A DNA stretch of 64,000 bases from Candidatus Methanomethylicaceae archaeon (lineage in GTDB: Archaea; Thermoproteota; Methanomethylicia; Methanomethylicales; Methanomethylicaceae). The stretch spans positions 10,645 through 74,644 of the forward strand of contig JACTUC010000008.1 of the NCBI GenBank assembly GCA_015660995.1, in the 5' to 3' direction. The notes under the pieces are model-generated. The model did not search any database. It had not been told where the DNA came from and saw nothing but the letters and a program-made list of their open reading frames with translations. The translations under genes were made by a program, and so were the position numbers. Of the stretch, positions 1 to 64,000 are shown in pieces; position 1 is the first letter of the stretch; each line of letters opens with the position of its first letter.

Positions 1-3
1 GCG

Positions 4-222
4 ATGGGCGCCATGGGAATATACCGCACCATACAGTACAACCTCGAGCAGGGCTATCCCGCAGAGAGGGTAGCCCAGCACATCCGCGAGAAGCTCCTGA
101 AGCTTGAGGGGCTGCTCTACACGATCACAGCAAAAAGGATGGTCCGAAGCAGGACTGAGATCCTGGAGCTCTACCTCCGGTCAATGGAAGAAGAGCTCTT
201 CGATGCGAGCATCTCCAAGTAA
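4..222 (+). CDS. C-terminal fragment of a gene truncated by the window start; product unknown
   Basis: ORF is open from the first base of the window and ends at TAA 220-222. It overlaps the 3' end of the convergent CYTH gene. No recognisable motif. Confidence 0.3.
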   Translation: MGAMGIYRTIQYNLEQGYPAERVAQHIREKLLKLEGLLYTITAKRMVRSRTEILELYLRSMEEELFDASISK

Positions 223-752
223 GATTCCGTGGTCAGCCTCTCGGTTGGCACTTCAAGCCGCTCGGCTATCGCAAAGAGTTTCCTCTTGAGCTCTTGCATG
301 TGGTTTGCGTCCTCCACAATGTCTTTTTTCATCGACGGCACCATGACCTCAATCTCCACGAACTCTCCGAGGCCTTCCACCGAGTCCAATGAAATTGTCG
401 CGCCGTCAAGTAAGAAGTCCTTTCTGCTCTTGCGTATGATGAAAAGCTTCTCAAATCCGAGCTGGCTGAAGATATTTTGCGTTGCCTCGAAATCGTCAAC
501 CCTGACCTCGATCTCCTCCCTGATCTTTGCCTCCTTGCCCACCCTCTTGCCCTTGAAGGTTAGTATGCACTCCCCTCCCTCCCTCCTCAACCTCAGCGCT
601 TCATCCCTCTCCCTCAGGTTCCTACACGGATGAATGAAGTAAACGTCTTCCTGTGCAACCTCCCTGGTGAACCTCCCTCCCAGGGATTCGATCTTCTTTG
701 CGAGCTTTTCCCTGCTCTCTACCCTCGCCTTCACTTCCACTTCGCCAGCCAA
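171..752 (-). CDS. CYTH-domain protein (triphosphate tunnel metalloenzyme, CyaB/ThTPase-like)
   Basis: N-terminal EVEVKARV, and later FVEIEV, match the CYTH signature (ExExK ... ExE). Size is typical for an archaeal CYTH protein. Confidence 0.75.
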   Translation of the reverse strand: MAGEVEVKARVESREKLAKKIESLGGRFTREVAQEDVYFIHPCRNLRERDEALRLRREGGECILTFKGKRVGKEAKIREEIEVRVDDFEATQNIFSQLGFEKLFIIRKSRKDFLLDGATISLDSVEGLGEFVEIEVMVPSMKKDIVEDANHMQELKRKLFAIAERLEVPTERLTTESYLEMLASKSSSSIDRR

Positions 753-893
753 CTGATACCCTCCAAATGCTTCCCGATCCGTTACCTTTCGCGCAATGCC
801 GAAATGAAGTTTGCGCCAGTTAGAACCTCTTTGGCAGAATCTTCAATATAAAACAGATTTAAACAGGCAGATGCGATAGATGCGGAAGAGCAG

Positions 894-1484
894 ATGATTG
901 CCATGCTCGACAGAAGGACGGCTACAGAGATTATCTCCGCTATCTTCAATGCCCCCTTCGTCTCGCTCTACGCCTTCGTTGCATGGGTACTTTACCTCTC
1001 AGCGCCGGCTGCCCCGACCCTACTGCTTATTGCGGCCATCTTTGGCACTGTCCTTCCGACAGGGGTGATCCTGTACATGAGGAAAAAAGGGATAATCCGT
1101 GATGTCTATGCCTCCGATAGGGGGACACGGTTCAAGCCATTCCTGGCTGCGCTTGCCAGTTACCTCGCCGGAATGCTTCTGTTGCTTGCAGTCAGCGCCC
1201 CCAGGAGCGTGACGGCCCTCATGGCTTGCTACCTCGTTAACACTGGCGTTATGACGATCATCACCCTAAAATGGAAGATAAGCATCCACGCCTCCGGTAT
1301 TGCTGGACCCGCCACTTTTTTTGTCTTCATGCTTGGCCCTGCCATGCTCCCCTCCCTCCTCTTCATACTGCCAGTGGGCTGGGCGCGGATCACGCTGGGT
1401 GCCCACACCCGCGACCAGGTTCTTGCCGGCTTCTTCCTGACCATCGCACTCACCTGGATCCAGCTCGCTATCTACATGAGGTAA
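894..1484 (+). CDS. Polytopic membrane protein, tentatively a PAP2-like lipid phosphatase
   Basis: Five to six hydrophobic helices. SIHASG and ARITLGAHTRD loosely resemble PAP2 motifs 2 and 3. Confidence 0.4.
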   Translation: MIAMLDRRTATEIISAIFNAPFVSLYAFVAWVLYLSAPAAPTLLLIAAIFGTVLPTGVILYMRKKGIIRDVYASDRGTRFKPFLAALASYLAGMLLLLAVSAPRSVTALMACYLVNTGVMTIITLKWKISIHASGIAGPATFFVFMLGPAMLPSLLFILPVGWARITLGAHTRDQVLAGFFLTIALTWIQLAIYMR

Positions 1485-1541
1485 ACAAAAAGATTTTAAA
1501 GAGGAGTTTCATGTTATGATTCCACGGTTGGTGTATCATTA

Positions 1542-2408
1542 ATGCCTATCAAGAACGGAGATTTCGTCCTCGTCGATTACAGCCTAAAAGTCAAGGACAC
1601 AAATGAGGTCTTTGATGTCACGATGGAGGATCAGGCCAAGGCAGCTAACGTCTATAGCCCTGAGCAGGCGTACGAGCCAAAGCTCATTGTCGTAGGCCAG
1701 GGGTGGATGATCAAGGGCATAGACGAGGCACTGCTGGAGGCAGACGAAGGTCAGGAGAAGGACCTTGAAATCCCCCCAGCCAAGGCATTTGGCGAGAGGG
1801 ATGGCAGCAAGGTGAGGATCGTTCCAGCCAGAGAGCTGACCAAGCAGGGTGTCACTCCGAGGCCTGGCGCAAGGATAGAGGTCGGCGGCCAGCTTGCAAC
1901 GATAAGGAGCGTCGGCAGCGGCAGGGTCATCGTCGATTACAACCACCCGCTTGCAGGGAAGACACTCGTCACCAAGCTTTACATCCGGAAGGTCGTCTCC
2001 GACCCGGTTGAGAGGATGCGTGAGCTCATACACAGGAGGATTGTGAATGTCAAGAAGGATAAGTTCATGATTTCAAACCTTGGAACCATGGTCACTGTGG
2101 AGATGCCCGAGGAGTCCTTCACCCTTGAGGACATTCAGTTCGCGAAGAAAGGCATAGCTAAGGAGATCGGCAAGTACTTCCCCGAGGTCACCACGGTCCA
2201 GTTCATAGAATCCCACGTGCTGAAGCAGCCAGAAAAAGTAGAGGCAAAGCCTGAGGAGAAGAAGGCTGAGCTGGCAAAGGAAGAAGCGAAGCCAGCAGGA
2301 AAAGAAGAGGCCAAGCTGGCGGCAAAAGAAGAGACGAAAGAAACCGAGAAGCCTGCTGCTAAGGAAGGCGGGCGCTCTAGGAAGAAGGCTCAACAACGAG
2401 CGCAGTAA
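1542..2408 (+). CDS. FKBP-type peptidyl-prolyl cis-trans isomerase (long archaeal FKBP with K/E-rich C-terminal tail)
   Basis: GDFVLVDY and VDYNHPLAGKTL are FKBP/SlyD hallmarks. There is an IF-domain-like insert, and the C-terminus is a low-complexity KEEAK repeat tail. Confidence 0.85.
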   Translation: MPIKNGDFVLVDYSLKVKDTNEVFDVTMEDQAKAANVYSPEQAYEPKLIVVGQGWMIKGIDEALLEADEGQEKDLEIPPAKAFGERDGSKVRIVPARELTKQGVTPRPGARIEVGGQLATIRSVGSGRVIVDYNHPLAGKTLVTKLYIRKVVSDPVERMRELIHRRIVNVKKDKFMISNLGTMVTVEMPEESFTLEDIQFAKKGIAKEIGKYFPEVTTVQFIESHVLKQPEKVEAKPEEKKAELAKEEAKPAGKEEAKLAAKEETKETEKPAAKEGGRSRKKAQQRAQ

Positions 2409-2835
2409 CCTTCTTCAGCTTCTTCTTGCAGAGGGCAACCTCTGAGACGCTCTCGGAGACCTTCTCTATCTTTATCTTTTCACCTTTCTTAACGCCCTCT
2501 GGTTTGCACAGCTTCTCTATCGTGCAGCCCTTCTTCTCACACTCTGCTCCAGCGAAAGTGATGGTGGCACCCTCGATTGCGTGCTGGGATTTGATCACAA
2601 CCTCGATCGGGGACGGGATCACCTTAGCTACGTTTACCTTGTCTTCATAGAGGCTGCAGTAGTGCTGCTTGTCCTTGATCTCTATGACCTCGTATGCCCT
2701 TCCTGGCACGAGCTTCCCCATGCAGACGAGGAAGAGCTTACATTCCTTGCAGATGGCTGGCGGCTGCGCTGCCACGAACCTGAAACCCTTAACTGCCTGC
2801 CCCTCGCCTACTAGGGTCACGATAAACTTGTTCAT
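2377..2835 (-). CDS. UPF0179 family protein
   Basis: TLVGEG, CKECK..VC, GRAYEVIEIKDKQHYC and CKPEGVKKGEKIKI match the conserved Cys pattern of archaeal UPF0179 proteins (about 150 aa). Confidence 0.65.
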   Translation of the reverse strand: MNKFIVTLVGEGQAVKGFRFVAAQPPAICKECKLFLVCMGKLVPGRAYEVIEIKDKQHYCSLYEDKVNVAKVIPSPIEVVIKSQHAIEGATITFAGAECEKKGCTIEKLCKPEGVKKGEKIKIEKVSESVSEVALCKKKLKKVTALVVEPSS

Positions 2836-2875
2836 TCCAAGCCCACCTGTCCAACTCTTTTTTACGTCATCACAT

Positions 2876-3931
2876 TCATTCTATAACGCCAGTTATCCTG
2901 GCAAGGTCCTCGGCCGCTTCACGGGCAATCCCCTTCTCGCCAAGGATCGTGTACCTGTCTGCTCTTATCGTGTGGGCTATGGTCAGCGCCTCTATTATCT
3001 GCTCGTCCTTCATGCCAAGTTCCTTCGCGCTTGTCGGCGCTCCCACCTTTGATAGGACCTCCTTCACACTCTTCCAGTCCCCACCATGCAGATACATCAT
3101 CATTATCGTTCCGACGCCGCACTTCTCACCATGGAGGGCCTGCCCCGCGCATATCTTGTCAAGCGCGTGGCTGAAGAGGTGCTCTGATCCGCTGCATGGC
3201 CTGCTGCTTCCCGCTATACACATGGCGTAGCCGCAGCTGATGAGCCCCTCGATCATGGATCGTATCCCCACATCCAGCCCCCTATCTATGAGGTCGATGT
3301 TCTCGGTTATCAGCTCCGCTGACATGAGCGCCAGGGATGCTGCATACTCCCCATAATACTCCCCCCTAAGGCGGTGGGCAAGGCTCCAATCCCTGACTGC
3401 GGTGTATTTGGCGATTATATCGCCCACGCCGCTGACTATCTGCCTCCTCGGCGAGTTGGCAATAATGTCTATGTCTGCCAGGAGCGCCACCGGCGGATGC
3501 GCCATCGTCGAGGTGGATCCATTGCATCCCTTTAGCGATGCTACTGGGGATGCTATGCCATCATGGGCAGCTGACGTCGGGATGCTTATGAACTGTATGT
3601 TATGCTTGAATGAGGCGAGCTTGGCAATGTCGATCGTCTTTCCGCCGCCAACGCTGATCACAATTACTGACTTTGTGTCCTTTATGGCAGCCTCGACTGC
3701 CCCCAAGGTCTCCTCCGTCGCATCCTTCACCTTCACCACGTGTGTCGGGAGGTGCAAAACGTTGACGCTCTCTTCAACGATCCCCATCGGCTCCTTGGTA
3801 AAGGTCTCCCCGCAGAGCAGGAGAACGTCCCCGTTGACGTTCAGCCTAGTGAGTACCTCCCCGACCTTAGGTAGTACCTGTGGCCCCACTATAACAAACC
3901 TGGGCAAATTGATGGCATGGATGTGCATCAT
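2876..3931 (-). CDS. egsA: sn-glycerol-1-phosphate dehydrogenase
   Basis: GGGKTIDIAK nucleotide-binding motif and SAAHDGIASP metal-site region are typical of archaeal G1PDH. Length 351 aa fits. Confidence 0.9.
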   Translation of the reverse strand: MMHIHAINLPRFVIVGPQVLPKVGEVLTRLNVNGDVLLLCGETFTKEPMGIVEESVNVLHLPTHVVKVKDATEETLGAVEAAIKDTKSVIVISVGGGKTIDIAKLASFKHNIQFISIPTSAAHDGIASPVASLKGCNGSTSTMAHPPVALLADIDIIANSPRRQIVSGVGDIIAKYTAVRDWSLAHRLRGEYYGEYAASLALMSAELITENIDLIDRGLDVGIRSMIEGLISCGYAMCIAGSSRPCSGSEHLFSHALDKICAGQALHGEKCGVGTIMMMYLHGGDWKSVKEVLSKVGAPTSAKELGMKDEQIIEALTIAHTIRADRYTILGEKGIAREAAEDLARITGVIE

Positions 3932-4145
3932 CTCTACCGCCTCTTACCTATGGCACAGAAGGACTTTCTCATCCTATTAATATACATGGTTATCTCCATC
4001 ATGCGATCCCTTCAAGAAGGCGCTCCTTCCAAAACCGAAGGGACCTCTTTTCCTTCTGGTTGCCATCTACGTCACGCTTAAATATAAGGATAAAGTCCTT
4101 TCTAATTGACTTCGCTCATTCTTTCCGATCGCGGAGGAGTCCTCT

Positions 4146-4796
4146 GTGCTGCCTGAAGAAATCAAAAACAAGCAAGAGCTTTACGAGAAACTGAAGAAAG
4201 GCACAACCACGGTAGGGATAGTCTGCATGGACGGAGTGGTCTTGGCTACCGACAGGAGGGTTACTGCCGGGACGTACATAGCCCACAAAAGGGGGAGGAA
4301 GCTCTTCGTGCTGGACGAGAACAAAGCAGCAACCATCGCCGGGCTTGTTGCAGACGCCCAGATGATAATGGACTTTCTCAAGTCGCAGATCAACCTTATG
4401 AAGCTCACCAACCGCCAGCCGGTGCCGACGAAGTCGGTGGCGACGTTCGCCTCGAACATACTCCTCAACTCCAAGTACTTCCCGTACATAGTTCAGTTGA
4501 TAATAGCGGGCGTCGACGAGGAAGGTCCCAGGATGTTCGTCCTCGACTGGTTCGGAACCTTGAGCGAGGAGAAATTCGTCTCCACGGGTTCGGGGTCGCC
4601 CTACGCATTGGGTGTCTTGGAGGCGATTCTGAAGAAAAACCCGACGGTCTCGGAGGCGCTGCCGGTTATTGCAAGGGCAGTGAAGGCTGCCATTGAGCGA
4701 GACCCTGGCAGCGGCGAAGGGATAGACGTCATCGCCCTCACAAAAGAGGGCATTAGGGAGCTCACAGACCAGGAGATACTGAAGTACCTGGAATGA
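4146..4796 (+). CDS. psmB: Proteasome beta subunit
   Basis: A propeptide is followed by the catalytic TTTVGIVCMDGVVLATD. GTG start is 10 nt downstream of GGAGG. Confidence 0.95.
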   Translation: MLPEEIKNKQELYEKLKKGTTTVGIVCMDGVVLATDRRVTAGTYIAHKRGRKLFVLDENKAATIAGLVADAQMIMDFLKSQINLMKLTNRQPVPTKSVATFASNILLNSKYFPYIVQLIIAGVDEEGPRMFVLDWFGTLSEEKFVSTGSGSPYALGVLEAILKKNPTVSEALPVIARAVKAAIERDPGSGEGIDVIALTKEGIRELTDQEILKYLE

Positions 4797-4824
4797 ATCA
4801 CGTTTCCCAGCAAGCAAAGGTGCG

Positions 4825-6753
4825 TTGTGGATGTATAACTTAGGCACGCTCGATACATTCGGAGAGATTAGGAAGATTATTGCACGTGAGATTCCGCCGG
4901 AAGCGCGGCTGACAAAGGTCGAATTTGAAGGACCCTCAATCATAATCTATGCAAACAATCCGAACCTCCTCCTCGAGAACAGCGAGCCCATAAAGAGGAT
5001 CGTACGGGAGATCAAGAAAAGGGTCATAGTCAGGGCTGACCCAGGTGCCAGGAAGAAGACAGACGAAGCGAAGAAGACGATCGAGGAGCTCATCCCAAAG
5101 GAAGCAGAGATAACCGATATGAACTTCGACGAAGGCACGGGCGAGGTAACGATCCTAGCGAAGAAGCCAGGCTTGGTAATCGGGAAGGGGGGCTCCACGC
5201 TGCGGGACATCGCTTCAAGCACTGGCTGGCGTTCAACTATAATAAGATCCCCGCCGCTAAAGTCGAGGATCATCGAGCAGAGCCTCTACTACATGGGCAA
5301 GGAGCAGGACTACCGCCTGGATTTCCTCAAGAAGGTGGGGAGGAGGATCCACAGGCCAAAAATATACAACAATGGCTGGATAACCATCTCGGCCCTTGGC
5401 GGCTTCAGGGAGGTGGGGAGGCAGGCGATACTCGTGCAGACGCTCGAGAGTAAGGTCCTCATAGACTGTGGCGTCAAGCCAGGTGCCCAAAACCCCTTCG
5501 ACGAATTCCCGAGGCTTGACCTTGCAGAGTTTGACATCGAGGAGCTCGATGCTGTCGTGGTCACTCACGCTCACTTGGATCACTGCGGTCTTGTTCCGCT
5601 TCTTTTCAAGTACGGCTACGGTGGACCCGTGTACTGCACGAGGCCCACCAAGAGCCTGATGACTCTCCTCCAGCTCGACTACCTCGATGTCGCTGTAAAA
5701 GAGGGGAGGCCAACCCCCTACGGGCTGAAGGACGTCAAGAAGGTGCTTCTCAACACGATCGCCCTAGACTACGGTGAGGTGAACGACATATCCCCAGACA
5801 TACGGCTCACGCTCCACAACGCTGGGCATATTCTGGGCTCGGCCATGGTTCACCTCCACGTTGGCGAAGGGCTCCACAACATCGTCTATACCGGGGACTT
5901 CAAGTACGCGAAGACCCGCCTGCTTGAGCCCGCAACATCCTGCTTCCCCCGGGCGGAGACTCTAATAATGGAGAGCACCTACGGCGCCCCGAACGACGTT
6001 GTCCCCTCAAGGGAGGAGACTGAACGCCAGTTCCTAGAGTACATCCGGAACACTGTTCAGAAGGGCGGTAAGGTGCTTATCCCCATCCTTGCTGTGGGGA
6101 GGGCTCAGGAGATTATGCTGGTCTTGGACGAGGCGATAAGGTTTGGCTCTATACCGCAGGTCCCCGTCTACATTGAGGGGATGCTGCAGGAAGTAACGGC
6201 AATACACACCGCCTACCCGGAGGAGCTGGCACGTGAACTCAAAAACAGGATCTTCCACAAGGGCGAGAACCCGTTCCTTAGCGACCACTTCATCAGCGTG
6301 GATGACCGGAGCGCAAGATCGGACATTGCAGAGGGAGCGCCATGCGTAATAATGGCTACGTCGGGTATGCTTACCGGCGGTCCGGCCCTTGAGTATTTCA
6401 AGCTCCTCGCTCCCGACCCTAACAACACCATGATCTTCGTCAACTACCAGATTGAGGGCACACTCGGCAGATCTATACTTCGTGGGGTCAGGGAGATTCC
6501 AATCAGCGACTCAATAGGGAAGATAGACGTTGTCCAGGTTAAGATGGACGTGAAGTCCGTGGACGGATTCTCAGGCCACAGCGACCGGAGGCAACTGCTC
6601 AAGTTCGTGAACAACATATCGCCTCGACCCAAGCAGGCGCTGGTCGTGCACGGGGAGGAGTCCAAGTGCTTAGGAATGGCTGACTGCATCAGGCGGTTCT
6701 TCCGGATAGATGCTTCCGCCCCGAGCGTGGGCGACAGGCTGCGAATCAAGTGA
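4825..6753 (+). CDS. fttA: aCPSF1 / FttA beta-CASP ribonuclease with N-terminal KH domains
   Basis: N-terminal KH region (GLVIGKGGSTLRDI), metallo-beta-lactamase HAHLDHCG and a beta-CASP C-terminus. Sits next to psmB as in many archaea. The true start may be ATG 4831. Confidence 0.9.
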   Translation: MWMYNLGTLDTFGEIRKIIAREIPPEARLTKVEFEGPSIIIYANNPNLLLENSEPIKRIVREIKKRVIVRADPGARKKTDEAKKTIEELIPKEAEITDMNFDEGTGEVTILAKKPGLVIGKGGSTLRDIASSTGWRSTIIRSPPLKSRIIEQSLYYMGKEQDYRLDFLKKVGRRIHRPKIYNNGWITISALGGFREVGRQAILVQTLESKVLIDCGVKPGAQNPFDEFPRLDLAEFDIEELDAVVVTHAHLDHCGLVPLLFKYGYGGPVYCTRPTKSLMTLLQLDYLDVAVKEGRPTPYGLKDVKKVLLNTIALDYGEVNDISPDIRLTLHNAGHILGSAMVHLHVGEGLHNIVYTGDFKYAKTRLLEPATSCFPRAETLIMESTYGAPNDVVPSREETERQFLEYIRNTVQKGGKVLIPILAVGRAQEIMLVLDEAIRFGSIPQVPVYIEGMLQEVTAIHTAYPEELARELKNRIFHKGENPFLSDHFISVDDRSARSDIAEGAPCVIMATSGMLTGGPALEYFKLLAPDPNNTMIFVNYQIEGTLGRSILRGVREIPISDSIGKIDVVQVKMDVKSVDGFSGHSDRRQLLKFVNNISPRPKQALVVHGEESKCLGMADCIRRFFRIDASAPSVGDRLRIK

Positions 6754-6773
6754 TAAGGGCATGAATTGTTGGC

Positions 6774-7271
6774 TCAGATAGCCCGCGTCCAATTCCAGAT
6801 CTCGTCGCCGACGTAATGGACGTTCTTGATCGCCTTTCCCTTCTTCTTCTGCAGGACCTCGCTCCTTTCCATAATCAGAATGCCCATGGCGAGTCCTTTG
6901 GAATGCTTCTCGTCCACCACTAGGACCAAGTCCCCAACCTGAATGCCCTCTGCAGCAGACCTGATCCCTGGCGCCATGATGTCTGCTCCATTCACGACAA
7001 AAGGCACTGCGCCCATGTCAACAACGACTTTTGGGATCGTGTCAAGAAGCGCCTGAGGCATCGCAAGGGATGGAATCACCTTGCCCTCCTTCTCCATAAG
7101 CACTGGCTTACCATACTGAAGGTATATCTTGTCGCCGCTGGCCAGTTCCACGATCTCGATCTCCTCCTTCTTGTCAATATGGTCGGCTAGAGTAGGACAG
7201 ACCTTCTTCGCCTCCTCAAGAAGGACCTTCAGATCCTTGGAACTCAAGGGGTGTCTCTTCTTTATCAGCAA
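6774..7271 (-). CDS. PUA-domain RNA-binding protein
   Basis: C-terminal VVDMGAVPFVVNGADIMAPGI is a PUA fold signature. About 165 aa, matching the archaeal DUF1947+PUA family. Confidence 0.55.
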   Translation of the reverse strand: MLIKKRHPLSSKDLKVLLEEAKKVCPTLADHIDKKEEIEIVELASGDKIYLQYGKPVLMEKEGKVIPSLAMPQALLDTIPKVVVDMGAVPFVVNGADIMAPGIRSAAEGIQVGDLVLVVDEKHSKGLAMGILIMERSEVLQKKKGKAIKNVHYVGDEIWNWTRAI

Positions 7272-7352
7272 CTTTTCACGATCTCCGATAAACTTAAATA
7301 ACGTCTCTCATAAACCGAGATTGCTAATTAACCTTTACGGCAGGAATAAAAT

Positions 7353-7583
7353 ATGAGCGAGTTCGGCGCAACGGAAATACTGACAGAGTCCTTAGGGTCC
7401 TTTGTGCTCGTGAAGCTGAAGGGCGGAAGGGAAGTTCGAGGAACGATGAAGAGCTTCGACCAGCACCTGAACCTGGTTCTTGAGAACGCTGAGGAACTTA
7501 TAGCGGAGAAGGAGCCCAAGAAGCTGGGAACAATCATTGTCAGGGGCGACAATGTCGTAATAGTTTCCCCGTCGCCAAGGTGA
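7353..7583 (+). CDS. Sm-like archaeal protein (LSm)
   Basis: Sm1/Sm2 motifs ([35 protein letters not shown]). Followed immediately by L37e, the conserved lsm-rpl37e pair. Confidence 0.9.
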
Positions 7584-7588
7584 TATAA

Positions 7589-7765
7589 ATGAAGGGGACA
7601 ACATCATTCGGAAAAAGAAACAGGCAGATCACGCATATCCCCTGCAGGCGGTGCGGCCGCAGGGCCTTCAATGTGCGCAAGAAATTCTGTACGCACTGCG
7701 GGTACGGCAAGACCCCTAAAATGAGAGTTGCTTCGAGGCCCCGTAGATACAGACCCATAAAATGA
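7589..7765 (+). CDS. rpl37e: 50S ribosomal protein L37e
   Basis: Translated by hand as [58 protein letters not shown]. The C4 zinc ribbon is typical of L37e. Too short to appear in the ORF track. Confidence 0.85.
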
Positions 7766-7943
7766 GGGTTTCTTTGAGACCCCATAGGTGCTAATACCTG
7801 TTCATCTGACATTAATTTAAATGACCCGAGATAATTCCCTCGGGGATATATTTACCCTCTTTCAACATCTTTTGGGTCGATGCAGAAGAGGGTAGAATAT
7901 ATATCCAAAGAATCATAAAATTTGGTATTAAAGGGGTTTATTC

Positions 7944-8207
7944 ATGGCAGAACCTGCTCCAAATAGCGAAAAATTGCCAACGAATGAGATGATTAACGTC
8001 TTGGAGTATGTGACAATCTCCAAAAACGAGAGTTGGTGGACCGCCATCGTCCTGGCTGGGGATGCTGGAAGAAAGAAAGTGATGCTATATATGTGGCACA
8101 AAAGCGGCGACAAGTGGTCAAGGAAACAAAAGTTCACCATCCCGCGCAAGACCGACTGGCCACTAATTAGGGACACTGTCGAGAAAATGATGTCTAAAGT
8201 TGATTAA
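7944..8207 (+). CDS. Hypothetical protein
   Basis: 87-aa ORF with upstream inverted repeats. No recognisable motif. Confidence 0.3.
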   Translation: MAEPAPNSEKLPTNEMINVLEYVTISKNESWWTAIVLAGDAGRKKVMLYMWHKSGDKWSRKQKFTIPRKTDWPLIRDTVEKMMSKVD

Positions 8208-8287
8208 AGCCCAAACAACTGAATCCCAAAGGCCCTCTATTGGTACTCAATAACTTTTTAAAAGAGTGTTTCGTCTATTGCACTGAT

Positions 8288-8392
8288 GGGCCGGTAGCTC
8301 AGACTGGCAGAGCGCCCGCTTGGCATTGCGGGCATGCAGCCTCCGCACCAAAGTGCGGGAGGCCACGGGTTCAAATCCCGTCCGGTCCACCA
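8288..8392 (+). tRNA. tRNA-Ala (anticodon GGC) with a 28-nt intron between positions 37/38; CCA encoded
   Basis: Acceptor GGGCCGG/CCGGTCC gives the G3:U70 Ala identity pair, with A73. The D-arm is GCTC-AGACTGGCA-GAGC. Anticodon stem CCCGC/GCGGG only pairs after removing 8326-8353. T-arm is ACGGG-TTCAAAT-CCCGT. Confidence 0.75.
8326..8353 (+). other. Putative tRNA-Ala intron (canonical 37/38 position)
   Basis: TTGCGGGCATGCAGCCTCCGCACCAAAG. Removing it restores a 7-nt anticodon loop TTGGCAT. Contains a hairpin that could contribute to a bulge-helix-bulge. Confidence 0.6.
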
Positions 8393-8543
8393 TCAAACAT
8401 ATGCGGAACAGCCAAATTATTGCTCGCCTCGTCTTCAACAATAGCATCCTATTCCTCTCTTCAAAAAGGAGTGCAAGGCATTTGAAGAAGAAAGACAGAA
8501 ATAGTAATACCTTCCACAGCCAAAAAGTGGGGTATATTCTACT

Positions 8544-10529
8544 ATGCGGCACAAGATCGCAGCATGCCTCATATTCTGCCTTTTGACCATATCTATCATC
8601 GGAAGTACTGTTGCAGCTGCTGATTGGCCCATGTTCCACTATGATTCAAGCCATACGGGCTACACAACCGATGCCGGCCCTCTCACAAATAATGTTCTGT
8701 GGAAATACACCACCGGTGGCACGGTGGAATCCTCTATCGTCATCTCCGGTGGCTATGTTTACGCCCCCTCAGCTGACAATAATGTCTACTGCCTCAACGC
8801 CACGACCGGCCACCAGGTGTGGAACTACACAACCGGTGGTTACGTGTGGGGGCCAGCTATCGCCAACGGCTACGTCTACGTCGGCTCCGACGATCACAAG
8901 GTCTACTGCCTCAGTGCCCAGACCGGCGCCTTGGTGTGGAGCTACTCGACCGGCGGCTACGTGTACACCCCAACCGTCGCCAATGGCTATGTCTATATTG
9001 GTTCAAATGATCGCAATGTTTACTGCCTCAATGCCTCGACTGGCGCCCAGGTGTGGAACTTTACCACTCAAGGTGAAGTGTACGTTCCCTCCGTCTCCGG
9101 CAGCTACGTCTACATAGGCTCTTCAGACAGTAATGTCTACTGCCTCAATGCCAATACGGGTGCCAAGATATGGAGCTATTCGACCGGCAACTATGTATTA
9201 TCAACCCCTGCTGTCTCTGGCAACGGCTACGTCTACGTGGGGGGCTACGATCACAACGTCTACTGCCTCAATGCCTCAACCGGCGCCCAAGTATGGAGTT
9301 ACGCCACAGGCGGTATCATATTCTCCTCCCCAGCCGTCGCTAATAGCTACGTCTACATTGGCTCCGAAGACAACAACGTCTACTGCCTCAATGCCCAAAC
9401 CGGCGCCCAAGTATGGAGCTATTCGACCAGTAGCAAGGTATTATGCTCCCCCGCCGTCTCTGGCAACGGCTACGTCTACGTCGGTTCCGAAGATCACAAG
9501 GTCTACTGCCTCAGTGCCCAGACCGGCACCTTGGTATGGAGCTACACGACCAGCGGTGTAGTGACGTCCGCCCCTGCTCTCTCCGACGGCGTGCTTTACA
9601 TAGGATCCTTCGACATGAATGTATATGCCTTCGGTACCCCCTCTTCGACAAATTCCTCCAATGTTGTAGCGAATGGCTGGGTTCCTTCGCCCACTCCTGC
9701 AGTAGCAGCTATAGTGGTTGCTGTAGCATTGACGGGCGCGGTCTCGTTCCTCTTTTCAATGGTGAGCAACCCTCTGGGCAGTCTCGGGGGTAAAGCAGGT
9801 GAAAAAACGAAGGGCATCCTTCCTGATAACATTAAGTCGTGGCTAGAGGATTTTGTGGAGTCTAGGCATGAAATTAATGTGGAGGCAAAAATTGGGGCTT
9901 CGTATTTGCCTACAGGGCCCGAGATTTTAGCCTATGGTATTGCTATCGTTGCACTGACGCTCGCGTTCTCCTATGCGGAGGTCAATAGCCTCGCGAATAT
10001 ATTTGAAGTTCTCCCTCTTATTTTGGTCACGAGTGTTCTTGTGGTACTGGTCCAGAAGTTCGTCTCGATCGCGCTTATGCGGAAGCTGGGGGTGTGGAGC
10101 GAATACAAGATTTGGCCCCTAGGTCTCGTACTATTTCTTGTAACCACTCTCGCATTCCGGGTTCCTTTTTCATCACCAACCCGTGACGTGGAAGCTTCTC
10201 ACGAGCCTGCTGAACAAGCTCCACCTTCGTCGCTGACCCCTGAGGCGCATTCCTTGTCCAAGCATACTGAACTTTTCGAAGCGATAGTGCCTGCTTCGGA
10301 AATACTAGTAGGAGTACTTTTTGCAGGACTTTTCTTTATCATATTGAAAAGCGGTTTCACCTTGGTGGGCAGTACGGGCTTGGCGATGTGCATCATTGGT
10401 TCCTTCTTTGAATCTCTTCCCATTGAGCCCCTAGACGGCAAAGACATCTACGACCATAGCAAGATGATTTGGGCAGCCATATTCCTAGGAACTCTGATCT
10501 TGTTCGCATTGTGGGTGCTGCTGCTCTAG
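8544..10529 (+). CDS. Secreted PQQ-repeat beta-propeller fused to a polytopic membrane domain resembling an inactive site-2 protease (M50-like)
   Basis: Signal peptide, about 8 PQQ-like blades (repeats of YVY.GS.D..VYCLNA.TG..VW), then 6 or more TM helices. These carry ALMRKLGVWSEYKIWPLG and SLPIEPLDGKDIY, which parallel the S2P HExxH-region and LDG motifs. HExxH is replaced by QKFVS. Confidence 0.75.
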   Translation: MRHKIAACLIFCLLTISIIGSTVAAADWPMFHYDSSHTGYTTDAGPLTNNVLWKYTTGGTVESSIVISGGYVYAPSADNNVYCLNATTGHQVWNYTTGGYVWGPAIANGYVYVGSDDHKVYCLSAQTGALVWSYSTGGYVYTPTVANGYVYIGSNDRNVYCLNASTGAQVWNFTTQGEVYVPSVSGSYVYIGSSDSNVYCLNANTGAKIWSYSTGNYVLSTPAVSGNGYVYVGGYDHNVYCLNASTGAQVWSYATGGIIFSSPAVANSYVYIGSEDNNVYCLNAQTGAQVWSYSTSSKVLCSPAVSGNGYVYVGSEDHKVYCLSAQTGTLVWSYTTSGVVTSAPALSDGVLYIGSFDMNVYAFGTPSSTNSSNVVANGWVPSPTPAVAAIVVAVALTGAVSFLFSMVSNPLGSLGGKAGEKTKGILPDNIKSWLEDFVESRHEINVEAKIGASYLPTGPEILAYGIAIVALTLAFSYAEVNSLANIFEVLPLILVTSVLVVLVQKFVSIALMRKLGVWSEYKIWPLGLVLFLVTTLAFRVPFSSPTRDVEASHEPAEQAPPSSLTPEAHSLSKHTELFEAIVPASEILVGVLFAGLFFIILKSGFTLVGSTGLAMCIIGSFFESLPIEPLDGKDIYDHSKMIWAAIFLGTLILFALWVLLL

Positions 10530-11760
10530 GAACTCAATCCTCTTGGGTTCCGTAGACATTTTTTTCTATCATCATAGACGTTTGCTTGCTATGAGATATG
10601 TTGATATGTGGTAGGAAATACCTTATTCGAGATTCTGAAAAAGCGTTATATCTTCCATAATATAAGGTCAGTTTGTGACAATCTATGCACTATAAGATTT
10701 TAATAGGCTTATTATGCTGTATTTTAGCTGTATCTGTCTTCGGTGGCATCGTAGCAGCCAGCGATTGGTCCCAATTCCACTATGATGCAAGCCATACGGG
10801 CTATACAACCGATGCTGGCCCCCTTACAAATAATGTTTTCTGGAGCTATAACACCGGCCTTGCAGTGACATCCTCTATCGCCGAATCTGGTGGCTACGTC
10901 TACGCCCCCTCAGGTTCTACTCTCTACTGCTTCACCGCCTCGAGCGGCGCCCAAGTATGGAACTATACTGCCGGTGGTTTGGTTTGGGGCCCAGCCATTT
11001 CCAACGGCTACGTCTACATCGGCTCTGATGACTACCATATCTACTGCCTCAATGCCTCGACCGGTACCCAGGTATGGAACTACACTACTGCCGGTACCGA
11101 TTACACCACAACCGTCTCCGGTAGCTACGTCTACGCAGGCTCTGGTCACTACGTCTACTGCCTCAATGCCTTGACCGGCGCCCAGGTATGGAATTACACA
11201 ACCGGCGGTGGTGCGTATGTTCCCTCCGTCTCCGGTAGCTACGTCTATGTAGGCTCCGATGACGGCAAAGTCTACTGCCTCAATGCCCAGACCGGTGCCT
11301 ATGTATGGAACTACACTACAGGAAATAGTATATACTCCACACCCGCCGTCTCTGGTGGCTACGTCTACGTCGGCTCCGACGATAAAAACGTCTACTGCCT
11401 CAATGCCCAGACCGGTGAAAAAGTATGGAACTACACTACCGGCAGCATTGTATTCTCCGGCCCCGCCGTCGCCAACGGCTACGTCTACGTCGGCTCTAAC
11501 AGTGGTAAATTCTACTGCCTAAATGCCCAGAACGGCGACTTGGTATGGAACTGCACTACCGGCATTGGCTCATTGACACCAGCTATATTATGCTCCCCCG
11601 CTGTCTCTGGCAACAGCTACGTCTACATCGGCTCTGATGACTACAGCATCTACTGCCTCAATGCCAATACGGGCGCCTTGGTATGGAACTACGCTACCGG
11701 CAGCTATGTGACATCCGGCCCCTCTATCGTCAACGGCTTCCTCTACATCGGTTCCAATGA
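8640..11760 (+). repeat. Tandem ~120-nt PQQ-blade coding repeats shared at nucleotide level within and between the two propeller genes
   Basis: Strings such as gtctactgcctcaatgcc(cag/tcg)accggcgcccaggt(g/a)tggaactac recur many times in both genes. Confidence 0.7.
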
Positions 11761-12499
11761 CGGTACGGTCCTTGCCTTCGGGACTCTGCAGAACGCAGTG
11801 CTCAGCATACAGTATTCTGCGCCGAGCGTCACCGTTGGGAACAGTCTTACGGTTTCAGGCTCACTGGCCCCGACTAGCACTGGGACTGCAACCATCTGGG
11901 AGTCCATAAATGGCTCGGCTTTTACCATGCTCAATGAAGCTACCCTGACCAATGGCGGATATTCCTACGCATTCAACCCTTCAGCTGTCGGTTCCTACCA
12001 ATTCTACGCATCCTGGCCAGGCAACTTCCCGTACAACCCTGCCAATTCATCCACCATTACTGTCTCGGTTACAGCTGTTCCATTGACAACCCCAACCCTA
12101 ACCTTGCAAACTTCGGCTTCGAGCATAACCCCTGGACAGTCGGTAACGCTGTCAGGATCACTTAGTCCATCCGCATCGGGAACCGTCGCTCTCTCAGAGT
12201 CGGTTAATGGCTCCGCCTTCCAGCAGATTGCTGCCGCTGTTACCCTTACTAACGGTGCCTATTCCTACCCGTTTGTAATCTCGGGGGCAGGCACCTACAA
12301 GTTCGAAGTGTCATTTCCAGGCAACAGCCAGCTCAACCCAGCCCAGTCTTCCACAGTCACGGTCACCTCAACGCCAGCTACTCCCAGCAGTGGTACAGAT
12401 TATACTATGTACATAATTATCATAGTGGTTGTCGTAATCATCATAGCTGTTCTCTACTACCTGCTAGCAATGAGGCCTAAGAACAAACCAACAAAATGA
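10685..12499 (+). CDS. Surface PQQ-repeat beta-propeller protein with two Ig-like repeats and a C-terminal TM anchor
   Basis: Paralogue of the upstream gene (same signal peptide-DWSQFHYDASHTGYTTDAGPLTNNV start). Two 85-aa S/T-rich repeats. C-terminus is a TPSSGT linker, 23 hydrophobic residues and RPKNKPTK. Confidence 0.8.
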   Translation: MHYKILIGLLCCILAVSVFGGIVAASDWSQFHYDASHTGYTTDAGPLTNNVFWSYNTGLAVTSSIAESGGYVYAPSGSTLYCFTASSGAQVWNYTAGGLVWGPAISNGYVYIGSDDYHIYCLNASTGTQVWNYTTAGTDYTTTVSGSYVYAGSGHYVYCLNALTGAQVWNYTTGGGAYVPSVSGSYVYVGSDDGKVYCLNAQTGAYVWNYTTGNSIYSTPAVSGGYVYVGSDDKNVYCLNAQTGEKVWNYTTGSIVFSGPAVANGYVYVGSNSGKFYCLNAQNGDLVWNCTTGIGSLTPAILCSPAVSGNSYVYIGSDDYSIYCLNANTGALVWNYATGSYVTSGPSIVNGFLYIGSNDGTVLAFGTLQNAVLSIQYSAPSVTVGNSLTVSGSLAPTSTGTATIWESINGSAFTMLNEATLTNGGYSYAFNPSAVGSYQFYASWPGNFPYNPANSSTITVSVTAVPLTTPTLTLQTSASSITPGQSVTLSGSLSPSASGTVALSESVNGSAFQQIAAAVTLTNGAYSYPFVISGAGTYKFEVSFPGNSQLNPAQSSTVTVTSTPATPSSGTDYTMYIIIIVVVVIIIAVLYYLLAMRPKNKPTK

Positions 12500-12504
12500 G
12501 ACGG

Positions 12505-12540
12505 GGAATTTCCCCTTTTTTCCTTTTTTTAATAAAAAAA
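12505..12540 (+). terminator. T-rich putative archaeal terminator
   Basis: ccccttttttcctttttttaataaaaaaaa lies immediately after the stop of the PQQ gene. Confidence 0.4.
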
Positions 12541-12614
12541 ATAGGAAGAGTAGTCTCAAGCACCGGCGAAACAGACTTTTCGAAGCATTTACCGAAGCTC
12601 TTCACATCAACCAA

Positions 12615-13352
12615 ATGTTTATTAAACGCGCAAAAATAGTTCGTTCTATGAAAAGAACGCGCCTGGCCTTGATCGCTGTTTCCATAATAATCCTTGTCTC
12701 GGTAGGCACTGTCTGGGTCTTGTACTTCTCGCCTGGCACAATAAAAATCAATTCCATCCTGCCCCTCTCCAATGACAGCAGCCTCACGGTTACTCTGCTC
12801 TCGGCCCCCGAGATGTCCCTTAATCCCAGCGAGACCTTCAATGTAGTACTCAATCTTTCGTCCATTGGCAATGCCAAGATAGAAACAATAAACACCCCAT
12901 CGCCAGGCTTCACCATAACTTCAATAAATTCATCAATGCCATTAAGCGTAAATGCAAACACGCCTGTGCTGGTGACCATCAAAGCACCAAACTATGCCTA
13001 TCAGGGGATGCTTGTTCTGAATATGAATGTGAGCGTTAAATTTGAAAGCTTCATCGTCCGGTACTTCATGACCGATTGGAAGAAGAGCATCTATAATTTC
13101 AGCATATTCAACGACGGATATGCCCCAGTCCAGCTGGTGAAAATGTATCTCGTCCGGTCCGACGGGATTGTGGTGAACTCCACGGACCTATCTTTGCCAT
13201 CCGTTTCGCCTGGCCAGGTGGGAAGCTTCAACTGTAGCATATCCTATGACCTGGCAACAGCAACCGAACTTTACCACATAAAATTGGTAAGCGCAGATGG
13301 CATTGTTGGCGTATCCCTTGACGCGCCCATAACCTGCAATTGTACCCATTGA
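12615..13352 (+). CDS. N-terminally anchored extracellular protein with many N-glycosylation sequons
   Basis: Signal anchor (RLALIAVSIIILVSVGTVWVLYF) and 10 or more NxS/T sites. Shares a C-terminal I(K)AP..(F/Y)..G.LV(L/I) motif with ORFs 55098 and 60501. Real start probably ATG near 12648. Confidence 0.5.
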   Translation: MFIKRAKIVRSMKRTRLALIAVSIIILVSVGTVWVLYFSPGTIKINSILPLSNDSSLTVTLLSAPEMSLNPSETFNVVLNLSSIGNAKIETINTPSPGFTITSINSSMPLSVNANTPVLVTIKAPNYAYQGMLVLNMNVSVKFESFIVRYFMTDWKKSIYNFSIFNDGYAPVQLVKMYLVRSDGIVVNSTDLSLPSVSPGQVGSFNCSISYDLATATELYHIKLVSADGIVGVSLDAPITCNCTH

Positions 13353-13367
13353 TTCTGTAGGCTCTAA

Positions 13368-14408
13368 TTACAGTAGCAGCAGCCAGATGCCCATTATCAA
13401 CATCAGGACAGCTGAGACTATGCGTATGTACTGCTTCGGAATATTTGGGGATTTGGCGAACCGATAGACCAGTAGCACCACCACCAAAGGAAGCACGAAT
13501 ATGAGATTATAGAGGAGCAGATAACCCAGGATCCCTAGTCCAGTTATTCCGTACTGGGTCAGTAGGGTCAGGGCAAGGAAGTAGGGCCCGCCCGTGCAGG
13601 GGAGCTCGATAGCCGAGATCCCCACACCGACTAGGAATGCAAAATAGGGGGAAGTGGCTGTGTCTATGAGCCTCTTTATGGTTGGCTTGCTCCGGTCAGG
13701 CAGCTTGATGAAAAGGGAAACGAAAGCCAAGCCAATAGCTAGGACCCCAACTACCTTGGTGGTATAGGTCGGCAGGTTAAACTGCTGAAGTATGGTGAAG
13801 AGGCCAAAGCCGATGGCAAGGTAAGAGAGAAAGTTGCCCAAGATGTAGGCGAAACCGGTTTTCCAGACCGACCTCGATGCTGCGGAAAGAGCGACCAATA
13901 ACACTATGAGCACCGTGATCGCGCAGGGGTTGAGCGAGTCCGCAAAGGCCATCCCGAATATTATCCCGAGGGGCGGCGGGCCGACGGGTTTTGAGGGTGT
14001 GCCGTTGCAGGTTGGGCATTGAACTCCAGTGTCATTCAGAAGCAGGGGGGTTAGTTCGCTCTCGATCTGGTCGACACCCACCAAGGTCTGGGTTCCGATA
14101 AAGACCACCGGCCAGTTAGGGCTGGTAATGTTGTGGCAGTTGTAGTACTGAACCATCAGATCGTAGTTCGAGGAGTTGGTGATCTCGAAATCAGTTACGG
14201 TCAAGTTGGGGAATTGTTGCTCCACCTGGAGCATATAGGTTTTAGCCTCTTCGCAGGCGCTGCATCCATTAGCATAGAAGAAGTATATGCACTGCGGCGT
14301 AGTTGTTTGGTTCGCCTGAGGCGCTGCCATGGTAGGGTGTGTAAATACCGCTGACGCCATCAGAATCAGCAACAATATCAGGAGAAGCTTTTTGTGATCC
14401 GCAGCCAC
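13368..14408 (-). CDS. Thioredoxin-like domain fused to DsbD/CcdA-type disulfide transporter
   Basis: Signal peptide, CSAC thioredoxin CxxC, then 6 TM helices with the conserved NPCA and ELPCTGGPY cysteines of the DsbD/CcdA family. Confidence 0.65.
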   Translation of the reverse strand: MAADHKKLLLILLLILMASAVFTHPTMAAPQANQTTTPQCIYFFYANGCSACEEAKTYMLQVEQQFPNLTVTDFEITNSSNYDLMVQYYNCHNITSPNWPVVFIGTQTLVGVDQIESELTPLLLNDTGVQCPTCNGTPSKPVGPPPLGIIFGMAFADSLNPCAITVLIVLLVALSAASRSVWKTGFAYILGNFLSYLAIGFGLFTILQQFNLPTYTTKVVGVLAIGLAFVSLFIKLPDRSKPTIKRLIDTATSPYFAFLVGVGISAIELPCTGGPYFLALTLLTQYGITGLGILGYLLLYNLIFVLPLVVVLLVYRFAKSPNIPKQYIRIVSAVLMLIMGIWLLLL

Positions 14409-14508
14409 GAAAAAACCTGCCTCTATTCTTATTATACTCCTCCATTCTGGTCCTCATTTAATAAAGATTTTCAGGATGGTAACTAGCGGCTACGGCTGAC
14501 TCTTACGG

Positions 14509-16143
14509 TCATAAGAACTGGGTCAGTGTCTTCTGGTTCTTCGGGATCGCCTCGGGGAGCTTCTCCTCTGCCAGCTGCTGGGTGAACCCATAGACCTTCT
14601 CCACCTTCGACTTCACCCGGAGCAGCTTGTTCTGCTCATGGGTCTTCCTCGTGATTAGGGCGTAGGTCTTTGCTACTTTCTTCCCTTCCGACTGGCGGAG
14701 TATCCTTCCGAACCTCTGGATCCACTTCTTGGGGTTGCTGGGGGGGTCGATCCAGATCTCAATGTCTGCGCTCGGTATGTCCAGCCCTTCCTCCCCTATG
14801 CTGGTGCAGACCAGTATCGACGCCTTTTCCCTGAACTGCAGCAGCGCCGATGCCTGCTGCTCCATGGCCATCCCACCCTTGCCAACTAGGACTGCCACAT
14901 CATCCATTCCCCTTTTTCCATGGAGTACGCCACCCAGCTGCTTGGCCGCCTCTACAGACTCTACGAATACTATGGCTTTCTTGAATCTCTCCCCTTCTAG
15001 GATCTTCAGGGCGGCTGTGAGCTTGTGGTTGAAGCTGATCTTGGTGGCCTCCCTGTAGAACTCATGGATCGTCTTGCCATCAAGCTCCTTCAGCGGCCTA
15101 TTCAGCTCGCTGAGCTTCCAGCTTCCGTACCTCAGCACACTGCTGGCGCCGTCCTCAACGAGTCTCGATCTCATCATCCTTAGCGATATGAGTAGGATGC
15201 AGAGGGGGTGCCTGTTGCAGAAGCCCCTGGCGTGCTGGGGTCCGTAACGCCCCTTTGCCTTGGCCTCGTAGGTCTTCACTACGTTGCTCAGCTGGTAGTA
15301 GACCGAGAGGAGCTTTGGGGGTGGGTCCAGCGCGATCATTCCTATGACCCTCTCTGGCATGTGCGCCTTGATCTCAGGCTCCTCCATGGAGAAGCTCTCC
15401 ACCTTCTCGAAGATCTTCTTCAGCTCCTTCAGCCTCTGGGGGGCATGGAGCTGGGGTGTGGCGCTGAGGGCCAGGATCTTGGCTCCGGCAGCCTTGGCAG
15501 CTAGCAGTATCGAGTATCCATCGGTCTCCCCTATGTAGCCATGGCACTCGTCGGCGACCACAAGGTCGTAGGGAAACTTGAAACCTTTCGCCTTAAGTCT
15601 CCTAGCCAGGTCTTCTACGGGGTCATCATGCCTCTTAGCAGCGCCTATCTCTGTTGAGAACTGCGCGAGGACATCGTTGTAGAAGGTCTGGGGGGTTGTC
15701 ACCGCGAAACCAGCATTCCAGACCCGCAGCGCCTTCCGCTTCTCCGGGTGCAGGTTGCCCGATATGAAATAGGCCTCACTGAGGCCAAGCATTTTACGCG
15801 CGAAGAGGGTCTGCTGGATGCCGAGCGGAACCGATGGGGTGAGGAAGAGCACCCTACAGGCGCAGCCTCTGAGGACCGACTCCCGGGCTATGAAAGCCCC
15901 TGCTATGTAGGTCTTGCCCAACCCTGTCGGGAGTCCAATGACAAGCGTGTCTCCACCGATCTTCTCCAGAATCTTTTGCTGGAAAGGGAAGAGCGTATAA
16001 CCAAGGTTTTCTACTTTTGCCGATTGGGGGTTCTGCAGCATGCTGTCGGGGGCAAGATTCGAAGTGAGCATTTGCAGCGAGTATGGGCTCTTATCAAGAA
16101 ATTCTAGATACTCCTTCCATGAACCTTTTGGCACCGCATGCAT
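14509..16143 (-). CDS. SF2 helicase, Hef/FANCM/RIG-I-like (DECH box)
   Basis: Motif I GLPTGLGKT, motif II DLVVADECH, motif VI QRFGRILR. Helicase core only (544 aa); no nuclease domain follows. Confidence 0.7.
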   Translation of the reverse strand: MHAVPKGSWKEYLEFLDKSPYSLQMLTSNLAPDSMLQNPQSAKVENLGYTLFPFQQKILEKIGGDTLVIGLPTGLGKTYIAGAFIARESVLRGCACRVLFLTPSVPLGIQQTLFARKMLGLSEAYFISGNLHPEKRKALRVWNAGFAVTTPQTFYNDVLAQFSTEIGAAKRHDDPVEDLARRLKAKGFKFPYDLVVADECHGYIGETDGYSILLAAKAAGAKILALSATPQLHAPQRLKELKKIFEKVESFSMEEPEIKAHMPERVIGMIALDPPPKLLSVYYQLSNVVKTYEAKAKGRYGPQHARGFCNRHPLCILLISLRMMRSRLVEDGASSVLRYGSWKLSELNRPLKELDGKTIHEFYREATKISFNHKLTAALKILEGERFKKAIVFVESVEAAKQLGGVLHGKRGMDDVAVLVGKGGMAMEQQASALLQFREKASILVCTSIGEEGLDIPSADIEIWIDPPSNPKKWIQRFGRILRQSEGKKVAKTYALITRKTHEQNKLLRVKSKVEKVYGFTQQLAEEKLPEAIPKNQKTLTQFL

Positions 16144-16275
16144 CTGTGAACTTTACTCCTGCCTCTCTCGAACTCTATAGTATCTCCCACTTCCAGTTCC
16201 TATAAGTATAATGATCATGCCGTCCAAGGGATTATTTTATATATTCGCGCCTTAACGGAGATTTGGCGCTCAGAG

Positions 16276-17409
16276 ATGGACTCACGATACTATGCGAGCC
16301 TGCTCATACACATGATGAACGATGGCACAGTCTTTCTCCTGCCCTCTGTACTACCTCTCATCGTTCTTCAGTATGGCTTCTCCTATGCTACTGCAGGCTA
16401 CATCAGTGCCATAATCCCCCTCTGCTTGGGGGTCTTCCAGACGCCCATCGGGAGGATCTCGGATCGCTTTTCCAATGCATTCCTCCTCCGAATTGGCATC
16501 CTTATTGTTTCCGCAGGGGCGCTGCTAGGAGGTCTAGTTCCGCAACTGCTCATACCTTCACTCTTCCTAATTGGCACAGGCGGTAGTTTCTACCATCCTG
16601 TGGGCTATGCCTTCACCGCAAAAATCATCAAAAACAGCAGCAGCGGAACCGTGCTTGGCATCCAGAGCAGCTCGGGTGATATAGGTACCCTTATCGCCTT
16701 CCTGACTGCCGGTCCCATTGCGATCTTTGCTGGCTGGCGAGCAGTATTTGTGGCTTGGGGCATTGCCTGCGCTGTGGCTTTAGCGATCTCCTCATTTGTC
16801 CTTAGAGGCGAGAGAAGCTCTGGTGAAACTTCGAAACCAACGAGCCTGTCGATGCTCAGAAAAAGGGAAGCAGTCCTCATAATGATCCTCTTCGCTTTGC
16901 TCGGGGCTGTGTACAGGATCCTGTCGACTTTCATTCCGTCAATCTTCTTCCTGCAGGGGGCAAGCATCACCACAGCCGATTATATTTCGGCCATCTTCAT
17001 TGGCGCTGGAATAGTTGGCGGCATAGTTGGCGGTAGGCTTGTCGATAGGTTTGAGGGGCGCACAGTGGCTGCCTCTCTCTTCGCAATTTCTACTGCTGCC
17101 TTGTTTGCGTTATACTTGTTGCCGTCAATTTTCATAAGCGCATTCTTGATCGCAATTTTCGGCATGGTCATCTGTGGGTTGTATCCGGCCTTCTACTTCC
17201 TAATGCGTTTGGTGACTTCCGTCAAGATAGTCGGTACATCCTACGGCCTTCTCCTATCCTTGGGTATGCTCAGTGGCATAGTCAGTGTTACCGCTGGAGG
17301 ATACATCATGGACATCTCACCACCGATGATATTCATCTTTGCTGGCAGCCTCACGGCACTGGGTGTTCTCATCTCCCTGATAATGCCCAAAATGAATGGT
17401 AAAAAGTGA
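16276..17409 (+). CDS. MFS transporter
   Basis: 12 predicted TM helices, loop 2-3 motif GRISDRF, and two-fold internal symmetry. Confidence 0.75.
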   Translation: MDSRYYASLLIHMMNDGTVFLLPSVLPLIVLQYGFSYATAGYISAIIPLCLGVFQTPIGRISDRFSNAFLLRIGILIVSAGALLGGLVPQLLIPSLFLIGTGGSFYHPVGYAFTAKIIKNSSSGTVLGIQSSSGDIGTLIAFLTAGPIAIFAGWRAVFVAWGIACAVALAISSFVLRGERSSGETSKPTSLSMLRKREAVLIMILFALLGAVYRILSTFIPSIFFLQGASITTADYISAIFIGAGIVGGIVGGRLVDRFEGRTVAASLFAISTAALFALYLLPSIFISAFLIAIFGMVICGLYPAFYFLMRLVTSVKIVGTSYGLLLSLGMLSGIVSVTAGGYIMDISPPMIFIFAGSLTALGVLISLIMPKMNGKK

Positions 17410-17462
17410 TATTGCTCTACCCGAAAACTTTAATTGCTTTTTCCTGTTTCGAGATATGAAGG

Positions 17463-17557
17463 GCTCCGGTAGTATAGTCCGGTCAAGTATACTGGCCTCT
17501 CGAGCATCAAAGCAGAGAAAGTCAGTGACACGGGTTCGAATCCCGTCCGGAGCACCA
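17463..17557 (+). tRNA. tRNA-Glu (anticodon CUC) with about 17-nt intron at 37/38; CCA encoded
   Basis: Acceptor GCTCCGG/CCGGAGC plus A73, and the characteristic Glu D-arm GTAT-AGTCCGGTCAA-GTAT. Anticodon stem CTGGC/GTCAG closes only after removing 17503-17519, giving loop CTCTCGA. T-arm is ACGGG-TTCGAAT-CCCGT. Confidence 0.7.
17503..17519 (+). other. Putative tRNA-Glu intron
   Basis: AGCATCAAAGCAGAGAA. Its 3' part (AGAG) can pair with the CTCT of the anticodon loop as expected for a BHB. The exact boundary is ambiguous by one A. Confidence 0.55.
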
Positions 17558-17729
17558 TTGAAACTTTTTTGCAGTGAGCAGTAAATGGCATATATGACTG
17601 TTTGATGCGATCAAACCCATATTTTTTCAGCTAACTCATAGTCTCGCTCCTCATGGGTAGCGAGGCCTGACAAAGTGATCACGTTCGGACACAAACATTT
17701 TTATCCAAAGCTGATCCTCTTCGCTCTCT

Positions 17730-18698
17730 ATGGCGAACCTAAACGTCGTTGTGCTCGGGGAGCTGGGTTACTCGGAGAACCTCGGAAAGAAAGGTACCTC
17801 CACCGACATCACCTTCTACAACCTGAAAAAAGGTGACGTTACGGTCACGTTCATAGAACCCTCGAAGTATCCCGAGCGGCTCGCACCGCTCTTCTACGCA
17901 GTTTCAACGGCACGAAAAGCGATCCTAGTCGTAAGCGACATCACCCCCGCTTTTGGCGAAATTGTGGTCATGCTACACTCTGCTGGTCTGGAAAGCGGGT
18001 TCATAGTTCTGAAAAACTTCTTACCAAAGGAACGTATGATCCCACTCATCAAAGGAACCGCTGTCGAGAAGTACGAGTTCATTGAAGATGATAAAAACGA
18101 CCTTAGGGAGAGACTCCTCGGTGAAGCAGAACGCCTGGGGTCGGAGGCACCTTCCCAAGCCCAGTCCCAGGGAACTGTTCTGATAGACCACTACTTCAAC
18201 GTGAAGGGAGTGGGCACAGTTGCCCTCGGGTGCGTGAGCAGCGGGACCATCCATGTGCACGAGAGCCTCAGCGTGCTTCCGGGGGAGAAGTCAGCTTTCA
18301 TTCGCTCAATACAGAAGCACGATGATGACTTCGACTGGGCAACTCAAGGCGACCGCGTTGGCTTGGCCATCAAAGATGTAGCAGTTGAAGACCTGGAGAG
18401 GGGCACAGTCCTGACAAGCGAGAGCTCCATCAAGTCCGCACTGATAGTGAATGGAGATGCTGAGCTTGTGAAATACTGGGCCAGTCCTTTGAAGATTGGC
18501 ATGGTCCTTCACCTGGGTCACTGGATGCAGTTCCTTCCCGCCCGCGTCGAGTCAATCCAGGATGCCGGGGACTGGCGGAGGGTCTCCCTCTCCCTTAAGC
18601 TCGAGAAGCCACTCGCATACTTGCCGGGCGACCACGCAGTGTTGGCATACCTCGAAGGAGGCAAACTAAGGGTAGCGGGCGCGGTAAAGTTGAACTGA
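17730..18698 (+). CDS. EF-Tu/aEF1A-like protein with degenerate G domain (pseudo-GTPase) and intact domain II beta-barrel
   Basis: VKGVGTVALGCVSSGTI is an EF-Tu domain II signature. The N-terminal VVVLGELGYSENLGKKGT aligns to the P-loop region but lacks GxxxxGK[ST] and the DxxG switch. Confidence 0.5.
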   Translation: MANLNVVVLGELGYSENLGKKGTSTDITFYNLKKGDVTVTFIEPSKYPERLAPLFYAVSTARKAILVVSDITPAFGEIVVMLHSAGLESGFIVLKNFLPKERMIPLIKGTAVEKYEFIEDDKNDLRERLLGEAERLGSEAPSQAQSQGTVLIDHYFNVKGVGTVALGCVSSGTIHVHESLSVLPGEKSAFIRSIQKHDDDFDWATQGDRVGLAIKDVAVEDLERGTVLTSESSIKSALIVNGDAELVKYWASPLKIGMVLHLGHWMQFLPARVESIQDAGDWRRVSLSLKLEKPLAYLPGDHAVLAYLEGGKLRVAGAVKLN

Positions 18699-18769
18699 GC
18701 TTAGAAGCGCCACACTAGCCACATCAAAGAGCCAACACTTTTTAGCACCCTTTCTCAATATTACCATCA

Positions 18770-19780
18770 GTGGTTCTAATGGATGCTCAAGAGTCTGCAA
18801 AGAATGCACTGAAGTACGTCCTCGACGCGATCCCGAACGAGCGGATCGCCATCATCTGTGACGAGGAGTGCCTTCCTGTGGGGGATGCCTTCGCCAAGGG
18901 CGCCATGGAGCTAGGCCTATGGGTCAAGTCCCTAGCGCTGAGCGGGGGAACGGATGTACGAAAAGACATTCCGAGAGAGATCTCCGATATCGTCGCCAGC
19001 CGATCCTCAGATCTTTACATTACAATCTTCAGGGATAGCGAGAAGGAGACCCCATTCCGTGTCAAGATCATCGACCTAATCCACCGCTACCGTAAGTATA
19101 GACTAGGGCACTGCCCCGGGATCACACTGGATATGCTTACTGAGGGCGCCTTGGCGCTGTCTTCCCAGGACCACTTGGAGCTGCAGGATACTGCCAGGAA
19201 CCTCATGTCCAAGCTCAGCGGCACTAAAGAAGTCCGCGTAATGAGCCCCCGTGGGACTGACATCTCCTTCAGCGTGGCGGGAAGGGACTTCTTCACCGAT
19301 ACCAAGTTCGACTGGAAGATGTACAAATGGGGGAACCTACCCACGGGCGAGGTAATAGTAGGTCCAGTGGAGAATTCGCTCAATGGAACACTCGTCTGCG
19401 ATCTAGCCGTAGGCGGGATCGGTCCCATCTCTTCGCCAATAACAATAACAGCCAAGGATGGAAGAGCTGTCAAGTTCGAGTCGTCGGACCAAAGCGTGCT
19501 TGGCAGGGTTGAGGGGGCGCTCTCGATCGACGAAATGGCGCGCCATGTTGGTGAGTTCGCCTTCGGCCTAAACAAGAAGGCAAGGCTGTCCGCAAACTTC
19601 TTGGAGGCAGAGAAAGTAGGCAATACAATTCACATAGCATTCGGGCACAACCTCGACTTCCCGGGAGGCATGAACAACTCCGCCACCCACATGGACTTCC
19701 TAGTCTCCAAGCCCACCGTCGAGGTCACCAATGAGATGGGCAGTCGCTTCATATTGATGAAGAACGGCAGCCTCATCTGA
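18770..19780 (+). CDS. Aminopeptidase, peptidase family M29 (AmpS/PepS-like)
   Basis: GNLPTGEV, HIAFG and THMDF motifs are characteristic of thermophilic M29 aminopeptidases. Confidence 0.7.
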   Translation: MVLMDAQESAKNALKYVLDAIPNERIAIICDEECLPVGDAFAKGAMELGLWVKSLALSGGTDVRKDIPREISDIVASRSSDLYITIFRDSEKETPFRVKIIDLIHRYRKYRLGHCPGITLDMLTEGALALSSQDHLELQDTARNLMSKLSGTKEVRVMSPRGTDISFSVAGRDFFTDTKFDWKMYKWGNLPTGEVIVGPVENSLNGTLVCDLAVGGIGPISSPITITAKDGRAVKFESSDQSVLGRVEGALSIDEMARHVGEFAFGLNKKARLSANFLEAEKVGNTIHIAFGHNLDFPGGMNNSATHMDFLVSKPTVEVTNEMGSRFILMKNGSLI

Positions 19781-19792
19781 GCATGGGCATGC

Positions 19793-20707
19793 CTAACCAG
19801 TGGGTGCCGTTCCTGACTCGACCAATTTTTTATTGAAGCGGTCCCACTGGGTGTCGACATCCTCCTGGAGAGCCTTGGTCTCCTCTTCGGAGAGCCTGCT
19901 GAACCTCCCCTGTGCTGTCAGATACTCTTTGAGAGGCTTCCTGCTGCTCTTCTTAGTCATCCCCTTCGAGAGCCCCGTCAGCGTATACTTGCCCTCAGAC
20001 CACTCGTAAAGGATCCACGCTCCGGTGCTGACTGCCAGTTTGCCTATCTCAACGGTCTTCTCCGCCGGGAACCTCCACCCGGGCGGGCAAGGCGACAGAA
20101 GGTGAATGTATTTCAGCCCTTTCATGCTAAGGGCTTTCCTTATCTTCTCGGCGAAGTCGAGGGGGTATGCAGCACAGGCAGTTGCGACATAGGGTATCTC
20201 ATGTGCAATCATTATCTCGGGGACGTTCTTCTTCTTCTCTTTCTTTCCAGTCACGGTGGTCGTGGTCACCGCTCCCCTTGGCGTTGCGCTGCTTCCTTGG
20301 GTCCCTGTGTTCATGTAAGCTTCGTTGTCGTAGCAGATGTAGATGAAGTTCTCATTCCGCTCTGCTGCGCCGCTAAGCGCCTGAATGCCGATGTCGGCTG
20401 TTCCTCCGTCGCCTGCCCATCCAAGAACGTTGATCCCCTCTCGCCCTTTGATCTCGAGTGCAGCAAGGATCCCGCTTGCTGAGGCTGCTGTCGCAGCGAA
20501 TGCGGTGTTTAGGAAAGGCACCCTCGCCGGGCTCTTTGGGTAATAGCCCTGGATTACGGAGCTGCAGCATGCAGGGATTGTTACAATGGTTCTCGGCCCA
20601 AGTACCTTGAGTGCTATCCTGAGAGAGGCCACCGATGCGCATCCGGGGCATGCAGCATTTCCTGGCAGCATGTATTCCTCAGCGGAAAGGTTCTTCAGTG
20701 TGATCAA
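19793..20707 (-). CDS. porB: Pyruvate:ferredoxin oxidoreductase beta subunit (TPP-binding)
   Basis: GDGGTADIG...YDNEAYMNTGTQ is the TPP-binding motif. Last gene of a porGDAB operon. Confidence 0.9.
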   Translation of the reverse strand: MITLKNLSAEEYMLPGNAACPGCASVASLRIALKVLGPRTIVTIPACCSSVIQGYYPKSPARVPFLNTAFAATAASASGILAALEIKGREGINVLGWAGDGGTADIGIQALSGAAERNENFIYICYDNEAYMNTGTQGSSATPRGAVTTTTVTGKKEKKKNVPEIMIAHEIPYVATACAAYPLDFAEKIRKALSMKGLKYIHLLSPCPPGWRFPAEKTVEIGKLAVSTGAWILYEWSEGKYTLTGLSKGMTKKSSRKPLKEYLTAQGRFSRLSEEETKALQEDVDTQWDRFNKKLVESGTAPTG

Positions 20708-21871
20708 TCAAGCCAACTCCTTTAATCCCCACCATACCTCCTTCGCATCTTCGCCACGTTCAGCCTTGGAGAGGGCGTCATCCATCATCCCCTCGAAGTC
20801 TCCTATGGTGATGTCCCTGCCGCCCAAGCCTGCCACGTACCTGTGAACCCCACCTTTGAGGCAGGACGAAAGCTCTCCCCCTATTATGCCGCCGAAACCA
20901 TATGAGTAATCCCTGTCGACGACAGCAATAGCCTTCACTCCCCCGATCCGCTCCCTCACTTCTCGGCCTGGGAACGGCCTGATTGCCTTCAGCCTAATCA
21001 CGCCGGCCCGGACCCCTCTGTCGCGCAGGTTGTCCGCGGCGTCCATGGCGTCTCCGCTCGATGCCCCAATTGCCACGAGGGCGACCTCCGCATCACTGCA
21101 CCTGTAGTCATCGAAGAGGCCAGTCTGTGGTCTGCCGGAGATCTTGGAGAATTCCTGCGCCACCTGCTCTATGACTGCAGGAGCCCTGTCAAACGCCTCC
21201 TTCGTAAGGTGCCTGAACTCCATCATCGCGTCCGGTCCTAGAAGATTACCAAAAGTAATTGGGTTATCCGGGTCCATGTAAACAGGCAGCTTTGCAGGAT
21301 CCAGTTTGGGCAGGAACCCGTCCACCACGCTCTGATCCAGCAGGTCCACGTTCTCTGCTGTGTGGGAGAGCGAGAATGCATCTAGGCCGTACATTACTGG
21401 TTGCAGGAGCCGCTCGTCCTCGGCTATCCTGAATGCCTGTATAGCCGTATCGTAAGCCTCTTGCGCGCTACTGCACATCATAATGACCCATCCTGCATCC
21501 CTCTGCGCCAGGAGATCAGTGTGCTCGTTCCAGATGCTCCATGGAGGGGCTAAGGTCCTGTTGACAACTGCCATCGTTACTGGGAACCTGCCCATTCCCG
21601 CCCAGAACACCAGCTCGCTCATATAGGCTAACCCGTGGGAAGACGTGGCTGTGAAGGCCCTTGCACCGCACGCCTCCGCGGCGATGCATGCAGCCATGGC
21701 GCTGTGCTCGGACTCCACTCTAATGTACTTCGCCCTCAAGTCTCCCTTCGCTATGAGCTCCGCCAGTTTCTCTATTATCTGGGTCTGTGGGGTGATGGGA
21801 TACGCTGCGACCACCTCAGCCCTTGCCACCTTTACCCCGTAGGATACTGCATAATTGCCCGTAAGAATCAC
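20708..21871 (-). CDS. porA: Pyruvate:ferredoxin oxidoreductase alpha subunit
   Basis: N-terminal MILTGNYAVSYGVKVARAEVVAAYPITPQT is typical of PorA/KorA. Confidence 0.9.
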   Translation of the reverse strand: MILTGNYAVSYGVKVARAEVVAAYPITPQTQIIEKLAELIAKGDLRAKYIRVESEHSAMAACIAAEACGARAFTATSSHGLAYMSELVFWAGMGRFPVTMAVVNRTLAPPWSIWNEHTDLLAQRDAGWVIMMCSSAQEAYDTAIQAFRIAEDERLLQPVMYGLDAFSLSHTAENVDLLDQSVVDGFLPKLDPAKLPVYMDPDNPITFGNLLGPDAMMEFRHLTKEAFDRAPAVIEQVAQEFSKISGRPQTGLFDDYRCSDAEVALVAIGASSGDAMDAADNLRDRGVRAGVIRLKAIRPFPGREVRERIGGVKAIAVVDRDYSYGFGGIIGGELSSCLKGGVHRYVAGLGGRDITIGDFEGMMDDALSKAERGEDAKEVWWGLKELA

Positions 21872-21875
21872 TTTT

Positions 21876-22130
21876 TCACGCCTCCCTCACTATCACTATT
21901 GCCTTCGCTGGGCAGACCTCTGCGCAGATGCCGCAACCCTTGCAAAAGTCGTAGCTTATGGAGAGCTTGCCATCTTCATGCCTCTTCATCGCTCCCTCAG
22001 GGCAGTACAGCCAGCAGAGGAGGCAGTTCGTGCACTTGGTCTGATCAACGACAGGCCTCTTAATCCTCCACATGCCTGTTAGACCGCTTGCGCCCTCCGA
22101 AGGCTTGGAGATGGCTGCCTTCTTTGACAT
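21876..22130 (-). CDS. porD: Pyruvate:ferredoxin oxidoreductase delta subunit (2x[4Fe-4S] ferredoxin)
   Basis: CTNCLLCWLYCP and CKGCGICAEVCP cluster motifs. I trimmed the start to MSKKAA, whose ATG overlaps the porG stop by 1 nt (TGATG). The longer ORF-track version is probably too long. Confidence 0.85.
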   Translation of the reverse strand: MSKKAAISKPSEGASGLTGMWRIKRPVVDQTKCTNCLLCWLYCPEGAMKRHEDGKLSISYDFCKGCGICAEVCPAKAIVIVREA

Positions 22131-22669
22131 CAAACGACCTCCCCAAAGGCCTGAAGGGCCGCGCGGATGTTCCTGTCCCCAAGGTCCCCGCTCCACCTCA
22201 TCCTCACAACCTTCTCAAGAGCTCCCTTGGAGATTGTGCCCAGGACCTTGGCTATCGCCCCCAGCATTGCCGTGTTTACCACCGCCCAGCCCGCTACTAC
22301 AAGCCCGTTTTCCATGGCAATCCTAGTGGCGTCAACAATATGGACCTTGTATTTCTTGATATCCGGTTGCGTCCTATGGTTTACGACTATTTCGCCGCTA
22401 TCTTTGAGCCCTGCCGTGACCTCTCCCCTGAGCAAGAAGAGCGGATCGAAGACCGCGACTATGTCTGGGTTGTAGATCTGGCTGTGCCTTCTGATGGGCT
22501 GGTCCGAGATCCTTGCAGACGCCGTGACTGGTGCTCCCCTCCTCTCCGCCCCAAAAATAGGTATTGACTGCCCGTAATAGCCGTCGATGGTAGCAGCCTC
22601 GACAAGCATCTCGGAGGCAGTGACTATTCCCTGTCCGCCCCTACCGTGCAGCCTTAGTTCCACAAACAT
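22130..22669 (-). CDS. porG: Pyruvate:ferredoxin oxidoreductase gamma subunit
   Basis: MFVELRLHGRGGQGIVTASEML is the PorG N-terminus. First gene of the operon. Confidence 0.85.
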   Translation of the reverse strand: MFVELRLHGRGGQGIVTASEMLVEAATIDGYYGQSIPIFGAERRGAPVTASARISDQPIRRHSQIYNPDIVAVFDPLFLLRGEVTAGLKDSGEIVVNHRTQPDIKKYKVHIVDATRIAMENGLVVAGWAVVNTAMLGAIAKVLGTISKGALEKVVRMRWSGDLGDRNIRAALQAFGEVV

Positions 22670-22858
22670 GCGGGACCGCCTGATCTTTACATATGTAAAG
22701 GGTTAATAAAAAAGTATTTAGTTCGATTCACCAGCTGCAGCGCGCTGACAGGGTGTAACCTAAGATTGATCGGTTGACCGAGCTAAAACTTAAATAAGCA
22801 TCCACAGAGTTCTATTTTTGCTCCCGTTTCAGGGAGCGAGGGCCTAGGTGGCCCGGGT

Positions 22859-22884
22859 TAGGAAACTCCGATGGTTTCCCCCGA
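22859..22884 (+). other. Putative non-canonical tRNA-His intron in the 8/9 region
   Basis: TAGGAAACTCCGATGGTTTCCCCCGA. Contains the strong hairpin GGAAAC-TCCGATG-GTTTCC. Required to bring acceptor 5' strand and D-arm together. Confidence 0.4.
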
Positions 22885-22913
22885 AGGGTAGCGGTCATCC
22901 CGGGGGCCTGTGG

Positions 22914-22930
22914 CGCTCAACAGCGCAGAA
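22914..22930 (+). other. Putative tRNA-His anticodon-loop intron (37/38)
   Basis: CGCTCAACAGCGCAGAA. Same 17-nt length as the tRNA-Glu intron. Contains hairpin GCGCT-CAACA-GCGC. Confidence 0.5.
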
Positions 22931-22989
22931 AGCCCCAGTTCGCGGGTTCGATCCCCGCCCCGGGCCCTCCAAGTATCTTCTCAGCAAGT

Positions 22990-24096
22990 TTAGATCTTGA
23001 CAAGGTTGTAGGACATGCTTCCCACGCCCAGCCTGACTGCTTCCTTCATTTGTATCAGGCTGTCGGTTCCGTTGATCTTGCCCAGCACATCCGGGGGTTT
23101 GACGTCCCAACCAGGCATCAAGGATGCTTGGTCGACCAGGTCCAGCGATGCCCTGTCTATCGCAACCGGGTCGCCCGAGATGAGAAGCCCCACGTTTTGA
23201 GTGACGAGCCTGCCTGCAGGTGCTGCGCAGTCGCAAAGAGGGGTAACGTCGAGGATGGAATTGAGGAATACCACATCCTTTCCGCTGAACGCCTTCATGA
23301 CTCCTGCGGAAGCGTGGGCGAGCGCCTTCTGAAACAGCTCCTTGCCGTTATCGTACAATCGGATCGCGTCGTTCTCGCATTCAAACCGGCAGTTTTGGCA
23401 GTACGTGCACCTCCCCTCTTCCTTCACAGGTTTGTCCCCCTGCATCTCAAGTGCATTGAACTTGCAGCTTTCAATGCATTTTCCGCAGCCGCTGCACTTT
23501 CCATAATCCCAAACAAGGCCATGAGCAGCATGCTGCTCCCTCTTCGAGTGCCTCGTTGTGCAACCCATGCCAAGGTTCTTTATGGCGCCCCCCATTCCCG
23601 ACAGAAGATGCCCCTTTACGTGGCTGATAACGATCATGCTGTCTGCCTCGATGAGGTGCCTCGCCACGTTGACAGACTTGACTCTGCAGTCCTCGGCAGC
23701 ATTGTCCACGAAAAACTCTACGCCGTTGTCGCCATCGGGCTCGTCCGCGATGACTATGGGGCAACCCAGACCCTCCTCCGTAAAACCGTTGTACCTTGCA
23801 GTCTCTAGGCTATCCTCGACCGTGAGCCTGTAACCGGTGGGATACAGGGTCGTCGTCTCAGCGATAAACGGCATCCCTCCCTCCAGCTTCACGAAATCCA
23901 CCACTCTCCTGACAAAGGAAGGCCTGATGTGGGTATAGTTGCCTCTCTCACCGAAATGTATCTTTATCGCGACTCTGCGGCCCATCAAATTCCTCCCGCC
24001 AAATGAGCTCTTCATCAGCCCATCTATTCCTTCCAGCGGATCGCCAAATTTGCCCAATTCGAAGAAACGAACATCCGGGTTCATAATCAGCACCAT
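22990..24096 (-). CDS. DUF362-domain protein with 2x[4Fe-4S] ferredoxin insert
   Basis: CSGCGKCIESCK and CTYCQNCRFECEN cluster motifs. The flanking regions match the DUF362 architecture. Confidence 0.6.
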   Translation of the reverse strand: MVLIMNPDVRFFELGKFGDPLEGIDGLMKSSFGGRNLMGRRVAIKIHFGERGNYTHIRPSFVRRVVDFVKLEGGMPFIAETTTLYPTGYRLTVEDSLETARYNGFTEEGLGCPIVIADEPDGDNGVEFFVDNAAEDCRVKSVNVARHLIEADSMIVISHVKGHLLSGMGGAIKNLGMGCTTRHSKREQHAAHGLVWDYGKCSGCGKCIESCKFNALEMQGDKPVKEEGRCTYCQNCRFECENDAIRLYDNGKELFQKALAHASAGVMKAFSGKDVVFLNSILDVTPLCDCAAPAGRLVTQNVGLLISGDPVAIDRASLDLVDQASLMPGWDVKPPDVLGKINGTDSLIQMKEAVRLGVGSMSYNLVKI

Positions 24097-24237
24097 GCGC
24101 TAAAGTGGCACGAATCGATCAAACAAAGAATAACGGGGCTTAATATCTGTCGCCCATAGTGCAATGCATTAATGACAAATGAGGGTAATTCGATTCACCC
24201 TAGATAGTGATTTAGAGGTCCGCGCAGAAATCTAAAT

Positions 24238-24741
24238 ATGATGGCAATGCCGTTAGTGCTGGTCACCGTGGTCTTCGGCAAAGAGGAGGCAGCCAAGCTT
24301 GAAGTGCTCGACTGCATATATGCGTTAGACCCGAATGCCCATTTCCTGGAGCACAAATATGGCGGGCTTTTAATACTGGAAACTGAAATTGCTTCGGATG
24401 CTGCTGCAGAGGCGATAGAAAGGTACCCTACAAGCCAAGTCTTCAAAGTGATGCCCGTGGACTCCGCCGTGAAAGCCGAAGTTGGCGCAATAGTCTGCGA
24501 GGTCCTTAGGCTGGTTCCCCAATCACAGAGCAGTGTCTCCGTCGTCTGCCAAAGGCGGGGGAGAGCGATCGCCTCAAGCCACGATCTGGAAGTGGAGGTC
24601 GGATCTGAGCTCAAGTCAAGAGGACATATAATTGACCTTGAGAACCCGCAGCTGGTCGTGCGCATAGATATTATAGGCGAACGCGCAACTATCTCGGTGA
24701 GGCCACCCGCCAGTTACTTCATCAAAAGGAGGGGAAATTGA
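24238..24741 (+). CDS. THUMP-domain protein
   Basis: Archaeal THUMP-only protein of about 165 aa (GERATISVRP, ELKSRGHI). Stop overlaps the next gene by 4 nt. Confidence 0.5.
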   Translation: MMAMPLVLVTVVFGKEEAAKLEVLDCIYALDPNAHFLEHKYGGLLILETEIASDAAAEAIERYPTSQVFKVMPVDSAVKAEVGAIVCEVLRLVPQSQSSVSVVCQRRGRAIASSHDLEVEVGSELKSRGHIIDLENPQLVVRIDIIGERATISVRPPASYFIKRRGN

Positions 24742-25745
24742 GATTGGGCAAGCTTAAGGTCGGCAAGATCCCCAACGAAATCCTTGAGAAGATCGTGTTC
24801 AGCAAGCTGGGCGCAGAGGACCCCTCGGTAATTCTTGGGCCCAACGTAGGAGAGGATGCTGCTCTGCTTCCCGTGAGATCTGGTGTGATCGCTTTCAAGT
24901 CGGACCCCATCACAGGGTCCGTTGACGAAGTTGGGTGGCTGGCGGTCTATGTGAATGCCAATGATATTGCCACAAAGGGGGCGATTCCCAAGTGGTTCCA
25001 GCAGTGCATACTGCTCCCGGAAGGTTCCACGACTGAAGACCTCGAGGCAATATGCGAACAGATCGACAGCGCTGCCCAGGAACTCGGTGTATCCATAGTT
25101 GGCGGCCACACTGAGGTGACGCGTGGCATAAGCCGCCCTCTCGTGATAGGATCCATGATTGGGGTAATTCAGGACGAGCGGTTCCTCACGTCGGGTGGCG
25201 CCCGCCCTGGAGACCTGCTGTATATGACAAAGAGCGTTGGCATCGAGGGTACAGCGATACTCTCCTCTGATCGAAAAATAACCTCGAAATTCAGCAAAGG
25301 CTTCACCTCAAGGTGCAAGAAGCTCATCAAGCTGATCAACGTCGTTCCAGAATGCTCGAAGCTCAGTCGCCTCGAGGGGGTGACGTCGATCCACGATCTC
25401 ACCGAAGGGGGCCTCCTAGGGGGAGCTTGGGAGCTTGCGGAGGCTGCTGGGTCGGGAATATCTCTTGACCTGCACCCCGTGCCGGTCATGAAGGAGACTG
25501 CAGATCTATGCCGCGAGCTGGATCTCGACCCATATCGCCTAATCAGCTCTGGGTCTGTAATCTTCACAGTACGAAAGGGCTCGGAGCGAAGGGTTGAAGA
25601 AGCCCTTACCCAAGCCGGAATCAAGCACACTAGGATAGGCAAGGTGCTCCGTCCAGCCAGCGGGAGATTCTACCTGGACCTCTCTGGTTCGAAACGCCCA
25701 CTGATCCCCCCTTCGGCGGACGAGCTCTGGCGGGGCCTGGCATAA
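24738..25745 (+). CDS. AIR-synthase-related (PurM-like) protein, ThiL/HypE-like
   Basis: VDEVGWLAVYVNANDIATKGAIP and SIVGGHTE are PurM-superfamily motifs. About 335 aa. Confidence 0.6.
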   Translation: MRLGKLKVGKIPNEILEKIVFSKLGAEDPSVILGPNVGEDAALLPVRSGVIAFKSDPITGSVDEVGWLAVYVNANDIATKGAIPKWFQQCILLPEGSTTEDLEAICEQIDSAAQELGVSIVGGHTEVTRGISRPLVIGSMIGVIQDERFLTSGGARPGDLLYMTKSVGIEGTAILSSDRKITSKFSKGFTSRCKKLIKLINVVPECSKLSRLEGVTSIHDLTEGGLLGGAWELAEAAGSGISLDLHPVPVMKETADLCRELDLDPYRLISSGSVIFTVRKGSERRVEEALTQAGIKHTRIGKVLRPASGRFYLDLSGSKRPLIPPSADELWRGLA

Positions 25746-25809
25746 TACTTTCGGCAATGTCTCCGCAAAATGTCTTTTCTAAAGTACAAAAGCCATAAAT
25801 CCCACCGTC

Positions 25810-27030
25810 ATGCAACCTATGGATGGGTATCCTTCGTTGGCGTACGACATAATCGCTCATGAGATGGACAGGCCAACACTCTTTAAGGACGAGTCGAAAC
25901 TCTTCCCGGACCATGTGCCCACGAACCTTGTCCACAGGGAACCCGAACTGAAAGCATTGAGCAGGGTATTCAAGGTGCTGCTGGAGTCCCCGGGCTCCGT
26001 AGCTCAGAAGGTAACGCTCGTGGGCGACGTCGGCGTTGGAAAGACTGCTGTTGCGAAGAGGTTTGGATCCAGCATCGAGTCGCTGGTAAAGGGCAAGGGG
26101 ATCAACCTCCGTTACGTCCACGTCAACTGCTACAAGGACCGCACACTCTTCCTGGTCATAAAGAAGGTTGCACAGCAGATACTCCCGAGCATACCCGACC
26201 GCGGATTCTCGGCCCAGGAGCTCTTCGAGACGCTCTGGAAGATCCTCGAAGACGAGAACATCTACCTGCTACTCGCGCTGGACGAGGCTGACTTCCTTAT
26301 CTCAGCCTCTGGCGAGAAGGACGCGCCCCTCTACTTCCTCTCCCGGGTTGCCGATGAATACCTGAATCGTCCCCAGAGGCTCAGCCTCATCTTGATTACG
26401 AGAAATCTCGAATTCCTCTCGGGTCTGGACAAGAGCGTTCAGAGCAGCCTCCTTCACAACGTGGTGCGCTTCGAGAAGTACACCTCCGAGCAGCTCTTTG
26501 ACATAATCCACGCCAGGGGCATGGATGCTCTCAAGGAGAGCGCCCTTAGCGAGGAGGTACTGGCCATGATCTCGGACATATCCGCGCCACGCGGCGACGC
26601 CAGGTATGCGCTTGAGCTGCTCTGGCGCGCGGGCAAGTACGCCGATGCCGAGGCTGCGGAGAGGATACTTCCCGAGCATGTGAGGAAGGCGCAGCTGGAC
26701 GTCTCACAGTTCCCCATGCACACGGTGCAGGAGCTGCCCCTGCACGAGAGGCTCTTCCTGCTCTCGGTGGCGAAGGTGCTGAAGAGAAACAAATCTGCCT
26801 ATGTAACCATGGGCGAGGTGGAGTCGACCTACCGCGTTCTCTGCGAGAGCAACAGCATAGAGCCTAGGAAGCACACTCAATTCTGGGAGTACCTGCAGAA
26901 CCTGAAGAACCTCGGTATACTATACACCAAGATCTCGGGCGCAGGCTTCAGGGGGAAGACAACGCTGATAGGGCTGCTCAACCTCTCCGTAGAGGCTGTG
27001 GAGCGGGGTCTGAAGGATCTGGAGGGATGA
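25810..27030 (+). CDS. cdc6: Orc1/Cdc6 replication initiator
   Basis: AAA+ Walker A VGDVGVGKTAV, Walker B LLLALDEAD, sensor regions and a C-terminal winged helix. Confidence 0.9.
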   Translation: MQPMDGYPSLAYDIIAHEMDRPTLFKDESKLFPDHVPTNLVHREPELKALSRVFKVLLESPGSVAQKVTLVGDVGVGKTAVAKRFGSSIESLVKGKGINLRYVHVNCYKDRTLFLVIKKVAQQILPSIPDRGFSAQELFETLWKILEDENIYLLLALDEADFLISASGEKDAPLYFLSRVADEYLNRPQRLSLILITRNLEFLSGLDKSVQSSLLHNVVRFEKYTSEQLFDIIHARGMDALKESALSEEVLAMISDISAPRGDARYALELLWRAGKYADAEAAERILPEHVRKAQLDVSQFPMHTVQELPLHERLFLLSVAKVLKRNKSAYVTMGEVESTYRVLCESNSIEPRKHTQFWEYLQNLKNLGILYTKISGAGFRGKTTLIGLLNLSVEAVERGLKDLEG

Positions 27031-27034
27031 AAAG

Positions 27035-27307
27035 ATTTCTGTAGAGGACATATTCTCGTCCAAGGGACGGGTAAAGGTACTGAAGGAGCTTGCCGAGCGT
27101 GGCGAGATGAACATATCTGAGATAACACGGCGCACAAGCTTGAACCACACAACGACCTCTGCGCATCTGAAGAAGCTCTGCGAGCTTGGCATAGTGGAAG
27201 AGAAGAGGTTCGGGCGCATCAGGATATTCAGGTTCATGAAGGAGGACCCGCGAGGATGGGCGATCCAGACCCTCTTCGAGTCCTTCAAAAAGGGGTCGAA
27301 GGCATGA
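27035..27307 (+). CDS. ArsR-like winged-helix transcriptional regulator (start codon uncertain, probably ATT 27035)
   Basis: DIFSSKGRVKVLKELAERGEMNISEITRRTSLNHTTTSAHLKKLCELGIV is an ArsR/HTH_20 pattern. The frame is open from 27014 with no ATG/GTG/TTG before the internal Met at 27107. GGAGG sits at 27021-27025. Confidence 0.5.
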   Translation: MSVEDIFSSKGRVKVLKELAERGEMNISEITRRTSLNHTTTSAHLKKLCELGIVEEKRFGRIRIFRFMKEDPRGWAIQTLFESFKKGSKA

Positions 27308-27756
27308 GCGTGAAGATGATCGACATAAGTTCGAAGGATCCGGTCAGCAGGGAGGCCTCGGCCACAGGTACGATCCAGCTGAAGGAAAGCACCGTCGAAC
27401 GCATAAAGTCAAACGGCGTCGAGAAGGGTGACGTCCTGGCAGTCGCAAGGGTCGCAGCAGTCCAGGCTGTGAAAAGGACCCCAGACACAATCCCCCTCTG
27501 CCACCAGATACCCATCGAGCACGTGAGCGTCGACTTCGAGATATCTGCGTCCCTGCTCAGGGCCACGGTCAAAGTGAAGGCATGCGCCAAGACCGGCGTC
27601 GAGATGGAGGCGCTGGCGGGGGTCTCTGCCGCACTGCTAACGGTCTGGGACATGACTAAGAAATATGAGAAGGACGAGGCAGGCCAGTATCCATCAACAG
27701 CTATAGGAGAGATTCGGGTCCTGGAGAAGCGCAAAGGGGCAAGGGGAAGAACCTAG
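27304..27756 (+). CDS. moaC: Cyclic pyranopterin monophosphate synthase MoaC
   Basis: MSVKMIDIS start (ATGA overlap with the upstream gene). Conserved MoaC core, including DMTKKYEKDE. Confidence 0.85.
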   Translation: MSVKMIDISSKDPVSREASATGTIQLKESTVERIKSNGVEKGDVLAVARVAAVQAVKRTPDTIPLCHQIPIEHVSVDFEISASLLRATVKVKACAKTGVEMEALAGVSAALLTVWDMTKKYEKDEAGQYPSTAIGEIRVLEKRKGARGRT

Positions 27757-28278
27757 ATGGCCAAGGATCACCATTCCGATCTTCCAAAGGATCTAAAGTT
27801 TACAGTGATCGTCACCAGCGATACCATCCTCTCGAAGAAATCCCGGGGAGAGCCTTTCAACGACTCTAGCGGCGATGCGGCTGAATCCCTCGTTAAGGGC
27901 GCTGGATTCTTCTTGGCTGACCGCATCTACCTGCCAAACGATGTCCAATCAATAAGAACGGCGGTGGGTTCAATCATTTCAAGCGGATCAGCTGACGTTG
28001 TAGTCGTGAGCGGCGGCACTGGCGTCGGCAGAAAGGACGTGACCGTGGAGGCAGTTGCCCCCCTTTTGGAGAAGGTCCTGCCCGGCTTCGGCGAGCTGTT
28101 TAGGCGCCTTTCCTATGACACAGTCGGGACATCCTCCATAGCATCCAGATCAATGGCAGGTATCGCGAAAGGAGTTCTTGTCTTTCTGCTTCCCGGTTCC
28201 CCAGATGCAGTCAGGCTGGCTTTGGAGAAGATAATCCTTCCAGAGTCCCCGCACCTTGCCAAGATGTTTCGCGGGTGA
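27757..28278 (+). CDS. moaB: Molybdenum cofactor biosynthesis protein MoaB/MogA
   Basis: SGGTGVG motif and typical length. Confidence 0.85.
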   Translation: MAKDHHSDLPKDLKFTVIVTSDTILSKKSRGEPFNDSSGDAAESLVKGAGFFLADRIYLPNDVQSIRTAVGSIISSGSADVVVVSGGTGVGRKDVTVEAVAPLLEKVLPGFGELFRRLSYDTVGTSSIASRSMAGIAKGVLVFLLPGSPDAVRLALEKIILPESPHLAKMFRG

Positions 28279-28321
28279 AGATTTAAGTCAGCTATGGGTC
28301 TTTTGACTGTAGTGTTAGTTA

Positions 28322-28834
28322 ATGCGAAGTAGAGCCCCCGTGGTTTGCATCGTGGCACCGGGCAGCGGTTACGGGAAGACCGCTCTCATAGACTCATTGC
28401 TGGCGGGCCTAAAACAGCAGGGCATCAAGGCCTGCGTCCTGAAGCATTCAGGCCACGATTTCGAGCCTGACGTTGAAAAGGACACGTGGTTCTTCAGGCA
28501 GGCAGGTGCCATTGGCTCGGCAGTAATAACCGAGGCGGGCCTCGCCTCCTTTTACGTGCCCTGTAGCACCCTCGAGAGCTCCCTCGCCATCCTCGAAGGG
28601 CTCGAGCCAGACATCATCCTCTGCGAGGGCTTCAAGGAGTCGAACCTACCAAAAATACTCTTGCTCAAGGCCGAGGACGAGTTTGGGATAATCCCTTCGC
28701 TCACATCTGTCTTAGCTGTTGTGTATGATAGCGAATACCCTGAATGGGTCAAGGTTCCTGTACTCAAGCAAGCCAAGGAGGTACTGAATTTCCTGCTCGA
28801 TTACCACCGCAGATCTAAGGAGGGGCTGGTCTGA
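28322..28834 (+). CDS. mobB: Molybdopterin-guanine dinucleotide biosynthesis adapter MobB
   Basis: P-loop GSGYGKT plus the LKHSGH motif. Confidence 0.8.
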   Translation: MRSRAPVVCIVAPGSGYGKTALIDSLLAGLKQQGIKACVLKHSGHDFEPDVEKDTWFFRQAGAIGSAVITEAGLASFYVPCSTLESSLAILEGLEPDIILCEGFKESNLPKILLLKAEDEFGIIPSLTSVLAVVYDSEYPEWVKVPVLKQAKEVLNFLLDYHRRSKEGLV

Positions 28835-29742
28835 TCGATCCATACGGCAGGGCAATCAAGGGCATAAGGATCAGCCTCACCCAGAGGTGCAACCTCAACT
28901 GCGTCTATTGCCATCATGAGGGCGAGGCCGCGGTCTCGACGGAGATGACAACGGTCGAGGTACTTCGCACAGTGAAAATTGCTGCTGAGCTGGGTGTTAT
29001 AAGGGTCAAGTATACGGGGGGAGAGCCCCTCCTCAGGAGCGACCTGATCGATATCATCAGGGGAACAACCTCAATGAAGCTGGAGGACGTCGCGCTCACT
29101 ACTAATGGCTCGCTCCTTAAGGCAAGTGCAAAGGGGCTGTCCGAAGCTGGCCTCAGGCGCCTCAATATTTCGCTCCCCAGCATGGCACCGGACGTCTACT
29201 CCACGCTGACCGGGGGGGAACTTGGGGATGCCCTAGACGGCATAAGGGAAGCCAGGAACTTGGGCATGGAGATCAAACTGAACATGGTAATAATGAAGGG
29301 TATTAATGCAGGCGAGGTAGACCGCTTCATGGGGCTTGCGCGGGACTTGGGCGGTAGCCTCCAGCTCATTGAGCTTGAGGACCTCAGCCTTGAACCGGGA
29401 TTTTTCAGCAAGTACCATCTGGACATCTCGGACATCGAGGAAGAGATAGTGCATATGGCCCAGCGGACAGTAAAAAGGGAGGACATGAACCACCGGGCCA
29501 GGTATCTTGTGGACGGTCTGCAGGTGGAGGTTGTTCGGCCCATTAACAACCCGAACTTCTGCAGTAGATGCACCCGCCTGAGGGTCACAAGCGACGGGAA
29601 GCTCAAGCCCTGCCTTATGCGTTCGGACGACCTGATCGACCTGCTGAAGCCGATGAGGTGCGGATCTTCCGATGCTGAGCTGAAAGGGCTCTTCCTAAAG
29701 GCGGTCTCCCTCAGGTCTCCTTACTACCAGCAACGCGGCTGA
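28834..29742 (+). CDS. moaA: GTP 3',8-cyclase MoaA (radical SAM); start codon uncertain (ATC 28834 or CTG 28831)
   Basis: The radical-SAM CNLNCVYC motif lies upstream of the first ATG (28945). The frame is open from 28819 with no ATG/GTG/TTG before the motif. GGAGG sits at 28819-28823. Confidence 0.75.
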   Translation: MDPYGRAIKGIRISLTQRCNLNCVYCHHEGEAAVSTEMTTVEVLRTVKIAAELGVIRVKYTGGEPLLRSDLIDIIRGTTSMKLEDVALTTNGSLLKASAKGLSEAGLRRLNISLPSMAPDVYSTLTGGELGDALDGIREARNLGMEIKLNMVIMKGINAGEVDRFMGLARDLGGSLQLIELEDLSLEPGFFSKYHLDISDIEEEIVHMAQRTVKREDMNHRARYLVDGLQVEVVRPINNPNFCSRCTRLRVTSDGKLKPCLMRSDDLIDLLKPMRCGSSDAELKGLFLKAVSLRSPYYQQRG

Positions 29743-30910
29743 GCGCTCCTCCACCTGTTGCACCTGCCCCCTCGATGATCTCGATGTAGGGCAAGTACTC
29801 CGTCGCCACCTTCTTCATGGAAGCATGCATCCCTCCCCCGATCTCCCTCAAAGCCTCCTTTTTATTGCCCCTGACCTCCTTCGTTGCGCTGAGCATACTT
29901 ATCCTACGAGGGAAGTTGTACCTCGTGAATCTATATTCCCCCCTCCTCGCTAGCGCTGCACCGCCAGTGGCAAGCTCGATGGCATAGCTGAAGAGATCCC
30001 ACATCTGTTTCCTCTTGACTCTGTTCATGAAGATATCAGCCTTCGATAGCCAGTCATACGCGAACTCGCGGTCTGCCGGGTCTGGGTACTGATTTGGGAT
30101 GTTCTCGTTTATCCACTGGAGAAGCATCTCCGGGTCGACAGACGCGCCTTCAGCTGCTATCTTGGCTTCAAGGCACCCCTCAGCCGAGAATATGGACTTC
30201 ATCACGTCGAAGATCCCTCTCTCCTGCACCCTTGAGAAGAGCATCCCGACCTCCTCATCCTTGAGAGCCTTCCTCCCCTCAGCGAGCATCTGCAGGTCGT
30301 TTATCGCGGCCCTCAGATCCCCTCCAGCCCTCTCTGCAACCCTGGCTATCAGGGCATCGTCCACTGCGACGCCGTTGAGCTTTGCTATCCTTCTCAGCTG
30401 GACCTCGATGCTGGGGGACCTGATCCTCCTGAACTGGATGATCTCGCATGCATCTCTGAGCGACCTGAACTTCGGGTCCCACGGGTCGTTCACAGCCATG
30501 ACTATGGGGTACCGTGACTCCTTTACCACCCTGAGTATTGCCGATAGCCCTCCCCTGTCCTCCCTTCCGGAGATGCCATCCAGCTCGTCCAGAAAGATGA
30601 GCTTCCCCTTCCTTCCGAAGAGGGACCCTTGGAGGGACGCCCCGCCGGCCACCCTCTCCACGAGTTCCTCTGTCCTAGAATCGCTTGCGTTCATTTCGAC
30701 TAGGTCGAGGTCAAGCTCCTTCGCGATAAGGCCTACTGCCACGGACTTTCCGGTGCCTGGCGGGCCAGTCAGGAGCACTGCTCTCTTGGTCGTTGCCTTG
30801 CCGTCTTCCCTTGACCTGACCCAGCCAAGCAGCTGCTCCACTGCGGGGTAGTTGCCAGCTATCTCCTTGAGGTTGGAGGGCTTGTAGCGTTCGGTCCAGG
30901 GCAGGCTCAA
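29711..30910 (-). CDS. rfcL: Replication factor C large subunit
   Basis: ERYKP box II, Walker A LLTGPPGTGKS, followed directly by rfcS. Confidence 0.85.
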   Translation of the reverse strand: MSLPWTERYKPSNLKEIAGNYPAVEQLLGWVRSREDGKATTKRAVLLTGPPGTGKSVAVGLIAKELDLDLVEMNASDSRTEELVERVAGGASLQGSLFGRKGKLIFLDELDGISGREDRGGLSAILRVVKESRYPIVMAVNDPWDPKFRSLRDACEIIQFRRIRSPSIEVQLRRIAKLNGVAVDDALIARVAERAGGDLRAAINDLQMLAEGRKALKDEEVGMLFSRVQERGIFDVMKSIFSAEGCLEAKIAAEGASVDPEMLLQWINENIPNQYPDPADREFAYDWLSKADIFMNRVKRKQMWDLFSYAIELATGGAALARRGEYRFTRYNFPRRISMLSATKEVRGNKKEALREIGGGMHASMKKVATEYLPYIEIIEGAGATGGGALSRVAGSKET

Positions 30911-30916
30911 GAGGGA

Positions 30917-31885
30917 TCACCCCTTGCTTCCTATCAGAGAGATTTTGGCCAGAAGGGCGTTCAGCTGCACTTCGTCGCTTCCGCCCTCGAGCAGCCTGTA
31001 CTCGGCCTCGCCAATGACCTCTATGAGCTGGAGCTTCCTTCTCTCCTCAAGCTCGAGCCCGAGGAGTTCCCTGTGGATCTGTTTCACCACATCTAGGCCT
31101 GAGAGCCCATAGGTAACCATGAGCTTCACCGTGTCCTCTCTGGCGGAGTTGAAATCCCCGCTGAGTGCCTTCTTGAGCATCTCCTTCAGCTCTTTGGGTG
31201 AGACCCTGCCCGAGATTCTATAGACCACCTCATCATCCACAGTGCCGCCCACAGCCGACGCCGCCTGAAGGGTGTTTATGACCCTCCTGAGATCCCCCCC
31301 TCCAGCATAGATGAGAGCATCCATTCCCTTCGGAGTAATTCCCACTTTCTCGATCCCGCAGATGTACTTCACCCTCGCCTTTATGTCGTCCGGCTTGAGC
31401 GGGGCGAACCTGAAGAACGCGCACCTTGACTGAATGGGTTCGATTATCTTGCTAAAATAGTTGCAGGCGAGTATGAACCTGCAGGTATTCGTATACATCT
31501 CCATGGTACGCCTCAGCGCCTGCTGCGCATCTGTCGTCATATTGTCCGCCTCGTCCAACACCAAGATCTTGAAGGGGGCATCCGCCATGCTTATGGTTCT
31601 AGCGAAGTCCTTGATGGTCGTCCTGACCACGTCTATCCCCCTCTCGTCGCTGGCATTGAGTTCGAGGTAGTTCTTATGGTACTCCTGCCCGTACAGGTCC
31701 TTCGCGAGGCAGAGGGCAGCGGTGGTCTTCCCATTACCTGGTGGGCCTGCGAAGAGGCAGTTGGGCATCGACCTCTCCTTGGCAAACCGCTTGAGCCTGT
31801 CGACTATTTCATGCTGATCTACGATCTCGTCGAGTGTTTTAGGACGGTACTTCTCTGTCCACATCACTTCATGGATCTCTGGCAA
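30917..31885 (-). CDS. rfcS: Replication factor C small subunit
   Basis: EKYRP, GPPGNGKTT, DEAD-like LDEADNM and SRC motifs. 322 aa, so no intein. Confidence 0.9.
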   Translation of the reverse strand: MPEIHEVMWTEKYRPKTLDEIVDQHEIVDRLKRFAKERSMPNCLFAGPPGNGKTTAALCLAKDLYGQEYHKNYLELNASDERGIDVVRTTIKDFARTISMADAPFKILVLDEADNMTTDAQQALRRTMEMYTNTCRFILACNYFSKIIEPIQSRCAFFRFAPLKPDDIKARVKYICGIEKVGITPKGMDALIYAGGGDLRRVINTLQAASAVGGTVDDEVVYRISGRVSPKELKEMLKKALSGDFNSAREDTVKLMVTYGLSGLDVVKQIHRELLGLELEERRKLQLIEVIGEAEYRLLEGGSDEVQLNALLAKISLIGSKG

Positions 31886-32058
31886 TTACTGGCCCCCCTA
31901 TCTCCTTTCCTCTCCTCTAAACGGTCGAATATTTAACTAAAGCGCAGCATCGCAGTCTCTCCCCGCTCAGCAAGATTTTTACCCCAAACCTGGCAATATC
32001 TCGACCGGCAAGCACACTTTTATCTGACACCGACCTAATACGTTGGCGGGAAAAATCG

Positions 32059-32766
32059 ATGCTCAGGGCCAGAGACATCACGCTCCTTGCATTTTATACC
32101 GGCCTCGTGACCGTATCGACATTGATCTTTACAGTTTATGTACCTGCCACTAGGGGTTACTTCAACGTCGGCGAGGCAGCCGTCTACATTGTAGCATTGC
32201 TCGCTGGCTCCTACGCAGGTGCCTTCGCTGGAGGGCTCGGCTCTATGCTCTCTGACATAATACTCGGCTACTTCTTCTTCGCCCCTGCTACGCTGGTGAT
32301 AAAAGGGGTGGAGGGCGGCGTTCTGGGCTTCCTGGCCGGCAAGAAACCCTCCCTCTCGCGTCATCAATGGATTGTGGCCTCGGTTGCCATTGGCGTGATC
32401 CTCTCCATTTCGGCATACGTCATTGGCTATTCCGTGGGCCCCACGCAGATCTCCGTAGGCTTTCCGGGATCAAGCAACTCAATCACGGTCACGGTGACAC
32501 CCTTGGTGTGGACCATAATAGGCTTGGTGGCCTCCCTGTCCGTTGTGCTCACATCCCTCCTCGCCAAGCCCGAGGTGGGGTGGCTCGTCCTGTCAGCAGC
32601 CCTCTCAGGCTTCCTGATGGTGCTGGGCTACTTCCTCTTCGAGCAGTTCGTCCTTGGCTTCGCAGCCATCGCAGAGGTCCCATTCAATATTGTCCAGGTC
32701 CTAGTGGGCATACTTATAGCGGTCCCAATATACAATTCCCTGAAAGCTTTGCAGAGGCGCAAATGA
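32059..32766 (+). CDS. ECF-transporter S-component-like membrane protein
   Basis: Six TM helices with FNVGEAAVYIVALLAG and GGLGSMLSDIILGY, typical of ECF substrate-capture components. Confidence 0.5.
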   Translation: MLRARDITLLAFYTGLVTVSTLIFTVYVPATRGYFNVGEAAVYIVALLAGSYAGAFAGGLGSMLSDIILGYFFFAPATLVIKGVEGGVLGFLAGKKPSLSRHQWIVASVAIGVILSISAYVIGYSVGPTQISVGFPGSSNSITVTVTPLVWTIIGLVASLSVVLTSLLAKPEVGWLVLSAALSGFLMVLGYFLFEQFVLGFAAIAEVPFNIVQVLVGILIAVPIYNSLKALQRRK

Positions 32767-32797
32767 ATTTAATTGGGTATGATAGAGAGATCAAATT

Positions 32798-33367
32798 ATG
32801 TCTCGCCGGGCTTCGGACGATATCAAGACCTCACAGTTCCTCTACGAGGAGGAACTTGTGGGCGTAGTATTTCAGAAGCCGCTCCTGGCGACCAAAGTGG
32901 GCGCTCTACAGCTCGGCGCTTTCGTTGAAGGCAACGAGGCAAGGATCCCGCTCTGGGCAGCGAAGGCCCTAGAGGCAGAGGGCATAGTCAAGCTGAATCC
33001 CGATCAATCCCAGCAGCTCATAGCCAGCGAACTCTTCAAGCTTTCATGGAAGGAGGAGCGGAACGAGGCGTTGCTCGTGCTGCCACCCAATTTCTACCCG
33101 AAGCTTAGAGAACTCACGAATCAGCTCAACGAGAGCATTAAGCAGAACCCCACCCACACGACCCTGAGCGAGCAGCGGCAGGCTTTCATGAAGGCGAAAG
33201 ACCTTATTAACTGCAGGCTGCAGAAGATTCTCCGCCTTTCGTTTGAGAGGAACCCTTCAAAACCGCTGGTTGAGGCCCTCCAGCCCGAGGAGAAGTCCCT
33301 CTTCAACAACATTAGGTCCGAGATAGACGACTGGCGTGAGAAGATCCTTCTCGAGGAGACGAAGTGA
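32798..33367 (+). CDS. gins23: GINS subunit Gins23 (Psf2/Psf3-like)
   Basis: N-terminal beta (B) domain with IPLWAAKALEAEGIVKL and helical A domain with LPPNFYPKL. Directly upstream of mcm with a 4-nt overlap. Confidence 0.55.
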   Translation: MSRRASDDIKTSQFLYEEELVGVVFQKPLLATKVGALQLGAFVEGNEARIPLWAAKALEAEGIVKLNPDQSQQLIASELFKLSWKEERNEALLVLPPNFYPKLRELTNQLNESIKQNPTHTTLSEQRQAFMKAKDLINCRLQKILRLSFERNPSKPLVEALQPEEKSLFNNIRSEIDDWREKILLEETK

Positions 33368-35445
33368 TAATCATGACAGAAATACTGGCCGAGGTTATGG
33401 ATTATCGAGAGAGGTTTGTTAACCTCCTCAAGTCCTTCCAAGACAAGAAGGGCGCTTTCAAGTATAGGGAAGCGCTGGCAGAGATGGCAACCCAGGGGAA
33501 GGTCTCCCTAGTAATAGACTTCGACGACCTAATCTCATTCGACCCGGACTTGGCATCAGATCTCAAGGACAAGCCCATGGAGATTGTACCCAAGGCCGAC
33601 GCAGCGATCCTCGATGCGATGCGCGTCGAGAACATGCAGTACGCAGCCAAGGTCAAGGGCACTAAGGTTAGGTTCCGCAACCTGGACGAGGTCGTGCCGC
33701 TGCGCTCGCTGAAGTCCCGCCACATGGGCAGGCTCCTGATGGTGGAAGGCATAATCACCCGGTCATCAAGCATAAAGCAGCTCCTGAGGACCGGCGTCTT
33801 CCAGTGCCCCCGGTGCGGCGAGAAGATGGTTGTGGAGCAGGGAGGCACGGCCCTCATAATGCCGCCCAGGTGCGCCAACGAAGACTGCCAAAGAACGGGC
33901 TTCTTCAAGCTGATCCCGGAGGAGTCGACCTTCTCCGACTGGCAGATGATCTCGCTCCAGGAGAAGCCTGAGGAGCTCCCACCTGGCCAGCTCCCGAGGT
34001 CGGTCGAGGCGATTCTCCAGGGCGACCTCGTGGACATCTCACGTCCCGGTGACAGGATATCGCTGGTGGGTACGCTCCAAGCCAAGCAGGAGTTCACGTC
34101 GAAAGGGTTCAGGCTTGCGACCTTCTCCACAGGCATTGAGGCGAACAACCTGGAAGTCTCCGAGAAGGGCGCCACGGAGGTCCTGGTAACGCCCGAGGAT
34201 GAAAAAATCATAAAGAAGCTCGCCAAAGACCCCGCCTTGTACGAGAAGATATTTGGCTCCATCGCTCCCTCCATTTACGGCTACGAGGAGATCAAGGAAG
34301 CAATAGCTTACCAGCTGGTTGGTGGCGTCCCCAAGACCATGCCCGACGGCATCAGGATAAGGGGTGATATCAATATTTTGCTGGTGGGAGATCCTGGGAC
34401 TGCGAAGAGCCAGATGCTTCAATACATCGCCCGAATTGCCCCCCGTGGGGTTTACACCTCGGGCAAGGGCTCGACTGCTGCAGGCCTGACTGCGACGGTG
34501 ATAAGGGATAAGAACACCAACGAGTTCTTCCTTGAAGCTGGTGCCTTAGTATTAGCAGATAAGGGCATAGCATGCATCGACGAGATCGACAAAATGCGAC
34601 CGGAGGACCGTTCCGCCATACACGAGGCCATGGAGCAGCAAACCATAAGCATAGCCAAAGCTGGCATTGTGGTTCAGCTCAACGCCAGGAGCAGCATCCT
34701 CGCTGCAGCCAACCCTGCCTTCGGCAGGTATGTCCCTCAGAGGACCATTGCTGAGAACATCCAGGAGCTGCCGGTCACAATACTCTCAAGGTTCGACCTG
34801 ATCTTCACCCTGCTCGACAGGCCCGAAGAGGGTCGCGACAGGAGCATGACCGAGCACATCCTCAAGCTCCACCAGGGCATAAGGATCGAGAAGGAATCAA
34901 TGATAGAGCGAGAGTTCTTCAAAAAATATCTCTTCTACATAAGGAAGAACGCGAACCCGAGGCTCTCCGAAGGGTCGATTAAGAAGATAGAGGAGTTCTT
35001 CCTCGCGATGAGGGCCCAGGGCGAGGGGGCAGACTCACCAGTTCCAATAACCATGAGGCAGCTGGAGGCGATCATAAGGCTCTCCGAGGCTCGGGCCAAG
35101 CTTGCCCTGTCAAAGGAGGTTACGGAAGAGGATGTTGCCCATGTGACCCGGCTCATCACACACTTCCTGACCCAGGTCGGTACCGACCATGCTACGGGCA
35201 AGCTTGATATAGACACCCTCATGGTGGGCAGGCCAAAGTCCACCAGCGACAAAATGGCTGGATTGTTCGATCTCCTCATGACGATTCAGAAGGACAACGA
35301 AGGAGGGCCAATTAAGAAGGAAGTGTTCCTCGAGCGTGCCGAGCTGGAGCACTACGGCAGGGAGTTCGTTGAGAAGAACCTGCAGCAGTGGCTCAATGAC
35401 GGCGTGATCTACGAGCCCAAGGCTGGCTTCATCAAGAAGACCTGA
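33364..35445 (+). CDS. mcm: MCM replicative helicase
   Basis: C4 zinc finger (CPRCGEK...CANEDC), Walker A GDPGTAKSQ, Walker B CIDEIDKM and the arginine finger. 693 aa, so no intein. Confidence 0.95.
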   Translation: MIIMTEILAEVMDYRERFVNLLKSFQDKKGAFKYREALAEMATQGKVSLVIDFDDLISFDPDLASDLKDKPMEIVPKADAAILDAMRVENMQYAAKVKGTKVRFRNLDEVVPLRSLKSRHMGRLLMVEGIITRSSSIKQLLRTGVFQCPRCGEKMVVEQGGTALIMPPRCANEDCQRTGFFKLIPEESTFSDWQMISLQEKPEELPPGQLPRSVEAILQGDLVDISRPGDRISLVGTLQAKQEFTSKGFRLATFSTGIEANNLEVSEKGATEVLVTPEDEKIIKKLAKDPALYEKIFGSIAPSIYGYEEIKEAIAYQLVGGVPKTMPDGIRIRGDINILLVGDPGTAKSQMLQYIARIAPRGVYTSGKGSTAAGLTATVIRDKNTNEFFLEAGALVLADKGIACIDEIDKMRPEDRSAIHEAMEQQTISIAKAGIVVQLNARSSILAAANPAFGRYVPQRTIAENIQELPVTILSRFDLIFTLLDRPEEGRDRSMTEHILKLHQGIRIEKESMIEREFFKKYLFYIRKNANPRLSEGSIKKIEEFFLAMRAQGEGADSPVPITMRQLEAIIRLSEARAKLALSKEVTEEDVAHVTRLITHFLTQVGTDHATGKLDIDTLMVGRPKSTSDKMAGLFDLLMTIQKDNEGGPIKKEVFLERAELEHYGREFVEKNLQQWLNDGVIYEPKAGFIKKT

Positions 35446-35459
35446 TCGGAGGGCCCAGT

Positions 35460-37667
35460 ATTAGGGTAGACGACCTTCCCATCCGCGACGAAGCCAAGAG
35501 GCTCTACCGCGAGATGGGCATTACCGATCTTTACCCTCCCCAGGAAGAAGCTGTGAAGTCAGGGGTTCTGGAAGGCAAGAACCTTGTCCTGGCCATCCCC
35601 ACAGCCTCTGGAAAGACGATGGTGGCCGAGCTATGCGCCCTCAAGCACGTGATGGAGCGCCGGGGGAAGGCCCTTTACCTTGTTCCACTCAAGGCCCTTG
35701 CCTCAGAGAAGTACGAAGATTTCAAGAAGTTCAACAAAATAGGGCTGAGGGTGATACTCTCCACGGGCGACTTTGACACCCTGGATCCGACGCTCGGAAG
35801 GTATGACATAATTATCGCAACAAATGAGAAGGCGGACTCGATCTTCCGGCACAAGCCTGCTTGGATCAACAGCCTTACACTGCTAGTCGTTGACGAGATT
35901 CATCTCTTGGGCGATGGGTCTAGGGGTCCTACGCTGGAAGCTGTCATGACTAGGTTCCGCCTCCTCAATCCTAAAGCGCAGATACTGGCCCTCAGCGCGA
36001 CAATCAGCAACGCCGACGAGATGGCTGGCTGGCTGGGTGCCCAGCTTGTCACGAGCGATTGGCGACCAGTTCCCCTCATGGAGGGTGTCTATTTCCACGA
36101 ATCTGTAATGTTCAGTGACGGCCAGAACAAGAAGGTGGAGGGCGTCGAGACTGACCCCGTGGCACGCTTGGCAGTGGACGTGATAAAGTCTGGAGGCCAG
36201 ATGCTCGTCTTCGCTGCGAGCAGGCTCTCTTCCACCTCCCTGGCCAAGCGGATGGAAACGCCCGTAAGAAACCTGCTCAAGGGGAGCGAGGAGAAGAAGC
36301 TGCTTGAGCTCTCGTCCAGGATACTAAAGATGGGGGAGCGCACCCGCATATCCAACAAGCTTGCCAAGGCTGTCTCCAATGGTGTCGCCTTCCACCACGC
36401 GGGCCTGACCTACGAACAGAGGAAAGCGGTCGAGGACGCTTTCCGATCGTTTTTGGTCAAGGTAATATGCGCCACGCCTACTTTGGCCGCAGGCGTCAAC
36501 CTACCCGCGAGGCGGGTACTCATCTACGATTACAGGCGCTACGAGGCAGGCCTCGGCCAATCGAACATACCCGTGCTGGAGGAGAAGCAGATGGCTGGCA
36601 GGGCTGGCAGACCCAAGTACGACAAGGAGGGCCAGGCAATAATCCTTGCAAGGAGCGAAGAGGAACGCGACTTTCTGCTGGAGCAGTACGTGCTCGCCAA
36701 GCCCGAGAAGGTCTGGTCGAAGCTGGGCAACGCCTCCTCGTTGAGGTCCCACATACTGGCAGCAATCTCCATGGGGCTGGCATGCTCCCAGGAGGGTGTC
36801 TTCGACTTCCTTGAGAGATCCTTCTGCTCCTACCAGTACGGTATAAACTCATTCAAGGGCGCGATCCTCGAATCGCTGGATATGCTTACGAGCGAAGGCA
36901 TGGTGAAGTCTGAGGGGAAAGATCTGCTCCCGACCCCGCTTGGCAGGAGAGTGGCAGAGCTGTACATAGACCCGAAGTCCGCCGTTATCCTGAAGAACGG
37001 GCTCAAGATCCGCCGCTCTGGTGTGCCTGCCATAGGCTACCTCACGCTGATCTGCCACACCCCTGACATGCCCAAGCTCTACATCCGCAGAAAGGAGCTC
37101 GAGGAGCTGAAGGCGTTCCTTGAGTCCAACTGCGACCTCTTCCTTTACGACCTTCCCCAGGATGAAGGCTTTGACTATGAGATGCTCCTCACGGAAGTGA
37201 AGACGTCCCTCCTCATCAAGGACTGGATCGACGAGCTGCCTGAGGACGCGATAGTGGAGAGGTTCGACGTAGGATCCGGGGACATTTACGCCTACGTCGA
37301 GTCGGCAAAGTGGCTGGTCCACTCCGCCCACGAGCTTGCGAAGCTGATGGGGTACCCAGAGTCTATGAAGCCGCTCTTGGACTTGAACGTGAGGATCGAG
37401 AACGGCGTGAAGGAGGAGCTCCTGCAGCTTATATCGCTGAAGGGCGTAGGCAGGGTTAGGGCCAGAGCCCTCTTCTCGGCAGGCTACAAGGGCATCGATG
37501 ACCTGAAGAGAGCTTCCCCAACGGAACTTGGCAGGATCCCAACATTGGGGCCGGAGACCATACGATCGATTAAGGAGCAGGTGGGTGGTAGCGTCACCAA
37601 GGAGGAGTGGTCTATGGTTAAGTCCAGATCCGGCACCAAGCAGTCGTCCATGGACGACTACGGATAA
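35460..37667 (+). CDS. hel308: Hel308/Hjm Ski2-like DNA helicase (start probably ATT 35460)
   Basis: AIPTASGKT, DEIH and the C-terminal HhH domain. Residues upstream of the first ATG (RVDDLPIRDEAKRLYRE) align with the conserved Hel308 N-terminus. GGAGG sits at 35448-35452. Confidence 0.9.
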   Translation: MRVDDLPIRDEAKRLYREMGITDLYPPQEEAVKSGVLEGKNLVLAIPTASGKTMVAELCALKHVMERRGKALYLVPLKALASEKYEDFKKFNKIGLRVILSTGDFDTLDPTLGRYDIIIATNEKADSIFRHKPAWINSLTLLVVDEIHLLGDGSRGPTLEAVMTRFRLLNPKAQILALSATISNADEMAGWLGAQLVTSDWRPVPLMEGVYFHESVMFSDGQNKKVEGVETDPVARLAVDVIKSGGQMLVFAASRLSSTSLAKRMETPVRNLLKGSEEKKLLELSSRILKMGERTRISNKLAKAVSNGVAFHHAGLTYEQRKAVEDAFRSFLVKVICATPTLAAGVNLPARRVLIYDYRRYEAGLGQSNIPVLEEKQMAGRAGRPKYDKEGQAIILARSEEERDFLLEQYVLAKPEKVWSKLGNASSLRSHILAAISMGLACSQEGVFDFLERSFCSYQYGINSFKGAILESLDMLTSEGMVKSEGKDLLPTPLGRRVAELYIDPKSAVILKNGLKIRRSGVPAIGYLTLICHTPDMPKLYIRRKELEELKAFLESNCDLFLYDLPQDEGFDYEMLLTEVKTSLLIKDWIDELPEDAIVERFDVGSGDIYAYVESAKWLVHSAHELAKLMGYPESMKPLLDLNVRIENGVKEELLQLISLKGVGRVRARALFSAGYKGIDDLKRASPTELGRIPTLGPETIRSIKEQVGGSVTKEEWSMVKSRSGTKQSSMDDYG

Positions 37668-37711
37668 GGCTATTTAAGGGCGCCCGCTCGATCTTAGATC
37701 GAACTGTTCAA

Positions 37712-38914
37712 GTGGTGTTCTCCATGCGGCGCTTCAATATTGCAACCGACGAAGAGATCAGGTCCGGTGGGACCTCGGACATTTACTACCCCCGAACCAG
37801 GGAGGTCTTGGAGGCCAAGGGGATCGACAAGAAGGTAGTCGCAGAGGTGACCGTCGGCAAGCTGCCCGAGGAGTGGGGATGGGGCGTATTCTGCGGGCTT
37901 GATGAGGTGCTCACCCTCTATGAAGGCCTGCCGGTCGACATCTATGCCATGCCCGAGGGGACGATCTTCCCCACCAGGGACGCACGAGGTTTCCGCCTCC
38001 CTCAGATGGTAGTAGTGGGAAAGTACAATTCATTTGTCAATGTGGAGACGGCAACCGTGGGCCTTCTCTGCCAAGCGTCGGGGGTCGCCACCTCGGCCGC
38101 AAGGGTCAAAAAGGCTGCTAAGAACAAGACCGTCTTTGCCTTCGGCATAAGGAGGATGCACCCTGCCATAGCACCCATGCTCGACAGGTCCGCCTACATC
38201 GGTGGCTTCGACGGCGTGTCGGGCGTGGCAGGCGCGAAGCTCCTTGGCATAGAACCCACGGGGACGATGCCGCACCCCTTGATCCTCCTCTTCGGGGATC
38301 AGAAGGCTGCCTGGAAGGCATTTGACGAGGTTGTCCCAAAGAACGTCCAGAGGATAGCGCTGGTGGACACGCTCTGCGACGAAAAGTTCGAGTCGATCAT
38401 GGCTGCAGAGGTTCTCGGCAAGAAGCTCTACGGTGTCAGGATTGACACCCCCGGCTCAAGGAGGGGCGATCTCCTCGAGATTGTAAGGGAGGTGCGCTGG
38501 GAGCTAGATGCTAGAGGCTTCAAGAGTGTTAAGATATTTGTTTCAGGTGGATTAGATGAGAAGTCTGTCCTCAAGCTCGCCGAGGGTCCGGTAGATGGAT
38601 TTGGCGTGGGGACATCGGTTGCCAACGCCCCAACCATCGACTTCTCGATGGATGTGGTTGAGGTCGAAGGCAGACCAAGAACTAAGCGCGGCAAGTACAG
38701 CGGAAGAAAGCAGGCGTGGCGCTGTGAAAAATGCAACCGGTGGATTACCGCCCTTCACAGTGAGAAGCTCGAAAAGTGCGATGCCTGCGGAGGAAGAATG
38801 CGCCCTATGCTGGAGAAGGTCCTAGCAAACGGCGCCATAGTCGGTAAAGCCCTGCTGCCCCGGCAGACAAGGGGGCGTGTCCTCGAGCAGCTTGGGCACT
38901 ACGTGCTGGAGTGA
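37712..38914 (+). CDS. Nicotinate phosphoribosyltransferase (archaeal type) with C-terminal zinc ribbon
   Basis: NAPRTase family core (GTMPHPLIL, RIDTPGSRRGD). C-terminal CEKCNRW...CDACGG. Confidence 0.8.
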   Translation: MVFSMRRFNIATDEEIRSGGTSDIYYPRTREVLEAKGIDKKVVAEVTVGKLPEEWGWGVFCGLDEVLTLYEGLPVDIYAMPEGTIFPTRDARGFRLPQMVVVGKYNSFVNVETATVGLLCQASGVATSAARVKKAAKNKTVFAFGIRRMHPAIAPMLDRSAYIGGFDGVSGVAGAKLLGIEPTGTMPHPLILLFGDQKAAWKAFDEVVPKNVQRIALVDTLCDEKFESIMAAEVLGKKLYGVRIDTPGSRRGDLLEIVREVRWELDARGFKSVKIFVSGGLDEKSVLKLAEGPVDGFGVGTSVANAPTIDFSMDVVEVEGRPRTKRGKYSGRKQAWRCEKCNRWITALHSEKLEKCDACGGRMRPMLEKVLANGAIVGKALLPRQTRGRVLEQLGHYVLE

Positions 38915-38920
38915 TGAAGC

Positions 38921-40192
38921 ATGGCCGATTTCACCATCAGGAGTATAAAGGCAAGGGAGATACTCGACTCGCGTGGGAACCCAACGGTCGAGGTGGACGC
39001 AACCACCCAGGCCGGATTCGGAAGGGCTTCTGTCCCCTCCGGCGCCTCAACGGGAACCTACGAGGCGGTGGAGCTTAGGGATGGCGGGAGTAGGTTTCAT
39101 GGCAAGGGGGTGCTCAAGGCTTGCAGAAACGTAGACTCGGTCCTGGCTCCAGCCATTGTAGGGATGGACTCCCGCGACCTTGCCGAGATAGACAAAAAGA
39201 TGATCTCGCTGGACGGTACGGACAATAAGTCCCGGCTTGGCGCAAATGCCATATTGGGCGTATCCTTGGCGGTCGCAAAAGCAGCCGCCGACACGGCAGA
39301 GTTGCCTCTCTTCAAATACCTTAACCCAGACTCCTACCTGCTGCCTGTCCCGCTTATGAACATAATAAACGGCGGCAAGCACGCTGGAAGCAGCCTCGCA
39401 ATCCAGGAATTTATGGTCGTTCCCGTGGGCGCGAAGTCGTTGAAGGATGCTCTGAGAATCGGCTCGGAAGTCTACATGGAGCTGAAAAAGATCCTGAAGG
39501 AGAGCTATGGTCCCTCCGCTATCAATGTGGGGGACGAAGGGGGATTCGCTCCTCCCATTTCGGACTCGCGTACCGCCTTTGGTTCCCTTATCAAGGCGAT
39601 CAAGGGGGCGGGATACACCGAAAACGATGTCAAGATTGCCATCGATTCAGCAGCTACAAGCTTCTACGGCAACGGGAAGTACTCGATAGATGGTGAAACT
39701 CTCGCACCGGACGCGCTTCTAGCTCTCTATGAGAGGCTGGTAGGCGAATACCCAATTATCTCCATTGAAGACCCCTTCGAGGAGGACGATTATTCCTCCT
39801 TTGTGGCAATAACCAAGAACCTTGGCAAGAAGGTTCAGATAATCGGCGACGATATCTTCGTGACCAACATCAAGCGATTTGAAAAGGGCGCTGCCATGGG
39901 TGCTGCCAACTCCCTGCTTCTCAAGGTAAACCAGATAGGCACACTGACCGAGGCAATTGAGGTCGCCAAATACGCCTTCAGCAAAGGCTACACGGTTGTC
40001 GTGAGCCACCGCTCAGGCGAGACGGAGGATTGCTATATTGCAGACCTTGCCGTGACCCTCAATGCCGGACAAATAAAAGCAGGAGCGCCTGCGAGGGGGG
40101 AGAGGATCTCAAAGTACAACCAGCTCATAAGAATAGAAGAGCTGCTGGGTTTGAAAGCAATGTTCCCTGGAAAGAGCGCTTTCAACAGGTGA
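38921..40192 (+). CDS. eno: Enolase
   Basis: Full enolase signature (SHRSGETED, IKLNQIGT equivalents). Confidence 0.95.
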   Translation: MADFTIRSIKAREILDSRGNPTVEVDATTQAGFGRASVPSGASTGTYEAVELRDGGSRFHGKGVLKACRNVDSVLAPAIVGMDSRDLAEIDKKMISLDGTDNKSRLGANAILGVSLAVAKAAADTAELPLFKYLNPDSYLLPVPLMNIINGGKHAGSSLAIQEFMVVPVGAKSLKDALRIGSEVYMELKKILKESYGPSAINVGDEGGFAPPISDSRTAFGSLIKAIKGAGYTENDVKIAIDSAATSFYGNGKYSIDGETLAPDALLALYERLVGEYPIISIEDPFEEDDYSSFVAITKNLGKKVQIIGDDIFVTNIKRFEKGAAMGAANSLLLKVNQIGTLTEAIEVAKYAFSKGYTVVVSHRSGETEDCYIADLAVTLNAGQIKAGAPARGERISKYNQLIRIEELLGLKAMFPGKSAFNR

Positions 40193-40250
40193 GCCCGGAC
40201 AATTAAATTATTGATTGGAAAATGCGAGCAGATGCAGCCCTTAAGATAAT

Positions 40251-40283
40251 GTGTGCGGGATTGAAATTTAACCCCAACCCCAA
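40251..40283. repeat. Island palindrome copy (GTGTGCGGGATTGAAATTTAACCCCAACCCCAA), at the core/island boundary
   Basis: First copy of the GT-rich / AT core / CA-rich motif. Lies just after eno. Confidence 0.6.
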
Positions 40284-40420
40284 TCTGGATTAAGGAAGGG
40301 TCCCTCTGGCAGGCCACGGGACTGGCATTCATTACTCCTACCAAGTAGGAGGTTTATGTCTCCTAAAACCTATGACAGCACTCAACAAAACTATTAAATA
40401 ACAAAATTCCATGTAAGAAA

Positions 40421-40984
40421 GTGGATCTGCCAATGAGTTCTTTTACGGTGCTCAAATCCATCCTCCGCTACTACCTTAGGTACATTGTTGGTTCTCCGCT
40501 ACCCTTCCTCTCCCACCAGGCCTTCTCTGAGTACATAATCTCCGAGAGCAGTAGGTATGAGAAATATTACATTCCTCCTATAGACCTCAAAGATAAAACC
40601 GTTCTTGATGTTGGCGCGGAAGAGGGGTGCACTGCTCTCTTCTTCTTCAAGCATGGTGCCAAAAAGGTTATCTGCATCGAGCCACAGCCCGAGGCCTTCG
40701 CCAACCTGAAAAAAAATGCCGAGGCTCTCAAGTGGAATGCCATTCTCATCAACGATGTCTTTAAATTAGATCATCTAAGCTTGGACGTCAATTTCATCAA
40801 GATGAACATCGAGGGCTATGAGGCACTGATCCTAGATCAACCAATTCCAAAGATTCCTATGGTGATGGAGGTCCACGGCCTGTGGCTCGTCGACGAGTTT
40901 GTAAAAAGAGGGTGGCATAAAGCCTCTGGGAACGATGCCACGCATTGCAGGGCAATGCTCAACAATTGGGGGGTTAAAATTTAA
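40421..40984 (+). CDS. FkbM-family SAM-dependent methyltransferase
   Basis: VLDVGAEEGCTALFF (motif I) and FIKMNIEGYE (FkbM motif). Confidence 0.6.
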   Translation: MDLPMSSFTVLKSILRYYLRYIVGSPLPFLSHQAFSEYIISESSRYEKYYIPPIDLKDKTVLDVGAEEGCTALFFFKHGAKKVICIEPQPEAFANLKKNAEALKWNAILINDVFKLDHLSLDVNFIKMNIEGYEALILDQPIPKIPMVMEVHGLWLVDEFVKRGWHKASGNDATHCRAMLNNWGVKI

Positions 40985-41042
40985 TTCCCACACATATTGG
41001 AAAAACAAAATAATTATACAAAAAAAGAAGTGAGAAGTATTT

Positions 41043-41615
41043 CTATCCTGTTATGTTGCCTGCCAGGACTACAATGTATTCGGTTGAACCAGTGCTGAAG
41101 TCCAGTTTGAGATTAGCTGTTAGGACACCACCGAAATTACCTTGGGCATCGGCGCGAATCAGTAATACACCGCCTGGGTTGGTCTGCCCCTGGCCCACAA
41201 GTGCTTCCGCATAGCGTCCCGTCTGGGCAGCGCCTGACGTAATGGTGTAGGTTGTACCGTTGATTACAATTTCCCCGCTAGTCAATGTCAGGATATACCC
41301 TGCCTTCAGTGCATTTGTCACGGTGAAAGTCATCGTTCCAGAGGCGTCTCCATGCTGGCTAGGATCACCGACTACCTTGAAAGTGCCCATTGTGCTTGTG
41401 ATAGTTATTGTCTGACCCACCGAAAGGTTGGCCGGGATCCCACAGTCACACTTGCGATCGATGGCGGGCATCACGTTATTTGGGGTTGCATTTGTGGTCG
41501 CTGCTATGTTCAGGTTTGCAAATACACCGGGTGTTACTGCCAGAAAGGTGAATATTCCCAGCACTGCCAGGAGTGCCACTATCACTGTGGCCTTTTTGGA
41601 TATTTTCATTGCCAT
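41043..41615 (-). CDS. Secreted hypothetical protein (signal peptide, G/T-rich beta-rich domain)
   Basis: Sec-type signal peptide MAMKISKKATVIVALLAVLGIFTFLAVTPGVFA. No known domain. Confidence 0.45.
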   Translation of the reverse strand: MAMKISKKATVIVALLAVLGIFTFLAVTPGVFANLNIAATTNATPNNVMPAIDRKCDCGIPANLSVGQTITITSTMGTFKVVGDPSQHGDASGTMTFTVTNALKAGYILTLTSGEIVINGTTYTITSGAAQTGRYAEALVGQGQTNPGGVLLIRADAQGNFGGVLTANLKLDFSTGSTEYIVVLAGNITG

Positions 41616-41722
41616 TTGAAATCACCAGGGAAAAACTCCTAAACCAAACGGATTTAACCACTCCCTTTGTCGATATCTCGACTGGAAATTCGAAATTTCG
41701 AAAAAGTCTGTACCATTAAAAT

Positions 41723-41748
41723 CTAATCCCCACACATTTTAAAAAATG
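41723..41748. repeat. Island motif half-copy (CTAATCCCCACACATTTTAAAAAATG)
   Basis: Upstream of the start of minus-strand gene 41043..41615. Confidence 0.5.
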
Positions 41749-41855
41749 TCAAAAGAGTGACAAAAGTGGTAGCCTGTGGTAAGATGACCTATTCTTGTCT
41801 TGTTCATGAAATTCAAACCTCCATCCCTCGTAGGCACCTCTTTGTTGTTCTTTGC

Positions 41856-42974
41856 CTATACTTTCCTCGGTAATCCGAAAGTCAGGATAAACCCGATCAT
41901 TGCTACAGCGGCCAGAAAAATAAGAGTGTAATAGGGAAGAGATATGATCTGACCTACTGTAACAAGAACTAGTATCGCGAAAATGTGTCCTATGAGCATT
42001 ATGAAGCCTGTGATTTGCCCCTGGGACTTATGTTGGATGAATTTCTCGATCCATTCAAAAATTATCGGCCAAGCACTCAGAAGGAAAAAACCGTCCAGAA
42101 TGAGCCATCCCGAAACCCATACAACGTTTTGCCAGATCGCTATTGCTAAAAAAGTGAGTGCTGTGTACAACGATGCTGCCATCAGAATATAGGTTCGTTT
42201 GTTGTGTTTTGATACAATTTGAGGAATAATTGCTGAACCAATAATTCCAGAAATGATCACGATCCCAAGGAGAGAACCAGCAACATCTCCAAGCCCAAAT
42301 TGTGAAAAGATGGGCTGCAACCAACTTGATAAAGAATCAAATATCCCTAGTCCAACAGCAAGTATTCCTCCAAGGATCCATAACTGCTTTTCCTTGAGAA
42401 TCTCTTTTAAACCTCTTGAATAAAATGCAACTTGAATTTGGTCGGAAGAGGGAATCTCCTCCGCTCTAAAAAGAACTGCTAGGCTCCATATGGTCGCCAC
42501 TGCAGTTATTATTGCAATTACAGTTTCAAGGTAAATTATTCCTCCAAGCTGATAGAGTGGATAACCTATGGCCATAGCCACTACGATTCCGGTGTAAATA
42601 CCAATGCTCGATATCGATACTGCGGTTACCCTCTGTTTATCTATAAAATACTTCCGCGCAAAAAGCGGAATTGATGAGAGAATAAACGGCTGTGCAATGG
42701 CACCAATAATCTGGGTGCTGAAGATGAACCCAAAAGATAAGGGATCCAGAAGCCTTCCTATCCCGGCAATTGCATTAAGTACTATTCCAATCAATAATGC
42801 TTTTTTGAAGAATGAATCCAATGCTCTGCCCGATGGTATGGCTAATAGTATATATACAATAGGATACATGACGGCTAAGTAACCTACATACAACACATTT
42901 ACATTAAAAACTGTAGCCATGTAGGTTTCTACAGGAGAAAACGTTACCCAAATTGCCTGGGACGATAAAACCAA
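41856..42974 (-). CDS. MFS-like transporter
   Basis: 10-12 TM helices with an MFS-like loop PSGRALDSF. Downstream of the decarboxylase on the same strand. Confidence 0.55.
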   Translation of the reverse strand: MVLSSQAIWVTFSPVETYMATVFNVNVLYVGYLAVMYPIVYILLAIPSGRALDSFFKKALLIGIVLNAIAGIGRLLDPLSFGFIFSTQIIGAIAQPFILSSIPLFARKYFIDKQRVTAVSISSIGIYTGIVVAMAIGYPLYQLGGIIYLETVIAIITAVATIWSLAVLFRAEEIPSSDQIQVAFYSRGLKEILKEKQLWILGGILAVGLGIFDSLSSWLQPIFSQFGLGDVAGSLLGIVIISGIIGSAIIPQIVSKHNKRTYILMAASLYTALTFLAIAIWQNVVWVSGWLILDGFFLLSAWPIIFEWIEKFIQHKSQGQITGFIMLIGHIFAILVLVTVGQIISLPYYTLIFLAAVAMIGFILTFGLPRKV

Positions 42975-43039
42975 TAATGAGTATCCTATAAGTACAAATG
43001 AAAAGGTAGACTTACTATCAGTCCTCGTGGTTAAGTCTC

Positions 43040-44512
43040 CTAGTTGTCTTTCTCGTCCTTCCTAGTTGGAGTAAAGACCTCATTCACTATCGTCTTGAAT
43101 AATTTTTCAACTAACTCGCTAGGCATGGTTCTAATTAATTGATTGATCAAAGTCATCTGCGAACCACTATCTTCATCAGGGGTACTCAGTGAATGAGAAA
43201 TAGCGGCTACAAGCGAATTTAGTTCCTCTGGATTAAAACTGATGCGGGAAACATCGTTGATGCTTTTATCCCGATTCTGAATATTTTTGTTCCTGACCGA
43301 TTCTGTGCATGTCTTCAGAGACTCAATGAATGGCTCAATGGAATACTCATGAGCAGCGGTGATAGTCATATGTAAAGATGCAACATTATTCAGCTCTTCG
43401 GAGCCGGGCTGGACCTGAAGATACCACCCTTTGGATTTCATCAGGTCTGCGATCTGGAAAATATTAACATCGCCTCTTCTAAAAGCCACGATGCTCGCCT
43501 CCGGTTTGCCTAGAATTTCGTAACCTAAGCCTTCAAGACCCCGTATCAGCTTCTCTCTTGCAATTAGCACTTTTTTTGATAGTTCTATGTAACCTTTCTT
43601 TCCCAAATAGTTCAAGGTTGCCCATGATGCAGCAAGGGGTCCTTCCGATCTCGTTGATTGAAGTGTGGTATTTGCCATTGGGTATCCAGGCCAGCTAGCA
43701 TTCGTGAATAATTGATGTATTCTTAGTTCTTTGGACCTGTAGAGTATCACTGAAGCACCTTTTGGAGCGTAGCCGTACTTGTGAAGATCAGCAGATATCG
43801 AAGTAACTCCCCTGACTGAAAAATCAAATTCAGGCAACTTCTCTCCTAGCAATCTGAAAAACGGAAGGATAAAGCCGCCTATGCAGGCATCCACATGTAA
43901 CCTTACACCCTTCTCTATGGCAATCTCTCCAAGACTTTCTATTGGATCAATAACTCCAATAGGATATGATGGTGCAGAACCAACAATAAGCGCTGTATTT
44001 TCATTTATTCTTCTTTCAACATCCTCAGCTTTTACTTTAAATGTCTTCTTGTCTACGGGGACGACCGTCAAGGTCATATCAAAAAAATCAGCCGCTTTGA
44101 TAAATGAAGGATGGCCAGTGCTAGGTATAATTACTTCTGGTCTTCCTGAACCTCCACATTTGTTTGCCCTATGGTAATCTCTTGCAGACTTTACAGCAAG
44201 CATATTGCTTTCTGTGCCACCACTCGTAAAGTTTCCAACAGTTGTATTATTTCCATTGAGGAGAGATGCAGTCATGGCCACAATATCATTTTCAAGCATA
44301 AGCACACTAGGAAAGACTGTAAAATCAAGGGCGTTCTTGTTCATGAATTCCCAATAAAATTCTCGGATTCTATCAAGTTCTTTATTTCCAGATTCATATA
44401 CATATGAAAATAATTTTCCTTTGTTATCCGGCATATCATGCTTTGAGAATTCACGAAGACCCTTACGAATCTCATAAAAAGACAGACCATCATCTGGCAA
44501 ATCTTTTAACAT
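43040..44512 (-). CDS. PLP-dependent group II decarboxylase / sphingosine-1-phosphate-lyase-like enzyme
   Basis: SGGTESN and SADLHKYGYAPKGASV (Lys of HK binds PLP) match the SPL/GadA fold-type I family. 490 aa with the N-terminal extension typical of SPL-like members. Confidence 0.75.
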   Translation of the reverse strand: MLKDLPDDGLSFYEIRKGLREFSKHDMPDNKGKLFSYVYESGNKELDRIREFYWEFMNKNALDFTVFPSVLMLENDIVAMTASLLNGNNTTVGNFTSGGTESNMLAVKSARDYHRANKCGGSGRPEVIIPSTGHPSFIKAADFFDMTLTVVPVDKKTFKVKAEDVERRINENTALIVGSAPSYPIGVIDPIESLGEIAIEKGVRLHVDACIGGFILPFFRLLGEKLPEFDFSVRGVTSISADLHKYGYAPKGASVILYRSKELRIHQLFTNASWPGYPMANTTLQSTRSEGPLAASWATLNYLGKKGYIELSKKVLIAREKLIRGLEGLGYEILGKPEASIVAFRRGDVNIFQIADLMKSKGWYLQVQPGSEELNNVASLHMTITAAHEYSIEPFIESLKTCTESVRNKNIQNRDKSINDVSRISFNPEELNSLVAAISHSLSTPDEDSGSQMTLINQLIRTMPSELVEKLFKTIVNEVFTPTRKDEKDN

Positions 44513-44640
44513 AAGATCATGATAATAATATTCTCAGCCTTACTTAAGCGTTGATGATATGCTAGGCAGATGGTGAATAGACTAAGGCATTATTTTCTAT
44601 GCGCGGGGGTTAATTCAATTCTTTCTCCTGCTACTGTGTT

Positions 44641-45414
44641 TCATTCCGGAAGCTCCCGTCCGAAGCGCGACTGGACGTCGTATAATGCCCACATCAAGGT
44701 GAAGATGAAGTTGTATACCCAAAGCTTCGGATCCGATCTTGTATATCTGAATTCTCTGACTGAGGCGCGTATGCTCTGCTTGGAGAGAACGCTCTTCATA
44801 GTCTTATAATGTCGACAGTAGGAAGCGAAGCTCTTGACGACCCGGTAGTTCTGGGATAGGATCCACTCCCTGATGTAGGCGTCTTCCAGCGTGTGAAGGT
44901 GGCTCGGGATGTGCAAGTCTTTTACTGCCTCGCGACGCACCAGGAGGTCGTGGCAGCCGCCCCTTAGGTCGAAGACGCGTGACTCCATCCAGAGAAGCGC
45001 GCTGACCATCCGCCTGTTCGTAACAGCTCCAGGGATGTCGACCCCCCAGACCGCGCCTACGTCTGGCTCTCTAAGCCTGCTTGCCTTCTGGAACCAGTCC
45101 CTGCAGAGGACTACGTCGCTGTCGACGAAGACGAACCATTCCGTCTCGACCTCTTGCATCCCCCTATCCCGCGCCTCTCCTCGGGTACCAGTCTCCTCGA
45201 TCACCTTCACATTGCCATACTTGCTTCTGAACTCATCGAGAATCTGGAGTGTGAGGTCCTCTGAATGGCCGTCAACGGCGATCAAGCGATTCACCGGGAC
45301 ATTCTCATATATAGAGCTGAGGCAGTCTCTGAAAATGCCGTCGCTATCCCTGGTCAGGATAACTACGTCGACCTTCTCCATGGTGGTTCTTGATCTCGGT
45401 TTCCTAATTAGCAT
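44641..45414 (-). CDS. Family 2 glycosyltransferase
   Basis: VVILTRDSDG..., DGHSEDLT and FVFVDSDVV (DxD) motifs. Confidence 0.7.
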   Translation of the reverse strand: MLIRKPRSRTTMEKVDVVILTRDSDGIFRDCLSSIYENVPVNRLIAVDGHSEDLTLQILDEFRSKYGNVKVIEETGTRGEARDRGMQEVETEWFVFVDSDVVLCRDWFQKASRLREPDVGAVWGVDIPGAVTNRRMVSALLWMESRVFDLRGGCHDLLVRREAVKDLHIPSHLHTLEDAYIREWILSQNYRVVKSFASYCRHYKTMKSVLSKQSIRASVREFRYTRSDPKLWVYNFIFTLMWALYDVQSRFGRELPE

Positions 45415-45494
45415 TTCTCCTTGAGCATCTTAGTTCCCAGGAGCCAGCTCGCGATGGTCCTGGACCTGACCTAGACAGAAGCTGGACAAAGGGA

Positions 45495-45553
45495 GTGTCT
45501 GTGGGGGTTAAACTTTTGTTTTTTTTACTTGCACACGGGGCCCCACATTAAAT
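45495..45553. repeat. Two facing half-copies (GTGTCTGTGGGGGTTAAAC ... GCACACGGGGCCCCACATTAAAT)
   Basis: Divergent promoter region between the GT2 gene and the first DUF72 gene. Confidence 0.5.
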
Positions 45554-45588
45554 ATGTTTGAAGGATATATCCTCCATAAAAAAGGAAG

Positions 45589-46533
45589 TTGTATATTTTG
45601 GTGGAGTTGTACGTCGGCGCAGGGGGATGGGCTTACTTCATAGTTCCAGATGAGAGCCCTTTAAAGGCCTACTCGAAGACTTTCAACTTCGTAGAAGTGA
45701 ACTCGACTTTTTACGAAATCCCTCAACCCGGTGCTGCAGACGCTTGGAGGAGGGCAGTGCCGCAGTCATTCAGGTTCGCAGTGAGGGCCAATAAGGCGAT
45801 AACCCACAACGATCCATTCGCGCCTTCGCCGGAATCTGAAGACGCACTGCAGGCTACTTTGGAGGTATGCCAAGCGCTAAAGGCAGACGTGCTCCACTTC
45901 CAGACCCCCCAATCATTCAGGATTGGCGATATCGAAGCAAAGCGGATAGGCGATTTCTTCAGTACACTGAATGCGGGCAGCATGCTCTTGGCACTGGAGG
46001 TGAGGGGCGCTTCAGGCGGGGATCTTCCCCATAGCCTAGTAAAGGCAATGCAGGACAATTATATTATCCACTGCGTCGACCTACTGAAAGGCGAAGCGCC
46101 GGCATATGCCGCCGACACACTCTACACCAGAACCTTCGGCAAGGGTGATCACAACATATACCAACCCGATGATGGTGAGCTCAAGGCGGTACATATGACT
46201 GCTTCCATGTACACGAAAGCATACGTGGCCTCCCACAGCGCTAAAATGTACTCAGACGCTGCAAGGCTGATCACATTTGGCAAGACCGGCAAATTCCCCA
46301 TGGTAACCAAGTGCACAGGGCTGAATTCGCTGACTTCTGTCTTGGAAGAGGACGCCAAGTTCCCAGCGACTAAGGACGAGCTGATAAAGAGGCAGGGATG
46401 GAAGCTCTATGACGCATCGGAGGAAGTGAGGGTCAGGGCCGAGGAGCCGCTGAGTAAGCTGCCAGACAGGACTTATGGCAATGTAAATGACCTCTTGCAA
46501 GAACTACATTATCAGGGAGGCGGGGCAGTCTGA
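45589..46533 (+). CDS. DUF72 (UPF0759) family protein, divergent paralogue
   Basis: VGAGGWAY...NSTFYEIP aligns to the DUF72 N-terminal GTSGWSY...STFY motif of the next gene. Confidence 0.6.
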   Translation: MYILVELYVGAGGWAYFIVPDESPLKAYSKTFNFVEVNSTFYEIPQPGAADAWRRAVPQSFRFAVRANKAITHNDPFAPSPESEDALQATLEVCQALKADVLHFQTPQSFRIGDIEAKRIGDFFSTLNAGSMLLALEVRGASGGDLPHSLVKAMQDNYIIHCVDLLKGEAPAYAADTLYTRTFGKGDHNIYQPDDGELKAVHMTASMYTKAYVASHSAKMYSDAARLITFGKTGKFPMVTKCTGLNSLTSVLEEDAKFPATKDELIKRQGWKLYDASEEVRVRAEEPLSKLPDRTYGNVNDLLQELHYQGGGAV

Positions 46534-46547
46534 CTGGCAGGATCCTT

Positions 46548-47399
46548 TTGGGCACGTCCGGCTGGAGCTACAAAGAGTGGGTGGGCCCATTCTATGAGAA
46601 TGACGAGGAGAGTAAGCTCAGAGCCTACACCGAAGTCTTCGGGACGGCAGAGATCGATTCCACATTCTACGCCTACCCTGCAAAGGGTCTTGTCATGGGT
46701 TGGAAGATGAATACGCCCGAAAAGTTTCTTTTTACGGCAAAGCTCCCAAAGGTCATAACGCATGAGAAGATGCTTGATCTCTCGCAGGGTGCGGATCAGG
46801 ACCTGATGAGGTTCGTTGATCTGATGGCGCCTCTTGCCGGGGCTAATAAGCTTGGGTGCCTTCTGATACAGCTCCCGCCAAGCTTCAGCTATGACCCCGG
46901 CAGGCTGGAAGCCTTCTTCAAGGTTATGCCCAAGGGGGTCAGGTTCGCCGCAGAGTTCCGCAACAAATCATGGATGAGAGATGAGACGTGGGAGCTCCTT
47001 AAGGGATACAACGTGGCCTATGTCAATGTGGACGAGCCCCTGCTCCCTCCTGAGGTGCACATAACAGCTGACTTTGCCTACTTCAGGTGGCACGGGCATG
47101 GGAAGAATGTCTGGTTCGACTACAGCTACAGCAAGGAAGAGTTGGAGCCGTGGGTGCTAAAGGTGAAGGAGGTTACCGGAAAAGTGAAGGAGGTCTACGG
47201 CTACTTCAACAACCATTTCCATGGTTATGCAGTTGAGAACTGTTTGCAGGTGATGGAAATGCTAGGGGTAGCGGGTGATGCCCAGAGGGACGCAAAAGAA
47301 AAGATCGAGTCATACAGAGTTTCCTCCGAAAATATCAAAGACAAGACCAAGCATAAGGGGAAAGCTGGGGGAACTCTGGACGTTTTCATGAAAAAATGA
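46548..47399 (+). CDS. DUF72 (UPF0759, YecE-like) family protein
   Basis: Canonical MGTSGWSYKEWVGPFY N-terminus and TIM-barrel-like length. Confidence 0.75.
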   Translation: MGTSGWSYKEWVGPFYENDEESKLRAYTEVFGTAEIDSTFYAYPAKGLVMGWKMNTPEKFLFTAKLPKVITHEKMLDLSQGADQDLMRFVDLMAPLAGANKLGCLLIQLPPSFSYDPGRLEAFFKVMPKGVRFAAEFRNKSWMRDETWELLKGYNVAYVNVDEPLLPPEVHITADFAYFRWHGHGKNVWFDYSYSKEELEPWVLKVKEVTGKVKEVYGYFNNHFHGYAVENCLQVMEMLGVAGDAQRDAKEKIESYRVSSENIKDKTKHKGKAGGTLDVFMKK

Positions 47400-47474
47400 A
47401 AAGGTAATAGTGCGTATTTTGGTCGAACTTCTTTTGCCCTAGAATTCTATTGTTTTGTGCACGATTTGCCATGA

Positions 47475-48083
47475 TTATAGGGTTTTTTCAAGGGTTTCTA
47501 GGTTGAAACTTGTGTTGGTGCAGCCATTTCTTATCAATGGGATGGCCTGTCCTGCAAAGCCCATCTGCCTAAGGCCTTCTGCCCCAAGCTGCACCTCCTG
47601 CCCACAGGCGACACCAACTATTCCATCATATTTGTCTTTCTTCAAGATATTGAGGATGCAAGAGCTACCCGGCAATACGTAAACATTGTACCCATTCTTC
47701 TTGCCCATTTTGGTTGCCCTGTTTATGAGGCAGTCTTCTGAACACTGGCCACAGATATAGGATGGTATATCTGGGTTGAAGGTGGACTTGCACCTGCTGT
47801 CCATATACTTTCTTGAGCAGTGCGGCAGTAATAGCGCCCTATTTTTTGTCCCCTCAAAGCGTTTCCGCTCTGAAAGATTCTGTGAATATACATCTACCAA
47901 GTCCTCAACCAATTGGAGCGTCTCGGGCTCATCCAAACCGGTGATCTTGGTAAGGTTATGGGCTAGGCGTTGCGTTTTCATATCAAATCTTCTTCGAAGC
48001 TTATTCTCGCCGGCAACTTTAGCAAGCTCAATGAAAAATGATTTTGGGATACTGGAGAGATCAAAACTGAACTTGTAAGGCAT
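47475..48083 (-). CDS. DUF116-like cysteine-rich protein
   Basis: LLLPHCSRKY...C...CGQCSEDC cysteine pattern, characteristic of the archaeal DUF116 family. Confidence 0.45.
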   Translation of the reverse strand: MPYKFSFDLSSIPKSFFIELAKVAGENKLRRRFDMKTQRLAHNLTKITGLDEPETLQLVEDLVDVYSQNLSERKRFEGTKNRALLLPHCSRKYMDSRCKSTFNPDIPSYICGQCSEDCLINRATKMGKKNGYNVYVLPGSSCILNILKKDKYDGIVGVACGQEVQLGAEGLRQMGFAGQAIPLIRNGCTNTSFNLETLEKTL

Positions 48084-48105
48084 ACATTCTGCTTACATGC
48101 GTTCG

Positions 48106-48143
48106 AATTAAATATTTCCCCCACAAACACAAAAATTTTTTAA
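48106..48143. repeat. Island motif copy (TTTCCCCCACAAACACAAAAATTTTTTAAAAATACCCC)
   Basis: Immediately upstream of the DUF116 gene start. Confidence 0.5.
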
Positions 48144-48590
48144 AAATACCCCTTATATCCTTCATTATGAAACTGAAAGGCTTTGACAAATTTCGCCTCA
48201 AGATTCCAGCCTTGGCCGGGAGAAAAATCATTATCCTCCCAATATACTTCATCGGAATGATCTCCCTCGCATTATTTGTATTAATCACGTTTTTTTCCTT
48301 GCCTAATCGTTTTCAACCGCAGGGCTGGGATCCATCATTACTCTCGTTTTTGCCGCTATTTGGGTTTCTCATGCTTGGAGTACTAGGATTTTTATTAGAA
48401 AAATAGTGGTTAAATTTTGACTATCAAACCCAATAATTTTGACGTTCATCCCTGCCACCAGAAAATTCACCGTTGTCTGTCGAATAGATCAAGGAAAATA
48501 AATAGAGCAACAGGTAAAGACCCCGACCAATGTCACCGAGGAAGTAATCCATCTGGGGCTCTAATTTTGGTCATGGGAGAACTGAGTAGA

Positions 48591-48887
48591 CTAGAGAAAG
48601 TTAAGCAGTATATTCTTGAATTGCTCATGTTTATTTAATATTTTTATAATTAGATTTGTCACCCACATTATTTCTGTATCAAGTATCTTTGACAGGGCGA
48701 GGGAGACAAAGTAGATCAAAATCCCTAAAGCTATCACCTGAAGCGCATTGATAGACCCAAGAAAGAATACAGTAATTACAAAGATCAGACCATTGATTAT
48801 GATCATTACGCCAGATCTCACTATGAAGCACATCTCTATAGTATCAGCATTTGATGTCATTCCATCAGTTCCTCCTTGAGTTGTCAA
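48591..48887 (-). CDS. Small two-TM membrane protein
   Basis: Two strongly hydrophobic helices. No known domain. Confidence 0.3.
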   Translation of the reverse strand: MTTQGGTDGMTSNADTIEMCFIVRSGVMIIINGLIFVITVFFLGSINALQVIALGILIYFVSLALSKILDTEIMWVTNLIIKILNKHEQFKNILLNFL

Positions 48888-49322
48888 CCAGATATTGAAA
48901 ATCCTTGTATTTTGGCATTTCTATCTTCGAATTTATATCGATCTTATCTGTCCGAAGAATTTTGCCTCTTCTTATGAAGATAATCTAAAACCTAAATCCA
49001 CACACTATCTCTAATTCAACAATTCTTACTCCTACTCTCTCCTGTGCAATTGCTCTGCATCTATCCCCGAGGGCAAAATTTTAATAACCCTAGAAGTGCT
49101 TATCAACTCGATTGAGATGTACCCGTTCGTTTTGCTCACGGACATAATTGCTGTTATTGCAATTATCCTATTGGCGGTTACCACGCTCCTCATCACCTTT
49201 GACAGAGAATAGCGCCGACTATCGTCGGTGGCGCTTTTGAAATTTTTCAACATAAGAATAGGGAGGATCAGTCATAATTAATATAAGCCTCGAAATGACC
49301 TCCTCCTGATATAAATGGAGGA

Positions 49323-52300
49323 TTGCAACTGGTGTCTCGTTCCAAATTTGACTCATTCAACTCATTCATCAGACGCTTCCATCGGCAGATAATAATTGTC
49401 TGGGTCGTGGCGCTTGTGTTCTCGGCTGCGGTGATACCTAGCTTCTTCTCTGGCGTCTCCTATAACATCACTACCCTGGCCAGCTCAGGAGCCCCCCAGA
49501 ACACAGAGTCTCAGATCGCCCAGAACATATTGGACGCACAGTTTCCCTCCTCTAACGGTAGCGGAGACAATAGCATCATACTGGTTATCCAGAACCCGAC
49601 CCCCGGCCTATACTCGGATGCCGTGAAGAACGCTGTCCTCCAGCTCGAACGCACCGTAGGATCCGATCCCAGCCAGGTCAACTATACAGGTGCATCGAGC
49701 ATCTATTCGACCGAGAGCGATCTTCTGAACTCCTCGCTGCCTGGTTTCATCCAGGGCGTGGCGTCCATGGACTCCAACATCACCGCGGTCAACCAGGCCG
49801 TCTTCTCCTTGGAGCAGAACCTTTCGGCCCTCAGCTCCGGCCTCTTCCAGCTGGCGCAGGGGATAAGCCAGACATCTCAGCTGGTCTACGGCATACCCAC
49901 TGCCTTCGTTGGGATCTGGGGTGGAATAGTAGGCGCTGGAGAGACGAACATGACCATCGCCAACCAGGAGGCCAACGCGACCATCTTCGCCCAGACGGGC
50001 AACTTCGGTGGCGACCAGCAGTCAGTGGGATACTATACCGCCTTCTTCGCCTATTGGAGCGCGAGCTTCCAGACAGCCCCCACCCTCACGCCGCTCCAGA
50101 GGGAGGCAGCTGCCATCAGCGGAGCAGTCACCCAGCTAACCTCCAGCCCCTACCTGGACAATGCAACAAAGGTCCTGATCCTAAGCGTGGCCAACGGGCT
50201 CAACGTAACCAGCTGGAACCAGGCCAGCGCCCTAGGTAACCTTACGGTAGAAACATTCGCATCTCAGGTGCCGAGCAGCCTAACCTCGTCCCTTGGCGTT
50301 ACGCCCAGCGACCTCGTGGCCAGCCTCTACAGCCTAGGTCCTTCTCCGTCAGTCGCGGCCCTCACCAACCTTACCATCCCCCTCATCGCGAACGCCTTCG
50401 GCGGCTCCTCCGCGCCCATAGCTGGTTTCTCGATCACTGACTTGGTCGCAGCCTCCTCCTCCCTTGGGCCTTCGCCCAGCCAGAGCGCTGTTTGGAACCT
50501 GGCGGCAGAGTTCTTCTCAAATACGACGGCGAGCGCCCTTGAGGCATCGCCCCTCTTTACGGTCAATGCGACCTCCCTCAGTGGCCTCCTCTCGGGCCTC
50601 AGTCCCTCCAGCTCTGCTGCCCAGCTAGCGAGCGCAATAGACGCCGTAGTATATAATGAGAGCTTCTCCAACTATCCCCTTGTACTCTCAAGGTCCCTGA
50701 CTCAGAACTTCGTGGGGACAGAGAATGACACCATGATTGTCGTGTTTAGTTACTCTTCAACTCTTAGTCCCGACACCCTCGCAGGGTTCCAGCAGGACGT
50801 GAAGAGCTCAGACCTCTCATCAATGGCGACGACCTACGTCACCGGCGGGGCTGTGATCAGCCATGATTTTGAAGACGCCTTCAGCCCCGTCATTGGAGCG
50901 ATCTCGAGCGTCGGAATCGTTGCCTCCATAATTATCGCCATAATCCTCTTCGGGGCACCCCTTGCGGCCATCCTTCCGCTGCTTCTCGGGGGCATCTCCA
51001 TAGTTATCGGCTACGCAGCCATCTACCTTGGCGTGGTGGTAGCCGGAAGCGGCAAGATAACCTTCCTCACACCTACACTGGCTACGCTCATCATGCTGGG
51101 CCTAGCCGTTGACTACTCTGTCCTTCAGCTCCGAAGGATGAAGGAGGAGAGGGCCAAGGGAAAGTCAAAGGAGGAGAGCGTGGCCACATCGGTCAGATGG
51201 TCCGGCCAGGCCGTGCTTACTGCAGGGATTACCGTCGTCGTAGCCTACGTCATCCTGGCGGTGGTGAACGTGCCCATATTCAACGACGTCGGCGTAGCCA
51301 TAGCCCTGGGGGTCTCCATCCTTCTTCTGGCGTCGGTGACGCTGCTTCCGTCCCTTGAGCTGCTACTTGGGGACCGCCTCTTCTGGCCTCGCCTAAAGGT
51401 TAACAGTCACGAATCAAAGCCTGGCCGCCTAGCAAGGGTATCCGATGCTACCCTCAAGAGAAAGGTGGCAGTCACGGTGGTGATATCGCTCTTCGCTGTC
51501 TGCGCGGTCGCAGCTGTGGCCAGCACCCCCACGGGGCTCGACATTCTGAAGCTCATCCCGAACACCCAGAGCAACCAGGGCCTGACGGTCATGACGAACA
51601 GCCTGGGCGGTGGAACCATCTCCCCCACATCGATTCTGGTCACAATGCCCTCCGCCATAGTCTACGGAGACAACCAGTTTAACCAGACGCTACTGAACCA
51701 GATCGAGCTCATATCGTCCAAGGTAGCTGGCTCCTCAGGCGTGGTTAGCGTAACGGGCCCCACCAGGCCCTATGGATCTTCATTCAATTTCTCGTCCATA
51801 GGGGAGATGCCTGAGCCCATCCTCTCCCAGTACCTAGACGGCATGCTCTCCTACATAGGAAAGGACAACACCACAGCGCTCATATCCGTCGGATTCAATT
51901 CTCCCATGATGAGCGCCCAGTCCGTCGCTTCACTGGATAAATTAGAGTCCCAAGTGAAGTCCACATCCCTCATTAATGGGGTCGTTGTGCATTATGGCGG
52001 AGAGGCTTCCCAGACGAAGGATAATGAGCAGTTCATAAATGGGCTGATACCGGAGATCTTGATCATCCTCTCCATAGCGGTCTACCTGATCCTGTTCTTC
52101 CAACTAAGGTCCGCCTTTACGCCCCTCAGGCTTATCTTCACCATCCTCTGCAGCGCGGCCTTCTCTCTGGCCCTGCTTGACTTCACCTTTACTTACATAC
52201 TGAAGCTGCCCGTGCTCAACTTCGTGGCACTCTTCGTGATAGTGACCATGCTGGGCGTCGGCATTGACTACGACATCTTCTATGTTACGAGAATACGAGA

Positions 52301-52595
52301 GGAGATCCTGAACGGGAAGACCGACGACGAAGCGATCAAGACTGCCACAACCAAAGTCTGGGTAACCATCTTCGGCCTAGGACTTATACTTGCGAGCATC
52401 TTCGCCTCCCTTCTGGTGACTGGAATCCCCGTGCTCGAGGAGATCGGCCTGGCGGTTGGGGCGGCCGTGCTGATCGACGTCTCGGTGGTCATCCTCTTCT
52501 TCGTGCCGTCCTTGATGGCCCTGGCCGAGAGGTTCAACTGGTGGCCATCCAAGATCGGAAGAAGCTCTGACAAGACGACTCCATCGAAAAGCTAA
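49323..52595 (+). CDS. MMPL/RND-superfamily giant membrane exporter
   Basis: 1090 aa. TM1, an extracytoplasmic domain of about 480 aa, 5 TM helices, a second extracytoplasmic domain and 5-6 TM helices (duplicated RND topology). Markedly higher GC than its neighbours. Confidence 0.7.
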   Translation: MQLVSRSKFDSFNSFIRRFHRQIIIVWVVALVFSAAVIPSFFSGVSYNITTLASSGAPQNTESQIAQNILDAQFPSSNGSGDNSIILVIQNPTPGLYSDAVKNAVLQLERTVGSDPSQVNYTGASSIYSTESDLLNSSLPGFIQGVASMDSNITAVNQAVFSLEQNLSALSSGLFQLAQGISQTSQLVYGIPTAFVGIWGGIVGAGETNMTIANQEANATIFAQTGNFGGDQQSVGYYTAFFAYWSASFQTAPTLTPLQREAAAISGAVTQLTSSPYLDNATKVLILSVANGLNVTSWNQASALGNLTVETFASQVPSSLTSSLGVTPSDLVASLYSLGPSPSVAALTNLTIPLIANAFGGSSAPIAGFSITDLVAASSSLGPSPSQSAVWNLAAEFFSNTTASALEASPLFTVNATSLSGLLSGLSPSSSAAQLASAIDAVVYNESFSNYPLVLSRSLTQNFVGTENDTMIVVFSYSSTLSPDTLAGFQQDVKSSDLSSMATTYVTGGAVISHDFEDAFSPVIGAISSVGIVASIIIAIILFGAPLAAILPLLLGGISIVIGYAAIYLGVVVAGSGKITFLTPTLATLIMLGLAVDYSVLQLRRMKEERAKGKSKEESVATSVRWSGQAVLTAGITVVVAYVILAVVNVPIFNDVGVAIALGVSILLLASVTLLPSLELLLGDRLFWPRLKVNSHESKPGRLARVSDATLKRKVAVTVVISLFAVCAVAAVASTPTGLDILKLIPNTQSNQGLTVMTNSLGGGTISPTSILVTMPSAIVYGDNQFNQTLLNQIELISSKVAGSSGVVSVTGPTRPYGSSFNFSSIGEMPEPILSQYLDGMLSYIGKDNTTALISVGFNSPMMSAQSVASLDKLESQVKSTSLINGVVVHYGGEASQTKDNEQFINGLIPEILIILSIAVYLILFFQLRSAFTPLRLIFTILCSAAFSLALLDFTFTYILKLPVLNFVALFVIVTMLGVGIDYDIFYVTRIREEILNGKTDDEAIKTATTKVWVTIFGLGLILASIFASLLVTGIPVLEEIGLAVGAAVLIDVSVVILFFVPSLMALAERFNWWPSKIGRSSDKTTPSKS

Positions 52596-52673
52596 GCAGG
52601 CACATGTTTGCCCAGGAGAGAAAGAGAAAGAGTAGGACTCAACAACTCGCTTCTTCTTACTCTCTCCTACTAA

Positions 52674-52949
52674 GTGCGCACACAACGCACGCGCGAATTT
52701 ATATACAATGAAGCTTTACTAATGATGGAGTTCTTTGAAATGGCAGAAAAAGGAAAAACTACTGACAACCGCAGCATGCATGTAACCATTCTGGGCGTAC
52801 TAGGAATACTCTTCGCGATCATTGGAGCAGCAATAATTGCTATTCCTGGTATGCCTGGGCGAGGCTCAGGTATAGGCACTGGCTTAGTTGTGATAGGTGT
52901 CGTGCTGCTGGTCATTGCTTTCTTAAGGCTTTACTACAAGCGCCCATAA
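52674..52949 (+). CDS. Small two-TM membrane protein
   Basis: ILGVLGILFAIIGAAIIAI and GLVVIGVVLLVIAFL helices. Start may be the internal MAEKG. Confidence 0.35.
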   Translation: MRTQRTREFIYNEALLMMEFFEMAEKGKTTDNRSMHVTILGVLGILFAIIGAAIIAIPGMPGRGSGIGTGLVVIGVVLLVIAFLRLYYKRP

Positions 52950-53045
52950 TGAGTCTTCTTTTATAGACTCATCCATTTTCTTCTTTTTTCCATATATTTT
53001 GTGTCGTGTGCACAGTTGACTGGCAAAGTGACAGAGTGACTGACT

Positions 53046-53090
53046 CCACACACGCGGGTTTATATGATTAAATTAATCCCCCACGCACAC
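53046..53090. repeat. Island motif copy (CCACACACGCGGGTTTATATGATTAAATTAATCCCCCACGCACAC)
   Basis: Intergenic, between the small membrane ORF and the nucleotidyltransferase-kinase gene. Confidence 0.55.
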
Positions 53091-53146
53091 AAAAACCGAA
53101 CCACATCGGCCCCACTATTTTCCAAGTAATAATCCGGCCCAATGAC

Positions 53147-54829
53147 TCAAGGATTATCAGCATCAGCTGACGAGTACTTTTCAAGTGTATGTCTAACAAT
53201 ATGAATCATCTTCGAAGTTAGGAATGGTAAGAATGGTATCAGATATCTAATGTTCTTCGCTTTTGCAACAACTTCGCCACTATTCTCACTACGATAGCCG
53301 GTGAGGAAGGCTTCAGCGACAAGCTTTATGCCTTCCTCCCTCGTTTTGTTATCCTTCTTCTCTCCTTTCTTCTCCAGGCGCGTTGCAGAAAAATAGAGAA
53401 ATTCGGCGAGGTCCCAAGCCCTATCGCCGTTCTCCACAGCCTGCTCAAGGTCTAGAAGATCTATTCCATCCTTACCCACGAGCGCGTTCCCTGGCTTCGT
53501 ATCTCCGTACACCAAGCCAGCCTTGTGCAGTTTACCCAATATCTTGCCATATTTTGCGATGTTGCTCGTGTCTGTACTTTTCCCACTGATTATCTCCTCG
53601 ACGAATTTTGAGAGCGGGGTGCCATTGACATACTCTGTTACCAGGGTCCTTTCGTCTAGAACAATGCCGATTATATCGTGAGTTTTGATTCCGAGTTCAT
53701 TCAGCCGTCTGACACCTTCGACCTCTCTGTTCAGTCTTGAGAGAGGGCTCTGGTTGAATCTCTTGGCGACGAGTGACCAAAGATTGAGAAATGCCCACTT
53801 TATTGACTTCAGTTCGGGGAAGTGCTTGAGGACATACTTGACTCGTCTTTCATCGTCCCAGATTTCCAGCTGTTGAGTAGAGTTGATGAAATCTCCCTTT
53901 TTCTTCTGTTCGTATTCGTAAGTTTCGCCGAAGCCTCCTATTTGCGCAAGCTCTTCGATCATCTTGGTTGCATCGTCAAAGATTACCCCTTCCTCAAGTC
54001 GAAGAAGTTTGTTCGGCCGATCGAGCTCGACCATGGATTCAACCTTCCCCATCATTTTCAGCTTGGCGAGAGGCCTAGTCTTGAACCCATATCCCAACCT
54101 ATTAGCAAACCCGTGAACCACGTATCGAATGGCGCCCCTGCTCTCCAACGGAAACATTTTGTGAAGCTCAGTGAGTGCATAAATACGCTTCTTTCTCCCC
54201 CTGAAGATCCTAACAGAGTCACCGATACTCTCTATTATTCCGTTTGAAGCAAGCGATTCTGCCGCTTCTCGAAATCCTCGAAGCGTGAACTCTATGTTCT
54301 CTTTCCTCTGATCAGACGCGTAGGTGCGGGCGTAGCTGAACATCGCTTCTGGGTAGGCAAGAGCCCTCTTGTGCAGCTTATCAAAGAGAAAGTATTCGTG
54401 AGGAATGATCAAGTTTGAAGAAAAGTCGCCGTAGTCTGACTGGATCTCAATCAACTTTTCTGCTATGATTCTCTTCTTGTATTCAACCTCGACGCTCCCC
54501 AGGAACTCCGCGTTAACAATGGGTTCATAGATGTTCAGTAACCTGCCTATTACGAACTCTCCAACCGAAGGTTGCTTTGCGTCCTTCATTAGGGCCGTCT
54601 CTTCTATGATGAGTGGTGGTGACTTGGTAGGCTCTTGTTCATGCCTCTCTGCTACACTCGCATTGACGTTCTTCGCGACTATTATCATGTCATAGTCAGA
54701 ATCTTTTCTTGCATACCCCGCAACTCTTGAGCCATAGGCGCAGAGGGAATAGATCTCCTCTTTCTTGACCAATAACTCGGCGAGAGCGAGAATCTTGGAT
54801 CTCTCCATGTCAGTAAGCTTGCTGTTCAA
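53147..54829 (-). CDS. Fusion protein: N-terminal minimal nucleotidyltransferase domain + C-terminal RIO/Bud32-like atypical kinase domain
   Basis: The N-terminal CAYGSRVAGYARKDSDYDMIIV matches the GS...DxD nucleotidyltransferase fold. The C-terminal LHKAGLVYGDTKPGNALV...GIDLLDLEQAV matches the catalytic and metal-binding loops of RIO/Bud32/Kdo-type kinases. Confidence 0.6.
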   Translation of the reverse strand: MNSKLTDMERSKILALAELLVKKEEIYSLCAYGSRVAGYARKDSDYDMIIVAKNVNASVAERHEQEPTKSPPLIIEETALMKDAKQPSVGEFVIGRLLNIYEPIVNAEFLGSVEVEYKKRIIAEKLIEIQSDYGDFSSNLIIPHEYFLFDKLHKRALAYPEAMFSYARTYASDQRKENIEFTLRGFREAAESLASNGIIESIGDSVRIFRGRKKRIYALTELHKMFPLESRGAIRYVVHGFANRLGYGFKTRPLAKLKMMGKVESMVELDRPNKLLRLEEGVIFDDATKMIEELAQIGGFGETYEYEQKKKGDFINSTQQLEIWDDERRVKYVLKHFPELKSIKWAFLNLWSLVAKRFNQSPLSRLNREVEGVRRLNELGIKTHDIIGIVLDERTLVTEYVNGTPLSKFVEEIISGKSTDTSNIAKYGKILGKLHKAGLVYGDTKPGNALVGKDGIDLLDLEQAVENGDRAWDLAEFLYFSATRLEKKGEKKDNKTREEGIKLVAEAFLTGYRSENSGEVVAKAKNIRYLIPFLPFLTSKMIHIVRHTLEKYSSADADNP

Positions 54830-55097
54830 ATCTTCATCTCCTCTGGCCGGTCTGGTTCAAGTATTCGTTTCACCCTAATCTTAGTCTTCCGTATGCTATC
54901 CTTCGTGCTCATTAAATTTTAGCCCCAAACCCACTAACTACTATTCTACTGGTAAGATAGGGAAATGAAACTCCATCAGCTTCAAGAGAGCCACCATCAA
55001 TAGAACGCTCTTAGTTGAACTAAGAGAACTCTGCTTGTCATCAAAAAGAGAGATGGGAAATGCAGAGTTATTAACAACTTGAAGTCTATTTATTGCC

Positions 55098-55505
55098 ATG
55101 AAGAAAAACATCTACATTGTTGCGGGTGTTGCTGTCATCGTTATAGTAGCAGCCATTGTGTTTTTTGGATCCCCTCTATTGATGCCAGGCCAACGAGTGA
55201 TAATCACAAATTTTGAGCTAAACACAAACAATCCCTACGACGTTTATTCCTCCGCCTCAAACCCTTTACCAACAATATATACTAATGATGTTTTCAATTA
55301 TACATTTAGTTTATGGGGGGGAAGGGAATTTACAATTAATAGCATCTCCTTAACGCAAGGATTCTCTTTAGTTTCTTCTAACACTTCGTTACCAGCTTCA
55401 GAGCCAAACATAGGTCAAGCAATATCTCTTCAGCTCAGGATCAAAGCTCCGAGCCAAGCTTTCAATGGAACACTCGTGATTACGGTTGACACAACAATTC
55501 ATTAA
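55098..55505 (+). CDS. Small N-terminally anchored extracellular protein (paralogue family with 12615 and 60501)
   Basis: Signal anchor, several NxS/T sequons, and a C-terminal LRIKAPSQAFNGTLVITV motif shared with the 12615 protein. Confidence 0.45.
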   Translation: MKKNIYIVAGVAVIVIVAAIVFFGSPLLMPGQRVIITNFELNTNNPYDVYSSASNPLPTIYTNDVFNYTFSLWGGREFTINSISLTQGFSLVSSNTSLPASEPNIGQAISLQLRIKAPSQAFNGTLVITVDTTIH

Positions 55506-55532
55506 TCTTTAACCCCCCAAACCCAAACGGCT

Positions 55533-56273
55533 TCATTTAGGAAGGCGGAAGATGTAGACCCCCCAGCCCAAGACACCCCTCTCCCACCGAAGATAGTATT
55601 CCTTCTCCCTCCCCTTCCTCTCCATCAGCTCTGCAAGGTCGGGATCGTCAGGTTTTGCTTTGGAGTATTCGTTCACGGCATTCCACTGGAGCGTCTCGTA
55701 ATTGTCCCAGTCGTCGAGGCTGCTCTCCATGGCATAGACACAGTTGAGACTATGCTCCTCCCCGATAGCGATATTCCCGCCAAATCCACTGGCGTAGTCT
55801 TCCTTTTTTTGTGAGGTCAGTCTGAGATACTCCGGATCGGGCTCTTTCGACCAAAATGGTTCGCCTGTCACTATGAGTCCCCAAGGGACGACCATGCTCA
55901 GCAGTGCCTTCAGCGTTCTTGCATAGCCTCCGTAGATAAAACTGGCGCCAAGGCATATTGCGATGTCGAACGGAGCTTCAGGCTTATATTGAGAGCCATC
56001 CATGAGGAGGAACTTTAGGCCCGACCCAGGTACCCTCTTTCTCTGCTTTTCAAGACATTCTTCGATGGAGTAGGGGGATATGTCCACGCCCATGCCAGCA
56101 ATATTATAAAGCTCTTCTAGCCTGATGAGAGTCTCACCCTTGCCGCATCCCATATCCAGTACCCTCCCCCCTGGGCTTAGCAGTCTGCACATCCGATCAA
56201 ACTTTTCTCGGAGAAGTGGATTGCATATCAAATGGTGTCGATGCGTGATGTCATAATATTTCCAGGTGTCCAT
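55533..56273 (-). CDS. Class I SAM-dependent methyltransferase
   Basis: VLDMGCGKGE (motif I), GVDISPY (motif II), LLMDGSQY. Confidence 0.75.
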   Translation of the reverse strand: MDTWKYYDITHRHHLICNPLLREKFDRMCRLLSPGGRVLDMGCGKGETLIRLEELYNIAGMGVDISPYSIEECLEKQRKRVPGSGLKFLLMDGSQYKPEAPFDIAICLGASFIYGGYARTLKALLSMVVPWGLIVTGEPFWSKEPDPEYLRLTSQKKEDYASGFGGNIAIGEEHSLNCVYAMESSLDDWDNYETLQWNAVNEYSKAKPDDPDLAELMERKGREKEYYLRWERGVLGWGVYIFRLPK

Positions 56274-56354
56274 GATGAAAACTCGGATACAATCTGTATT
56301 AAAGTCTACTTTCTTATCATTGAGTTGGATATGGAAAATAGAAAGTAAGTTATT

Positions 56355-56388
56355 GTGTGTGTGGGGTAAATTTTAATCCCCCACACAC
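56355..56388. repeat. Full island palindrome (GTGTGTGTGGGGTAAATTTTAATCCCCCACACAC)
   Basis: Near-perfect inverted repeat around an A/T core, upstream of the MTase gene 55533..56273. Confidence 0.7.
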
Positions 56389-56402
56389 GCTGTTCGATCT
56401 AG

Positions 56403-56855
56403 CTATCGTAATCCTTTCTCCATAGTATTTACCAGAGAGTTTACTACCCGTTTTTGAACTACTCCCTTGGCTGCCTGTTTCGCAACTGATAACCTATCGT
56501 GGAGAATCGTGTGTTGCTTAATTTTGCCATCATCAATTTCATAGATACAGATCCCAAGCGTTTCATATTTCATGCCTTGATAGGAAACTGCCTCTAGCAT
56601 GTACTCGTAAACAGCCTTATTGCCATTTACCACAAGTCCTATTCCAGCATCCTTAAACTTTACCTGACGATTCATCTTGAAAGCCCAAGTCAAATAGCGC
56701 TTCACTTCCGCCTTGCCTTTGAACATTCCCTCGGGAACTTGCCAGACAGTGTCTTCTGTAAAAAAGGAAAGTGTGCCATCCACATCCAGCTTCATGTATG
56801 CATCATGAAAATTGCGTATAAGCGTCTCAACATTCTTCTCAGACGTATCACTCAC
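56403..56855 (-). CDS. SnoaL-like / NTF2-fold protein
   Basis: FHDAYMKLDVDGTLSFFTEDTVWQ is a typical SnoaL/ketosteroid-isomerase-like N-terminus. Confidence 0.55.
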   Translation of the reverse strand: MSDTSEKNVETLIRNFHDAYMKLDVDGTLSFFTEDTVWQVPEGMFKGKAEVKRYLTWAFKMNRQVKFKDAGIGLVVNGNKAVYEYMLEAVSYQGMKYETLGICIYEIDDGKIKQHTILHDRLSVAKQAAKGVVQKRVVNSLVNTMEKGLR

Positions 56856-57052
56856 CTCCTACTAACGACCATCTTCCGCGGCTTCCTCCCTCCCATAATC
56901 CGAAATGCAATCTATCACGAGGGGCGCCCTTCATTTTTTCACTCACTACATTCTATTATGGGAAGTGTGATATACGCTACACGTAACACCAGCCAAGAGA
57001 GAAATGGTTACTCACTAGTAACCATAGTTAGTAGTTAGTCGTCAGTCAGTAG

Positions 57053-57087
57053 TGTGTGTGGTAAAAATTTAACCCCCCACACACACT
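57053..57087. repeat. Full island palindrome (GTGTGTGTGGTAAAAATTTAACCCCCCACACACAC)
   Basis: Divergent intergenic region between 56403..56855(-) and 57115(+). A further half-copy lies at 57137-57172. Confidence 0.7.
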
Positions 57088-57114
57088 GGATAATAGAAAT
57101 TATGCAAAAACCCA

Positions 57115-57630
57115 GTGAGATTGAATTTCATTTTTTTTATAATTTCGCATGTGTGTTTGGGTTTGGGATTAGATTATATATGCTATGGAAACAAAGATGA
57201 AATCGGTGATTTCGTGCCTATACCTAAAGAAGTTCAGGATGTGTACAATGATCCTGCAGCCATAAAGGTGCTCGCCACAAGATCCGGAGACGACCTTCAT
57301 GTGATACCCTTGGGCTCACTCAGGGTAATGGATGCCAACACCATAGTCTGCGCCTCGATACACATGCGGGAGGCCCACGAGAACCTTCGTGTTGCAGCCG
57401 AGACTGGAGCGAAAATTTCCACCTTGGCAGTAAAGACTGGACCAGGAGGACCGCCGCAGGCGTATCAGGTAAGATGTCGCGTGAAGGCATTCGTGACCTC
57501 TGGTCCCCTCTTCGAAGTGATGAATGAGAACCTTAAAAAAAGAGGGATGGAAATGCGCGGCGTGTGGATCCTTGAGCCTTTGGAAGTCTTGGACCAGTTC
57601 GGACCGAACGCTGGCAAGAAGATTGCATAG
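57115..57630 (+). CDS. Hypothetical protein (true start probably downstream, about 57200-57230)
   Basis: The first 25 codons overlap a copy of the island palindrome (CATGTGTGTTTGGGTTTGGGATTAGATT) and look non-coding. The remaining roughly 130 aa have a beta-rich, split-barrel-like character. Confidence 0.35.
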   Translation: MRLNFIFFIISHVCLGLGLDYICYGNKDEIGDFVPIPKEVQDVYNDPAAIKVLATRSGDDLHVIPLGSLRVMDANTIVCASIHMREAHENLRVAAETGAKISTLAVKTGPGGPPQAYQVRCRVKAFVTSGPLFEVMNENLKKRGMEMRGVWILEPLEVLDQFGPNAGKKIA

Positions 57631-57641
57631 TGCCGTTGCCA

Positions 57642-57665
57642 GGTGTTTGTGGGATTAAAATTTAA
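57642..57665. repeat. Island motif half-copy (GTGTTTGTGGGATTAAAATTTAAC)
   Basis: Downstream of the 57115..57630 gene. Confidence 0.5.
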
Positions 57666-57947
57666 CTTTTTTTTAATTCAACCGCATACATCTTTGGATA
57701 ATGATATAAGAATGGCTGATTGGAAACTACTATCCGAAAGGAAGAACATCATTCATGAGGAGGTATAGATACGAAATGGACAACTAGAATAGTAATCATA
57801 GTCGTACTAACAATAATAGTAATACTAATAGCAATGGGAATACATCAGGGATGGTTGTAAAGTTATAAATACAAATGCTAATGGAGATAGCATCTTTCTT
57901 CCTGCATTCTCTACAATGTAACATTCTATGCTTTCTAGGTGTGTGTG

Positions 57948-57980
57948 GGATTAAATTTTAATACCACAAACTCTAGGTGA
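57948..57980. repeat. Island palindrome copy (GTGTGTGTGGGATTAAATTTTAATACCACAAAC)
   Basis: Upstream of the DUF1294 gene. Confidence 0.6.
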
Positions 57981-58010
57981 TGCGATAACGTTGAACCTTC
58001 GCAACAATCC

Positions 58011-58295
58011 TTGGCTGGCATGACGAACATGTTGCAAGTTCCCCCTCTGCTGATTCTCCTCGCGATCGTTAATACTGTATCACTTGTGTTTTTCGGGGTG
58101 GACAAATGGAGGAGCATGACGGGAGGCTGGAGGGTTCCGGAATCGAGGCTTCTGCTGGTTGCATTCTTTGGACCGTTCGGGGCCTACGTTGGCATGTTAA
58201 TTTTTAGGCACAAGACCCGCAAGGTCAAGTTCCTTCTGGTCCCGATCTTCCTGGTTCTCCAGTTATTATTGATATTATACCTTCACCTCATCTGA
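58011..58295 (+). CDS. DUF1294-family small membrane protein
   Basis: FGVDKWRS..GGWRVPESRLLLVAFFGPFGAYVGMLIFRHKTRK is a DUF1294 signature. Confidence 0.55.
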   Translation: MAGMTNMLQVPPLLILLAIVNTVSLVFFGVDKWRSMTGGWRVPESRLLLVAFFGPFGAYVGMLIFRHKTRKVKFLLVPIFLVLQLLLILYLHLI

Positions 58296-58461
58296 GGCGG
58301 TTCATGCATCACAGGCACACCTATGCGCGTAAATCACTTATGTTTCGCGAAGCAATAGAATCGCCAGTCTTTAGTCTCTCTCTCCCGAAACTGAACTTCT
58401 CTAACTAATGACCATCGCTTTCACATCAATTTGATGATCCCGGAGCGAAAATTAGGCGAAA

Positions 58462-58701
58462 GTGATAGTATTAGGATCGGGTGCGAGAATGACCTTAGCT
58501 GAAGACCCTGTCCTTTCCAACGACGTTTTTTTTAACGGCGGCTACAAGTGCCTGAAATGCGGCAAGTGGTGCCGGTCCTGGCATGGATTCAGGATCCACT
58601 ACAGCAAGAGGCATATCGCGCACCCCATTAAACCCAAGCCAGAACCTAAGCCCCTGACCTTGTGGGATCTGAGGTACGGTGGGAAGAAGTGGAATCAGTG
58701 A
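58462..58701 (+). CDS. Small C2H2-like zinc-finger protein
   Basis: YKCLKCGKWCRSWHGFRIHYSKRH fits C-x2-C-x12-H-x4-H. Basic PKPEPKP tail. Confidence 0.45.
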   Translation: MIVLGSGARMTLAEDPVLSNDVFFNGGYKCLKCGKWCRSWHGFRIHYSKRHIAHPIKPKPEPKPLTLWDLRYGGKKWNQ

Positions 58702-58709
58702 AATGCTGC

Positions 58710-58808
58710 ATGTGTGGCGGACGAGGCAGGATCTGGGTTGCAGGAGTCAGCCCTTGGCCTTGTGAGAATTGCAGAGGAAGGGGAATGATTTACAATTGTC
58801 CAAATTAA
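58710..58808 (+). CDS. Candidate 32-aa DnaJ-type zinc-finger mini-protein (two CxxCxGxG repeats)
   Basis: Hand translation gives MCGGRGRIWVAGVSPWPCENCRGRGMIYNCPN. CCMCGGRG (including the two upstream in-frame Cys codons) and CENCRGRG both fit CxxCxGxG. A possible GTG start at 58698 overlaps the stop of the preceding gene. Confidence 0.3.
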   Translation: MCGGRGRIWVAGVSPWPCENCRGRGMIYNCPN

Positions 58809-58974
58809 GACCTTAAAGCTGAAGGCAATGCCTGACTATATGATAAAGAGAGAACATACACGGACTTGTCTTAACGGAATACAGGAAAAAACCTGATCAA
58901 GCCACCAGCGTCGTTTCTTCTTGAGTCCAGAAATCCTTCGAATTGACTAAATCAACGTTGAGTTTCATTACAAT

Positions 58975-59502
58975 TTACTGGTGGCTTTGCCTCTCTGTGA
59001 CTTCTGTGTGCTCGATTACGATCATCGCTCCGATAACAAATCGGTGATCCACTTCTCCTGTTATCGAAATTCCAAACTGATCTCTTACCGAGACCCACTT
59101 CTTGTGTATGGAAGCGACCTGAACCCCATTGACCTCCATCTGATAGTCGTGCTCTGTGAAATTACCGTAGATGCGCATATACTCAACTCCGTCTCTTTCT
59201 ACCCAGTACTCTTCACCAATCAACTTGACTATCTTCTTCTTTATGGTTCCGAGTTCTGCTCTGGCATCATCATAGAAAGTGAACTGATTTCGAAACGACA
59301 ATACCTTCCCTTCGAGGTGCATCCGCTCTGAACCAGAGGCATCGATCACGACAAACTTGGCGGGGAGCTGAAATAGATTGCCATCAGCCTCTCCCAATTT
59401 CGTCCCCGTCCTATCCTCCATGTCATAATGCTCACGCACAGACAGGATCTTCTTTGTTAACACCAGATCATTGGTCTCAAAGAGAGAATTTGCGCTGCTC
59501 AT
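58975..59502 (-). CDS. LURP-one-related / tubby-C-terminal-like (DUF567) protein
   Basis: Size and alternating beta pattern (KFVVIDASGSERMHLEGKVLSFRNQFTFYDD...) fit the LOR family. Confidence 0.45.
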   Translation of the reverse strand: MSSANSLFETNDLVLTKKILSVREHYDMEDRTGTKLGEADGNLFQLPAKFVVIDASGSERMHLEGKVLSFRNQFTFYDDARAELGTIKKKIVKLIGEEYWVERDGVEYMRIYGNFTEHDYQMEVNGVQVASIHKKWVSVRDQFGISITGEVDHRFVIGAMIVIEHTEVTERQSHQ

Positions 59503-59675
59503 TCGCTCACCAAGTATACGATGTAGTGCGTTAAAACTAAAGCTTTTCTTGTACGCATGAGTGTTCCCTCAAATCTTGGGTTAACAGCAATGAGCTAACC
59601 AATATAAGCCTAAGAGAATTTGGATACTGTCAGAAGCCGGACAAGCTAACAACCCCAAAGCAACGATGGTCTGGT

Positions 59676-60467
59676 ATGATTATGAGATTCTATGAGGAAT
59701 TTGCAGAAAAATACGATAGACTGGTTTCGTGGGAGAACCGTTTCAAAAGAGAATCTGGATTCTATCAGAAGTTGTTTTCCGAAAACAAGGTGAGAACTGT
59801 TCTCGATTGTGCCTGCGGAACAGGGCAACATGTGATAATGTTCAACCAGATGGGATACAAAGCCAAAGGATCGGATTTGTCTCCAGCGATGCTGAGGAAA
59901 GCTAAAATTAACTCAAAGGCACATGGCGTCAATCCTGAATTCATAATATCCGATTTCAGGGATTTGACTCGCAACTTTGATGAGAAATTCGACGCGATTA
60001 TTTGTGTTGGAAATTCTCTCCCCCACCTATTATCTGATAAGGATTTGACCAAAGCATTGAGAGAGATGTACAGGCTCCTGAATAATAATGGTATACTAGT
60101 TCTGCAACAAAGGAATTACGATAGATTGGTAAAAACACAAATGCGATTTTTTCCGGTCTCGATGAGAGAAGATGAGGTCTTTTTCTATGTTCTAGATTAC
60201 TTTCCAAAAAAGATTGTTTTCAACGTCGTAGACCTAGAGACCAAAGCCAAGGCATTCAAAGTATATTCTACAGAGTACAATCCGCTAAGAAAAGACAATT
60301 TGATTAAACTCCTCAGGAAGGTTGGCTTTAGGGGGATGAATCTCTATGAAGATTTTCAATTCAAAAAATATGATACAGATGAGAGTGATGACTTGATTGT
60401 TGTCTGTAAGAAGGGTACTGTCAAGTCTTCGGTCGATGATAATGCCCCTAACGACATTTTGGCTTAA
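59676..60467 (+). CDS. Class I SAM-dependent methyltransferase
   Basis: VLDCACGTGQH (motif I), GSDLSPAM, AIICVGNSLPHL. Confidence 0.75.
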   Translation: MIMRFYEEFAEKYDRLVSWENRFKRESGFYQKLFSENKVRTVLDCACGTGQHVIMFNQMGYKAKGSDLSPAMLRKAKINSKAHGVNPEFIISDFRDLTRNFDEKFDAIICVGNSLPHLLSDKDLTKALREMYRLLNNNGILVLQQRNYDRLVKTQMRFFPVSMREDEVFFYVLDYFPKKIVFNVVDLETKAKAFKVYSTEYNPLRKDNLIKLLRKVGFRGMNLYEDFQFKKYDTDESDDLIVVCKKGTVKSSVDDNAPNDILA

Positions 60468-60500
60468 TGCCATAAAGTTGCGGAGTTGTTCCAGAAGATC

Positions 60501-60905
60501 TCAATAGGTCATGTTGAAATCTTGCGTAATTGTTTTCCCATTCTCATTCACTATTATTTTCATTTCGATGGTGTCCCCAGTCTGGAACGGAGTGGCTGTC
60601 ATAGCTGTTTGGCCAGTAGTAAATTTAAAATTACCAAAAAAATCTGTTGCAGCATACCAGTTATATCCTCCAGTAAGGAAATTTCCGTTTATAAATATCG
60701 TATAATTCATTGGCAAGTCTGCATCCCTTGAGTAAAGATGACCTGTTACGTTGAAACCAATAGATGGATAGGAATCCACAAATCCTTTTTGCGGTGTCAC
60801 CTGGATACTTTCCGGCGCAAGGTAGGGGAGAAAATAGGCAACAGATACGATTACAACTACTGCTAATATTACCACTGCTAATGCGAATTTTGAGTTTCTT
60901 TTCAT
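60501..60905 (-). CDS. Small N-terminally anchored extracellular protein
   Basis: Signal anchor FALAVVILAVVVIVSVAYFL and several NxT sequons. Same architecture as the 55098 protein. Confidence 0.4.
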   Translation of the reverse strand: MKRNSKFALAVVILAVVVIVSVAYFLPYLAPESIQVTPQKGFVDSYPSIGFNVTGHLYSRDADLPMNYTIFINGNFLTGGYNWYAATDFFGNFKFTTGQTAMTATPFQTGDTIEMKIIVNENGKTITQDFNMTY

Positions 60906-61031
60906 TTTTGTCTATGATATAATGTGCGTTGCTTCGGTAAATTCCTTTATGTTGTAGATGTCCGAGTGATAAATCTCGGGCAAAAATACGGCAAAGACCT
61001 TTATCGTATAGTTGACTGCCAAATTGAATTT

Positions 61032-61499
61032 CTATCGACTGAGGTCTTTCTCCATCGCTTTCGCTAATGATTTCCACCCCAACGAATCTTCCTTCGCTAA
61101 TTCATTAGCCATCAAAGCGATTCTAACCGGTGTGGGTTTTTTGCTGTTGTAGTAGACCTGGGAGCCGGTAAAATCCAGACGTGAGCCTTTTTCACCATCT
61201 GGAACTATCTGGTAAAGGAACTGGGAATGTCTTCCATCAGCACTTAATCGAGTGTTAGTCCAGAAGAGGCATTCAGGATAGAGCCTCACAAGCCTTTTCT
61301 TTACTGTCTTTCTTTCTTTCCCGAAAAGAGTGTCCGTTAGGACAAGCGTATCATCGTTGATTCGCTGGATCTGCCGCTTGCCTTTCGAGCCCATCAGCAC
61401 GATGTCATCGGTTTGGTAGTCGGTGCACCATCGGTAAGCATCTTGAGCTGGGAAGTTGAAGTGTTGGCTGAATTTGTAATGTACAGAATATGCTATCAT
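61032..61499 (-). CDS. SRPBCC (Bet v1/START-like, polyketide-cyclase-like) protein
   Basis: Length and N-terminal pattern (YSVHYKFSQHFNFPAQDAYRWCTDYQ) fit the SRPBCC superfamily. Confidence 0.4.
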   Translation of the reverse strand: MIAYSVHYKFSQHFNFPAQDAYRWCTDYQTDDIVLMGSKGKRQIQRINDDTLVLTDTLFGKERKTVKKRLVRLYPECLFWTNTRLSADGRHSQFLYQIVPDGEKGSRLDFTGSQVYYNSKKPTPVRIALMANELAKEDSLGWKSLAKAMEKDLSR

Positions 61500-61616
61500 A
61501 AAGAAGGAGTGGGTTCCTTTTTGGATATTAAGTTTCTGCCCATATGCTCTGGCAAAGATATGAAAAAGACATTTATCGCATAGTTAGCTGTTGAATTGTG
61601 AACCCTTACCCACTAT

Positions 61617-62354
61617 TTACTTCCATTTTGTAAGTATCTCCTCCCTGCGGAATGTGGCCGTACTGATATAAAATAGAACCAAAACAAGGGCTGCCATTAT
61701 GGCGGCGATGATGAGAAGAGTGTTGGTGTCGAGTGTTATGATGCCTATCTCGCCCGCGACGTAGATACCCACAAAGGGGATAAACATGAGCGCTCCGAGT
61801 TGCGATGCAGTCCGTACATCACTGACTCTCGATGACGCGATCACATTCATCTCGATGCTTAATGTTGCTGCAAGAGGGGCGAGAAGCAGAAGGATGATGC
61901 CCATGCCCCAATTTGGATAATAAAGATAGCCCAGCTTGCTGTAAGTCAAACTATCCATGAGCACCATGAAGATTGCAGCACCTGCATAGGTAGCGGCGAT
62001 GGAAGGAATGAATGCAGCTATGCTTTTTCCTAGAAGGATCTCTCCATCGGTGATGGGAGTGGCCAGAAGTGGCTCTAGGCTCTTCTCAACCTTCTCGCCG
62101 ACTATACTGTAAGAGGCTATTGGTGTAGGAATGATCGCTGGGATGATAACGTAGAAGAATGCAAATGCACTTAGTAGTACGGGGAGATACGCAGCGGGGA
62201 TTCCCCCGGACTTCTGTCCGGAGAGCTCGATTACCACTGGAAAAAGAATCGAGATGATGAGGGGAAGCATGACGACCGTATAGAGAACCGTCCTTTTCCG
62301 TATGATTACCTTGAGGTCCTTGGCTGCAATAATCCACGATTTCCGTAGTCTCAT
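61617..62354 (-). CDS. ABC-2 family transporter permease
   Basis: Six TM helices. The MRLRKSW start overlaps the ATPase stop by 4 nt. The ORF-track N-terminal extension is probably not translated. Confidence 0.75.
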   Translation of the reverse strand: MRLRKSWIIAAKDLKVIIRKRTVLYTVVMLPLIISILFPVVIELSGQKSGGIPAAYLPVLLSAFAFFYVIIPAIIPTPIASYSIVGEKVEKSLEPLLATPITDGEILLGKSIAAFIPSIAATYAGAAIFMVLMDSLTYSKLGYLYYPNWGMGIILLLLAPLAATLSIEMNVIASSRVSDVRTASQLGALMFIPFVGIYVAGEIGIITLDTNTLLIIAAIMAALVLVLFYISTATFRREEILTKWK

Positions 62355-63271
62355 TTTGTCTCCCTCACTAGTTTCAGATAGGCATCTTCTAATGTTGAAC
62401 CAAGCACAGTAACGGTCTGAATGTGGCCGCCAGCACCGACTATTGCGTTCACAATAGCCCAATTCTCCTTTTCAGGATTCTCTAGGTCAATCGTTAGTTT
62501 GTTGTTATCGCTCGTTATGTTACCAAGCGATAGTTTCTTTAATGCGTTCAGAATCGTGTCATTTACTTGGTCCAACTGAATTACGGTCTTCCTGCCCCCA
62601 ATGGACCCCTCGAGCTCTTTCGGAGTGCCTATTGCCATGAGCTTGGTATTCAATATTCCAATCTTGTCGCAGATCCTTTGAGCTTCATCGAGGTTATGGG
62701 TGTTCAGAAAAATGGTCTTCTTCTCCTTTTTCAGCTCAAGGATGAAGTCCCTGACCGTCTTTGCTGATTCTGGGTCCAGGTTCACTGTTGGCTCGTCCAA
62801 GAACAATATTTCCGGTTCATGAATAAGGGCGCGGGCTATGGCAAGTTTTTGTTTCATCCCTTTGGAGAAGGTTCCAGCCGAGACATCCCTTTTATCCCAA
62901 AGCCCAAGCATCTTGAGAAACTTCTCGATGTTTTCCTTCCTTTGCGTCTCCGTACAGTCGTACAGCTTCCCGTAAAAGTCTAGGTTGTCATAGGCGCTTA
63001 AACCATCATAGAGACCGACATTATCAGGAACCAATCCGATAATCTTCCTTATCTTCATAGAATCCGCATCGTTACCTATTTCATAATCTGCTATCTTGGC
63101 CGTGCCGCTGGTCTTTGATATGAGGCAGCAGAGCATTCTCACTGTAGTGGTCTTCCCCGCTCCGTTCGGCCCAAGGAAACCGAAAATTTCTCCCTCATCA
63201 ACATGGAAGGTCAGATCCTCAACTGCAGTAAGGTTGCCAAATTTCTTTGTGAGATTTTCGGCGTCGATCAT
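62351..63271 (-). CDS. ABC transporter ATP-binding protein
   Basis: Walker A GPNGAGKTT, signature FSKGMKQKL, Walker B ILFLDEPT, H-loop. Confidence 0.9.
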   Translation of the reverse strand: MIDAENLTKKFGNLTAVEDLTFHVDEGEIFGFLGPNGAGKTTTVRMLCCLISKTSGTAKIADYEIGNDADSMKIRKIIGLVPDNVGLYDGLSAYDNLDFYGKLYDCTETQRKENIEKFLKMLGLWDKRDVSAGTFSKGMKQKLAIARALIHEPEILFLDEPTVNLDPESAKTVRDFILELKKEKKTIFLNTHNLDEAQRICDKIGILNTKLMAIGTPKELEGSIGGRKTVIQLDQVNDTILNALKKLSLGNITSDNNKLTIDLENPEKENWAIVNAIVGAGGHIQTVTVLGSTLEDAYLKLVRETK

Positions 63272-63348
63272 TAAGTAACCTTCTCGAATTAGTTGAATCG
63301 AAGTAGTAAATATGAATTCTTATTGATGACCTAACGGTGAATCCTTTT

Positions 63349-63678
63349 TTATTTGAGATGTCTGGTGATCACGCTTGGTTTTGCTCGTCTCGTAACAGAG
63401 AGGATACCGATATTAGAAACCACAAAAGGCACAAGATAGGTAAGAAATACTTTGAGCCAGACAAACCACGTGGCTCCTCCCCCTAATACGACGTCCAACT
63501 GATTTATGATAAAGAGGACAGTTCCAACTATAAGGGCTATCGTTATCGTGTTTCTTAAGTTGCTGCTTTTGCATACGATTGCCCAAGCTTCCCTGGATGT
63601 CGACCAATACTTACGATCCTCATTTCCTGATCTACCCATGTCTTCATTTAGTGGGTCAATTGGCAATGATATCACCAA
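63349..63678 (-). CDS. Small two-TM membrane protein
   Basis: Hydrophobic helices ITIALIVGTVLFII and VFLTYLVPFVVSNIGIL. No confident family. Confidence 0.3.
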   Translation of the reverse strand: MVISLPIDPLNEDMGRSGNEDRKYWSTSREAWAIVCKSSNLRNTITIALIVGTVLFIINQLDVVLGGGATWFVWLKVFLTYLVPFVVSNIGILSVTRRAKPSVITRHLK

Positions 63679-63827
63679 GCTATTAGGTTAATTTCCTATT
63701 ATTATGCTATTACTTCGTTGGTGCAGCATAGGATTGGCTTTGTCGATGCAGCTCAGCGCGTTTCTCACCTAACATTTATCATTGCAAGACGATTAACATA
63801 AATAGTTCCAAATGTTGAGCGGAGTCG

Positions 63828-64000
63828 ATGATCTTGGAGTTTTGTCCTCGGTGTAAGAGTGTGTTGTTTCCTGATCCTACAAAACATAAATTGACATGCA
63901 GAATTTGCGGATATGAACAACCCTTTGCGGAAACGAAACTCTATACTGAAAGAATTTTGAAACCCAAGCAAACGTTAGTCATAAAATCCCATCTCCCTAC
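63828..64000 (+). CDS. tfs: Transcription factor S / RNA polymerase subunit M-like zinc-ribbon protein (5' part; runs off window end)
   Basis: Hand translation MILEFCPRCKSVLFPDPTKHKLTCRICGYEQ matches the N-terminal zinc ribbon of archaeal TFS/RpoM (MEFCPKCG..L.P......L.C..CGYE). Confidence 0.55.
   Translation, partial: MILEFCPRCKSVLFPDPTKHKLTCRICGYEQPFAETKLYTERILKPKQTLVIKSHLP

Follow-up and report, generated by a model that had tools for sequence, protein, structure and literature searches.

A tRNA-His(GUG) gene of Methanomethylicia with two predicted bulge-helix-bulge introns, one of them at position 9/10

Introns that form a bulge-helix-bulge (BHB) motif at non-canonical positions, and tRNA genes with several introns, are documented from Crenarchaeota (especially Thermoproteales), Thaumarchaeota, Korarchaeota, Nanoarchaeota, ARMAN and a few methanogens (PMC4090602, PMC4033280, PMC3218864, PMC8450103). 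Positions recorded for Pyrobaculum and similar organisms include 3/4, 20/21, 22/23, 25/26, 29/30, 45/46, 56/57 and 59/60, among others (PMC4090602, PMC3218864), and among the transposed introns of Thermoproteales, similar sequences recur from one tRNA gene to another (Fujishima 2010, cited in PMC4090602). Relaxed motifs call for a splicing endonuclease of broad specificity, of the (αβ)2 or ε2 type. An (αβ)2 form of the splicing endonuclease EndA, which cleaves relaxed motifs, has been reported for Asgard and TACK archaea, and the pre-tRNA-Glu(UUC) of Methanopyrus kandleri carries introns at 20b/21 and 37/38, the D-loop intron being of the relaxed HBh' type (PMC5829648). Maturation of the split tRNA-His of Nanoarchaeum equitans and of other split or permuted tRNAs also needs BHB cleavage; in these systems a G/C-rich leader or trailer that is complementary to a segment elsewhere in the precursor guides folding, and in Thermofilum the clue came from a promoter at an unusual distance (PMC4090602, PMC3218864). 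Such non-canonical introns, including those found in Thaumarchaeota and Korarchaeota, are missed by generic finders (PMC8450103, PMC4033280), whereas tRNAscan-SE 2.0 looks for them by default (PMC8450103).

The locus described here lies at 22850-22966 on the forward strand of a 64,000-nucleotide stretch (the window) of contig JACTUC010000008.1 from a Candidatus Methanomethylicaceae archaeon. It is very probably a functional tRNA-His(GUG) gene of the class Methanomethylicia (Thermoproteota) with two BHB introns, the first of them at position 9/10. Its sequence, its motifs, the cloverleaf that it forms after splicing in silico, and its conservation and covariation were all demonstrated computationally; that the precursor is spliced, and exactly where, are predictions from these data. 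As in Thermoproteales and other Crenarchaeota such as Pyrobaculum, a short BHB intron outside the anticodon loop and a canonical 37/38 intron occur in one gene, the endonuclease and ligase pathway is presumably common to both groups, and current taxonomy places them in the same phylum. Unlike in Thermoproteales, however, the tRNA-His intron is fixed class-wide in a single isoacceptor and does not look like a recent transposition, and the window's two other tRNA genes carry canonical introns only; on inspection, and for these three genes only, their four introns have no obvious mutual similarity. The combination of a D-region intron with a canonical one is shared with M. kandleri, but the 9/10 intron of the window is a strict hBHBh' motif, which borrows strands of the acceptor stem and the D-stem. 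Like the split and permuted tRNAs, the gene would need BHB cleavage to mature, but it is contiguous and in normal order, and its leader complements its own 3' acceptor strand and not another transcript. It resembles the cases from Thaumarchaeota and Korarchaeota, i.e. non-canonical BHB introns in TACK archaea beyond Thermoproteales, in a different lineage.

The features of the gene and its flanks are collected in Table 1. Every element that the original prediction had listed for 22850-22966 is present in the sequence, and its main claim, a tRNA-His(GUG) from which both a 17-nt intron at 37/38 and a non-canonical 26-nt intron near the 5' end have to be removed, is supported, with G-1 encoded in the DNA.

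Table 1. Features of the tRNA-His(GUG) gene and its flanking sequences (window coordinates)
Feature	Position	Strand	Basis or remark
Putative promoter (BRE/TATA), AAAAC-TTAAATAA	22785..22797	+	sequence inspection
Leader hairpin, GCUCCC-GUUUCA-GGGAGC	22820..22837	+	-15.7 kcal/mol, z = -3.0
Leader segment GAGGGCCUAGG, proposed 'anti-acceptor'	22838..22848	+	complements 22959-22969
G-1	22850	+	sequence
Exon 1: G-1, acceptor 5' strand G1-G7 (GCCCGGG, 22851-57), U8, U9	22850..22859	+	
Intron 1, predicted at 9/10 (26 nt, AGGAAACUCCGAUGGUUUCCCCCGAA), strict hBHBh'	22860..22885	+	strict scanner, ViennaRNA
Intron 1, H helix (C4-G7 with CCCG)	22854-57/22880-83		4 Watson-Crick pairs
Intron 1, bulges UU|A and AA|G	22858-60 and 22884-86		3 nt each
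Intron 1, inner helix GGAAAC(U)/(G)GUUUCC	22861-67/22873-79		6-7 bp
Intron 1, outer helix	22851-53/22887-89		3 bp
Exon 2: tRNA positions 10-37	22886..22913	+	Rfam partial match; ARAGORN on spliced sequence
D-arm GGGU-AGCGGUCA-UCCC	22886-22901	+	within exon 2
Exon 2 after D-arm: G26, anticodon stem 5' strand GGGGC, C32 U33 G34 U35 G36 G37			
Anticodon stem GGGGC/GCCCC; loop CUGUGG + A		+	loop split by 17 nt (22914-22930)
Intron 2, canonical 37/38 (17 nt, CGCUCAACAGCGCAGAA), BHB	22914..22930	+	strict scanner
Intron 2, H helix (C32-U35/GCAG)	22908-11/22925-28		
Intron 2, bulges GG|C and AA|A	22912-14 and 22929-31		
Exon 3: positions 38-73 (A38, anticodon stem 3' strand, variable loop AGUUC, T-arm, acceptor, C73)	22931..22966	+	
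T-arm GCGGG-UUCGAUC-CCCGC	22942-58	+	
Acceptor 3' strand CCCGGGC	22959-65	+	
Discriminator C73	22966	+	
3' trailer CUC, no encoded CCA	22967..22969	+	unchanging in 22/22 homologues

The gene is not visible to standard searches. ARAGORN called no gene at 22850-22966 in the unspliced window sequence, and Rfam at its gathering threshold called only the window's two other tRNAs. A permissive Rfam tRNA search gave a sub-threshold partial match to model positions 7-64 at 22883-22959 (26.3 bits, E 0.002), as expected if the 5' acceptor strand alone is displaced; the same kind of search over the whole window (E<=1) found no further hidden tRNA fragments. When both inserts were deleted, ARAGORN called a 74-nt tRNA-His(gtg) with a regular cloverleaf. 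We use this result solely to show that such a cloverleaf exists: as a judge of the junction ARAGORN was dropped, since it accepted many alternative deletions and mis-assigned products to Tyr, Arg or Glu. A perfect 8-nt complement to the 3' acceptor end within approximately 60 nt upstream would be expected by chance about 1e-3 times (an arithmetic estimate). The features that point to histidine are the anticodon GUG, the G at 22850 opposite the C at 22966, and a loop that reads CUGUGG|A once spliced. In addition, 12 contigs from independent JGI, ENA and NCBI assemblies show 100% identity over a 201-bp region, indicating that the arrangement is not an assembly artefact.

Both junctions were located with a strict BHB scanner, in which a 4-bp helix is bordered by a 3-nt bulge 3' of each strand and by flanking helices, and the cut falls after the second base of the bulge. 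On the window sequence it gave exon ends and starts at 22859|22886 (26-nt intron) and 22913|22931 (17-nt intron), and intron 1 also passed a stringent scan (outer helix >=3, inner helix >=5, H helix all Watson-Crick). The original prediction had placed the non-canonical intron at 8/9 (22859-22884) and had suggested a test for BHB motifs at both junctions; the 26-nt intron near the 5' end proved real and each junction has a strict motif, but the 8/9 position is not supported and intron 1 moves one base to the right, to 22860-22885. The ViennaRNA minimum free energy structure (MFE) of 22850-22890 contains the inner hairpin and both 3-nt bulges, with C22854 paired to G22886 and not to G22883, so that the central helix is 3 bp there; given this near-equivalent register, the 9/10 assignment rests on the canonical 4-bp BHB rule. 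The cleavage rule was tested on the gene's own 37/38 intron, where solely a cut after the second bulge base gives G37-A38 in 22/22 homologues, and its application to intron 1 gives 9/10 with the intron at 22860-22885. The 9/10 call is thus a prediction from BHB geometry and from the invariance of G22883, which closes the 4-bp helix.

An intron 1 at 8/9, leaving a mature tRNA with U8-A9, is the alternative that survives best, and we regard it as unlikely. Both models produce an equal 74-nt tRNA, which ARAGORN accepts alike, and base 9 alone differs between them (U9 versus A9). An A at this position agrees with the intron-less His genes of Acidilobus and of metagenomes, and would be found in 16 of the 22 homologues, compared with 9 of 22 under the 9/10 model; with either model, however, some homologues have A and others U at base 9, which therefore does not decide the matter. 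Cleavage at 8/9 would demand a cut after the first nucleotide of the 5' bulge, or a central helix of 3 bp, whereas the behaviour of the 37/38 intron in all homologues, the invariant G22883 and the junction returned by the strict scanner all argue for the cut one base later.

The rarity of the motif was discarded as evidence for the 9/10 intron: stringent BHBs number three on the + strand and six on the - strand of the window, against 3-9 for each strand in 64 kb of shuffled sequence. It is not the BHB itself that is improbable, but its occurrence exactly at the sole junction that restores a perfect acceptor stem together with G-1. The other stringent BHB-like sites, at 40159|40185 (+) and at six places on the - strand (e.g. 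50092|50053 and 30146|30118), are within the number expected from shuffled sequence and were taken as chance. By inspection, no third BHB that could be formed by the leader and trailer fits.

The distribution of the gene was examined by a genome scan with one genome per GTDB species and with the T-arm and 3' acceptor sequence as query, which returned 33 loci. The layout found in the window is present in 21 of these, all from Methanomethylicia or from MAGs labelled Methanomethylicota, Thermoproteota or 'Nitrososphaerota', and including Methanosuratincola petrocarbonis LWZ-6, M. verstraetei LCB70, Methanomethylicus mesodigestus and M. oleisabuli. The common layout is GGCCCGGGU(U/A)|A, a variable hairpin, and CCCGA(A/U)|GGGUAG..., with the exon 1 sequence GGCCCGGGU unchanging in 22/22 homologues; the 9/10 intron is thus found in all 22 class members recovered by the scan (the window plus 21 loci), at lengths from 14 to 32 nt. 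A 37/38 intron of 15-17 nt is present in 20 of the 21 homologous loci, as it is in the window. The exception is MAG SKYB85 (JANXER010000010.1, 4430-4517, + strand; L033 below), whose tRNA-His reads CUGUGGA directly; together with the position of G-1 opposite C73, this supports the predicted His identity of the window gene. The same locus has the shortest 9/10 intron, a minimal one of 14 nt that forms a bulge-helix-loop without the inner helix. The window also shares gene order with its relatives at 67-74% nucleotide identity (POR subunits, tRNA-His, DUF362, THUMP, AIR-synthase-like and Cdc6), and this synteny and the shared layout place it in Methanomethylicia/Methanosuratincolia, the former Verstraetearchaeota, which NCBI now lists in the phylum Thermoproteota as Methanosuratincolia. 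An exact-protein look-up with the Orc1/Cdc6 ORF gave no match, probably because of a difference in start codon.

The intron sequences differ between these genomes, but over the 22-gene alignment intron 1 keeps 98.4% pairing in its inner helix, where compensatory changes on both sides are seen at three of the six pairs (CG/UA/AU, AU/UA/GC and GC/AU). When the 3' partners were slid by 1-3 columns, pairing of the whole tested structure fell from 96.4% to 40-52%, and none of 500 shuffles matched either the observed percentage paired or the covariation score of that structure. The intronic CCCG, which pairs with C4-G7, is invariant, and the adjoining bulge base is variable. The H and outer helices, in which exon bases take part, are invariant and hence carry no covariation signal, so that they are uninformative in this respect.

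Intron-less tRNA-His genes with a matching acceptor stem were found in Acidilobus, in Desulfurococcales and in some MAGs labelled Thermoplasmatota or Halobacteriales. A metagenome scan for an intron-less allele, with GGCCCGGGTWGGGTAGYGG as query, recovered eight real intron-less tRNA-His genes with the same D-arm sequence as the window; their anticodon stem and T-arm are different, which indicates another lineage, and they confirm the unusual D-arm as one that real tRNA-His genes use. Both the 5' end and the D-arm of the window gene recur in intron-less tRNA-His genes of other lineages. The metagenome scan recovered no intron-less allele of the Methanomethylicia type. Among the other loci returned by the genome scan, a Thorarchaeota MAG (CAVSBO010000011.1, approximately 3903-4010, - strand; L032) has a tRNA-His with a shared 3' end that is interrupted after about position 8-14, either by one insertion of approximately 28-30 nt or by two smaller ones, and for which a unique BHB splice model could not be derived; in two Promethearchaeota loci (L028 and L044) the 3' part alone matched.

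These data also bear on a reading that the original prediction had named under what would refute it, a pseudogene or different ncRNA; here it takes the form of a decayed tRNA gene, or of an ncRNA derived from a tRNA, broken by a 26-bp insertion. The silence of the standard tRNA finders (ARAGORN and Rfam) would fit such a reading, but it is contradicted by the retention of the split layout in 22 species-level genomes of one class, with invariant exons and compensatory changes in an insert that forms a strict BHB; with a conserved promoter motif besides, and with the intron-less allele of this class missing from the metagenome scan, we judge it very improbable. By established identity rules, G-1:C73 with G1-C72 marks His and not archaeal Tyr. 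A tRNA-Tyr(GUA) with an anticodon-loop intron at 35/36, which ARAGORN -i calls (as Tyr(gta) with a 17-nt intron) when insert 1 alone is removed, with comparable calls on two homologues (L024 and L034), can be dismissed almost entirely, because the gene has these His features, no BHB was seen on inspection at 35/36 (where two C residues would face each other in the would-be central helix), the 37/38 site has a strict BHB, and L033, without an intron there, reads GUG.

For the tRNA-His(GUG) gene with introns at 9/10 and 37/38, we infer a maturation pathway in which the choice of enzymes, the sequence of events and any contribution of the leader are deduced. The primary transcript would probably start near 22820, the BHB of each intron would be recognized by the archaeal tRNA splicing endonuclease (EndA), and the exons would then be joined by an RtcB-type ligase. 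In the precursor, the 3' part of intron 1 (CCCG) is predicted to pair with C4-G7 of the acceptor as the central 4-bp helix, the middle of the intron to form the hairpin of 6-7 bp, and the outer helix to arise between D-stem nucleotides 11-13 and acceptor nucleotides 1-3. As this BHB uses acceptor positions 1-7 and D-stem positions 11-13, it is incompatible with the mature acceptor stem and D-arm, and intron 1 would consequently have to be cut while the 5' acceptor strand is unpaired with the 3' strand. Once the exons are joined, the acceptor stem and D-arm would fold, RNase P would trim the leader so that the encoded G-1 stays, the CUC... trailer would be removed and CCA would be added.

The flanks of the gene are unusual as well. 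The AAAAC-TTTAA(A/T) motif, the putative promoter, is found upstream of other tRNA genes and is kept before the His gene of the 21 related loci. The motif ends 52 nt before G-1 in the window and 34-52 nt before it among the His genes, compared with 24-26 nt before the mature 5' end in five non-His tRNA genes, so that the leader of the His precursor appears unusually long, by 10-28 nt. Several relatives have hairpins of differing sequence at the position of the leader hairpin. By inspection, GAGGGCCUAGG pairs at 10 of 11 positions with the 3' acceptor strand, C73 and CUC trailer, and a G-rich leader segment complementary to the 3' acceptor strand is present in all relatives, with 7-11 leader bases paired with the 3' end in the ViennaRNA MFE structures of the 22 homologues. 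Without flanks, the BHB conformer was worse than the acceptor conformer by 9.0-13.5 kcal/mol in 22/22 genes, whereas the addition of 14 leader and 4 trailer nucleotides made it the better one by 0.4-6.7 kcal/mol in 21/22, because the leader segment then binds the 3' acceptor strand together with C73 and the CUC trailer. Shuffled leaders reached the observed value in 0-5 of 150 trials and random genomic 14-mers in 0/200. The leaders of the window's two other tRNA genes showed no pairing with their own 3' ends. The leader of L033, CUGGAGGGC, has a perfect 9-nt complement, GCCCUCCAG, that begins 12 nt downstream of C73.

From these folding energies we derive a tentative model, possible and on balance somewhat doubtful, in which the 9/10 intron is ancient and fixed in the class, and its removal may depend on a dedicated precursor with a built-in folding switch that forces splicing before end-processing. 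The anti-acceptor segment would hold the 3' acceptor strand, C73 and CUC, leaving the 5' acceptor strand free to form the BHB; once intron 1 is out, the acceptor stem would form and RNase P could act. The idea that the anti-acceptor is specific to genes with the intron was weakened by the finding of 3'-complementary leaders in five of seven intron-less His genes as well (in Acidilobus, Desulfurococcales and one Thermoplasmatota MAG). RNAalifold on 21 precursors preferred the acceptor conformer plus a short leader-trailer extension, and the paired bases of the leader and 3' end are invariant, which leaves no covariation signal. With regard to the 3' end, CCA is encoded in four of the five non-His tRNA genes checked (Ala and Glu of the window, and Glu of the related loci L040 and L041) and is not encoded in the Glu gene of L033.

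The two other tRNA genes of the window are more conventional. At 17463-17554 (+) the default ARAGORN call is Arg(tcg); the BHB sets a 17-nt intron (17503-17519) at 37/38 with the loop CUCUCGA, from which we assign the gene as tRNA-Glu(CUC), and an intron-less orthologue in L033 (2736-2810) has an identical reading. At 8288-8389 (+) there is a tRNA-Ala(GGC) gene with a canonical 28-nt intron (8326-8353) and a stringent BHB, the promoter motif of which ends 24 nt before the mature 5' end. A weak match to a C/D-box snoRNA at 43252-43301 (+) (SNORD50, 25.3 bits against a gathering threshold of 42, E 0.82) could be an archaeal C/D sRNA or chance. Elsewhere, the G+C content drops from about 0.55 to 0.43-0.51 over 40001-64000. 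The larger ORFs of this region seem ordinary (enolase, MFS transporter, PLP decarboxylase, GT2 glycosyltransferase, DUF72, MMPL transporter, methyltransferases and ABC ATPase), and none of the ten checked there was seen to be a mobile-element gene.

The original prediction had considered a multi-intron tRNA notable for this lineage, which is not supported: the class belongs to the Thermoproteota, within the TACK archaea, where non-canonical BHB introns and the heterotetrameric (αβ)2 endonuclease are documented (PMC5829648, PMC3218864, PMC8450103), and the gene is therefore a fairly ordinary case of a known archaeal phenomenon. Our literature search on tRNA introns in Methanosuratincola or Verstraetearchaeota found nothing, and position 9/10 is absent from the lists given in reviews (PMC4090602, PMC3218864), which are open-ended ('etc.'), so that its novelty is not established. 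What novelty there is lies solely in the special leader and in the fixation of the intron across the class. Generic finders miss the sole tRNA-His gene seen at this locus, and as a result annotations of MAGs from the class can seem to be without tRNA-His, which affects inferences about completeness and decoding. An intron that is kept class-wide at one site of one tRNA contrasts with the recently transposed introns of Thermoproteales, and with two cultured representatives of the class now available, direct tests have become possible both of the splice junction and of the proposal that an anti-acceptor leader lets the BHB form within the acceptor/D region.

Follow-up and report, generated by a model that had tools for sequence, protein, structure and literature searches.

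A candidate AUU start codon for a winged-helix gene downstream of orc1/cdc6 in a Methanomethylicaceae archaeon

Near-cognate start codons are an already known kind of feature; in Escherichia coli the AUU starts of infC and pcnB are confirmed, and initiation at AUU and CUG reaches approximately 1-2% of that at AUG (10.1101/063800). For archaea, reviews of translation initiation list AUG, GUG and UUG only as start codons (PMC7531240), and near-cognate initiation sites detected by ribosome profiling of Haloferax were set aside (PMC7261190); harringtonine is effective for ribosome profiling in archaea (PMC7261190). The archaeal factor aIF1 reportedly selects against start codons other than the canonical ones (PMC6237735), and the efficiency of initiation at AUU in an archaeon may therefore be very low. 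Coupling of termination and reinitiation has been described in archaea where neighbouring genes overlap or lie very close to each other (PMC6728339, PMC10666635). In a literature search we found no relevant work on start codons of Methanomethylicia. Here we describe a winged-helix gene of an uncultured, methane-cycling archaeon that has no canonical start codon at its expected position and carries a candidate AUU start instead, and we compare it with further genes in the same stretch of DNA.

The winged-helix gene and its proposed start

The window, that is, the whole stretch of 64,000 nucleotides that was analysed, contains an AIRS-domain gene, orc1/cdc6, the winged-helix gene, moaC, moaB, mobB and moaA in this order. 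The features around the winged-helix gene are listed below.

25810-27030, forward strand: orc1/cdc6 as given in the open reading frame list, with its stop TGA at 27028-27030
27017-27019, forward strand: ATC, an alternative near-cognate start and the first codon of a 96-aa CDS in the NCBI record
27021-27025, forward strand: Shine-Dalgarno core GGAGG, within the final cdc6 codons (L-E-G)
27027-27029, forward strand: out-of-frame ATG overlapping the cdc6 stop (ATGA), a decoy whose frame yields MKRFL and then a stop
27035-27037, forward strand: ATT, the proposed winged-helix initiation codon, aligned with orthologue starts
27035-27307, forward strand: putative CDS of the winged-helix (ArsR-fold) protein, 90 aa, including the stop TGA at 27305-27307
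27107-27109, forward strand: first canonical ATG, encoding the internal Met25 and used as the start of a 66-aa product by the JGI and Logan gene callers
27304-27756, forward strand: moaC, whose ATG overlaps the winged-helix stop (ATGA)

Pfam domains AAA_22, Cdc6_lid and WHD_Cdc6 were found on the identical orc1/cdc6 gene of loci L166-L169, and the overlap of the moaC ATG with the winged-helix stop shows that the operon continues downstream. By direct reading, the winged-helix frame follows an in-frame TGA at 27011-27013 and is open from 27014, with the codons AGG ATC TGG AGG GAT GAA AAG ATT TCT GTA GAG GAC and onwards. Neither ATG, GTG nor TTG occurs in this frame from 27014 to 27106, the first canonical codon being ATG 27107-27109. 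The original prediction of an open frame with a conserved N-terminus was borne out, as the translation (ISVEDIFSSKGRVKVLKEL...) matches more than 100 homologues; it was also right that the first ATG is internal and that in-frame GTG and TTG are missing, while its placement of this ATG 30 codons in was approximate (it is the 32nd codon counted from 27014 and codon 25 counted from the ATT). The GGAGG at 27021-27025 is indeed followed by a 9-nt spacer and the in-frame ATT 27035-27037. GGAGG occurs 244 times in the 64 kb, the two strands taken together, and would be expected by chance 5-10 nt upstream of any given codon in approximately 1% of cases; GGAGG or GGAGGc also precedes the canonical starts of the winged-helix orthologues. 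RNA folding of 26995-27075 returned a weak hairpin in which part of the Shine-Dalgarno sequence pairs with the ATT region, and it was not significant (z-score -1.87; 11 of 200 shuffles folded equally well).

As the original prediction implied, orthologue starts fall on the exact column of the ATT and not on the internal Met in 45 of 48 distinct Methanomethylicia sequences (30 ATG, 11 TTG and 4 GTG). The other three, namely the window type and two relatives, all carry ATT, which among these 48 sequences is confined to the clade of the window. The ATT is kept in the relatives although the spacer between the cdc6 stop and the ATT differs, being AAAG in the window, CAAG in L001, L002, L003 and L085 (88% nucleotide identity to the window) and TAGT in L004 and L086 (77%); the latter two loci have an in-frame GTG 7 codons upstream of the ATT that could be their start. 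The missing canonical start is not a sequencing error, in agreement with the original prediction. The window sequence recurs in four independent assemblies (NCBI GCA_049514975.1, JGI 3300038417, Logan SRR7027739 and JGI 3300018024) with 0 to 5 mismatches per 15-20 kb and an identical ATT site in all four, and this agreement, together with the retention of ATT in diverged relatives, excludes an indel or assembly error.

The cdc6 and winged-helix genes are co-directional, with a 4-nt gap between the cdc6 stop at 27028-27030 and ATT 27035; this distance is 3-5 nt in the closest relatives, and the matched cdc6 and winged-helix segments of Methanomethylicia orthologues lie 5-41 nt apart. We consider it likely that the ribosome initiates at AUU 27035, guided by the Shine-Dalgarno sequence and probably coupled to translation of cdc6. 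The 90-residue protein would thus be translated from an AUU that has replaced the ATG or TTG of the orthologues. The GGAGG in the last cdc6 codons would position the small ribosomal subunit 9 nt upstream of the AUU, ribosomes that have just terminated 4 nt upstream would probably feed the winged-helix start as well, and the initiator Met-tRNA would pair with the near-cognate codon. We infer these steps, that is, initiation at AUU, Met as the first residue and coupling to cdc6, from the sequence, and low or tuned expression would be a presumed consequence of the AUU start.

Other starts and other explanations

Of the alternatives, initiation at the in-frame ATC 27017, giving a 96-residue protein, survives best, and we regard it as a minor and improbable rival. 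The NCBI record begins the gene at this codon (the gene at 4220-4510 of L166, an identical contig, maps to window positions 27017-27307), and it is preceded 7 nt upstream by a weaker Shine-Dalgarno-like GGGGT in the window and by GAGGT in L001. However, it lies inside cdc6, 11 nt ahead of the cdc6 stop, where elongating ribosomes pass, and it is not conserved, being ACC in L004 and L086. None of the 48 distinct Methanomethylicia sequences is a canonical-start orthologue beginning at this column, the additional residues overlap cdc6 without conservation of their own, and neither the Pfam domain nor the predicted structure requires anything upstream of the ATT.

A start at ATG 27107, leading to the 66-residue protein predicted by the JGI and Logan gene callers, is very unlikely, even though this ATG is the sole canonical start in the winged-helix frame and 66-aa genes are called in L167-L169. 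Met25 is an internal residue conserved in all orthologues, there is no Shine-Dalgarno motif ahead of 27107, and codons 2-24 are under strong purifying selection, with 7-9 synonymous versus 2 non-synonymous differences between the ATT lineages (dN/dS 0.05-0.07). The protein carries Pfam HTH_5 (PF01022) at residues 10-55 (46.4 bits; gathering score 22), and in an AlphaFold2 model (pLDDT 92) residues 3-6 and 10-22 are helical. Starting at Met25 would delete both predicted helices and one third of the HTH_5 domain, and since codons 2-24 are under purifying selection and encode a helix of the winged-helix fold, such a start is untenable. It was thus rejected on conservation, dN/dS and structure.

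It is still less probable that the gene is decaying after loss of its start, or that its only product is a Cdc6 fusion arising from a +1 frameshift within the 17-nt overlap, as might be suggested by the absent canonical start and by a frame that stays open through the end of cdc6. Decay is countered by whole-gene dN/dS values of 0.01-0.07 among the ATT lineages, whose synonymous divergence is near saturation, and by an ORF that is intact in all relatives. Against a fusion, the relative frame of cdc6 and the winged-helix gene is not conserved, the cdc6 stop of L088 lies in the winged-helix frame, and no conserved slippery site is present. On the basis of dN/dS and the non-conserved relative frame, both a pseudogene and a frameshift fusion were ruled out.

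The least probable explanation is an indel in the A-run at 27030-27033 hiding ATG 27027, or a programmed -1 slip at this AAAA: that ATG and the cdc6 stop overlap just as the moaC ATG and the winged-helix stop do, and one additional A would yield MKKISVED..., but the four assemblies agree, relatives reading GATGACAAGATT and GCATGATAGTATT have no A-run and yet keep the same frame relation and the ATT, and orthologue N-termini are MSVEE... rather than the MKKISVE... that such an indel would give. Initiation at AUU 27035 thus remains our preferred reading of the locus.

Further genes with near-cognate start candidates

The original prediction held that the arrangement recurs at moaA and hel308 and is systematic. 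The features concerned, together with those of a second DUF72 gene, are as follows.

28819-28823, forward strand: GGAGG, 7 nt ahead of the moaA start codon
28831-29742, forward strand: moaA with its assigned CTG start at 28831-28833, overlapping the mobB stop (CTGA)
35448-35452, forward strand: GGAGG, 7 nt ahead of the hel308 ATT
35460-37667, forward strand: hel308 with its assigned ATT start at 35460-35462, 14 nt after the MCM stop TGA at 35443-35445
46530-47399, forward strand: second DUF72 gene with its probable CTG start at 46530-46532, overlapping the upstream stop (CTGA), with GGAGG at 46516-46520 and a 9-nt spacer

The moaA reading frame is open from 28819, with the first canonical start 42 codons in. 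CTG 28831 lies in the column of the orthologue start codons (TTG, ATG or GTG), positions 1-303 of the TIGR02668 model align with MoaA residues 1-300 (342.7 bits; cut-off 325.25), and the NCBI record also begins the CDS at this codon. As judged from these alignments, moaA is predicted to start at CTG 28831. The lack of a canonical start and the GGAGG are thus shared with the winged-helix gene as predicted, whereas the start-aligned codon is CTG and not ATT. NCBI annotation already gives non-canonical starts to two of these genes.

For hel308 the same arrangement was found as predicted, with no canonical start and an ATT, 7 nt after GGAGG, that aligns with position 1 of the family model. The frame is open from 35400, its first canonical start lies 38 codons in, and positions 1-714 of NCBIfam PRK00254 align with Hel308 residues 1-726. 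A search for Hel308 homologues yielded partial proteins for the most part and failed to find close relatives, which were reached via the neighbouring GINS gene. ATT or ATC, 7 nt after GGAGG or GGTGG, is kept at hel308 of L173, L165 and L178-L180, while L176 has TTG; the start position thus retains ATT or ATC in four diverged lineages whose Hel308 proteins are only 68-76% identical. In L178-L180 an in-frame stop lies upstream, and no start candidate other than the ATT follows it. On this comparative evidence hel308 is predicted to start at ATT 35460. CTG 35442, which overlaps the MCM stop (CTGA) and aligns with an ATG in L165, was considered as a hel308 start and is less likely, because in L178-L180 the in-frame stop is present and a corresponding codon is missing ahead of the ATT, and because family models begin at the ATT.

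The second DUF72 gene probably starts at CTG 46530, on the evidence of one genome; its first canonical start, TTG 46548, would cut the RILLG strand preceding the GTSGW motif. The winged-helix gene, moaA, hel308 and probably the DUF72 gene share a common design of a strong Shine-Dalgarno sequence and a near-cognate codon immediately following an upstream ORF. A systematic pattern was supported by moaA and hel308, which lack canonical starts and in which the near-cognate codon 7 nt after GGAGG corresponds to position 1 of the curated models. A crude scan of the regions preceding the starts of long ORFs in approximately 85 related loci, which gave many spurious hits, found near-cognate codons after GGAGG to be little or not enriched (CTG 11 versus 6.9 expected; ATC 8 versus 5.8 expected), so the pattern is gene-specific and the scan does not extend it to the whole genome.

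We put forward only as a tentative and rather doubtful idea that in Methanomethylicia, or at least in this family, start-codon stringency is relaxed at internal operon genes led by a Shine-Dalgarno sequence, with AUU, AUC and CUG being stable and selectable on several per cent of genes. If so, the relaxed starts would extend to hel308 and other core genes of replication and repair, the cause might lie in peculiarities of the lineage's aIF1, or of its initiator tRNA and ribosome, and standard gene callers would systematically truncate or miss genes across Methanomethylicia. In the window, the AUU of the winged-helix gene, the AUU or AUC of hel308 and the CUG of moaA are natural and evolutionarily stable candidates. 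Callers of the Prodigal type give here a 66-aa fragment in place of the 90-aa winged-helix protein, a 265-aa MoaA that lacks most of the sequence ahead of the C-x3-C-x2-C radical-SAM motif, and a Hel308 truncated at its N-terminus, the L173 call losing even the LYPPQ motif; such truncated calls spread into the protein databases for methane-cycling Methanomethylicia.

Comparison with known systems

A paired-Cys (CXC) metal site is known from ArsR/SmtB sensors. The winged-helix protein resembles ArsR/SmtB repressors in its HTH_5 domain above the gathering score and in its structural matches, the best Foldseek hits being YgaV, AntR, SqrR, PagR, BigR and CzrA (TM-scores 0.70-0.78). It differs from them in scoring 50.2 bits with the NCBIfam ArsR/SmtB model NF033788, below the cut-off of 55, and in the absence of a paired-Cys site from its sequence, which has a single Cys within LKKLCELG. 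The earlier description as ArsR-like therefore holds for fold and Pfam domain and fails at the family cut-off and the cysteine site. The gene lies directly downstream of orc1/cdc6 in about 150 of 164 retrieved loci from several archaeal phyla, and this fixed linkage may point to a function connected with replication and not with metal sensing.

Coupled gene pairs of Haloferax volcanii and E. coli (PMC6728339, PMC10666635) are likewise co-directional, with the Shine-Dalgarno sequence inside the end of the upstream gene and the downstream start close to the stop, as seen here in the 4-nt distance of the winged-helix gene and the NTGA overlaps of moaA and DUF72. The studied pairs have ATGA or TGATG with canonical starts, whereas a CTG overlap or an ATT past the stop is found here. 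With infC and pcnB of E. coli, the winged-helix gene shares an AUU at the expected start position after a Shine-Dalgarno site, and initiation would be expected by analogy to be weak and to respond to initiation factors (10.1101/063800). In contrast to E. coli, the host is an archaeon in which the start codon is checked by aIF1 and not by IF3, and there is no sign that these genes are tied by autoregulation to an initiation factor. Moreover, the two AUU starts of E. coli are confirmed in its whole genome, whereas several such genes, recognised from their sequence, lie within the 64 kb described here.

Start codon of the winged-helix gene

The winged-helix gene belongs to a plus-strand operon in the order AIRS-domain gene, orc1/cdc6, winged-helix gene, moaC, moaB, mobB and moaA, in which the following features are relevant.

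Operon members and initiation signals around the winged-helix gene
24738-25745, + strand: AIRS-domain gene, operon member
25810-27030, + strand: orc1/cdc6, operon member just 5' of the winged-helix gene
27021-27025, + strand: GGAGG, Shine-Dalgarno site, 9-nt spacer to ATT 27035-27037
27028-27030, + strand: TGA stop codon of cdc6, read from the sequence
27304-27756, + strand: moaC, operon member
27757-28278, + strand: moaB, operon member
28322-28834, + strand: mobB, operon member, followed by moaA

The original prediction described a frame open from 27014 without a canonical start, with GGAGG 9 nt ahead of an ATT at 27035, and this was correct as written; the frame opens past TGA 27011-27013 with the codons AGG ATC TGG AGG GAT GAA AAG ATT TCT GTA GAG GAC, and on direct reading contains no ATG, GTG or TTG before ATG 27107. 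For the orthologue alignment that had been proposed as a check, 164 loci encoding relatives were fetched, the protein alignment was projected onto the DNA, and start columns were counted in 48 distinct sequences of at least 69% protein identity. N-termini begin at the ATT column; a canonical start occupies it in 45 of the 48 sequences (30 ATG, 11 TTG, 4 GTG), whose proteins open with M-SVEEIFSSKGRVKVLK, and the other three sequence types, the window and its two closest relatives, all carry ATT. In the nearest outgroup clade (84-89% protein identity) the start is TTG, placed 3-5 nt past the cdc6 stop, and the final cdc6 codons contain the same GGAGG. Since both orthologues and outgroup have a canonical start at this column, the ATT is a direct replacement of a start codon, and the most parsimonious history is a single replacement event ancestral to the window's clade.

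Two in-frame near-cognate codons, ATC 27017 and ATT 27035, stand ahead of the conserved sequence, and either choice leaves the gene without a canonical start. We regard a non-canonical start of whatever kind as very probable, and ATT 27035 specifically as likely. Initiation at ATC 27017 agrees with the NCBI record, where the CDS begins at this codon and encodes 96 aa; however, the orthologous start column is that of the ATT, the ATC lies inside cdc6 whereas the ATT lies just past its stop, and the ATT is preceded by the perfect GGAGG that is also used by orthologues with canonical starts. Moreover, the ATC column reads ACC in one of the two other ATT-bearing lineages (L004/L086), whereas ATT is kept in all three.

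JGI and Logan gene calls on this DNA instead start at Met25; the resulting 66-aa product would lack the helix at residues 10-22 as well as one third of the HTH_5 domain. Between ATT and the first ATG (codons 2-24), the three ATT lineages show 7-9 synonymous versus 2 non-synonymous differences (dN/dS 0.05-0.07), and the remainder of the gene has a dN/dS of 0.00-0.04, with synonymous sites near saturation. The Pfam HTH_5 match spans residues 10-55 (46.4 bits versus a gathering score of 22), and an AlphaFold2 model (pLDDT 92.3) places N-terminal helices at 3-6 and 10-22, the helix-turn-helix at 27-34 and 38-51, a wing at 54-67 and a C-terminal helix at 72-86. The low dN/dS, together with the loss of helix 10-22 and part of the domain from a Met25 product, makes gene decay or truncation untenable.

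An ATG at 27027, overlapping the cdc6 stop as ATGA in the manner seen at moaC, lies out of frame by one base; reading from it yields MKRFL followed by a stop. One additional A within the run 27030-27033 would bring it into frame, but such a missing-A indel is refuted by identical bases in four independent assemblies and by relatives that do not have the A-run yet retain the ATT and an unchanged frame relation. In a 20.6-kb comparison covering 22798-43367, the window was 100% identical to contig JBEKUN010000002.1 of NCBI assembly GCA_049514975.1 and to one JGI contig, and two more independent assemblies differed from it at 2 to 5 bases. The corresponding sequence is GGAGGGATGACAAG-ATT in L001/L002/L003/L085 (88% nucleotide identity to the window) and GGAGGCATGATAGT-ATT in L004/L086 (77%). 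The four agreeing assemblies and the ATT kept in diverged relatives uphold the view that this is not a sequencing error.

Proposed mode of initiation

The winged-helix gene is operon-internal, and its start lies 4 nt past the upstream stop. Termination-reinitiation couples the translation of co-directional genes that overlap or nearly adjoin in archaea and bacteria, and this coupling is lost at a spacing of about 20 nt (PMC6728339, PMC10666635). A ribosome brought by cdc6 translation, held at a strong Shine-Dalgarno site, would allow the initiator tRNA to accept AUU as a near-cognate codon. Initiation from AUU, AUC, AUA or CUG in E. coli runs at approximately 1-2% of that from AUG, and infC and pcnB are the only confirmed natural AUU genes (10.1101/063800), while archaeal aIF1 is reported to select against non-canonical starts (PMC6237735). 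Because near-cognate starts are weak in E. coli and aIF1 is reported to discriminate against non-canonical starts in archaea, the winged-helix protein is likely expressed at a low level relative to Cdc6, whether by selection or by tolerated drift. The hairpin predicted between the ATT region and part of the Shine-Dalgarno site was weak and not significant (z = -1.87).

Near-cognate starts elsewhere in the window

All ORFs of 110 or more codons in the window were scanned for long open stretches ahead of the first canonical start, and those of at least 90 codons for starts led by a Shine-Dalgarno site. Three further genes stood out: moaA, hel308 and the second gene of a tandem DUF72 pair.

Further genes and their surroundings
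28831-29742, + strand: moaA, no canonical start, CTG 28831
32798-33367: GINS protein, 189 aa, in the replisome cluster
33364-35445: MCM, in the replisome cluster
35460, + strand: proposed ATT start of hel308, no canonical start, GGAGG at 35448-35452
46530: CTG, probable start of the second DUF72 gene, one genome only

The hel308 frame is open from 35400 and reaches its first canonical ATG at 35514, while ATT 35460 lies 7 nt after the GGAGG and 14 nt after the MCM stop, bearing out the predicted recurrence. NCBIfam PRK00254 positions 1-714 match residues 1-726 counted from this ATT, and Bathyarchaeia homologues open with M/L/V-[RK]-I-E-E-L-P at the same column. Among retrieved relatives, this column holds ATT in L165, ATC in L173 (next canonical codon beyond the LYPPQ motif), TTG in L176, and ATT in L178-180, where it is the sole candidate because a stop 9 codons upstream closes the frame, and where the NCBI CDS begins on it. 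ATT or ATC is thus kept in four diverged lineages, and as the lineages compared share only 68-76% Hel308 identity, the AUU/AUC start has been stable across family-level divergence. A weaker alternative is the upstream CTG 35442, which overlaps the MCM stop as CTGA and aligns with an ATG in L165. Annotations of DNA identical or nearly identical to 22798-43367 give Hel308 as 717 aa everywhere, from an internal ATG. The replisome cluster (29711-37667) comprises RFC large and small subunits (minus strand), an ECF riboflavin S component, GINS, MCM and Hel308; MCM and Hel308 of the window carry no intein, and inteins occur in MCM (L165, L173, L176) or Hel308 (L178-180) of relatives.

For moaA, the absence of a canonical start and the GGAGG were as predicted, but the codon is CTG instead of ATT. 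Its frame is open from 28819, with the first canonical ATG (28945; 42 codons in, 38 codons past the CTG) lying 3' of the C-x3-C-x2-C motif. CTG 28831 shares bases with the mobB stop (CTGA), 7 nt after GGAGG, and orthologue starts align with it, being TTG in the closest relatives and ATG or GTG in the others. Counted from the CTG, residues 1-300 match positions 1-303 of TIGR02668, the archaeal MoaA model (342.7 bits, cut-off 325.25). In a second lineage (L018/L102) moaA likewise has a CTG of its own, 6 nt after GGAGG. MoaA has 303 aa in the NCBI record, which begins at CTG 28831, and 265 aa in the other pipelines.

The second DUF72 gene probably begins at CTG 46530, which overlaps the upstream stop as CTGA, 9 nt after a GGAGG (46516 on); its first canonical codon, TTG 46548, would cut the RILLG strand ahead of the GTSGW motif. 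A possible fifth case is ATA 14432 (minus strand), 6 nt after GGAGG at the head of a thioredoxin-like secreted ORF (13368-14453), whose first canonical GTG, 14408, has no good Shine-Dalgarno site.

The winged-helix gene, moaA, hel308 and the DUF72 gene are all operon-internal, directly behind another ORF. GGAGG is over-represented in the window (244 observed versus 193 expected), and TTG and GTG are commoner than ATG among about a dozen starts led by a strong Shine-Dalgarno site. Since near-cognate codons after GGAGG were little if at all enriched in a crude scan of pre-start regions in ~85 related loci, the suggestion that the arrangement is systematic stands for moaA and hel308 in the window, but not as a genome-wide rule; our claim covers three to four of ~60 genes in the window, plus deep conservation at hel308.

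Rfam also identified a 102-nt tRNA at 8288-8389 (+) with a ~30-nt insertion in the anticodon arm and no ARAGORN match, probably tRNA-Ala GGC (loop UUGGC); tRNA-Arg(TCG) at 17463-17557 (+) is likewise long (95 nt).

Comparison with known systems

A near-cognate initiation codon is a well-known feature in bacteria, and NCBI annotation already permits such starts, using them for the winged-helix gene (at the ATC) and moaA. Archaeal reviews list AUG, GUG and UUG only (PMC7531240), and in Haloferax ribosome profiling ~30% of putative alternative initiation sites were near-cognate and were left out of later analysis (PMC7261190). A full-text literature search for start-codon work on Methanomethylicia returned nothing relevant, and a set of conserved archaeal near-cognate starts appears to be the undescribed part. 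The observation itself is confirmed and its original interpretation supported, with AUU initiation proposed from sequence.

The winged-helix gene lies directly 3' of orc1/cdc6 in about 150 of the 164 loci, which cover Methanomethylicia, Bathyarchaeia, Thorarchaeota and other Thermoproteota, with a matched-segment gap of mostly 5-80 nt. The deep conservation of this pair suggests, as a lead only, a replication(-initiation)-linked partner rather than a metal-sensing ArsR. The label ArsR-like holds for the fold, as its best matches among solved structures are YgaV, AntR, SqrR, PagR, BigR and CzrA (TM-scores 0.70-0.78) and distant sequence matches are ArsR/SmtB chains, but not for the NCBIfam ArsR/SmtB model (50.2, below the cut-off of 55). 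ArsR/SmtB sensors feature a paired-Cys (CXC) metal site, which is absent here since the protein has a single Cys.

Follow-up and report, generated by a model that had tools for sequence, protein, structure and literature searches.

A probable CUG start for moaA behind a Shine-Dalgarno sequence in a Methanomethylicia archaeon

Where does translation of a moaA gene begin when the motif that binds its iron-sulfur cluster is encoded ahead of the first ATG? The motif is not optional. MoaA without CxxxCxxC does not bind the radical-SAM cluster and has no function (PDB 1TV8 family). The question arises in a stretch of archaeal DNA of 64,000 nucleotides, called the window here. In it, the moaA frame opens at 28819, right behind a TAA, and contains no ATG, GTG or TTG in all of 28819-28944. 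The first ATG is at 28945, and the motif, CNLNCVYC at 28888-28911, comes before it. The initial annotation had pointed this out, and the coordinates held on rechecking. The features involved are:

28322..28834, + strand: mobB (170 aa), the cistron upstream of moaA (Pfam MobB, E 2.4e-23; translation)
28816..28818, + strand: TAA shutting the moaA frame upstream (also in L081-L090 and L095-L097)
28819..28825, + strand: Shine-Dalgarno-like GGAGGGG, with its GGAGG core at 28819-23 (kept in the 95% and 86% sister lineages)
28831..28833, + strand: CTG, most likely the moaA initiation codon, in a CTGA overlap with the mobB stop (orthologue alignment; PGAP)
28832..28834, + strand: mobB stop codon TGA (translation)
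28834..28836, + strand: ATC, alternative near-cognate moaA start with a TGATC-type one-base overlap (sequence)
28831..29742, + strand: moaA CDS, 303 aa, GTP 3',8-cyclase (Pfam Radical_SAM and Mob_synth_C; PDB 1TV7 match)
28888..28911, + strand: CNLNCVYC, the radical-SAM [4Fe-4S] CxxxCxxC motif (sequence)
28945..28947, + strand: ATG, first canonical in-frame moaA start, used by Prodigal-type callers (gene calls)
29560..29613, + strand: C-terminal CxxCx13C second-cluster motif CSRCTRLRVTSDGKLKPC (sequence)

In the mobB frame the junction reads AGA TCT AAG GAG GGG CTG GTC TGA, and the codons of the moaA frame there are TAA GGA GGG GCT GGT CTG ATC GAT CCA TAC GGC AGG. The last 16 nucleotides of mobB contain the Shine-Dalgarno (SD) sequence of moaA. 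Its GGAGG core is 7 nucleotides before the CTG and 10 nucleotides before the ATC. At the SD-led genes of the window with canonical starts this spacing is 5-10 nucleotides, and the 7 nucleotides of the CTG fall within that range. The mobB TGA shares two bases with the CTG and one base with the ATC. At mobB/moaA there is a co-directional stop/start overlap of four nucleotides, CTGA, at 28831-34.

The initial annotation had proposed a moaA start at AUC or CUG behind the GGAGG, with the ATC overlapping the mobB stop. The positions are correct and a non-canonical start is supported, but between the two codons the orthologue alignment favours CUG 28831 over AUC 28834. The start is placed at the CTG because both the start positions of orthologues and the SD spacing of 7 nucleotides favour it over the ATC. 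On this comparative evidence, moaA would be a functional gene that initiates at the near-cognate CUG at 28831-33, with a probability of roughly 0.7.

Existing gene calls differ on this point. PGAP starts moaA at CTG 28831, for 303 aa. Prodigal-type callers start it at ATG 28945, which gives 265 aa without the cluster motif. The MoaA entry P0121, drawn from 21 contigs, is stored in the 265 aa form.

In the outgroups with separate mobB and moaA genes, there is in all cases a canonical start at the CTG position, in a four-nucleotide overlap with the mobB stop. The codon aligned with CTG 28831 is TTG in L001, GTG in L002, and ATG in L003 and L094:

L001 junction: ggTTGAta, TTGA overlap with the mobB stop
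L002 junction: aaGTGAtc, GTGA overlap with the mobB stop
L003 junction: agATGAtc, ATGA overlap with the mobB stop
L094 junction: gaATGAaa, ATGA overlap with the mobB stop
Window junction: gtCTGAtc, CTGA overlap with the mobB stop

The first Cys of the motif lies 19 residues after the start in 41 of the 118 best homologues that carry it, a distance that corresponds to the CTG; in only 2 the distance is 18, which corresponds to the ATC. Most MoaA proteins of the Methanomethylicia are 302-303 aa long and begin M/L/V-I/K-D-P-.

Two groups of sister lineages are closer. In the first (L095-L097, MoaA 95% identical) the junction is the same TAA-GGAGGGG-CTGATC. In the second (L098-L100, MoaA 86% identical) it is GGAGGGG-N5-CTGATC, with an in-frame ATG six codons upstream, where ATG GAA stands for the ATC TAA of the window. 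No SD precedes that ATG. In this 86% lineage the CTG may be an ordinary Leu codon. Because of the upstream ATG, the CUG-only state is documented back only to the split between the window and the 95% group, at a dS of ~0.13. As all three lineages keep the CTG and, right next to it, the ATC, comparison within the clade cannot separate the two codons.

As predicted from its sequence, the moaA product is a complete MoaA, with both domains and both Cys motifs. Pfam finds Radical_SAM (E 4.7e-28) and Mob_synth_C (E 4.9e-22), and residues 3-299 align to S. aureus MoaA, 1TV7_A (E 5.1e-41). The closest relatives are from MAGs of Methanomethylicia/Verstraetearchaeota, with 69% identity for L001, 60% for Ca. 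Methanomethylicus mesodigestus and 55-57% for Methanosuratincola. The local gene order, by Pfam, is cdc6/orc1, an ArsR-type wHTH gene, moaC, moaB, mobB and moaA, and it is syntenic in relatives.

moaA is under purifying selection between two lineages that have no canonical start. Comparing the window with L095 gives a dS of 0.134, a dN of 0.023 and an omega of 0.17 (binomial p 1.5e-7). From the CTG to the first ATG there are 37 codons, which hold 3 synonymous changes and 1 non-synonymous change between these two. For the same codons, window versus L098, the numbers are 7 and 3 (p 1.4e-3). Pooling the pre-ATG segments of moaA, the wHTH gene and the Hel308 gene described below yields 9 synonymous changes and 1 non-synonymous change (p 1.4e-5). 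Given that MoaA needs its N-terminal cluster, and that moaA is under selection, translation should begin upstream of 28888.

Could the junction itself be wrong, with a TAA created, or an ATG or TTG destroyed, by sequencing or assembly? The source is a MAG, and a G4 homopolymer sits at the junction. However, the window sequence is identical to NCBI GCA_049514975.1, contig JBEKUN010000002.1, and the exact mobB protein occurs on at least 23 contigs. Ten of these were retrieved: one from an NCBI MAG, five from Logan runs, two from JGI metagenomes and two from ENA assemblies. They were assembled independently, from different runs and by different pipelines, and the 51-nucleotide junction is identical in 10/10, with 0-1 mismatches across 4-6 kb. 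Three contigs of the 95%-identity sister lineage agree. The initial annotation had been wary of an error behind the stop at 28816-28818; with the TAA in ten assemblies and in that sister lineage, the worry falls away. A sequencing error or G-run indel at the junction is ruled out by the ten identical assemblies and the agreeing sister lineages, and artefacts of this general kind keep next to no probability. A fused MobB-MoaA protein is another matter. The moaA frame is -1 relative to mobB, and fusion could come from a -1 ribosomal slip on G GGG (28822-25), or from transcriptional insertion of a G in the G4 run. A P-site slip from GGG 28823-25 to 28822-24 restores full pairing, and the product would read ...SKEG-AGLIDPYGR. 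A single in-frame MobB-MoaA ORF also exists elsewhere, in L004, L006-L009, P0163, P0165 and P0173-P0181 (428-472 aa), although among the compared loci only L004 and L006-L009 have the fused state. What speaks against a slip is that the site offers only the tetramer and no slippery heptamer of the form X XXY YYZ, and that the interval from TAA to TGA offers just 14 nucleotides. An RNA hairpin sequestering SD and CTG (28819-31 with ~28870-82) was considered as a frameshift stimulator or coupling device and rejected: it is no better than shuffled sequence (MFE z -0.9), and in the 86% lineage a change of CUGG to CCAG, seen in L098, breaks two of its pairs with no compensation. The G4 run is shorter than the runs known to cause transcriptional slippage. 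The nearest outgroups (L001-L003 and L094) keep separate genes, with an NTGA overlap and canonical starts, and separate translation is therefore ancestral on this branch. This makes a frameshifted fusion very improbable. Plain in-frame fusion or read-through from mobB, the other way out that the initial annotation had allowed for, is impossible since the two frames differ.

Alternatively, moaA could in effect be a dead gene, or yield nothing but the truncated product from ATG 28945, its start having been lost while the ORF is still undecayed. This fits the lack of a canonical start and the 265 aa of Prodigal-type callers, and switches to CUG are extremely rare, with 2 in 61,358 (Belinky et al., PMC5622118). 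Yet the omega of 0.17 comes from a pair of lineages neither of which has a canonical start. The ORF is unbroken and encodes both cluster motifs, the codons before the ATG hold their amino acids while changing synonymously, and the operon partners moaC, moaB and mobB are intact. The truncated form would have no CxxxCxxC and could not bind the radical-SAM cluster. A dead or truncated gene is quite improbable. Initiation one codon later is easier to entertain. Here, AUC 28834-36 would be used via a TGATC one-base overlap, comparable to the common TGATG, and the product would begin Met-Asp-Pro-Tyr-Gly-Arg. AUC is also near-cognate, with an activity in E. coli similar to that of CUG, and ATC is kept in all three lineages. 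Homologues P0151 and P0159 begin at the aligned residue, and an SD spacing of 10 nucleotides is still inside the range seen in the window, if at its very edge. Against this, the canonical starts of the outgroups are all one codon upstream, at the CTG position, and their second codons are ATA, ATC or AAA. The homologue count is likewise 41 to 2 for the CTG position, and a second gene of the window, DUF72 #2, has the CTGA design without an adjacent ATY codon. An AUC start is unlikely, and CUG 28831 remains the preferred one.

The initial annotation had further remarked that the pattern at moaA recurs at 27035 and 35460. This is borne out: both have an ATT behind GGAGGG, aligned with orthologue starts and conserved. 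A DUF72 paralogue can be added to these:

27035..27307, + strand: ArsR-type wHTH gene, start ATT 27035, GGAGGG at 27021-26 (orthologue alignment; sister-lineage conservation)
35460..37667, + strand: Hel308 helicase, start ATT 35460, GGAGGG at 35448-53 (homologue start alignment; sister lineages)
46530..47399, + strand: DUF72 paralogue (#2), start probably CTG 46530 (homologue starts; SD; CTGA overlap)

The ATT of the wHTH gene is 9 nucleotides after GGAGG and aligns with TTG (L001, L002) or ATG (L003, L006-8). Both it and its SD are kept in the 95% and 86% groups. PGAP starts this gene at ATC 27017. For Hel308, the distance from GGAGG to the ATT is 7 nucleotides, and 86 of the 120 homologues begin at the residue aligned with the ATT. 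This codon is kept in the sister groups and also in L094. PGAP has Hel308 start at ATG 35514. An alternative start is CTG 35442, in a CTGA overlap with the MCM stop; L094 has an ATGA overlapping the MCM stop where the window has this CTGA.

At DUF72 #2, the CTG and the stop of the preceding DUF72 gene overlap as CTGA, and GGAGG lies 9 nucleotides before the CTG, at 46516-20. The called start is TTG 46548, which is 27 nucleotides from the SD and one residue before a conserved GTSGW. Nearly all DUF72 homologues (116/119) have at least 6 residues before GTSGW. Several relatives begin at the residue aligned with the CTG, for example P0254 with MTGKILLGTSGW, versus (CTG)TGRILLGTSGW in the window. 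The junction is conserved in 96% and 88% relatives. As this gene repeats the arrangement as GGAGG-N9-CTGA, and its homologues start at the CTG-aligned residue, it supports the use of CUG in this organism. The wHTH, Hel308 and DUF72 #2 genes each stand behind GGAGG and are each conserved across three lineages.

Judging by such alignments, about 4 of the 62 genes of the window appear to have a rare start: moaA, wHTH, Hel308 and DUF72 #2. The PGAP starts of 60 window genes are 42 ATG, 9 TTG, 7 GTG, 1 ATC and 1 CTG. In the 20 kb flanking the window, 24 PGAP genes show zero further non-canonical starts. Around ten genes in the window are led by GGAGG, and just two of those have ATG. Genes without an SD mostly have ATG, and are probably leaderless. 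Both tRNA genes of the window contain introns.

The census was done gene by gene on PGAP coordinates. GGAGG occurs so often within genes that scanning the whole window for it, with any codon behind it, gives too much noise to be of use. ORFs with a long open frame upstream of the called start were checked at 12648, 16276, 32059, 37724, 41856-42974, 47475-47981, 55533-56273, 57214, 59682, 61032-61499 and 61617-62354. None of these has an SD paired with a near-cognate codon, and their upstream translations look non-coding. At 13368-14360, ATA codons after GGAGG fall in a TATA-like stretch.

Prokaryotes very rarely switch from a canonical start to CUG or AUU: comparisons of close genomes show a few such cases per 10^5 starts (PMC5622118). 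Triplets of close genomes showed 2 switches from AUG to CUG and 1 from AUG to AUU among 61,358 AUG starts (Belinky et al., PMC5622118), rates that are a rough yardstick only, the divergences here being larger.

Near-cognate starts and NTGA coupling are already known, and the CTG start of moaA is already in the GenBank annotation. The clustering of rare starts is more interesting than the single case of moaA. Tentatively, and at somewhat less than even odds, a peat clade of Methanomethylicia, comprising three species-level lineages, routinely initiates with CUG and AUU on SD-led internal cistrons, often with stop/start overlaps, these starts being derived from the canonical ones of the outgroups. 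If true, start-codon discrimination would be relaxed in the SD-dependent initiation or reinitiation of this archaeal lineage, and standard gene callers would systematically truncate the proteins of this clade. A search of the literature on start-codon usage in Methanomethylicia, or on CUG and AUU starts in archaea, found nothing specific, and no published account was found of conserved CUG/AUU starts clustered behind strong SDs in one archaeal clade.

There is a practical side to this. Prodigal-style calls, as in JGI, ENA and Logan data, strip the cluster motif from MoaA and shorten three more proteins, wHTH, Hel308 and the product of a DUF72 gene. Wrong N-termini are thereby passed on to protein databases and metabolic reconstructions. 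Four conserved cases per 64 kb, each with a strong SD in front and two or three of them at CTGA overlaps, would offer a natural setting in which to study to what extent SD pairing and termination-reinitiation stand in for start-codon identity in archaea. With them one could also ask if the stoichiometry of coupled genes is adjusted through weak starts.

As for mechanism, initiator Met-tRNA would be placed on the CUG, mismatched at the first position, either by ribosomes that end mobB at its UGA or by small subunits that the SD recruits. The weak codon would be offset by the strong SD together with the coupling of termination to reinitiation. The product would be a MoaA of 303 aa starting Met-Ile-Asp-Pro-Tyr-Gly-Arg, made at a level that is probably low, coupled to that of MobB and matched with it. 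Similar SD-led initiation may take place at no fewer than three other internal cistrons of the window (AUU, AUU and CUG). In E. coli, CUG, AUU, AUC and AUA reach ~1-2% of AUG initiation, with an N-terminal Met (10.1101/063800). No measurement of the efficiency of CUG initiation in archaea was found in the literature.

Compared with known systems, the protein resembles S. aureus MoaA (PDB 1TV7/1TV8) in having Radical_SAM and Mob_synth_C, the N-terminal CxxxCxxC and the C-terminal CxxCx13C. It differs in its start codon and in its C-terminus, ...QQRG, where bacterial MoaA ends in a Gly-Gly tail. With the MobB-MoaA fusion ORFs of Methanosuratincola (for example P0178, 472 aa, and L006-L009) the window shares gene order and junction residue, and the fused loci L004, L008 and L009 also have CTG at the junction codon. 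Unlike in these fusions, mobB and moaA are in different frames in the window, there is a TAA in the moaA frame, and there is no fused ORF.

Where genes overlap in archaea, termination-reinitiation couples the pair, and an SD inside the upstream gene often helps (Huber et al. 2019, PMC6728339), as has been demonstrated by experiment in Haloferax and E. coli (PMC6728339). An SD in the upstream gene at such overlaps is typical of Crenarchaeota-type archaea, which keep SDs for internal cistrons (PMC6728339). The mobB-moaA junction is like the ATGA coupling of that work, with a co-directional four-nucleotide stop/start overlap and an SD within the 3' end of the upstream gene. It differs in that the overlap is CTGA, not ATGA, GTGA or TTGA, and in that coupling is here predicted from sequence. 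GTGA, TTGA and CTGA have 0 occurrences in PMC6728339.

The nearest likeness in start codon is with infC and pcnB of E. coli. Their AUU is also a single-base near-cognate of AUG for the initiator tRNA, with no canonical alternative, with a codon conserved among relatives and with a strong SD that compensates. Stronger SDs accompany non-AUG starts more generally (PMC5622118). The moaA case differs from these two in that the host is an archaeon of the Methanomethylicia and the codon is CUG, and also because infC is autoregulated, of which there is no sign here. For E. coli as a whole, only two cases of near-cognate starts have been confirmed genome-wide (10.1101/063800), unlike the several within this one window of 64 kb.

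By our reading, weak start codons predominate among the genes of the window that have a strong GGAGG upstream. The set consists of ten genes, with starts at 4146, 21871, 22130, 24738, 27035, 27256, 28831, 35460, 46530 and 49332. Three of these starts are GTG, one is TTG, two are ATT and two are CTG, which leaves only two ATG. Genes without such a Shine-Dalgarno-like (SD) sequence are, on the same reading, mostly ATG-initiated, and are likely leaderless. The start regions discussed here are:

27014-27307: ArsR-type wHTH gene, probable start ATT 27035 after GGAGGG (27021-26)
27256-27307: candidate moaC starts, ATG 27256 versus ATG 27304
35442-35514: Hel308 start region, ATT 35460 after GGAGGG
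46516-46550: probable start of the second DUF72 paralogue, CTG 46530, GGAGG 9 nt upstream

In the wHTH frame, the first canonical start comes no earlier than codon 25. At the codon aligned with ATT 27035, orthologues carry TTG or ATG, and the sister lineages keep ATT. The NCBI annotation (PGAP) starts this gene at ATC 27017, within the 3' end of cdc6. For Hel308, ATT 35460 is the aligned start residue in 86 of 120 homologues. Both PGAP and Prodigal begin at ATG 35514, which loses 18 conserved residues. Further upstream, CTG 35442 overlaps the MCM stop as CTGA, and the same place in L094, a relative at 75% identity, reads ATGA. The MCM gene of L094 (6390-10004) also contains an intein; its product is 1204 aa long and includes Intein_splicing and LAGLIDADG domains, where the window MCM has 690 aa and no intein.

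For the second DUF72 paralogue, CTG 46530 is a more probable start than the annotated TTG 46548. This CTG forms a CTGA overlap with the stop of the first paralogue, an arrangement kept in L101 and L102.

Two canonical codons compete for moaC: ATG 27256 lies 10 nt after GGAGG and gives a 52-nt overlap with the wHTH gene; ATG 27304, the codon chosen by PGAP, overlaps the wHTH stop as ATGA. The MMPL gene (49317-49334) shows the kind of ambiguity seen at the non-canonical starts above: GGAGG is followed after 7 nt by CTG 49329 and then directly by the annotated GTG 49332; either codon could be the start.

One RNA gene was also noted:

8288-8389: intron-containing tRNA, Rfam match

It was missed by ARAGORN. 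Read by eye, it is a tRNA-Ala with anticodon GGC, G3:U70 and an intron of some 30 nt.

At moaA, the 86% sister lineage (L098-L100, 10001-10022) carries an in-frame ATG six codons ahead of the CTG that it shares with the window. No SD precedes this ATG; the lineage may start there, or may use the SD-led CTG as well. The MoaA homologue P0164 (286 aa, 547-kb contig) has a called start just 6 residues ahead of its first Cys (MSLTQRCNL...), and may represent a further lineage whose non-canonical start was overlooked by gene calling. Elsewhere, mobB and moaA form a single continuous ORF (loci L004 and L006-L009, junction near locus position 3000), found in Methanosuratincola and one hot-spring MAG. 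The fused proteins (P0163, P0165, P0173-P0181) measure 428-472 aa and carry MobB, Radical_SAM and Mob_synth_C domains; some have ATG at the junction codon, others CTG.

Follow-up and report, generated by a model that had tools for sequence, protein, structure and literature searches.

The window, by which we mean the whole 64-kb stretch of DNA analysed, carries on its forward strand (as for all features given here) an MCM gene (33364..35445; 693 aa, GTG start), identified from the list of open reading frames and from Pfam MCM_N, MCM_OB, MCM and MCM_lid matches to the called gene, followed by hel308 (hjm). The TGA stop of the MCM gene (35443-35445) lies 14 nt upstream of an ATT triplet (35460..35462), which is proposed as the hel308 initiation codon on the basis of homology and codon conservation, and the 14-nt spacer between them contains a Shine-Dalgarno (SD) sequence, GGAGGG (35448..35453). 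Read from this ATT, the full hel308 coding sequence spans 35460..37667 and comprises 735 codons plus stop. The first canonical codon of the frame, ATG 35514..35516, is read as internal Met19 and not as a start. A sequence-only reading had placed the opening of this frame at 35400, with no ATG, GTG or TTG before 35514, and had noted an ATT, in frame with ATG 35514, 7 nt after GGAGG (35448-35452); these coordinates were confirmed. Further in-frame near-cognate codons are ATC 35445 and CTG 35442..35444, the latter overlapping the MCM stop (CTGA) six codons upstream of the ATT and constituting a rival or minor alternative start. Translation across the region gives ...LIGGPS-IRVDDLPIRDEAKRLYRE-MGITDLYPPQ. 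Six independent assemblies, from NCBI, ENA, JGI (two) and Logan (two), have the same sequence from 35430 to 35520, indicating that the layout of the hel308 start is no assembly error.

The gene product is predicted to be the DNA-repair protein Hel308/Hjm, a Ski2-like SF2 DNA helicase. A phmmer search of the PDB matched residues 1-713 to residues 1-704 of 2zj2_A with E = 1.8e-168, and the other solved Hel308 proteins recovered were 2va8, 2p6r and 9b15. Homology to the enzymes of P. furiosus (2zj2), S. solfataricus (2va8) and A. fulgidus (2p6r) is full-length (E = 1e-148 to 1e-168) and extends over the shared five-domain layout, in which an N-terminal strand and helix precede the Q motif. Pfam assigns DEAD to residues 26-186, Helicase_C to 299-385, Helicase_dom4_arc to 525-649 (profile positions 1-125 of 125) and HHH_5 to 656-707; the translation shows the Q motif, Walker A (PTASGKT) and the DEIH box, and the ratchet domain 4 and HhH domain 5 are present. 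An AlphaFold2 model of the product has a mean pLDDT of 88.5 and a pTM of 0.83.

The residues encoded ahead of ATG 35514 had been taken in the sequence-only reading for the conserved N-terminus of Hel308, and three kinds of data bear this out. First, the residue encoded by ATT 35460, residue 1 of the query, aligned to Met1 of P. furiosus Hjm (2zj2), the N-terminal alignment being MRVDELRVDERIKSTLKERGIESFYPPQ versus iRVDDLPIRDEAKRLYREMGITDLYPPQ. Second, codons 2-18 show a coding pattern of substitution across species, with third positions varying in 17 of 17 codons and second positions in 9; the codon for Ile8, for example, drifts between ATC, ATT and ATA. Third, residues 1-20 of the AlphaFold2 model have a pLDDT of 92, with a helix at 10-18. 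The 18 residues upstream of Met19 are thus the real Hel308 N-terminus.

In Bathyarchaeia, Thermoprotei and most other archaea, the position corresponding to ATT 35460, 23-27 codons before the Q motif, is occupied by ATG, GTG or TTG. Across class Methanomethylicia, MCM-hel308 adjacency is kept, and an SD followed by ATT, 12-15 nt past the MCM stop, was found in 15 other loci (L007, L008, L009, L021, L053, L056, L062, L133-L139 and L141), which span 58-96 % protein identity where this was computed and 27-56 % GC. The SD (GGAGG, GGTGA or AGGTGG) is at the same place in every related locus. In several of these loci the neighborhood of the ATT is closed to other starts: in L133 and L134 the hel308 frame opens just 2 codons upstream of it, while in L007, L008 and L021 the frame opens 8 codons upstream and contains no CTG, ATG, GTG or TTG in that interval. 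Outside Methanomethylicia, the loci examined start hel308 with a canonical codon, with the exception of Odinarchaeia, where hel308 likewise lacks a canonical start. Within the class, the L061/L142 lineage (P0016 clade) has TTG or ATG at the start position, indicating that AUU is not obligatory at hel308.

Conservation extends to the codon. The start was ATT in 8 of 8 species ranging from 27 to 56 % GC, and ATT makes up only 9-15 % of isoleucine codons in the GC-rich members of this set. The product of the ATT frequencies over the 8 species is 3.5e-7, a figure that overstates independence because the species are related. The sounder argument comes from internal codons used as a control: none of 14 fully conserved internal isoleucine columns retained a single codon, and only 1 of 271 conserved degenerate columns did so. 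Judging from these codon comparisons, the ATT itself, and not just isoleucine, is under selection at the hel308 start. The proposal that ATT 35460 serves as the start thus agrees with the start position in outgroups, with its invariance in the 15 other loci and with conservation at the codon level, and hel308 almost certainly starts, on this comparative evidence, at a rare AUU codon.

Hel308 had also been described as the third instance of such a start in the window, and alignments and profiles confirmed the other two. The first is a gene for a 90-aa ArsR-type winged-helix regulator (27035..27307), which begins at ATT 27035, 4 nt past the cdc6 stop (27028-27030); its GGAGG SD (27021..27025) precedes the ATT by 9 nt and is still within the cdc6 3' end. 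Pfam HTH_5 (positions 2-46 of 47) covers residues 10-55, and the first canonical ATG (27107) comes only at residue 25. The ATT aligns with the TTG, ATG or GTG start of all relatives, L053 has the same ATT, and two outgroup arsR genes have CUG; the 90-aa form was missing from the protein collection under this sequence. The second is moaA (GTP 3',8-cyclase; 28831..29742, 303 aa), which begins at CTG 28831 and overlaps the mobB stop (CTGA, −4 overlap); its GGAGG SD (28819..28823) lies 7 nt upstream of the CTG, right after an in-frame TAA (28816-28818). TIGR02668 profile positions 1-303 of 303 match residues 5-304 of the extended moaA translation, which places moaA position 1 at the CTG. A protein begun at the first ATG (28945) would lack the CxxxCxxC motif. 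The CTG aligns with TTG, ATG or GTG starts of relatives, GGAGG+7+CTG also occurs in L053, and NCBI already annotates the 303-aa form (MGA2573333.1). Both genes share the design seen at hel308, with a strong SD and a start adjoining an upstream stop (−4 nt at mobB-moaA, +4 nt at cdc6-ArsR-like, +14 nt at MCM-hel308).

SD spacings at hel308, the ArsR-like gene and moaA are 7, 9 and 7 nt, and the canonical starts of the window cluster at 4-11 nt. Chance alone often puts a near-cognate codon after GGAGG in this genome (about 17 matches in non-gene frames), so the motif by itself is not significant; the hel308 case stands above chance because homology and codon-level conservation accompany it. Of the starts in the window, near-cognate codons make up 3 of the 11 that are stop-proximal and 0 of the 51 others, a comparison whose Fisher test is post hoc and whose gene list includes a few doubtful ORFs.

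The most serious competitor of ATT 35460, which we nevertheless regard as improbable, is CTG 35442, reached by termination-reinitiation and yielding a protein 6 residues longer (M-IGGPS-IRVDD...), with GGAGG just coding for Gly-Gly. Its geometry matches that of moaA (CTGA overlap), coupling is most efficient with a −4 overlap (PMC10666635), and in L139 and L141 a TTG at the same position is the called start. However, the first base of this CTG is the synonymous third base of the last MCM codon, for Thr, and drifts between C and T (ACC TGA versus ACT TGA); the CTG is absent in L007, L008, L021, L133, L134, L136, L137 and L138, where ATT alone is available. It has no SD upstream, and the ATT with its SD is invariant even where TTG lies upstream, which would be unexpected had the upstream codon taken over. 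CTG 35442, or the TTG found there in the window's sub-clade, could be the source of a minor isoform.

Initiation at ATG 35514, with the upstream 54 nt (spanning RVDDLPIRDEAK) an untranslated leader merely resembling the Hel308 N-terminus, is less probable still. This ATG is the sole canonical codon in the region of the hel308 frame, Met19 precedes the Q motif and every helicase motif, and all pipelines call the 717-aa form; indeed, every public call begins here and no database entry calls the ATT start. Yet ATG is found at this position only in the window genome and L053, the codon elsewhere being ACG, ACA, TCG, TGC, TTA, CAA or CTT, and no properly spaced SD was found before it. The location of the first canonical codon differs widely among relatives; in L134, L138 and P0015/31/33/34 it falls past Walker A, and starting there would yield a dead helicase. 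The supposed leader, moreover, evolves as coding sequence over codons 2-18, aligns with solved Hel308 N-termini and belongs to a confidently modelled fold.

Start-codon loss is a common first step of gene decay, and two of the three near-cognate genes lie in one operon, but we give hardly any credence to sequencing or assembly error or to early pseudogenization of hel308, arsR and moaA: the sequence is the same in the six assemblies, the hel308 ATT is kept in the 15 other loci, the three ORFs are intact, and dN/dS against L053 (dS 0.3-0.6) is 0.037 for hel308, 0.030 for the ArsR-like gene and 0.121 for moaA, the same as for neighboring genes. The ArsR-like gene and moaA are under purifying selection, and since the arsR ATT and the moaA CTG are common to L053, both predate that split. 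Equally negligible is an MCM-Hel308 fusion made by frameshifting or stop-codon readthrough, in which hel308 would need no start codon of its own; the two genes are same-strand neighbors, and in the window no stop interrupts the hel308 frame where it runs past the end of MCM, but the two frames differ, a TGA interrupts the hel308 frame beyond the end of MCM in L133/L134 (MCM ends at 9927 and the hel308 frame opens at 9935), that frame opens immediately past the MCM stop in L136 and L138, the MCM stop is TGA, TAA or TAG by species, and the spacer holds a conserved SD.

The start position, the conservation of codon and SD, the coding N-terminus and the lack of alternative codons in relatives have led us to propose a model that we hold with good, though not full, confidence, whereby hel308 translation in this methanogen-related Methanomethylicaceae archaeon would start at AUU 35460 and not at AUG 35514, led by the SD, probably coupled to MCM translation, and using a weak codon maintained by selection. 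Pairing of GGAGGG (35448-35453) with the 3' end of 16S rRNA would position the 30S subunit and bring the AUU, 7 nt past GGAGG, into the P site. We infer that initiator Met-tRNA decodes the AUU with a third-position mismatch, giving a protein that starts Met-Arg-Val-Asp-Asp-Leu, and that this weak start is probably supplied, through termination-reinitiation, with ribosomes that have just completed MCM, to which de novo SD-led initiation may add. In archaeal termination-reinitiation, 40-60 % efficiency is left at 13-14 nt (Huber et al. 2023, PMC10666635), and the MCM-hel308, cdc6-ArsR-like and mobB-moaA distances all fall within the range where coupling was measured. As in those cases, the SD is found within the end of the upstream gene or shortly past it; the published junctions use AUG, GUG or UUG, whereas those of the window would use AUU or CUG. 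The aIF1 of S. solfataricus discriminates against AUU in vitro, as cited in PMC6237735 and PMC4705826, so that a low efficiency of hel308 initiation is to be expected. AUU would then be a selected weak start, one mutation from AUG, across most of class Methanomethylicia, and its role, we would conjecture, is most likely to limit how much Hel308 is made and to couple it to MCM synthesis.

That all three near-cognate starts adjoin an upstream stop suggests that reinitiation and the stringency of start-codon choice are linked. A bolder extension, which draws also on the hel308 of Odinarchaeia and on the two outgroup arsR genes with CUG and which we regard as possible but doubtful, is that selection regularly employs near-cognate codons at termination-coupled operon junctions, in Methanomethylicia and perhaps in other archaea, where reinitiating ribosomes might be relaxed toward the codon. 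If so, the weak codon would set the ratio of downstream to upstream protein, Hel308 dosage would be tied to MCM synthesis by a class-wide control sensitive to aIF1 activity, archaea would have a counterpart of start-codon-based regulation, and N-terminal mis-annotation would affect several per cent of the genes of these lineages.

For hel308 itself, every public gene call lacks the N-terminal 18 residues (717 aa in place of 735), and calls in related genomes lose up to about 75 residues, Walker A included, because common gene callers mostly consider only ATG, GTG and TTG. Homology-anchored start calling with ATT and CTG allowed would mend the Hel308 and ArsR-like annotations. That most of an archaeal class keeps a weak start which a single mutation would turn into AUG provides evidence that inefficient initiation is selected for in archaea. 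The MCM-hel308 junction offers a concrete, conserved test case for non-AUG starts in archaea, and strains of Methanosuratincola have recently been cultured. The selective value of such starts in archaea is posed as an open question in the review by Asano (PMC4705826), and the literature searched yielded no description of a native AUU start in archaea.

The closest parallel is bacterial infC, which encodes IF3 and autoregulates because IF3 is the factor that rejects AUU. Its AUU start is kept across a large clade, is preceded by an SD and initiates inefficiently (PMC4705826). Hel308 shares with infC the clade-conserved AUU one mutation from AUG and the preceding SD, but it is a DNA helicase and not aIF1, in an archaeal system (aIF1/aIF2). 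An infC-type autoregulatory loop was therefore set aside for hel308, since feedback of this type is not expected of a protein that is not an initiation factor; the AUU may still work as a weak-start device. Rare near-cognate starts (ATT, ATC, ATA and CTG) are allowed in translation table 11, E. coli pcnB being an example. Such starts resemble that of hel308 in combining a single-mismatch codon, initiator tRNA and a strong SD; they are usually sporadic and confined to one species, whereas most of a class retains the AUU of hel308. As a separate observation, the three near-cognate starts of the window lie within 64 kb.

The MCM gene (33364-35445, plus strand) closes with a TGA stop at 35443-35445 and is followed on the same strand by the SD of hel308, GGAGG at 35448-35452 (GGAGGG to 35453), a 7-nt spacer and the candidate start codon ATT at 35460, in frame with ATG 35514. 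The open hel308 frame extends back to 35400 without an ATG, GTG or TTG ahead of 35514, and translates as ...LIGGPS IRVDDLPIRDEAKRLYRE MGITDLYPPQ; the arrangement of GGAGG and ATT with no canonical codon, as described in the sequence-only reading, is thus that of the window. Six independent assemblies show no differences across 35430-35520. With high probability, in our judgement, hel308 is translated from AUU 35460.

When the ATT-started translation was searched against PDB sequences with phmmer, its residue 1 paired with Met1 of P. furiosus Hjm 2zj2 (E = 1.8e-168), MRVDELRVDERIKSTLKERGIESFYPPQ aligning with iRVDDLPIRDEAKRLYREMGITDLYPPQ. The same position is ATG, GTG or TTG in Bathyarchaeia, Thermoprotei and most other archaeal loci, 23-27 codons ahead of the Q motif. 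Among ten Methanomethylicia sequences, hel308 codons 2-18 are variable at 17 of 17 third positions versus 9 second positions, and Leu6 alternates between CTN and TTR; judged from sequence, the pattern of substitution is that of coding DNA. In an AlphaFold2 model of Hel308 (51 homologues; mean pLDDT 88.5, pTM 0.83), residues 1-20 have a pLDDT of 92 and a helix is predicted at residues 10-18, in agreement with the N-terminal helix proposed earlier. Alignment, coding pattern and model together uphold the claim that a genuine Hel308 N-terminus is encoded upstream of ATG 35514.

Among the database homologues, Hel308 gene calls from Methanomethylicia are mostly truncated, some beginning past Walker A, while those from outgroups are complete; the truncation arises because the locus DNA has ATT at the start position. 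An SD after the MCM stop (GGAGG, GGTGA or AGGTGG), then ATT 12-15 nt past that stop, was found in the related loci L007, L008, L009, L021, L053, L056, L062, L133-L139 and L141, which have 58-96 % protein identity to the window where computed and a locus GC of 27-56 %. The hel308 frame opens just two codons ahead of ATT (GAC CTT ATT) in the Methanosuratincola loci L133 and L134, and eight codons upstream in L007, L008 and L021, where CTG, ATG, GTG and TTG are all lacking. As a codon control, hel308 was aligned codon by codon in eight species. The start codon is ATT in 8/8. By contrast, a single codon is retained in none of the 14 fully conserved internal Ile columns, and just one of 271 columns that are conserved and degenerate keeps its codon. 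Ile8, also conserved, varies among ATC, ATT and ATA, and ATT is the least used Ile codon (9-15 %) in GC-rich members. Since the start ATT is held to one codon while other conserved codons drift, nucleotide-level selection on the start codon is indicated. The codon is still one mutation away from ATG, and the exceptions, L061 and L142 (P0016 clade), carry TTG or ATG. Two deposited GenBank calls of Hel308, P0026 (L133 10001) and P0039 (L136 10001), begin at an internal ATA (MTDLYPPQ and MKELYPPQ, respectively) that lies 20-22 codons past the conserved ATT, seemingly the wrong codon for a non-canonical start.

CTG 35442, which overlaps the MCM stop, is an unlikely main start of hel308, though it may give a minor isoform. 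Its counterpart is absent from most of the class, and ATT and the SD are still invariant in the loci that have one. Its first base doubles as the third base of the last Thr codon of MCM, a synonymous position at which C and T alternate, with the result that TTG is called as the start by some pipelines in L139 and L141. Translation beginning at ATG 35514, the first canonical codon, fits the comparison poorly: the codon is ATG in the window genome and its closest relative, L053, only and a non-start codon in the others, it has no properly spaced SD, and a start at the first canonical codon in relatives often loses essential motifs. A sequence error or hel308 pseudogene is excluded by the agreement of six assemblies and a hel308 dN/dS of 0.037 against L053, and an MCM-Hel308 fusion protein by the stop that the L133 and L134 hel308 frame carries downstream of the MCM stop.

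The AUU start of hel308 had been called the third instance in the window, and the other two, in moaA and an ArsR-like gene, do match canonical starts of relatives. In moaA, GGAGG at 28819-28823 (plus strand) lies 7 nt ahead of CTG 28831, itself four codons past an in-frame TAA. In the extended translation CTG 28831 is residue 5, which pairs with position 1 of TIGR02668, the archaeal MoaA model of 303 positions; the first ATG is at 28945, and starting there loses the radical-SAM CxxxCxxC motif. The CTG matches the TTG, ATG and GTG starts of relatives codon for codon, GGAGG+7+CTG is also present in L053 (86 % identity), and the 303-aa form is already annotated by NCBI. In the Methanosuratincola-type loci L133 (2592-4001), L134 (2424-3842) and L138 (2525-3940), MobB and MoaA are called as a single protein of 469-472 aa, either a true fusion or an upstream-extended gene call, and CTG or CTA stands at the codon matching the moaA start.

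The ArsR-like ORF (27035-27307, plus strand) begins at ATT, with GGAGG at 27021-27025 (same strand) 9 nt ahead of it. Its residues 10-55 correspond to positions 2-46/47 of Pfam HTH_5, and residue 25 is where the first canonical codon, ATG 27107, occurs. In about 30 loci the ATT pairs with a TTG, an ATG or a GTG start; L053 has ATT too. Against L053, arsR has a dN/dS of 0.030 and moaA one of 0.121 (neighbouring genes, 0.03-0.21), and these low values argue that both genes are functional despite the non-canonical codon in the window and L053. The outgroup arsR-like genes of L077 and L091 have GGAGG, 7 nt and CTG with no canonical alternative, others there having ATG or GTG. On these alignments, CUG starts are sporadic and occur outside Methanomethylicia as well.

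All three near-cognate starts (codons other than ATG, GTG or TTG) have an SD match of 5-6 nt at a spacing of 7-9 nt, canonical starts of the window clustering at 4-11 nt, and they lie -4 nt (mobB-moaA, CTGA), +4 nt (cdc6-arsR) and +14 nt (MCM-hel308) from the upstream same-strand stop. In the window, near-cognate codons make up 3/11 stop-proximal starts versus 0/51 others (Fisher p = 0.004, post hoc). Termination-reinitiation in Haloferax is 40-60 % efficient at 13-14 nt and gone at about 22 nt (PMC10666635). The spaced SD and the nearby upstream stop led us to propose that initiation at all three genes takes place at a weak codon and is anchored by the SD, whereby ribosomes would be supplied partly by termination on the upstream gene and Met-tRNAi would accept one mismatch at the start codon. 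S. solfataricus aIF1, as cited in PMC6237735 and PMC4705826, discards AUU in vitro, so low initiation efficiency would be expected at AUU; its class-wide retention in hel308 may mean that a low, MCM-linked output is selected for. The window also has two intron-containing tRNAs, one at 8288-8389 (identified by eye as tRNA-Ala with anticodon GGC and a non-canonical intron; found by Rfam, missed by ARAGORN) and tRNA-Arg(TCG) at 17463-17557 (ARAGORN); neither is an initiator, and they therefore have no bearing on start-codon decoding.

Ahead of the first canonical start, the combination of GGAGG and a downstream near-cognate codon has about 22 matches in the window, most of them in frames that are not those of genes; since such matches often arise by chance in this genome, the motif alone was dropped and the case was built on comparative evidence. 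Canonical starts fit all of about 30 other window genes whose extended translations were compared with NCBIfam and Pfam. Near-cognate starts at arsR and moaA number 2/about 55 in outgroups versus 4/about 28 in Methanomethylicia, the four being two events in one lineage, and a lineage-wide excess was not established from the 64 kb and syntenic loci. Relatives' loci came from a single-protein search of genome contigs (four close relatives) and exact-protein look-ups (others).

Translation table 11 permits rare ATT and CTG starts, which are annotated now and then. Among known cases, bacterial infC with its conserved AUU start comes closest to the hel308 AUU, and the infC product is a fidelity factor in an autoregulatory loop; Hel308, in contrast, is not a fidelity factor, and such a loop does not carry over. 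The literature searched reports no AUU start for hel308, for Methanomethylicia or as a native conserved archaeal start, and holds nothing specific on Methanosuratincola start codons and nothing usable on Hel308 dosage toxicity; no database entry with an ATT-started Hel308 or ArsR-like protein was found. The conserved weak start of hel308 is a clean and unexpected case, of a feature kind already known, with clear annotation consequences.

Three ambiguous starts were left out of the count: a DUF72 gene (CTG 46530, with better SD spacing, or TTG 46548), a membrane protein at 14453(-) (ATA 14432/14435, with better SD spacing, or GTG 14408) and an RND/MMPL transporter (TTG 49323, CTG 49329 or GTG 49332; 1, 7 and 10 nt past GGAGG). 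An ORF without a canonical start at 17610-17317(-) overlaps tRNA-Arg and was taken as spurious, and false flags from an ortholog start table with extrapolated positions, a MoaC 'CTG' start among them, were discarded on inspection by eye. The cdc6 gene of L053 has ATT at window ATG 25810 and ATA at the window's second ATG, and no canonical codon for about 27 codons, the proteins being 95 % identical; it appears promoter-proximal, and a near-cognate start there would be more surprising. The rfcS start (window 31885) is TTG in the window, L053, L009 and L061 and CTG in L135, L054, L055 and L056; it sits 7 nt past AAGGAGGT, and the canonical start could instead be an ATG 7 codons further on (MWTEKYRP). 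Inteins (Intein_splicing, LAGLIDADG) occur in relatives' MCM (1225-1575 aa) and Hel308 (1071-1111 aa), carried by L141 (1277-6004), L142 (2283-5960) and the proteins P0011, P0012, P0025, P0027, P0028 and P0035; MCM and Hel308 of the window are intein-free.

In Odinarchaeia, hel308 has no canonical start at the conserved N-terminus in 3/3 loci: L013 (~10001) reads GGTGGcttaga ATA ATA ATA GAC, L049 (~10001) GGTGGcttagg ATA TTA ATA GAT and L038 (~6314) GGTGGccta GAA TTA TTA ATA GAC. Only 8-18 codons separate the first TTG from the downstream Q motif, versus 23-27 elsewhere, and these genes may use an independent AUA start, though the spacing in L038 is long.
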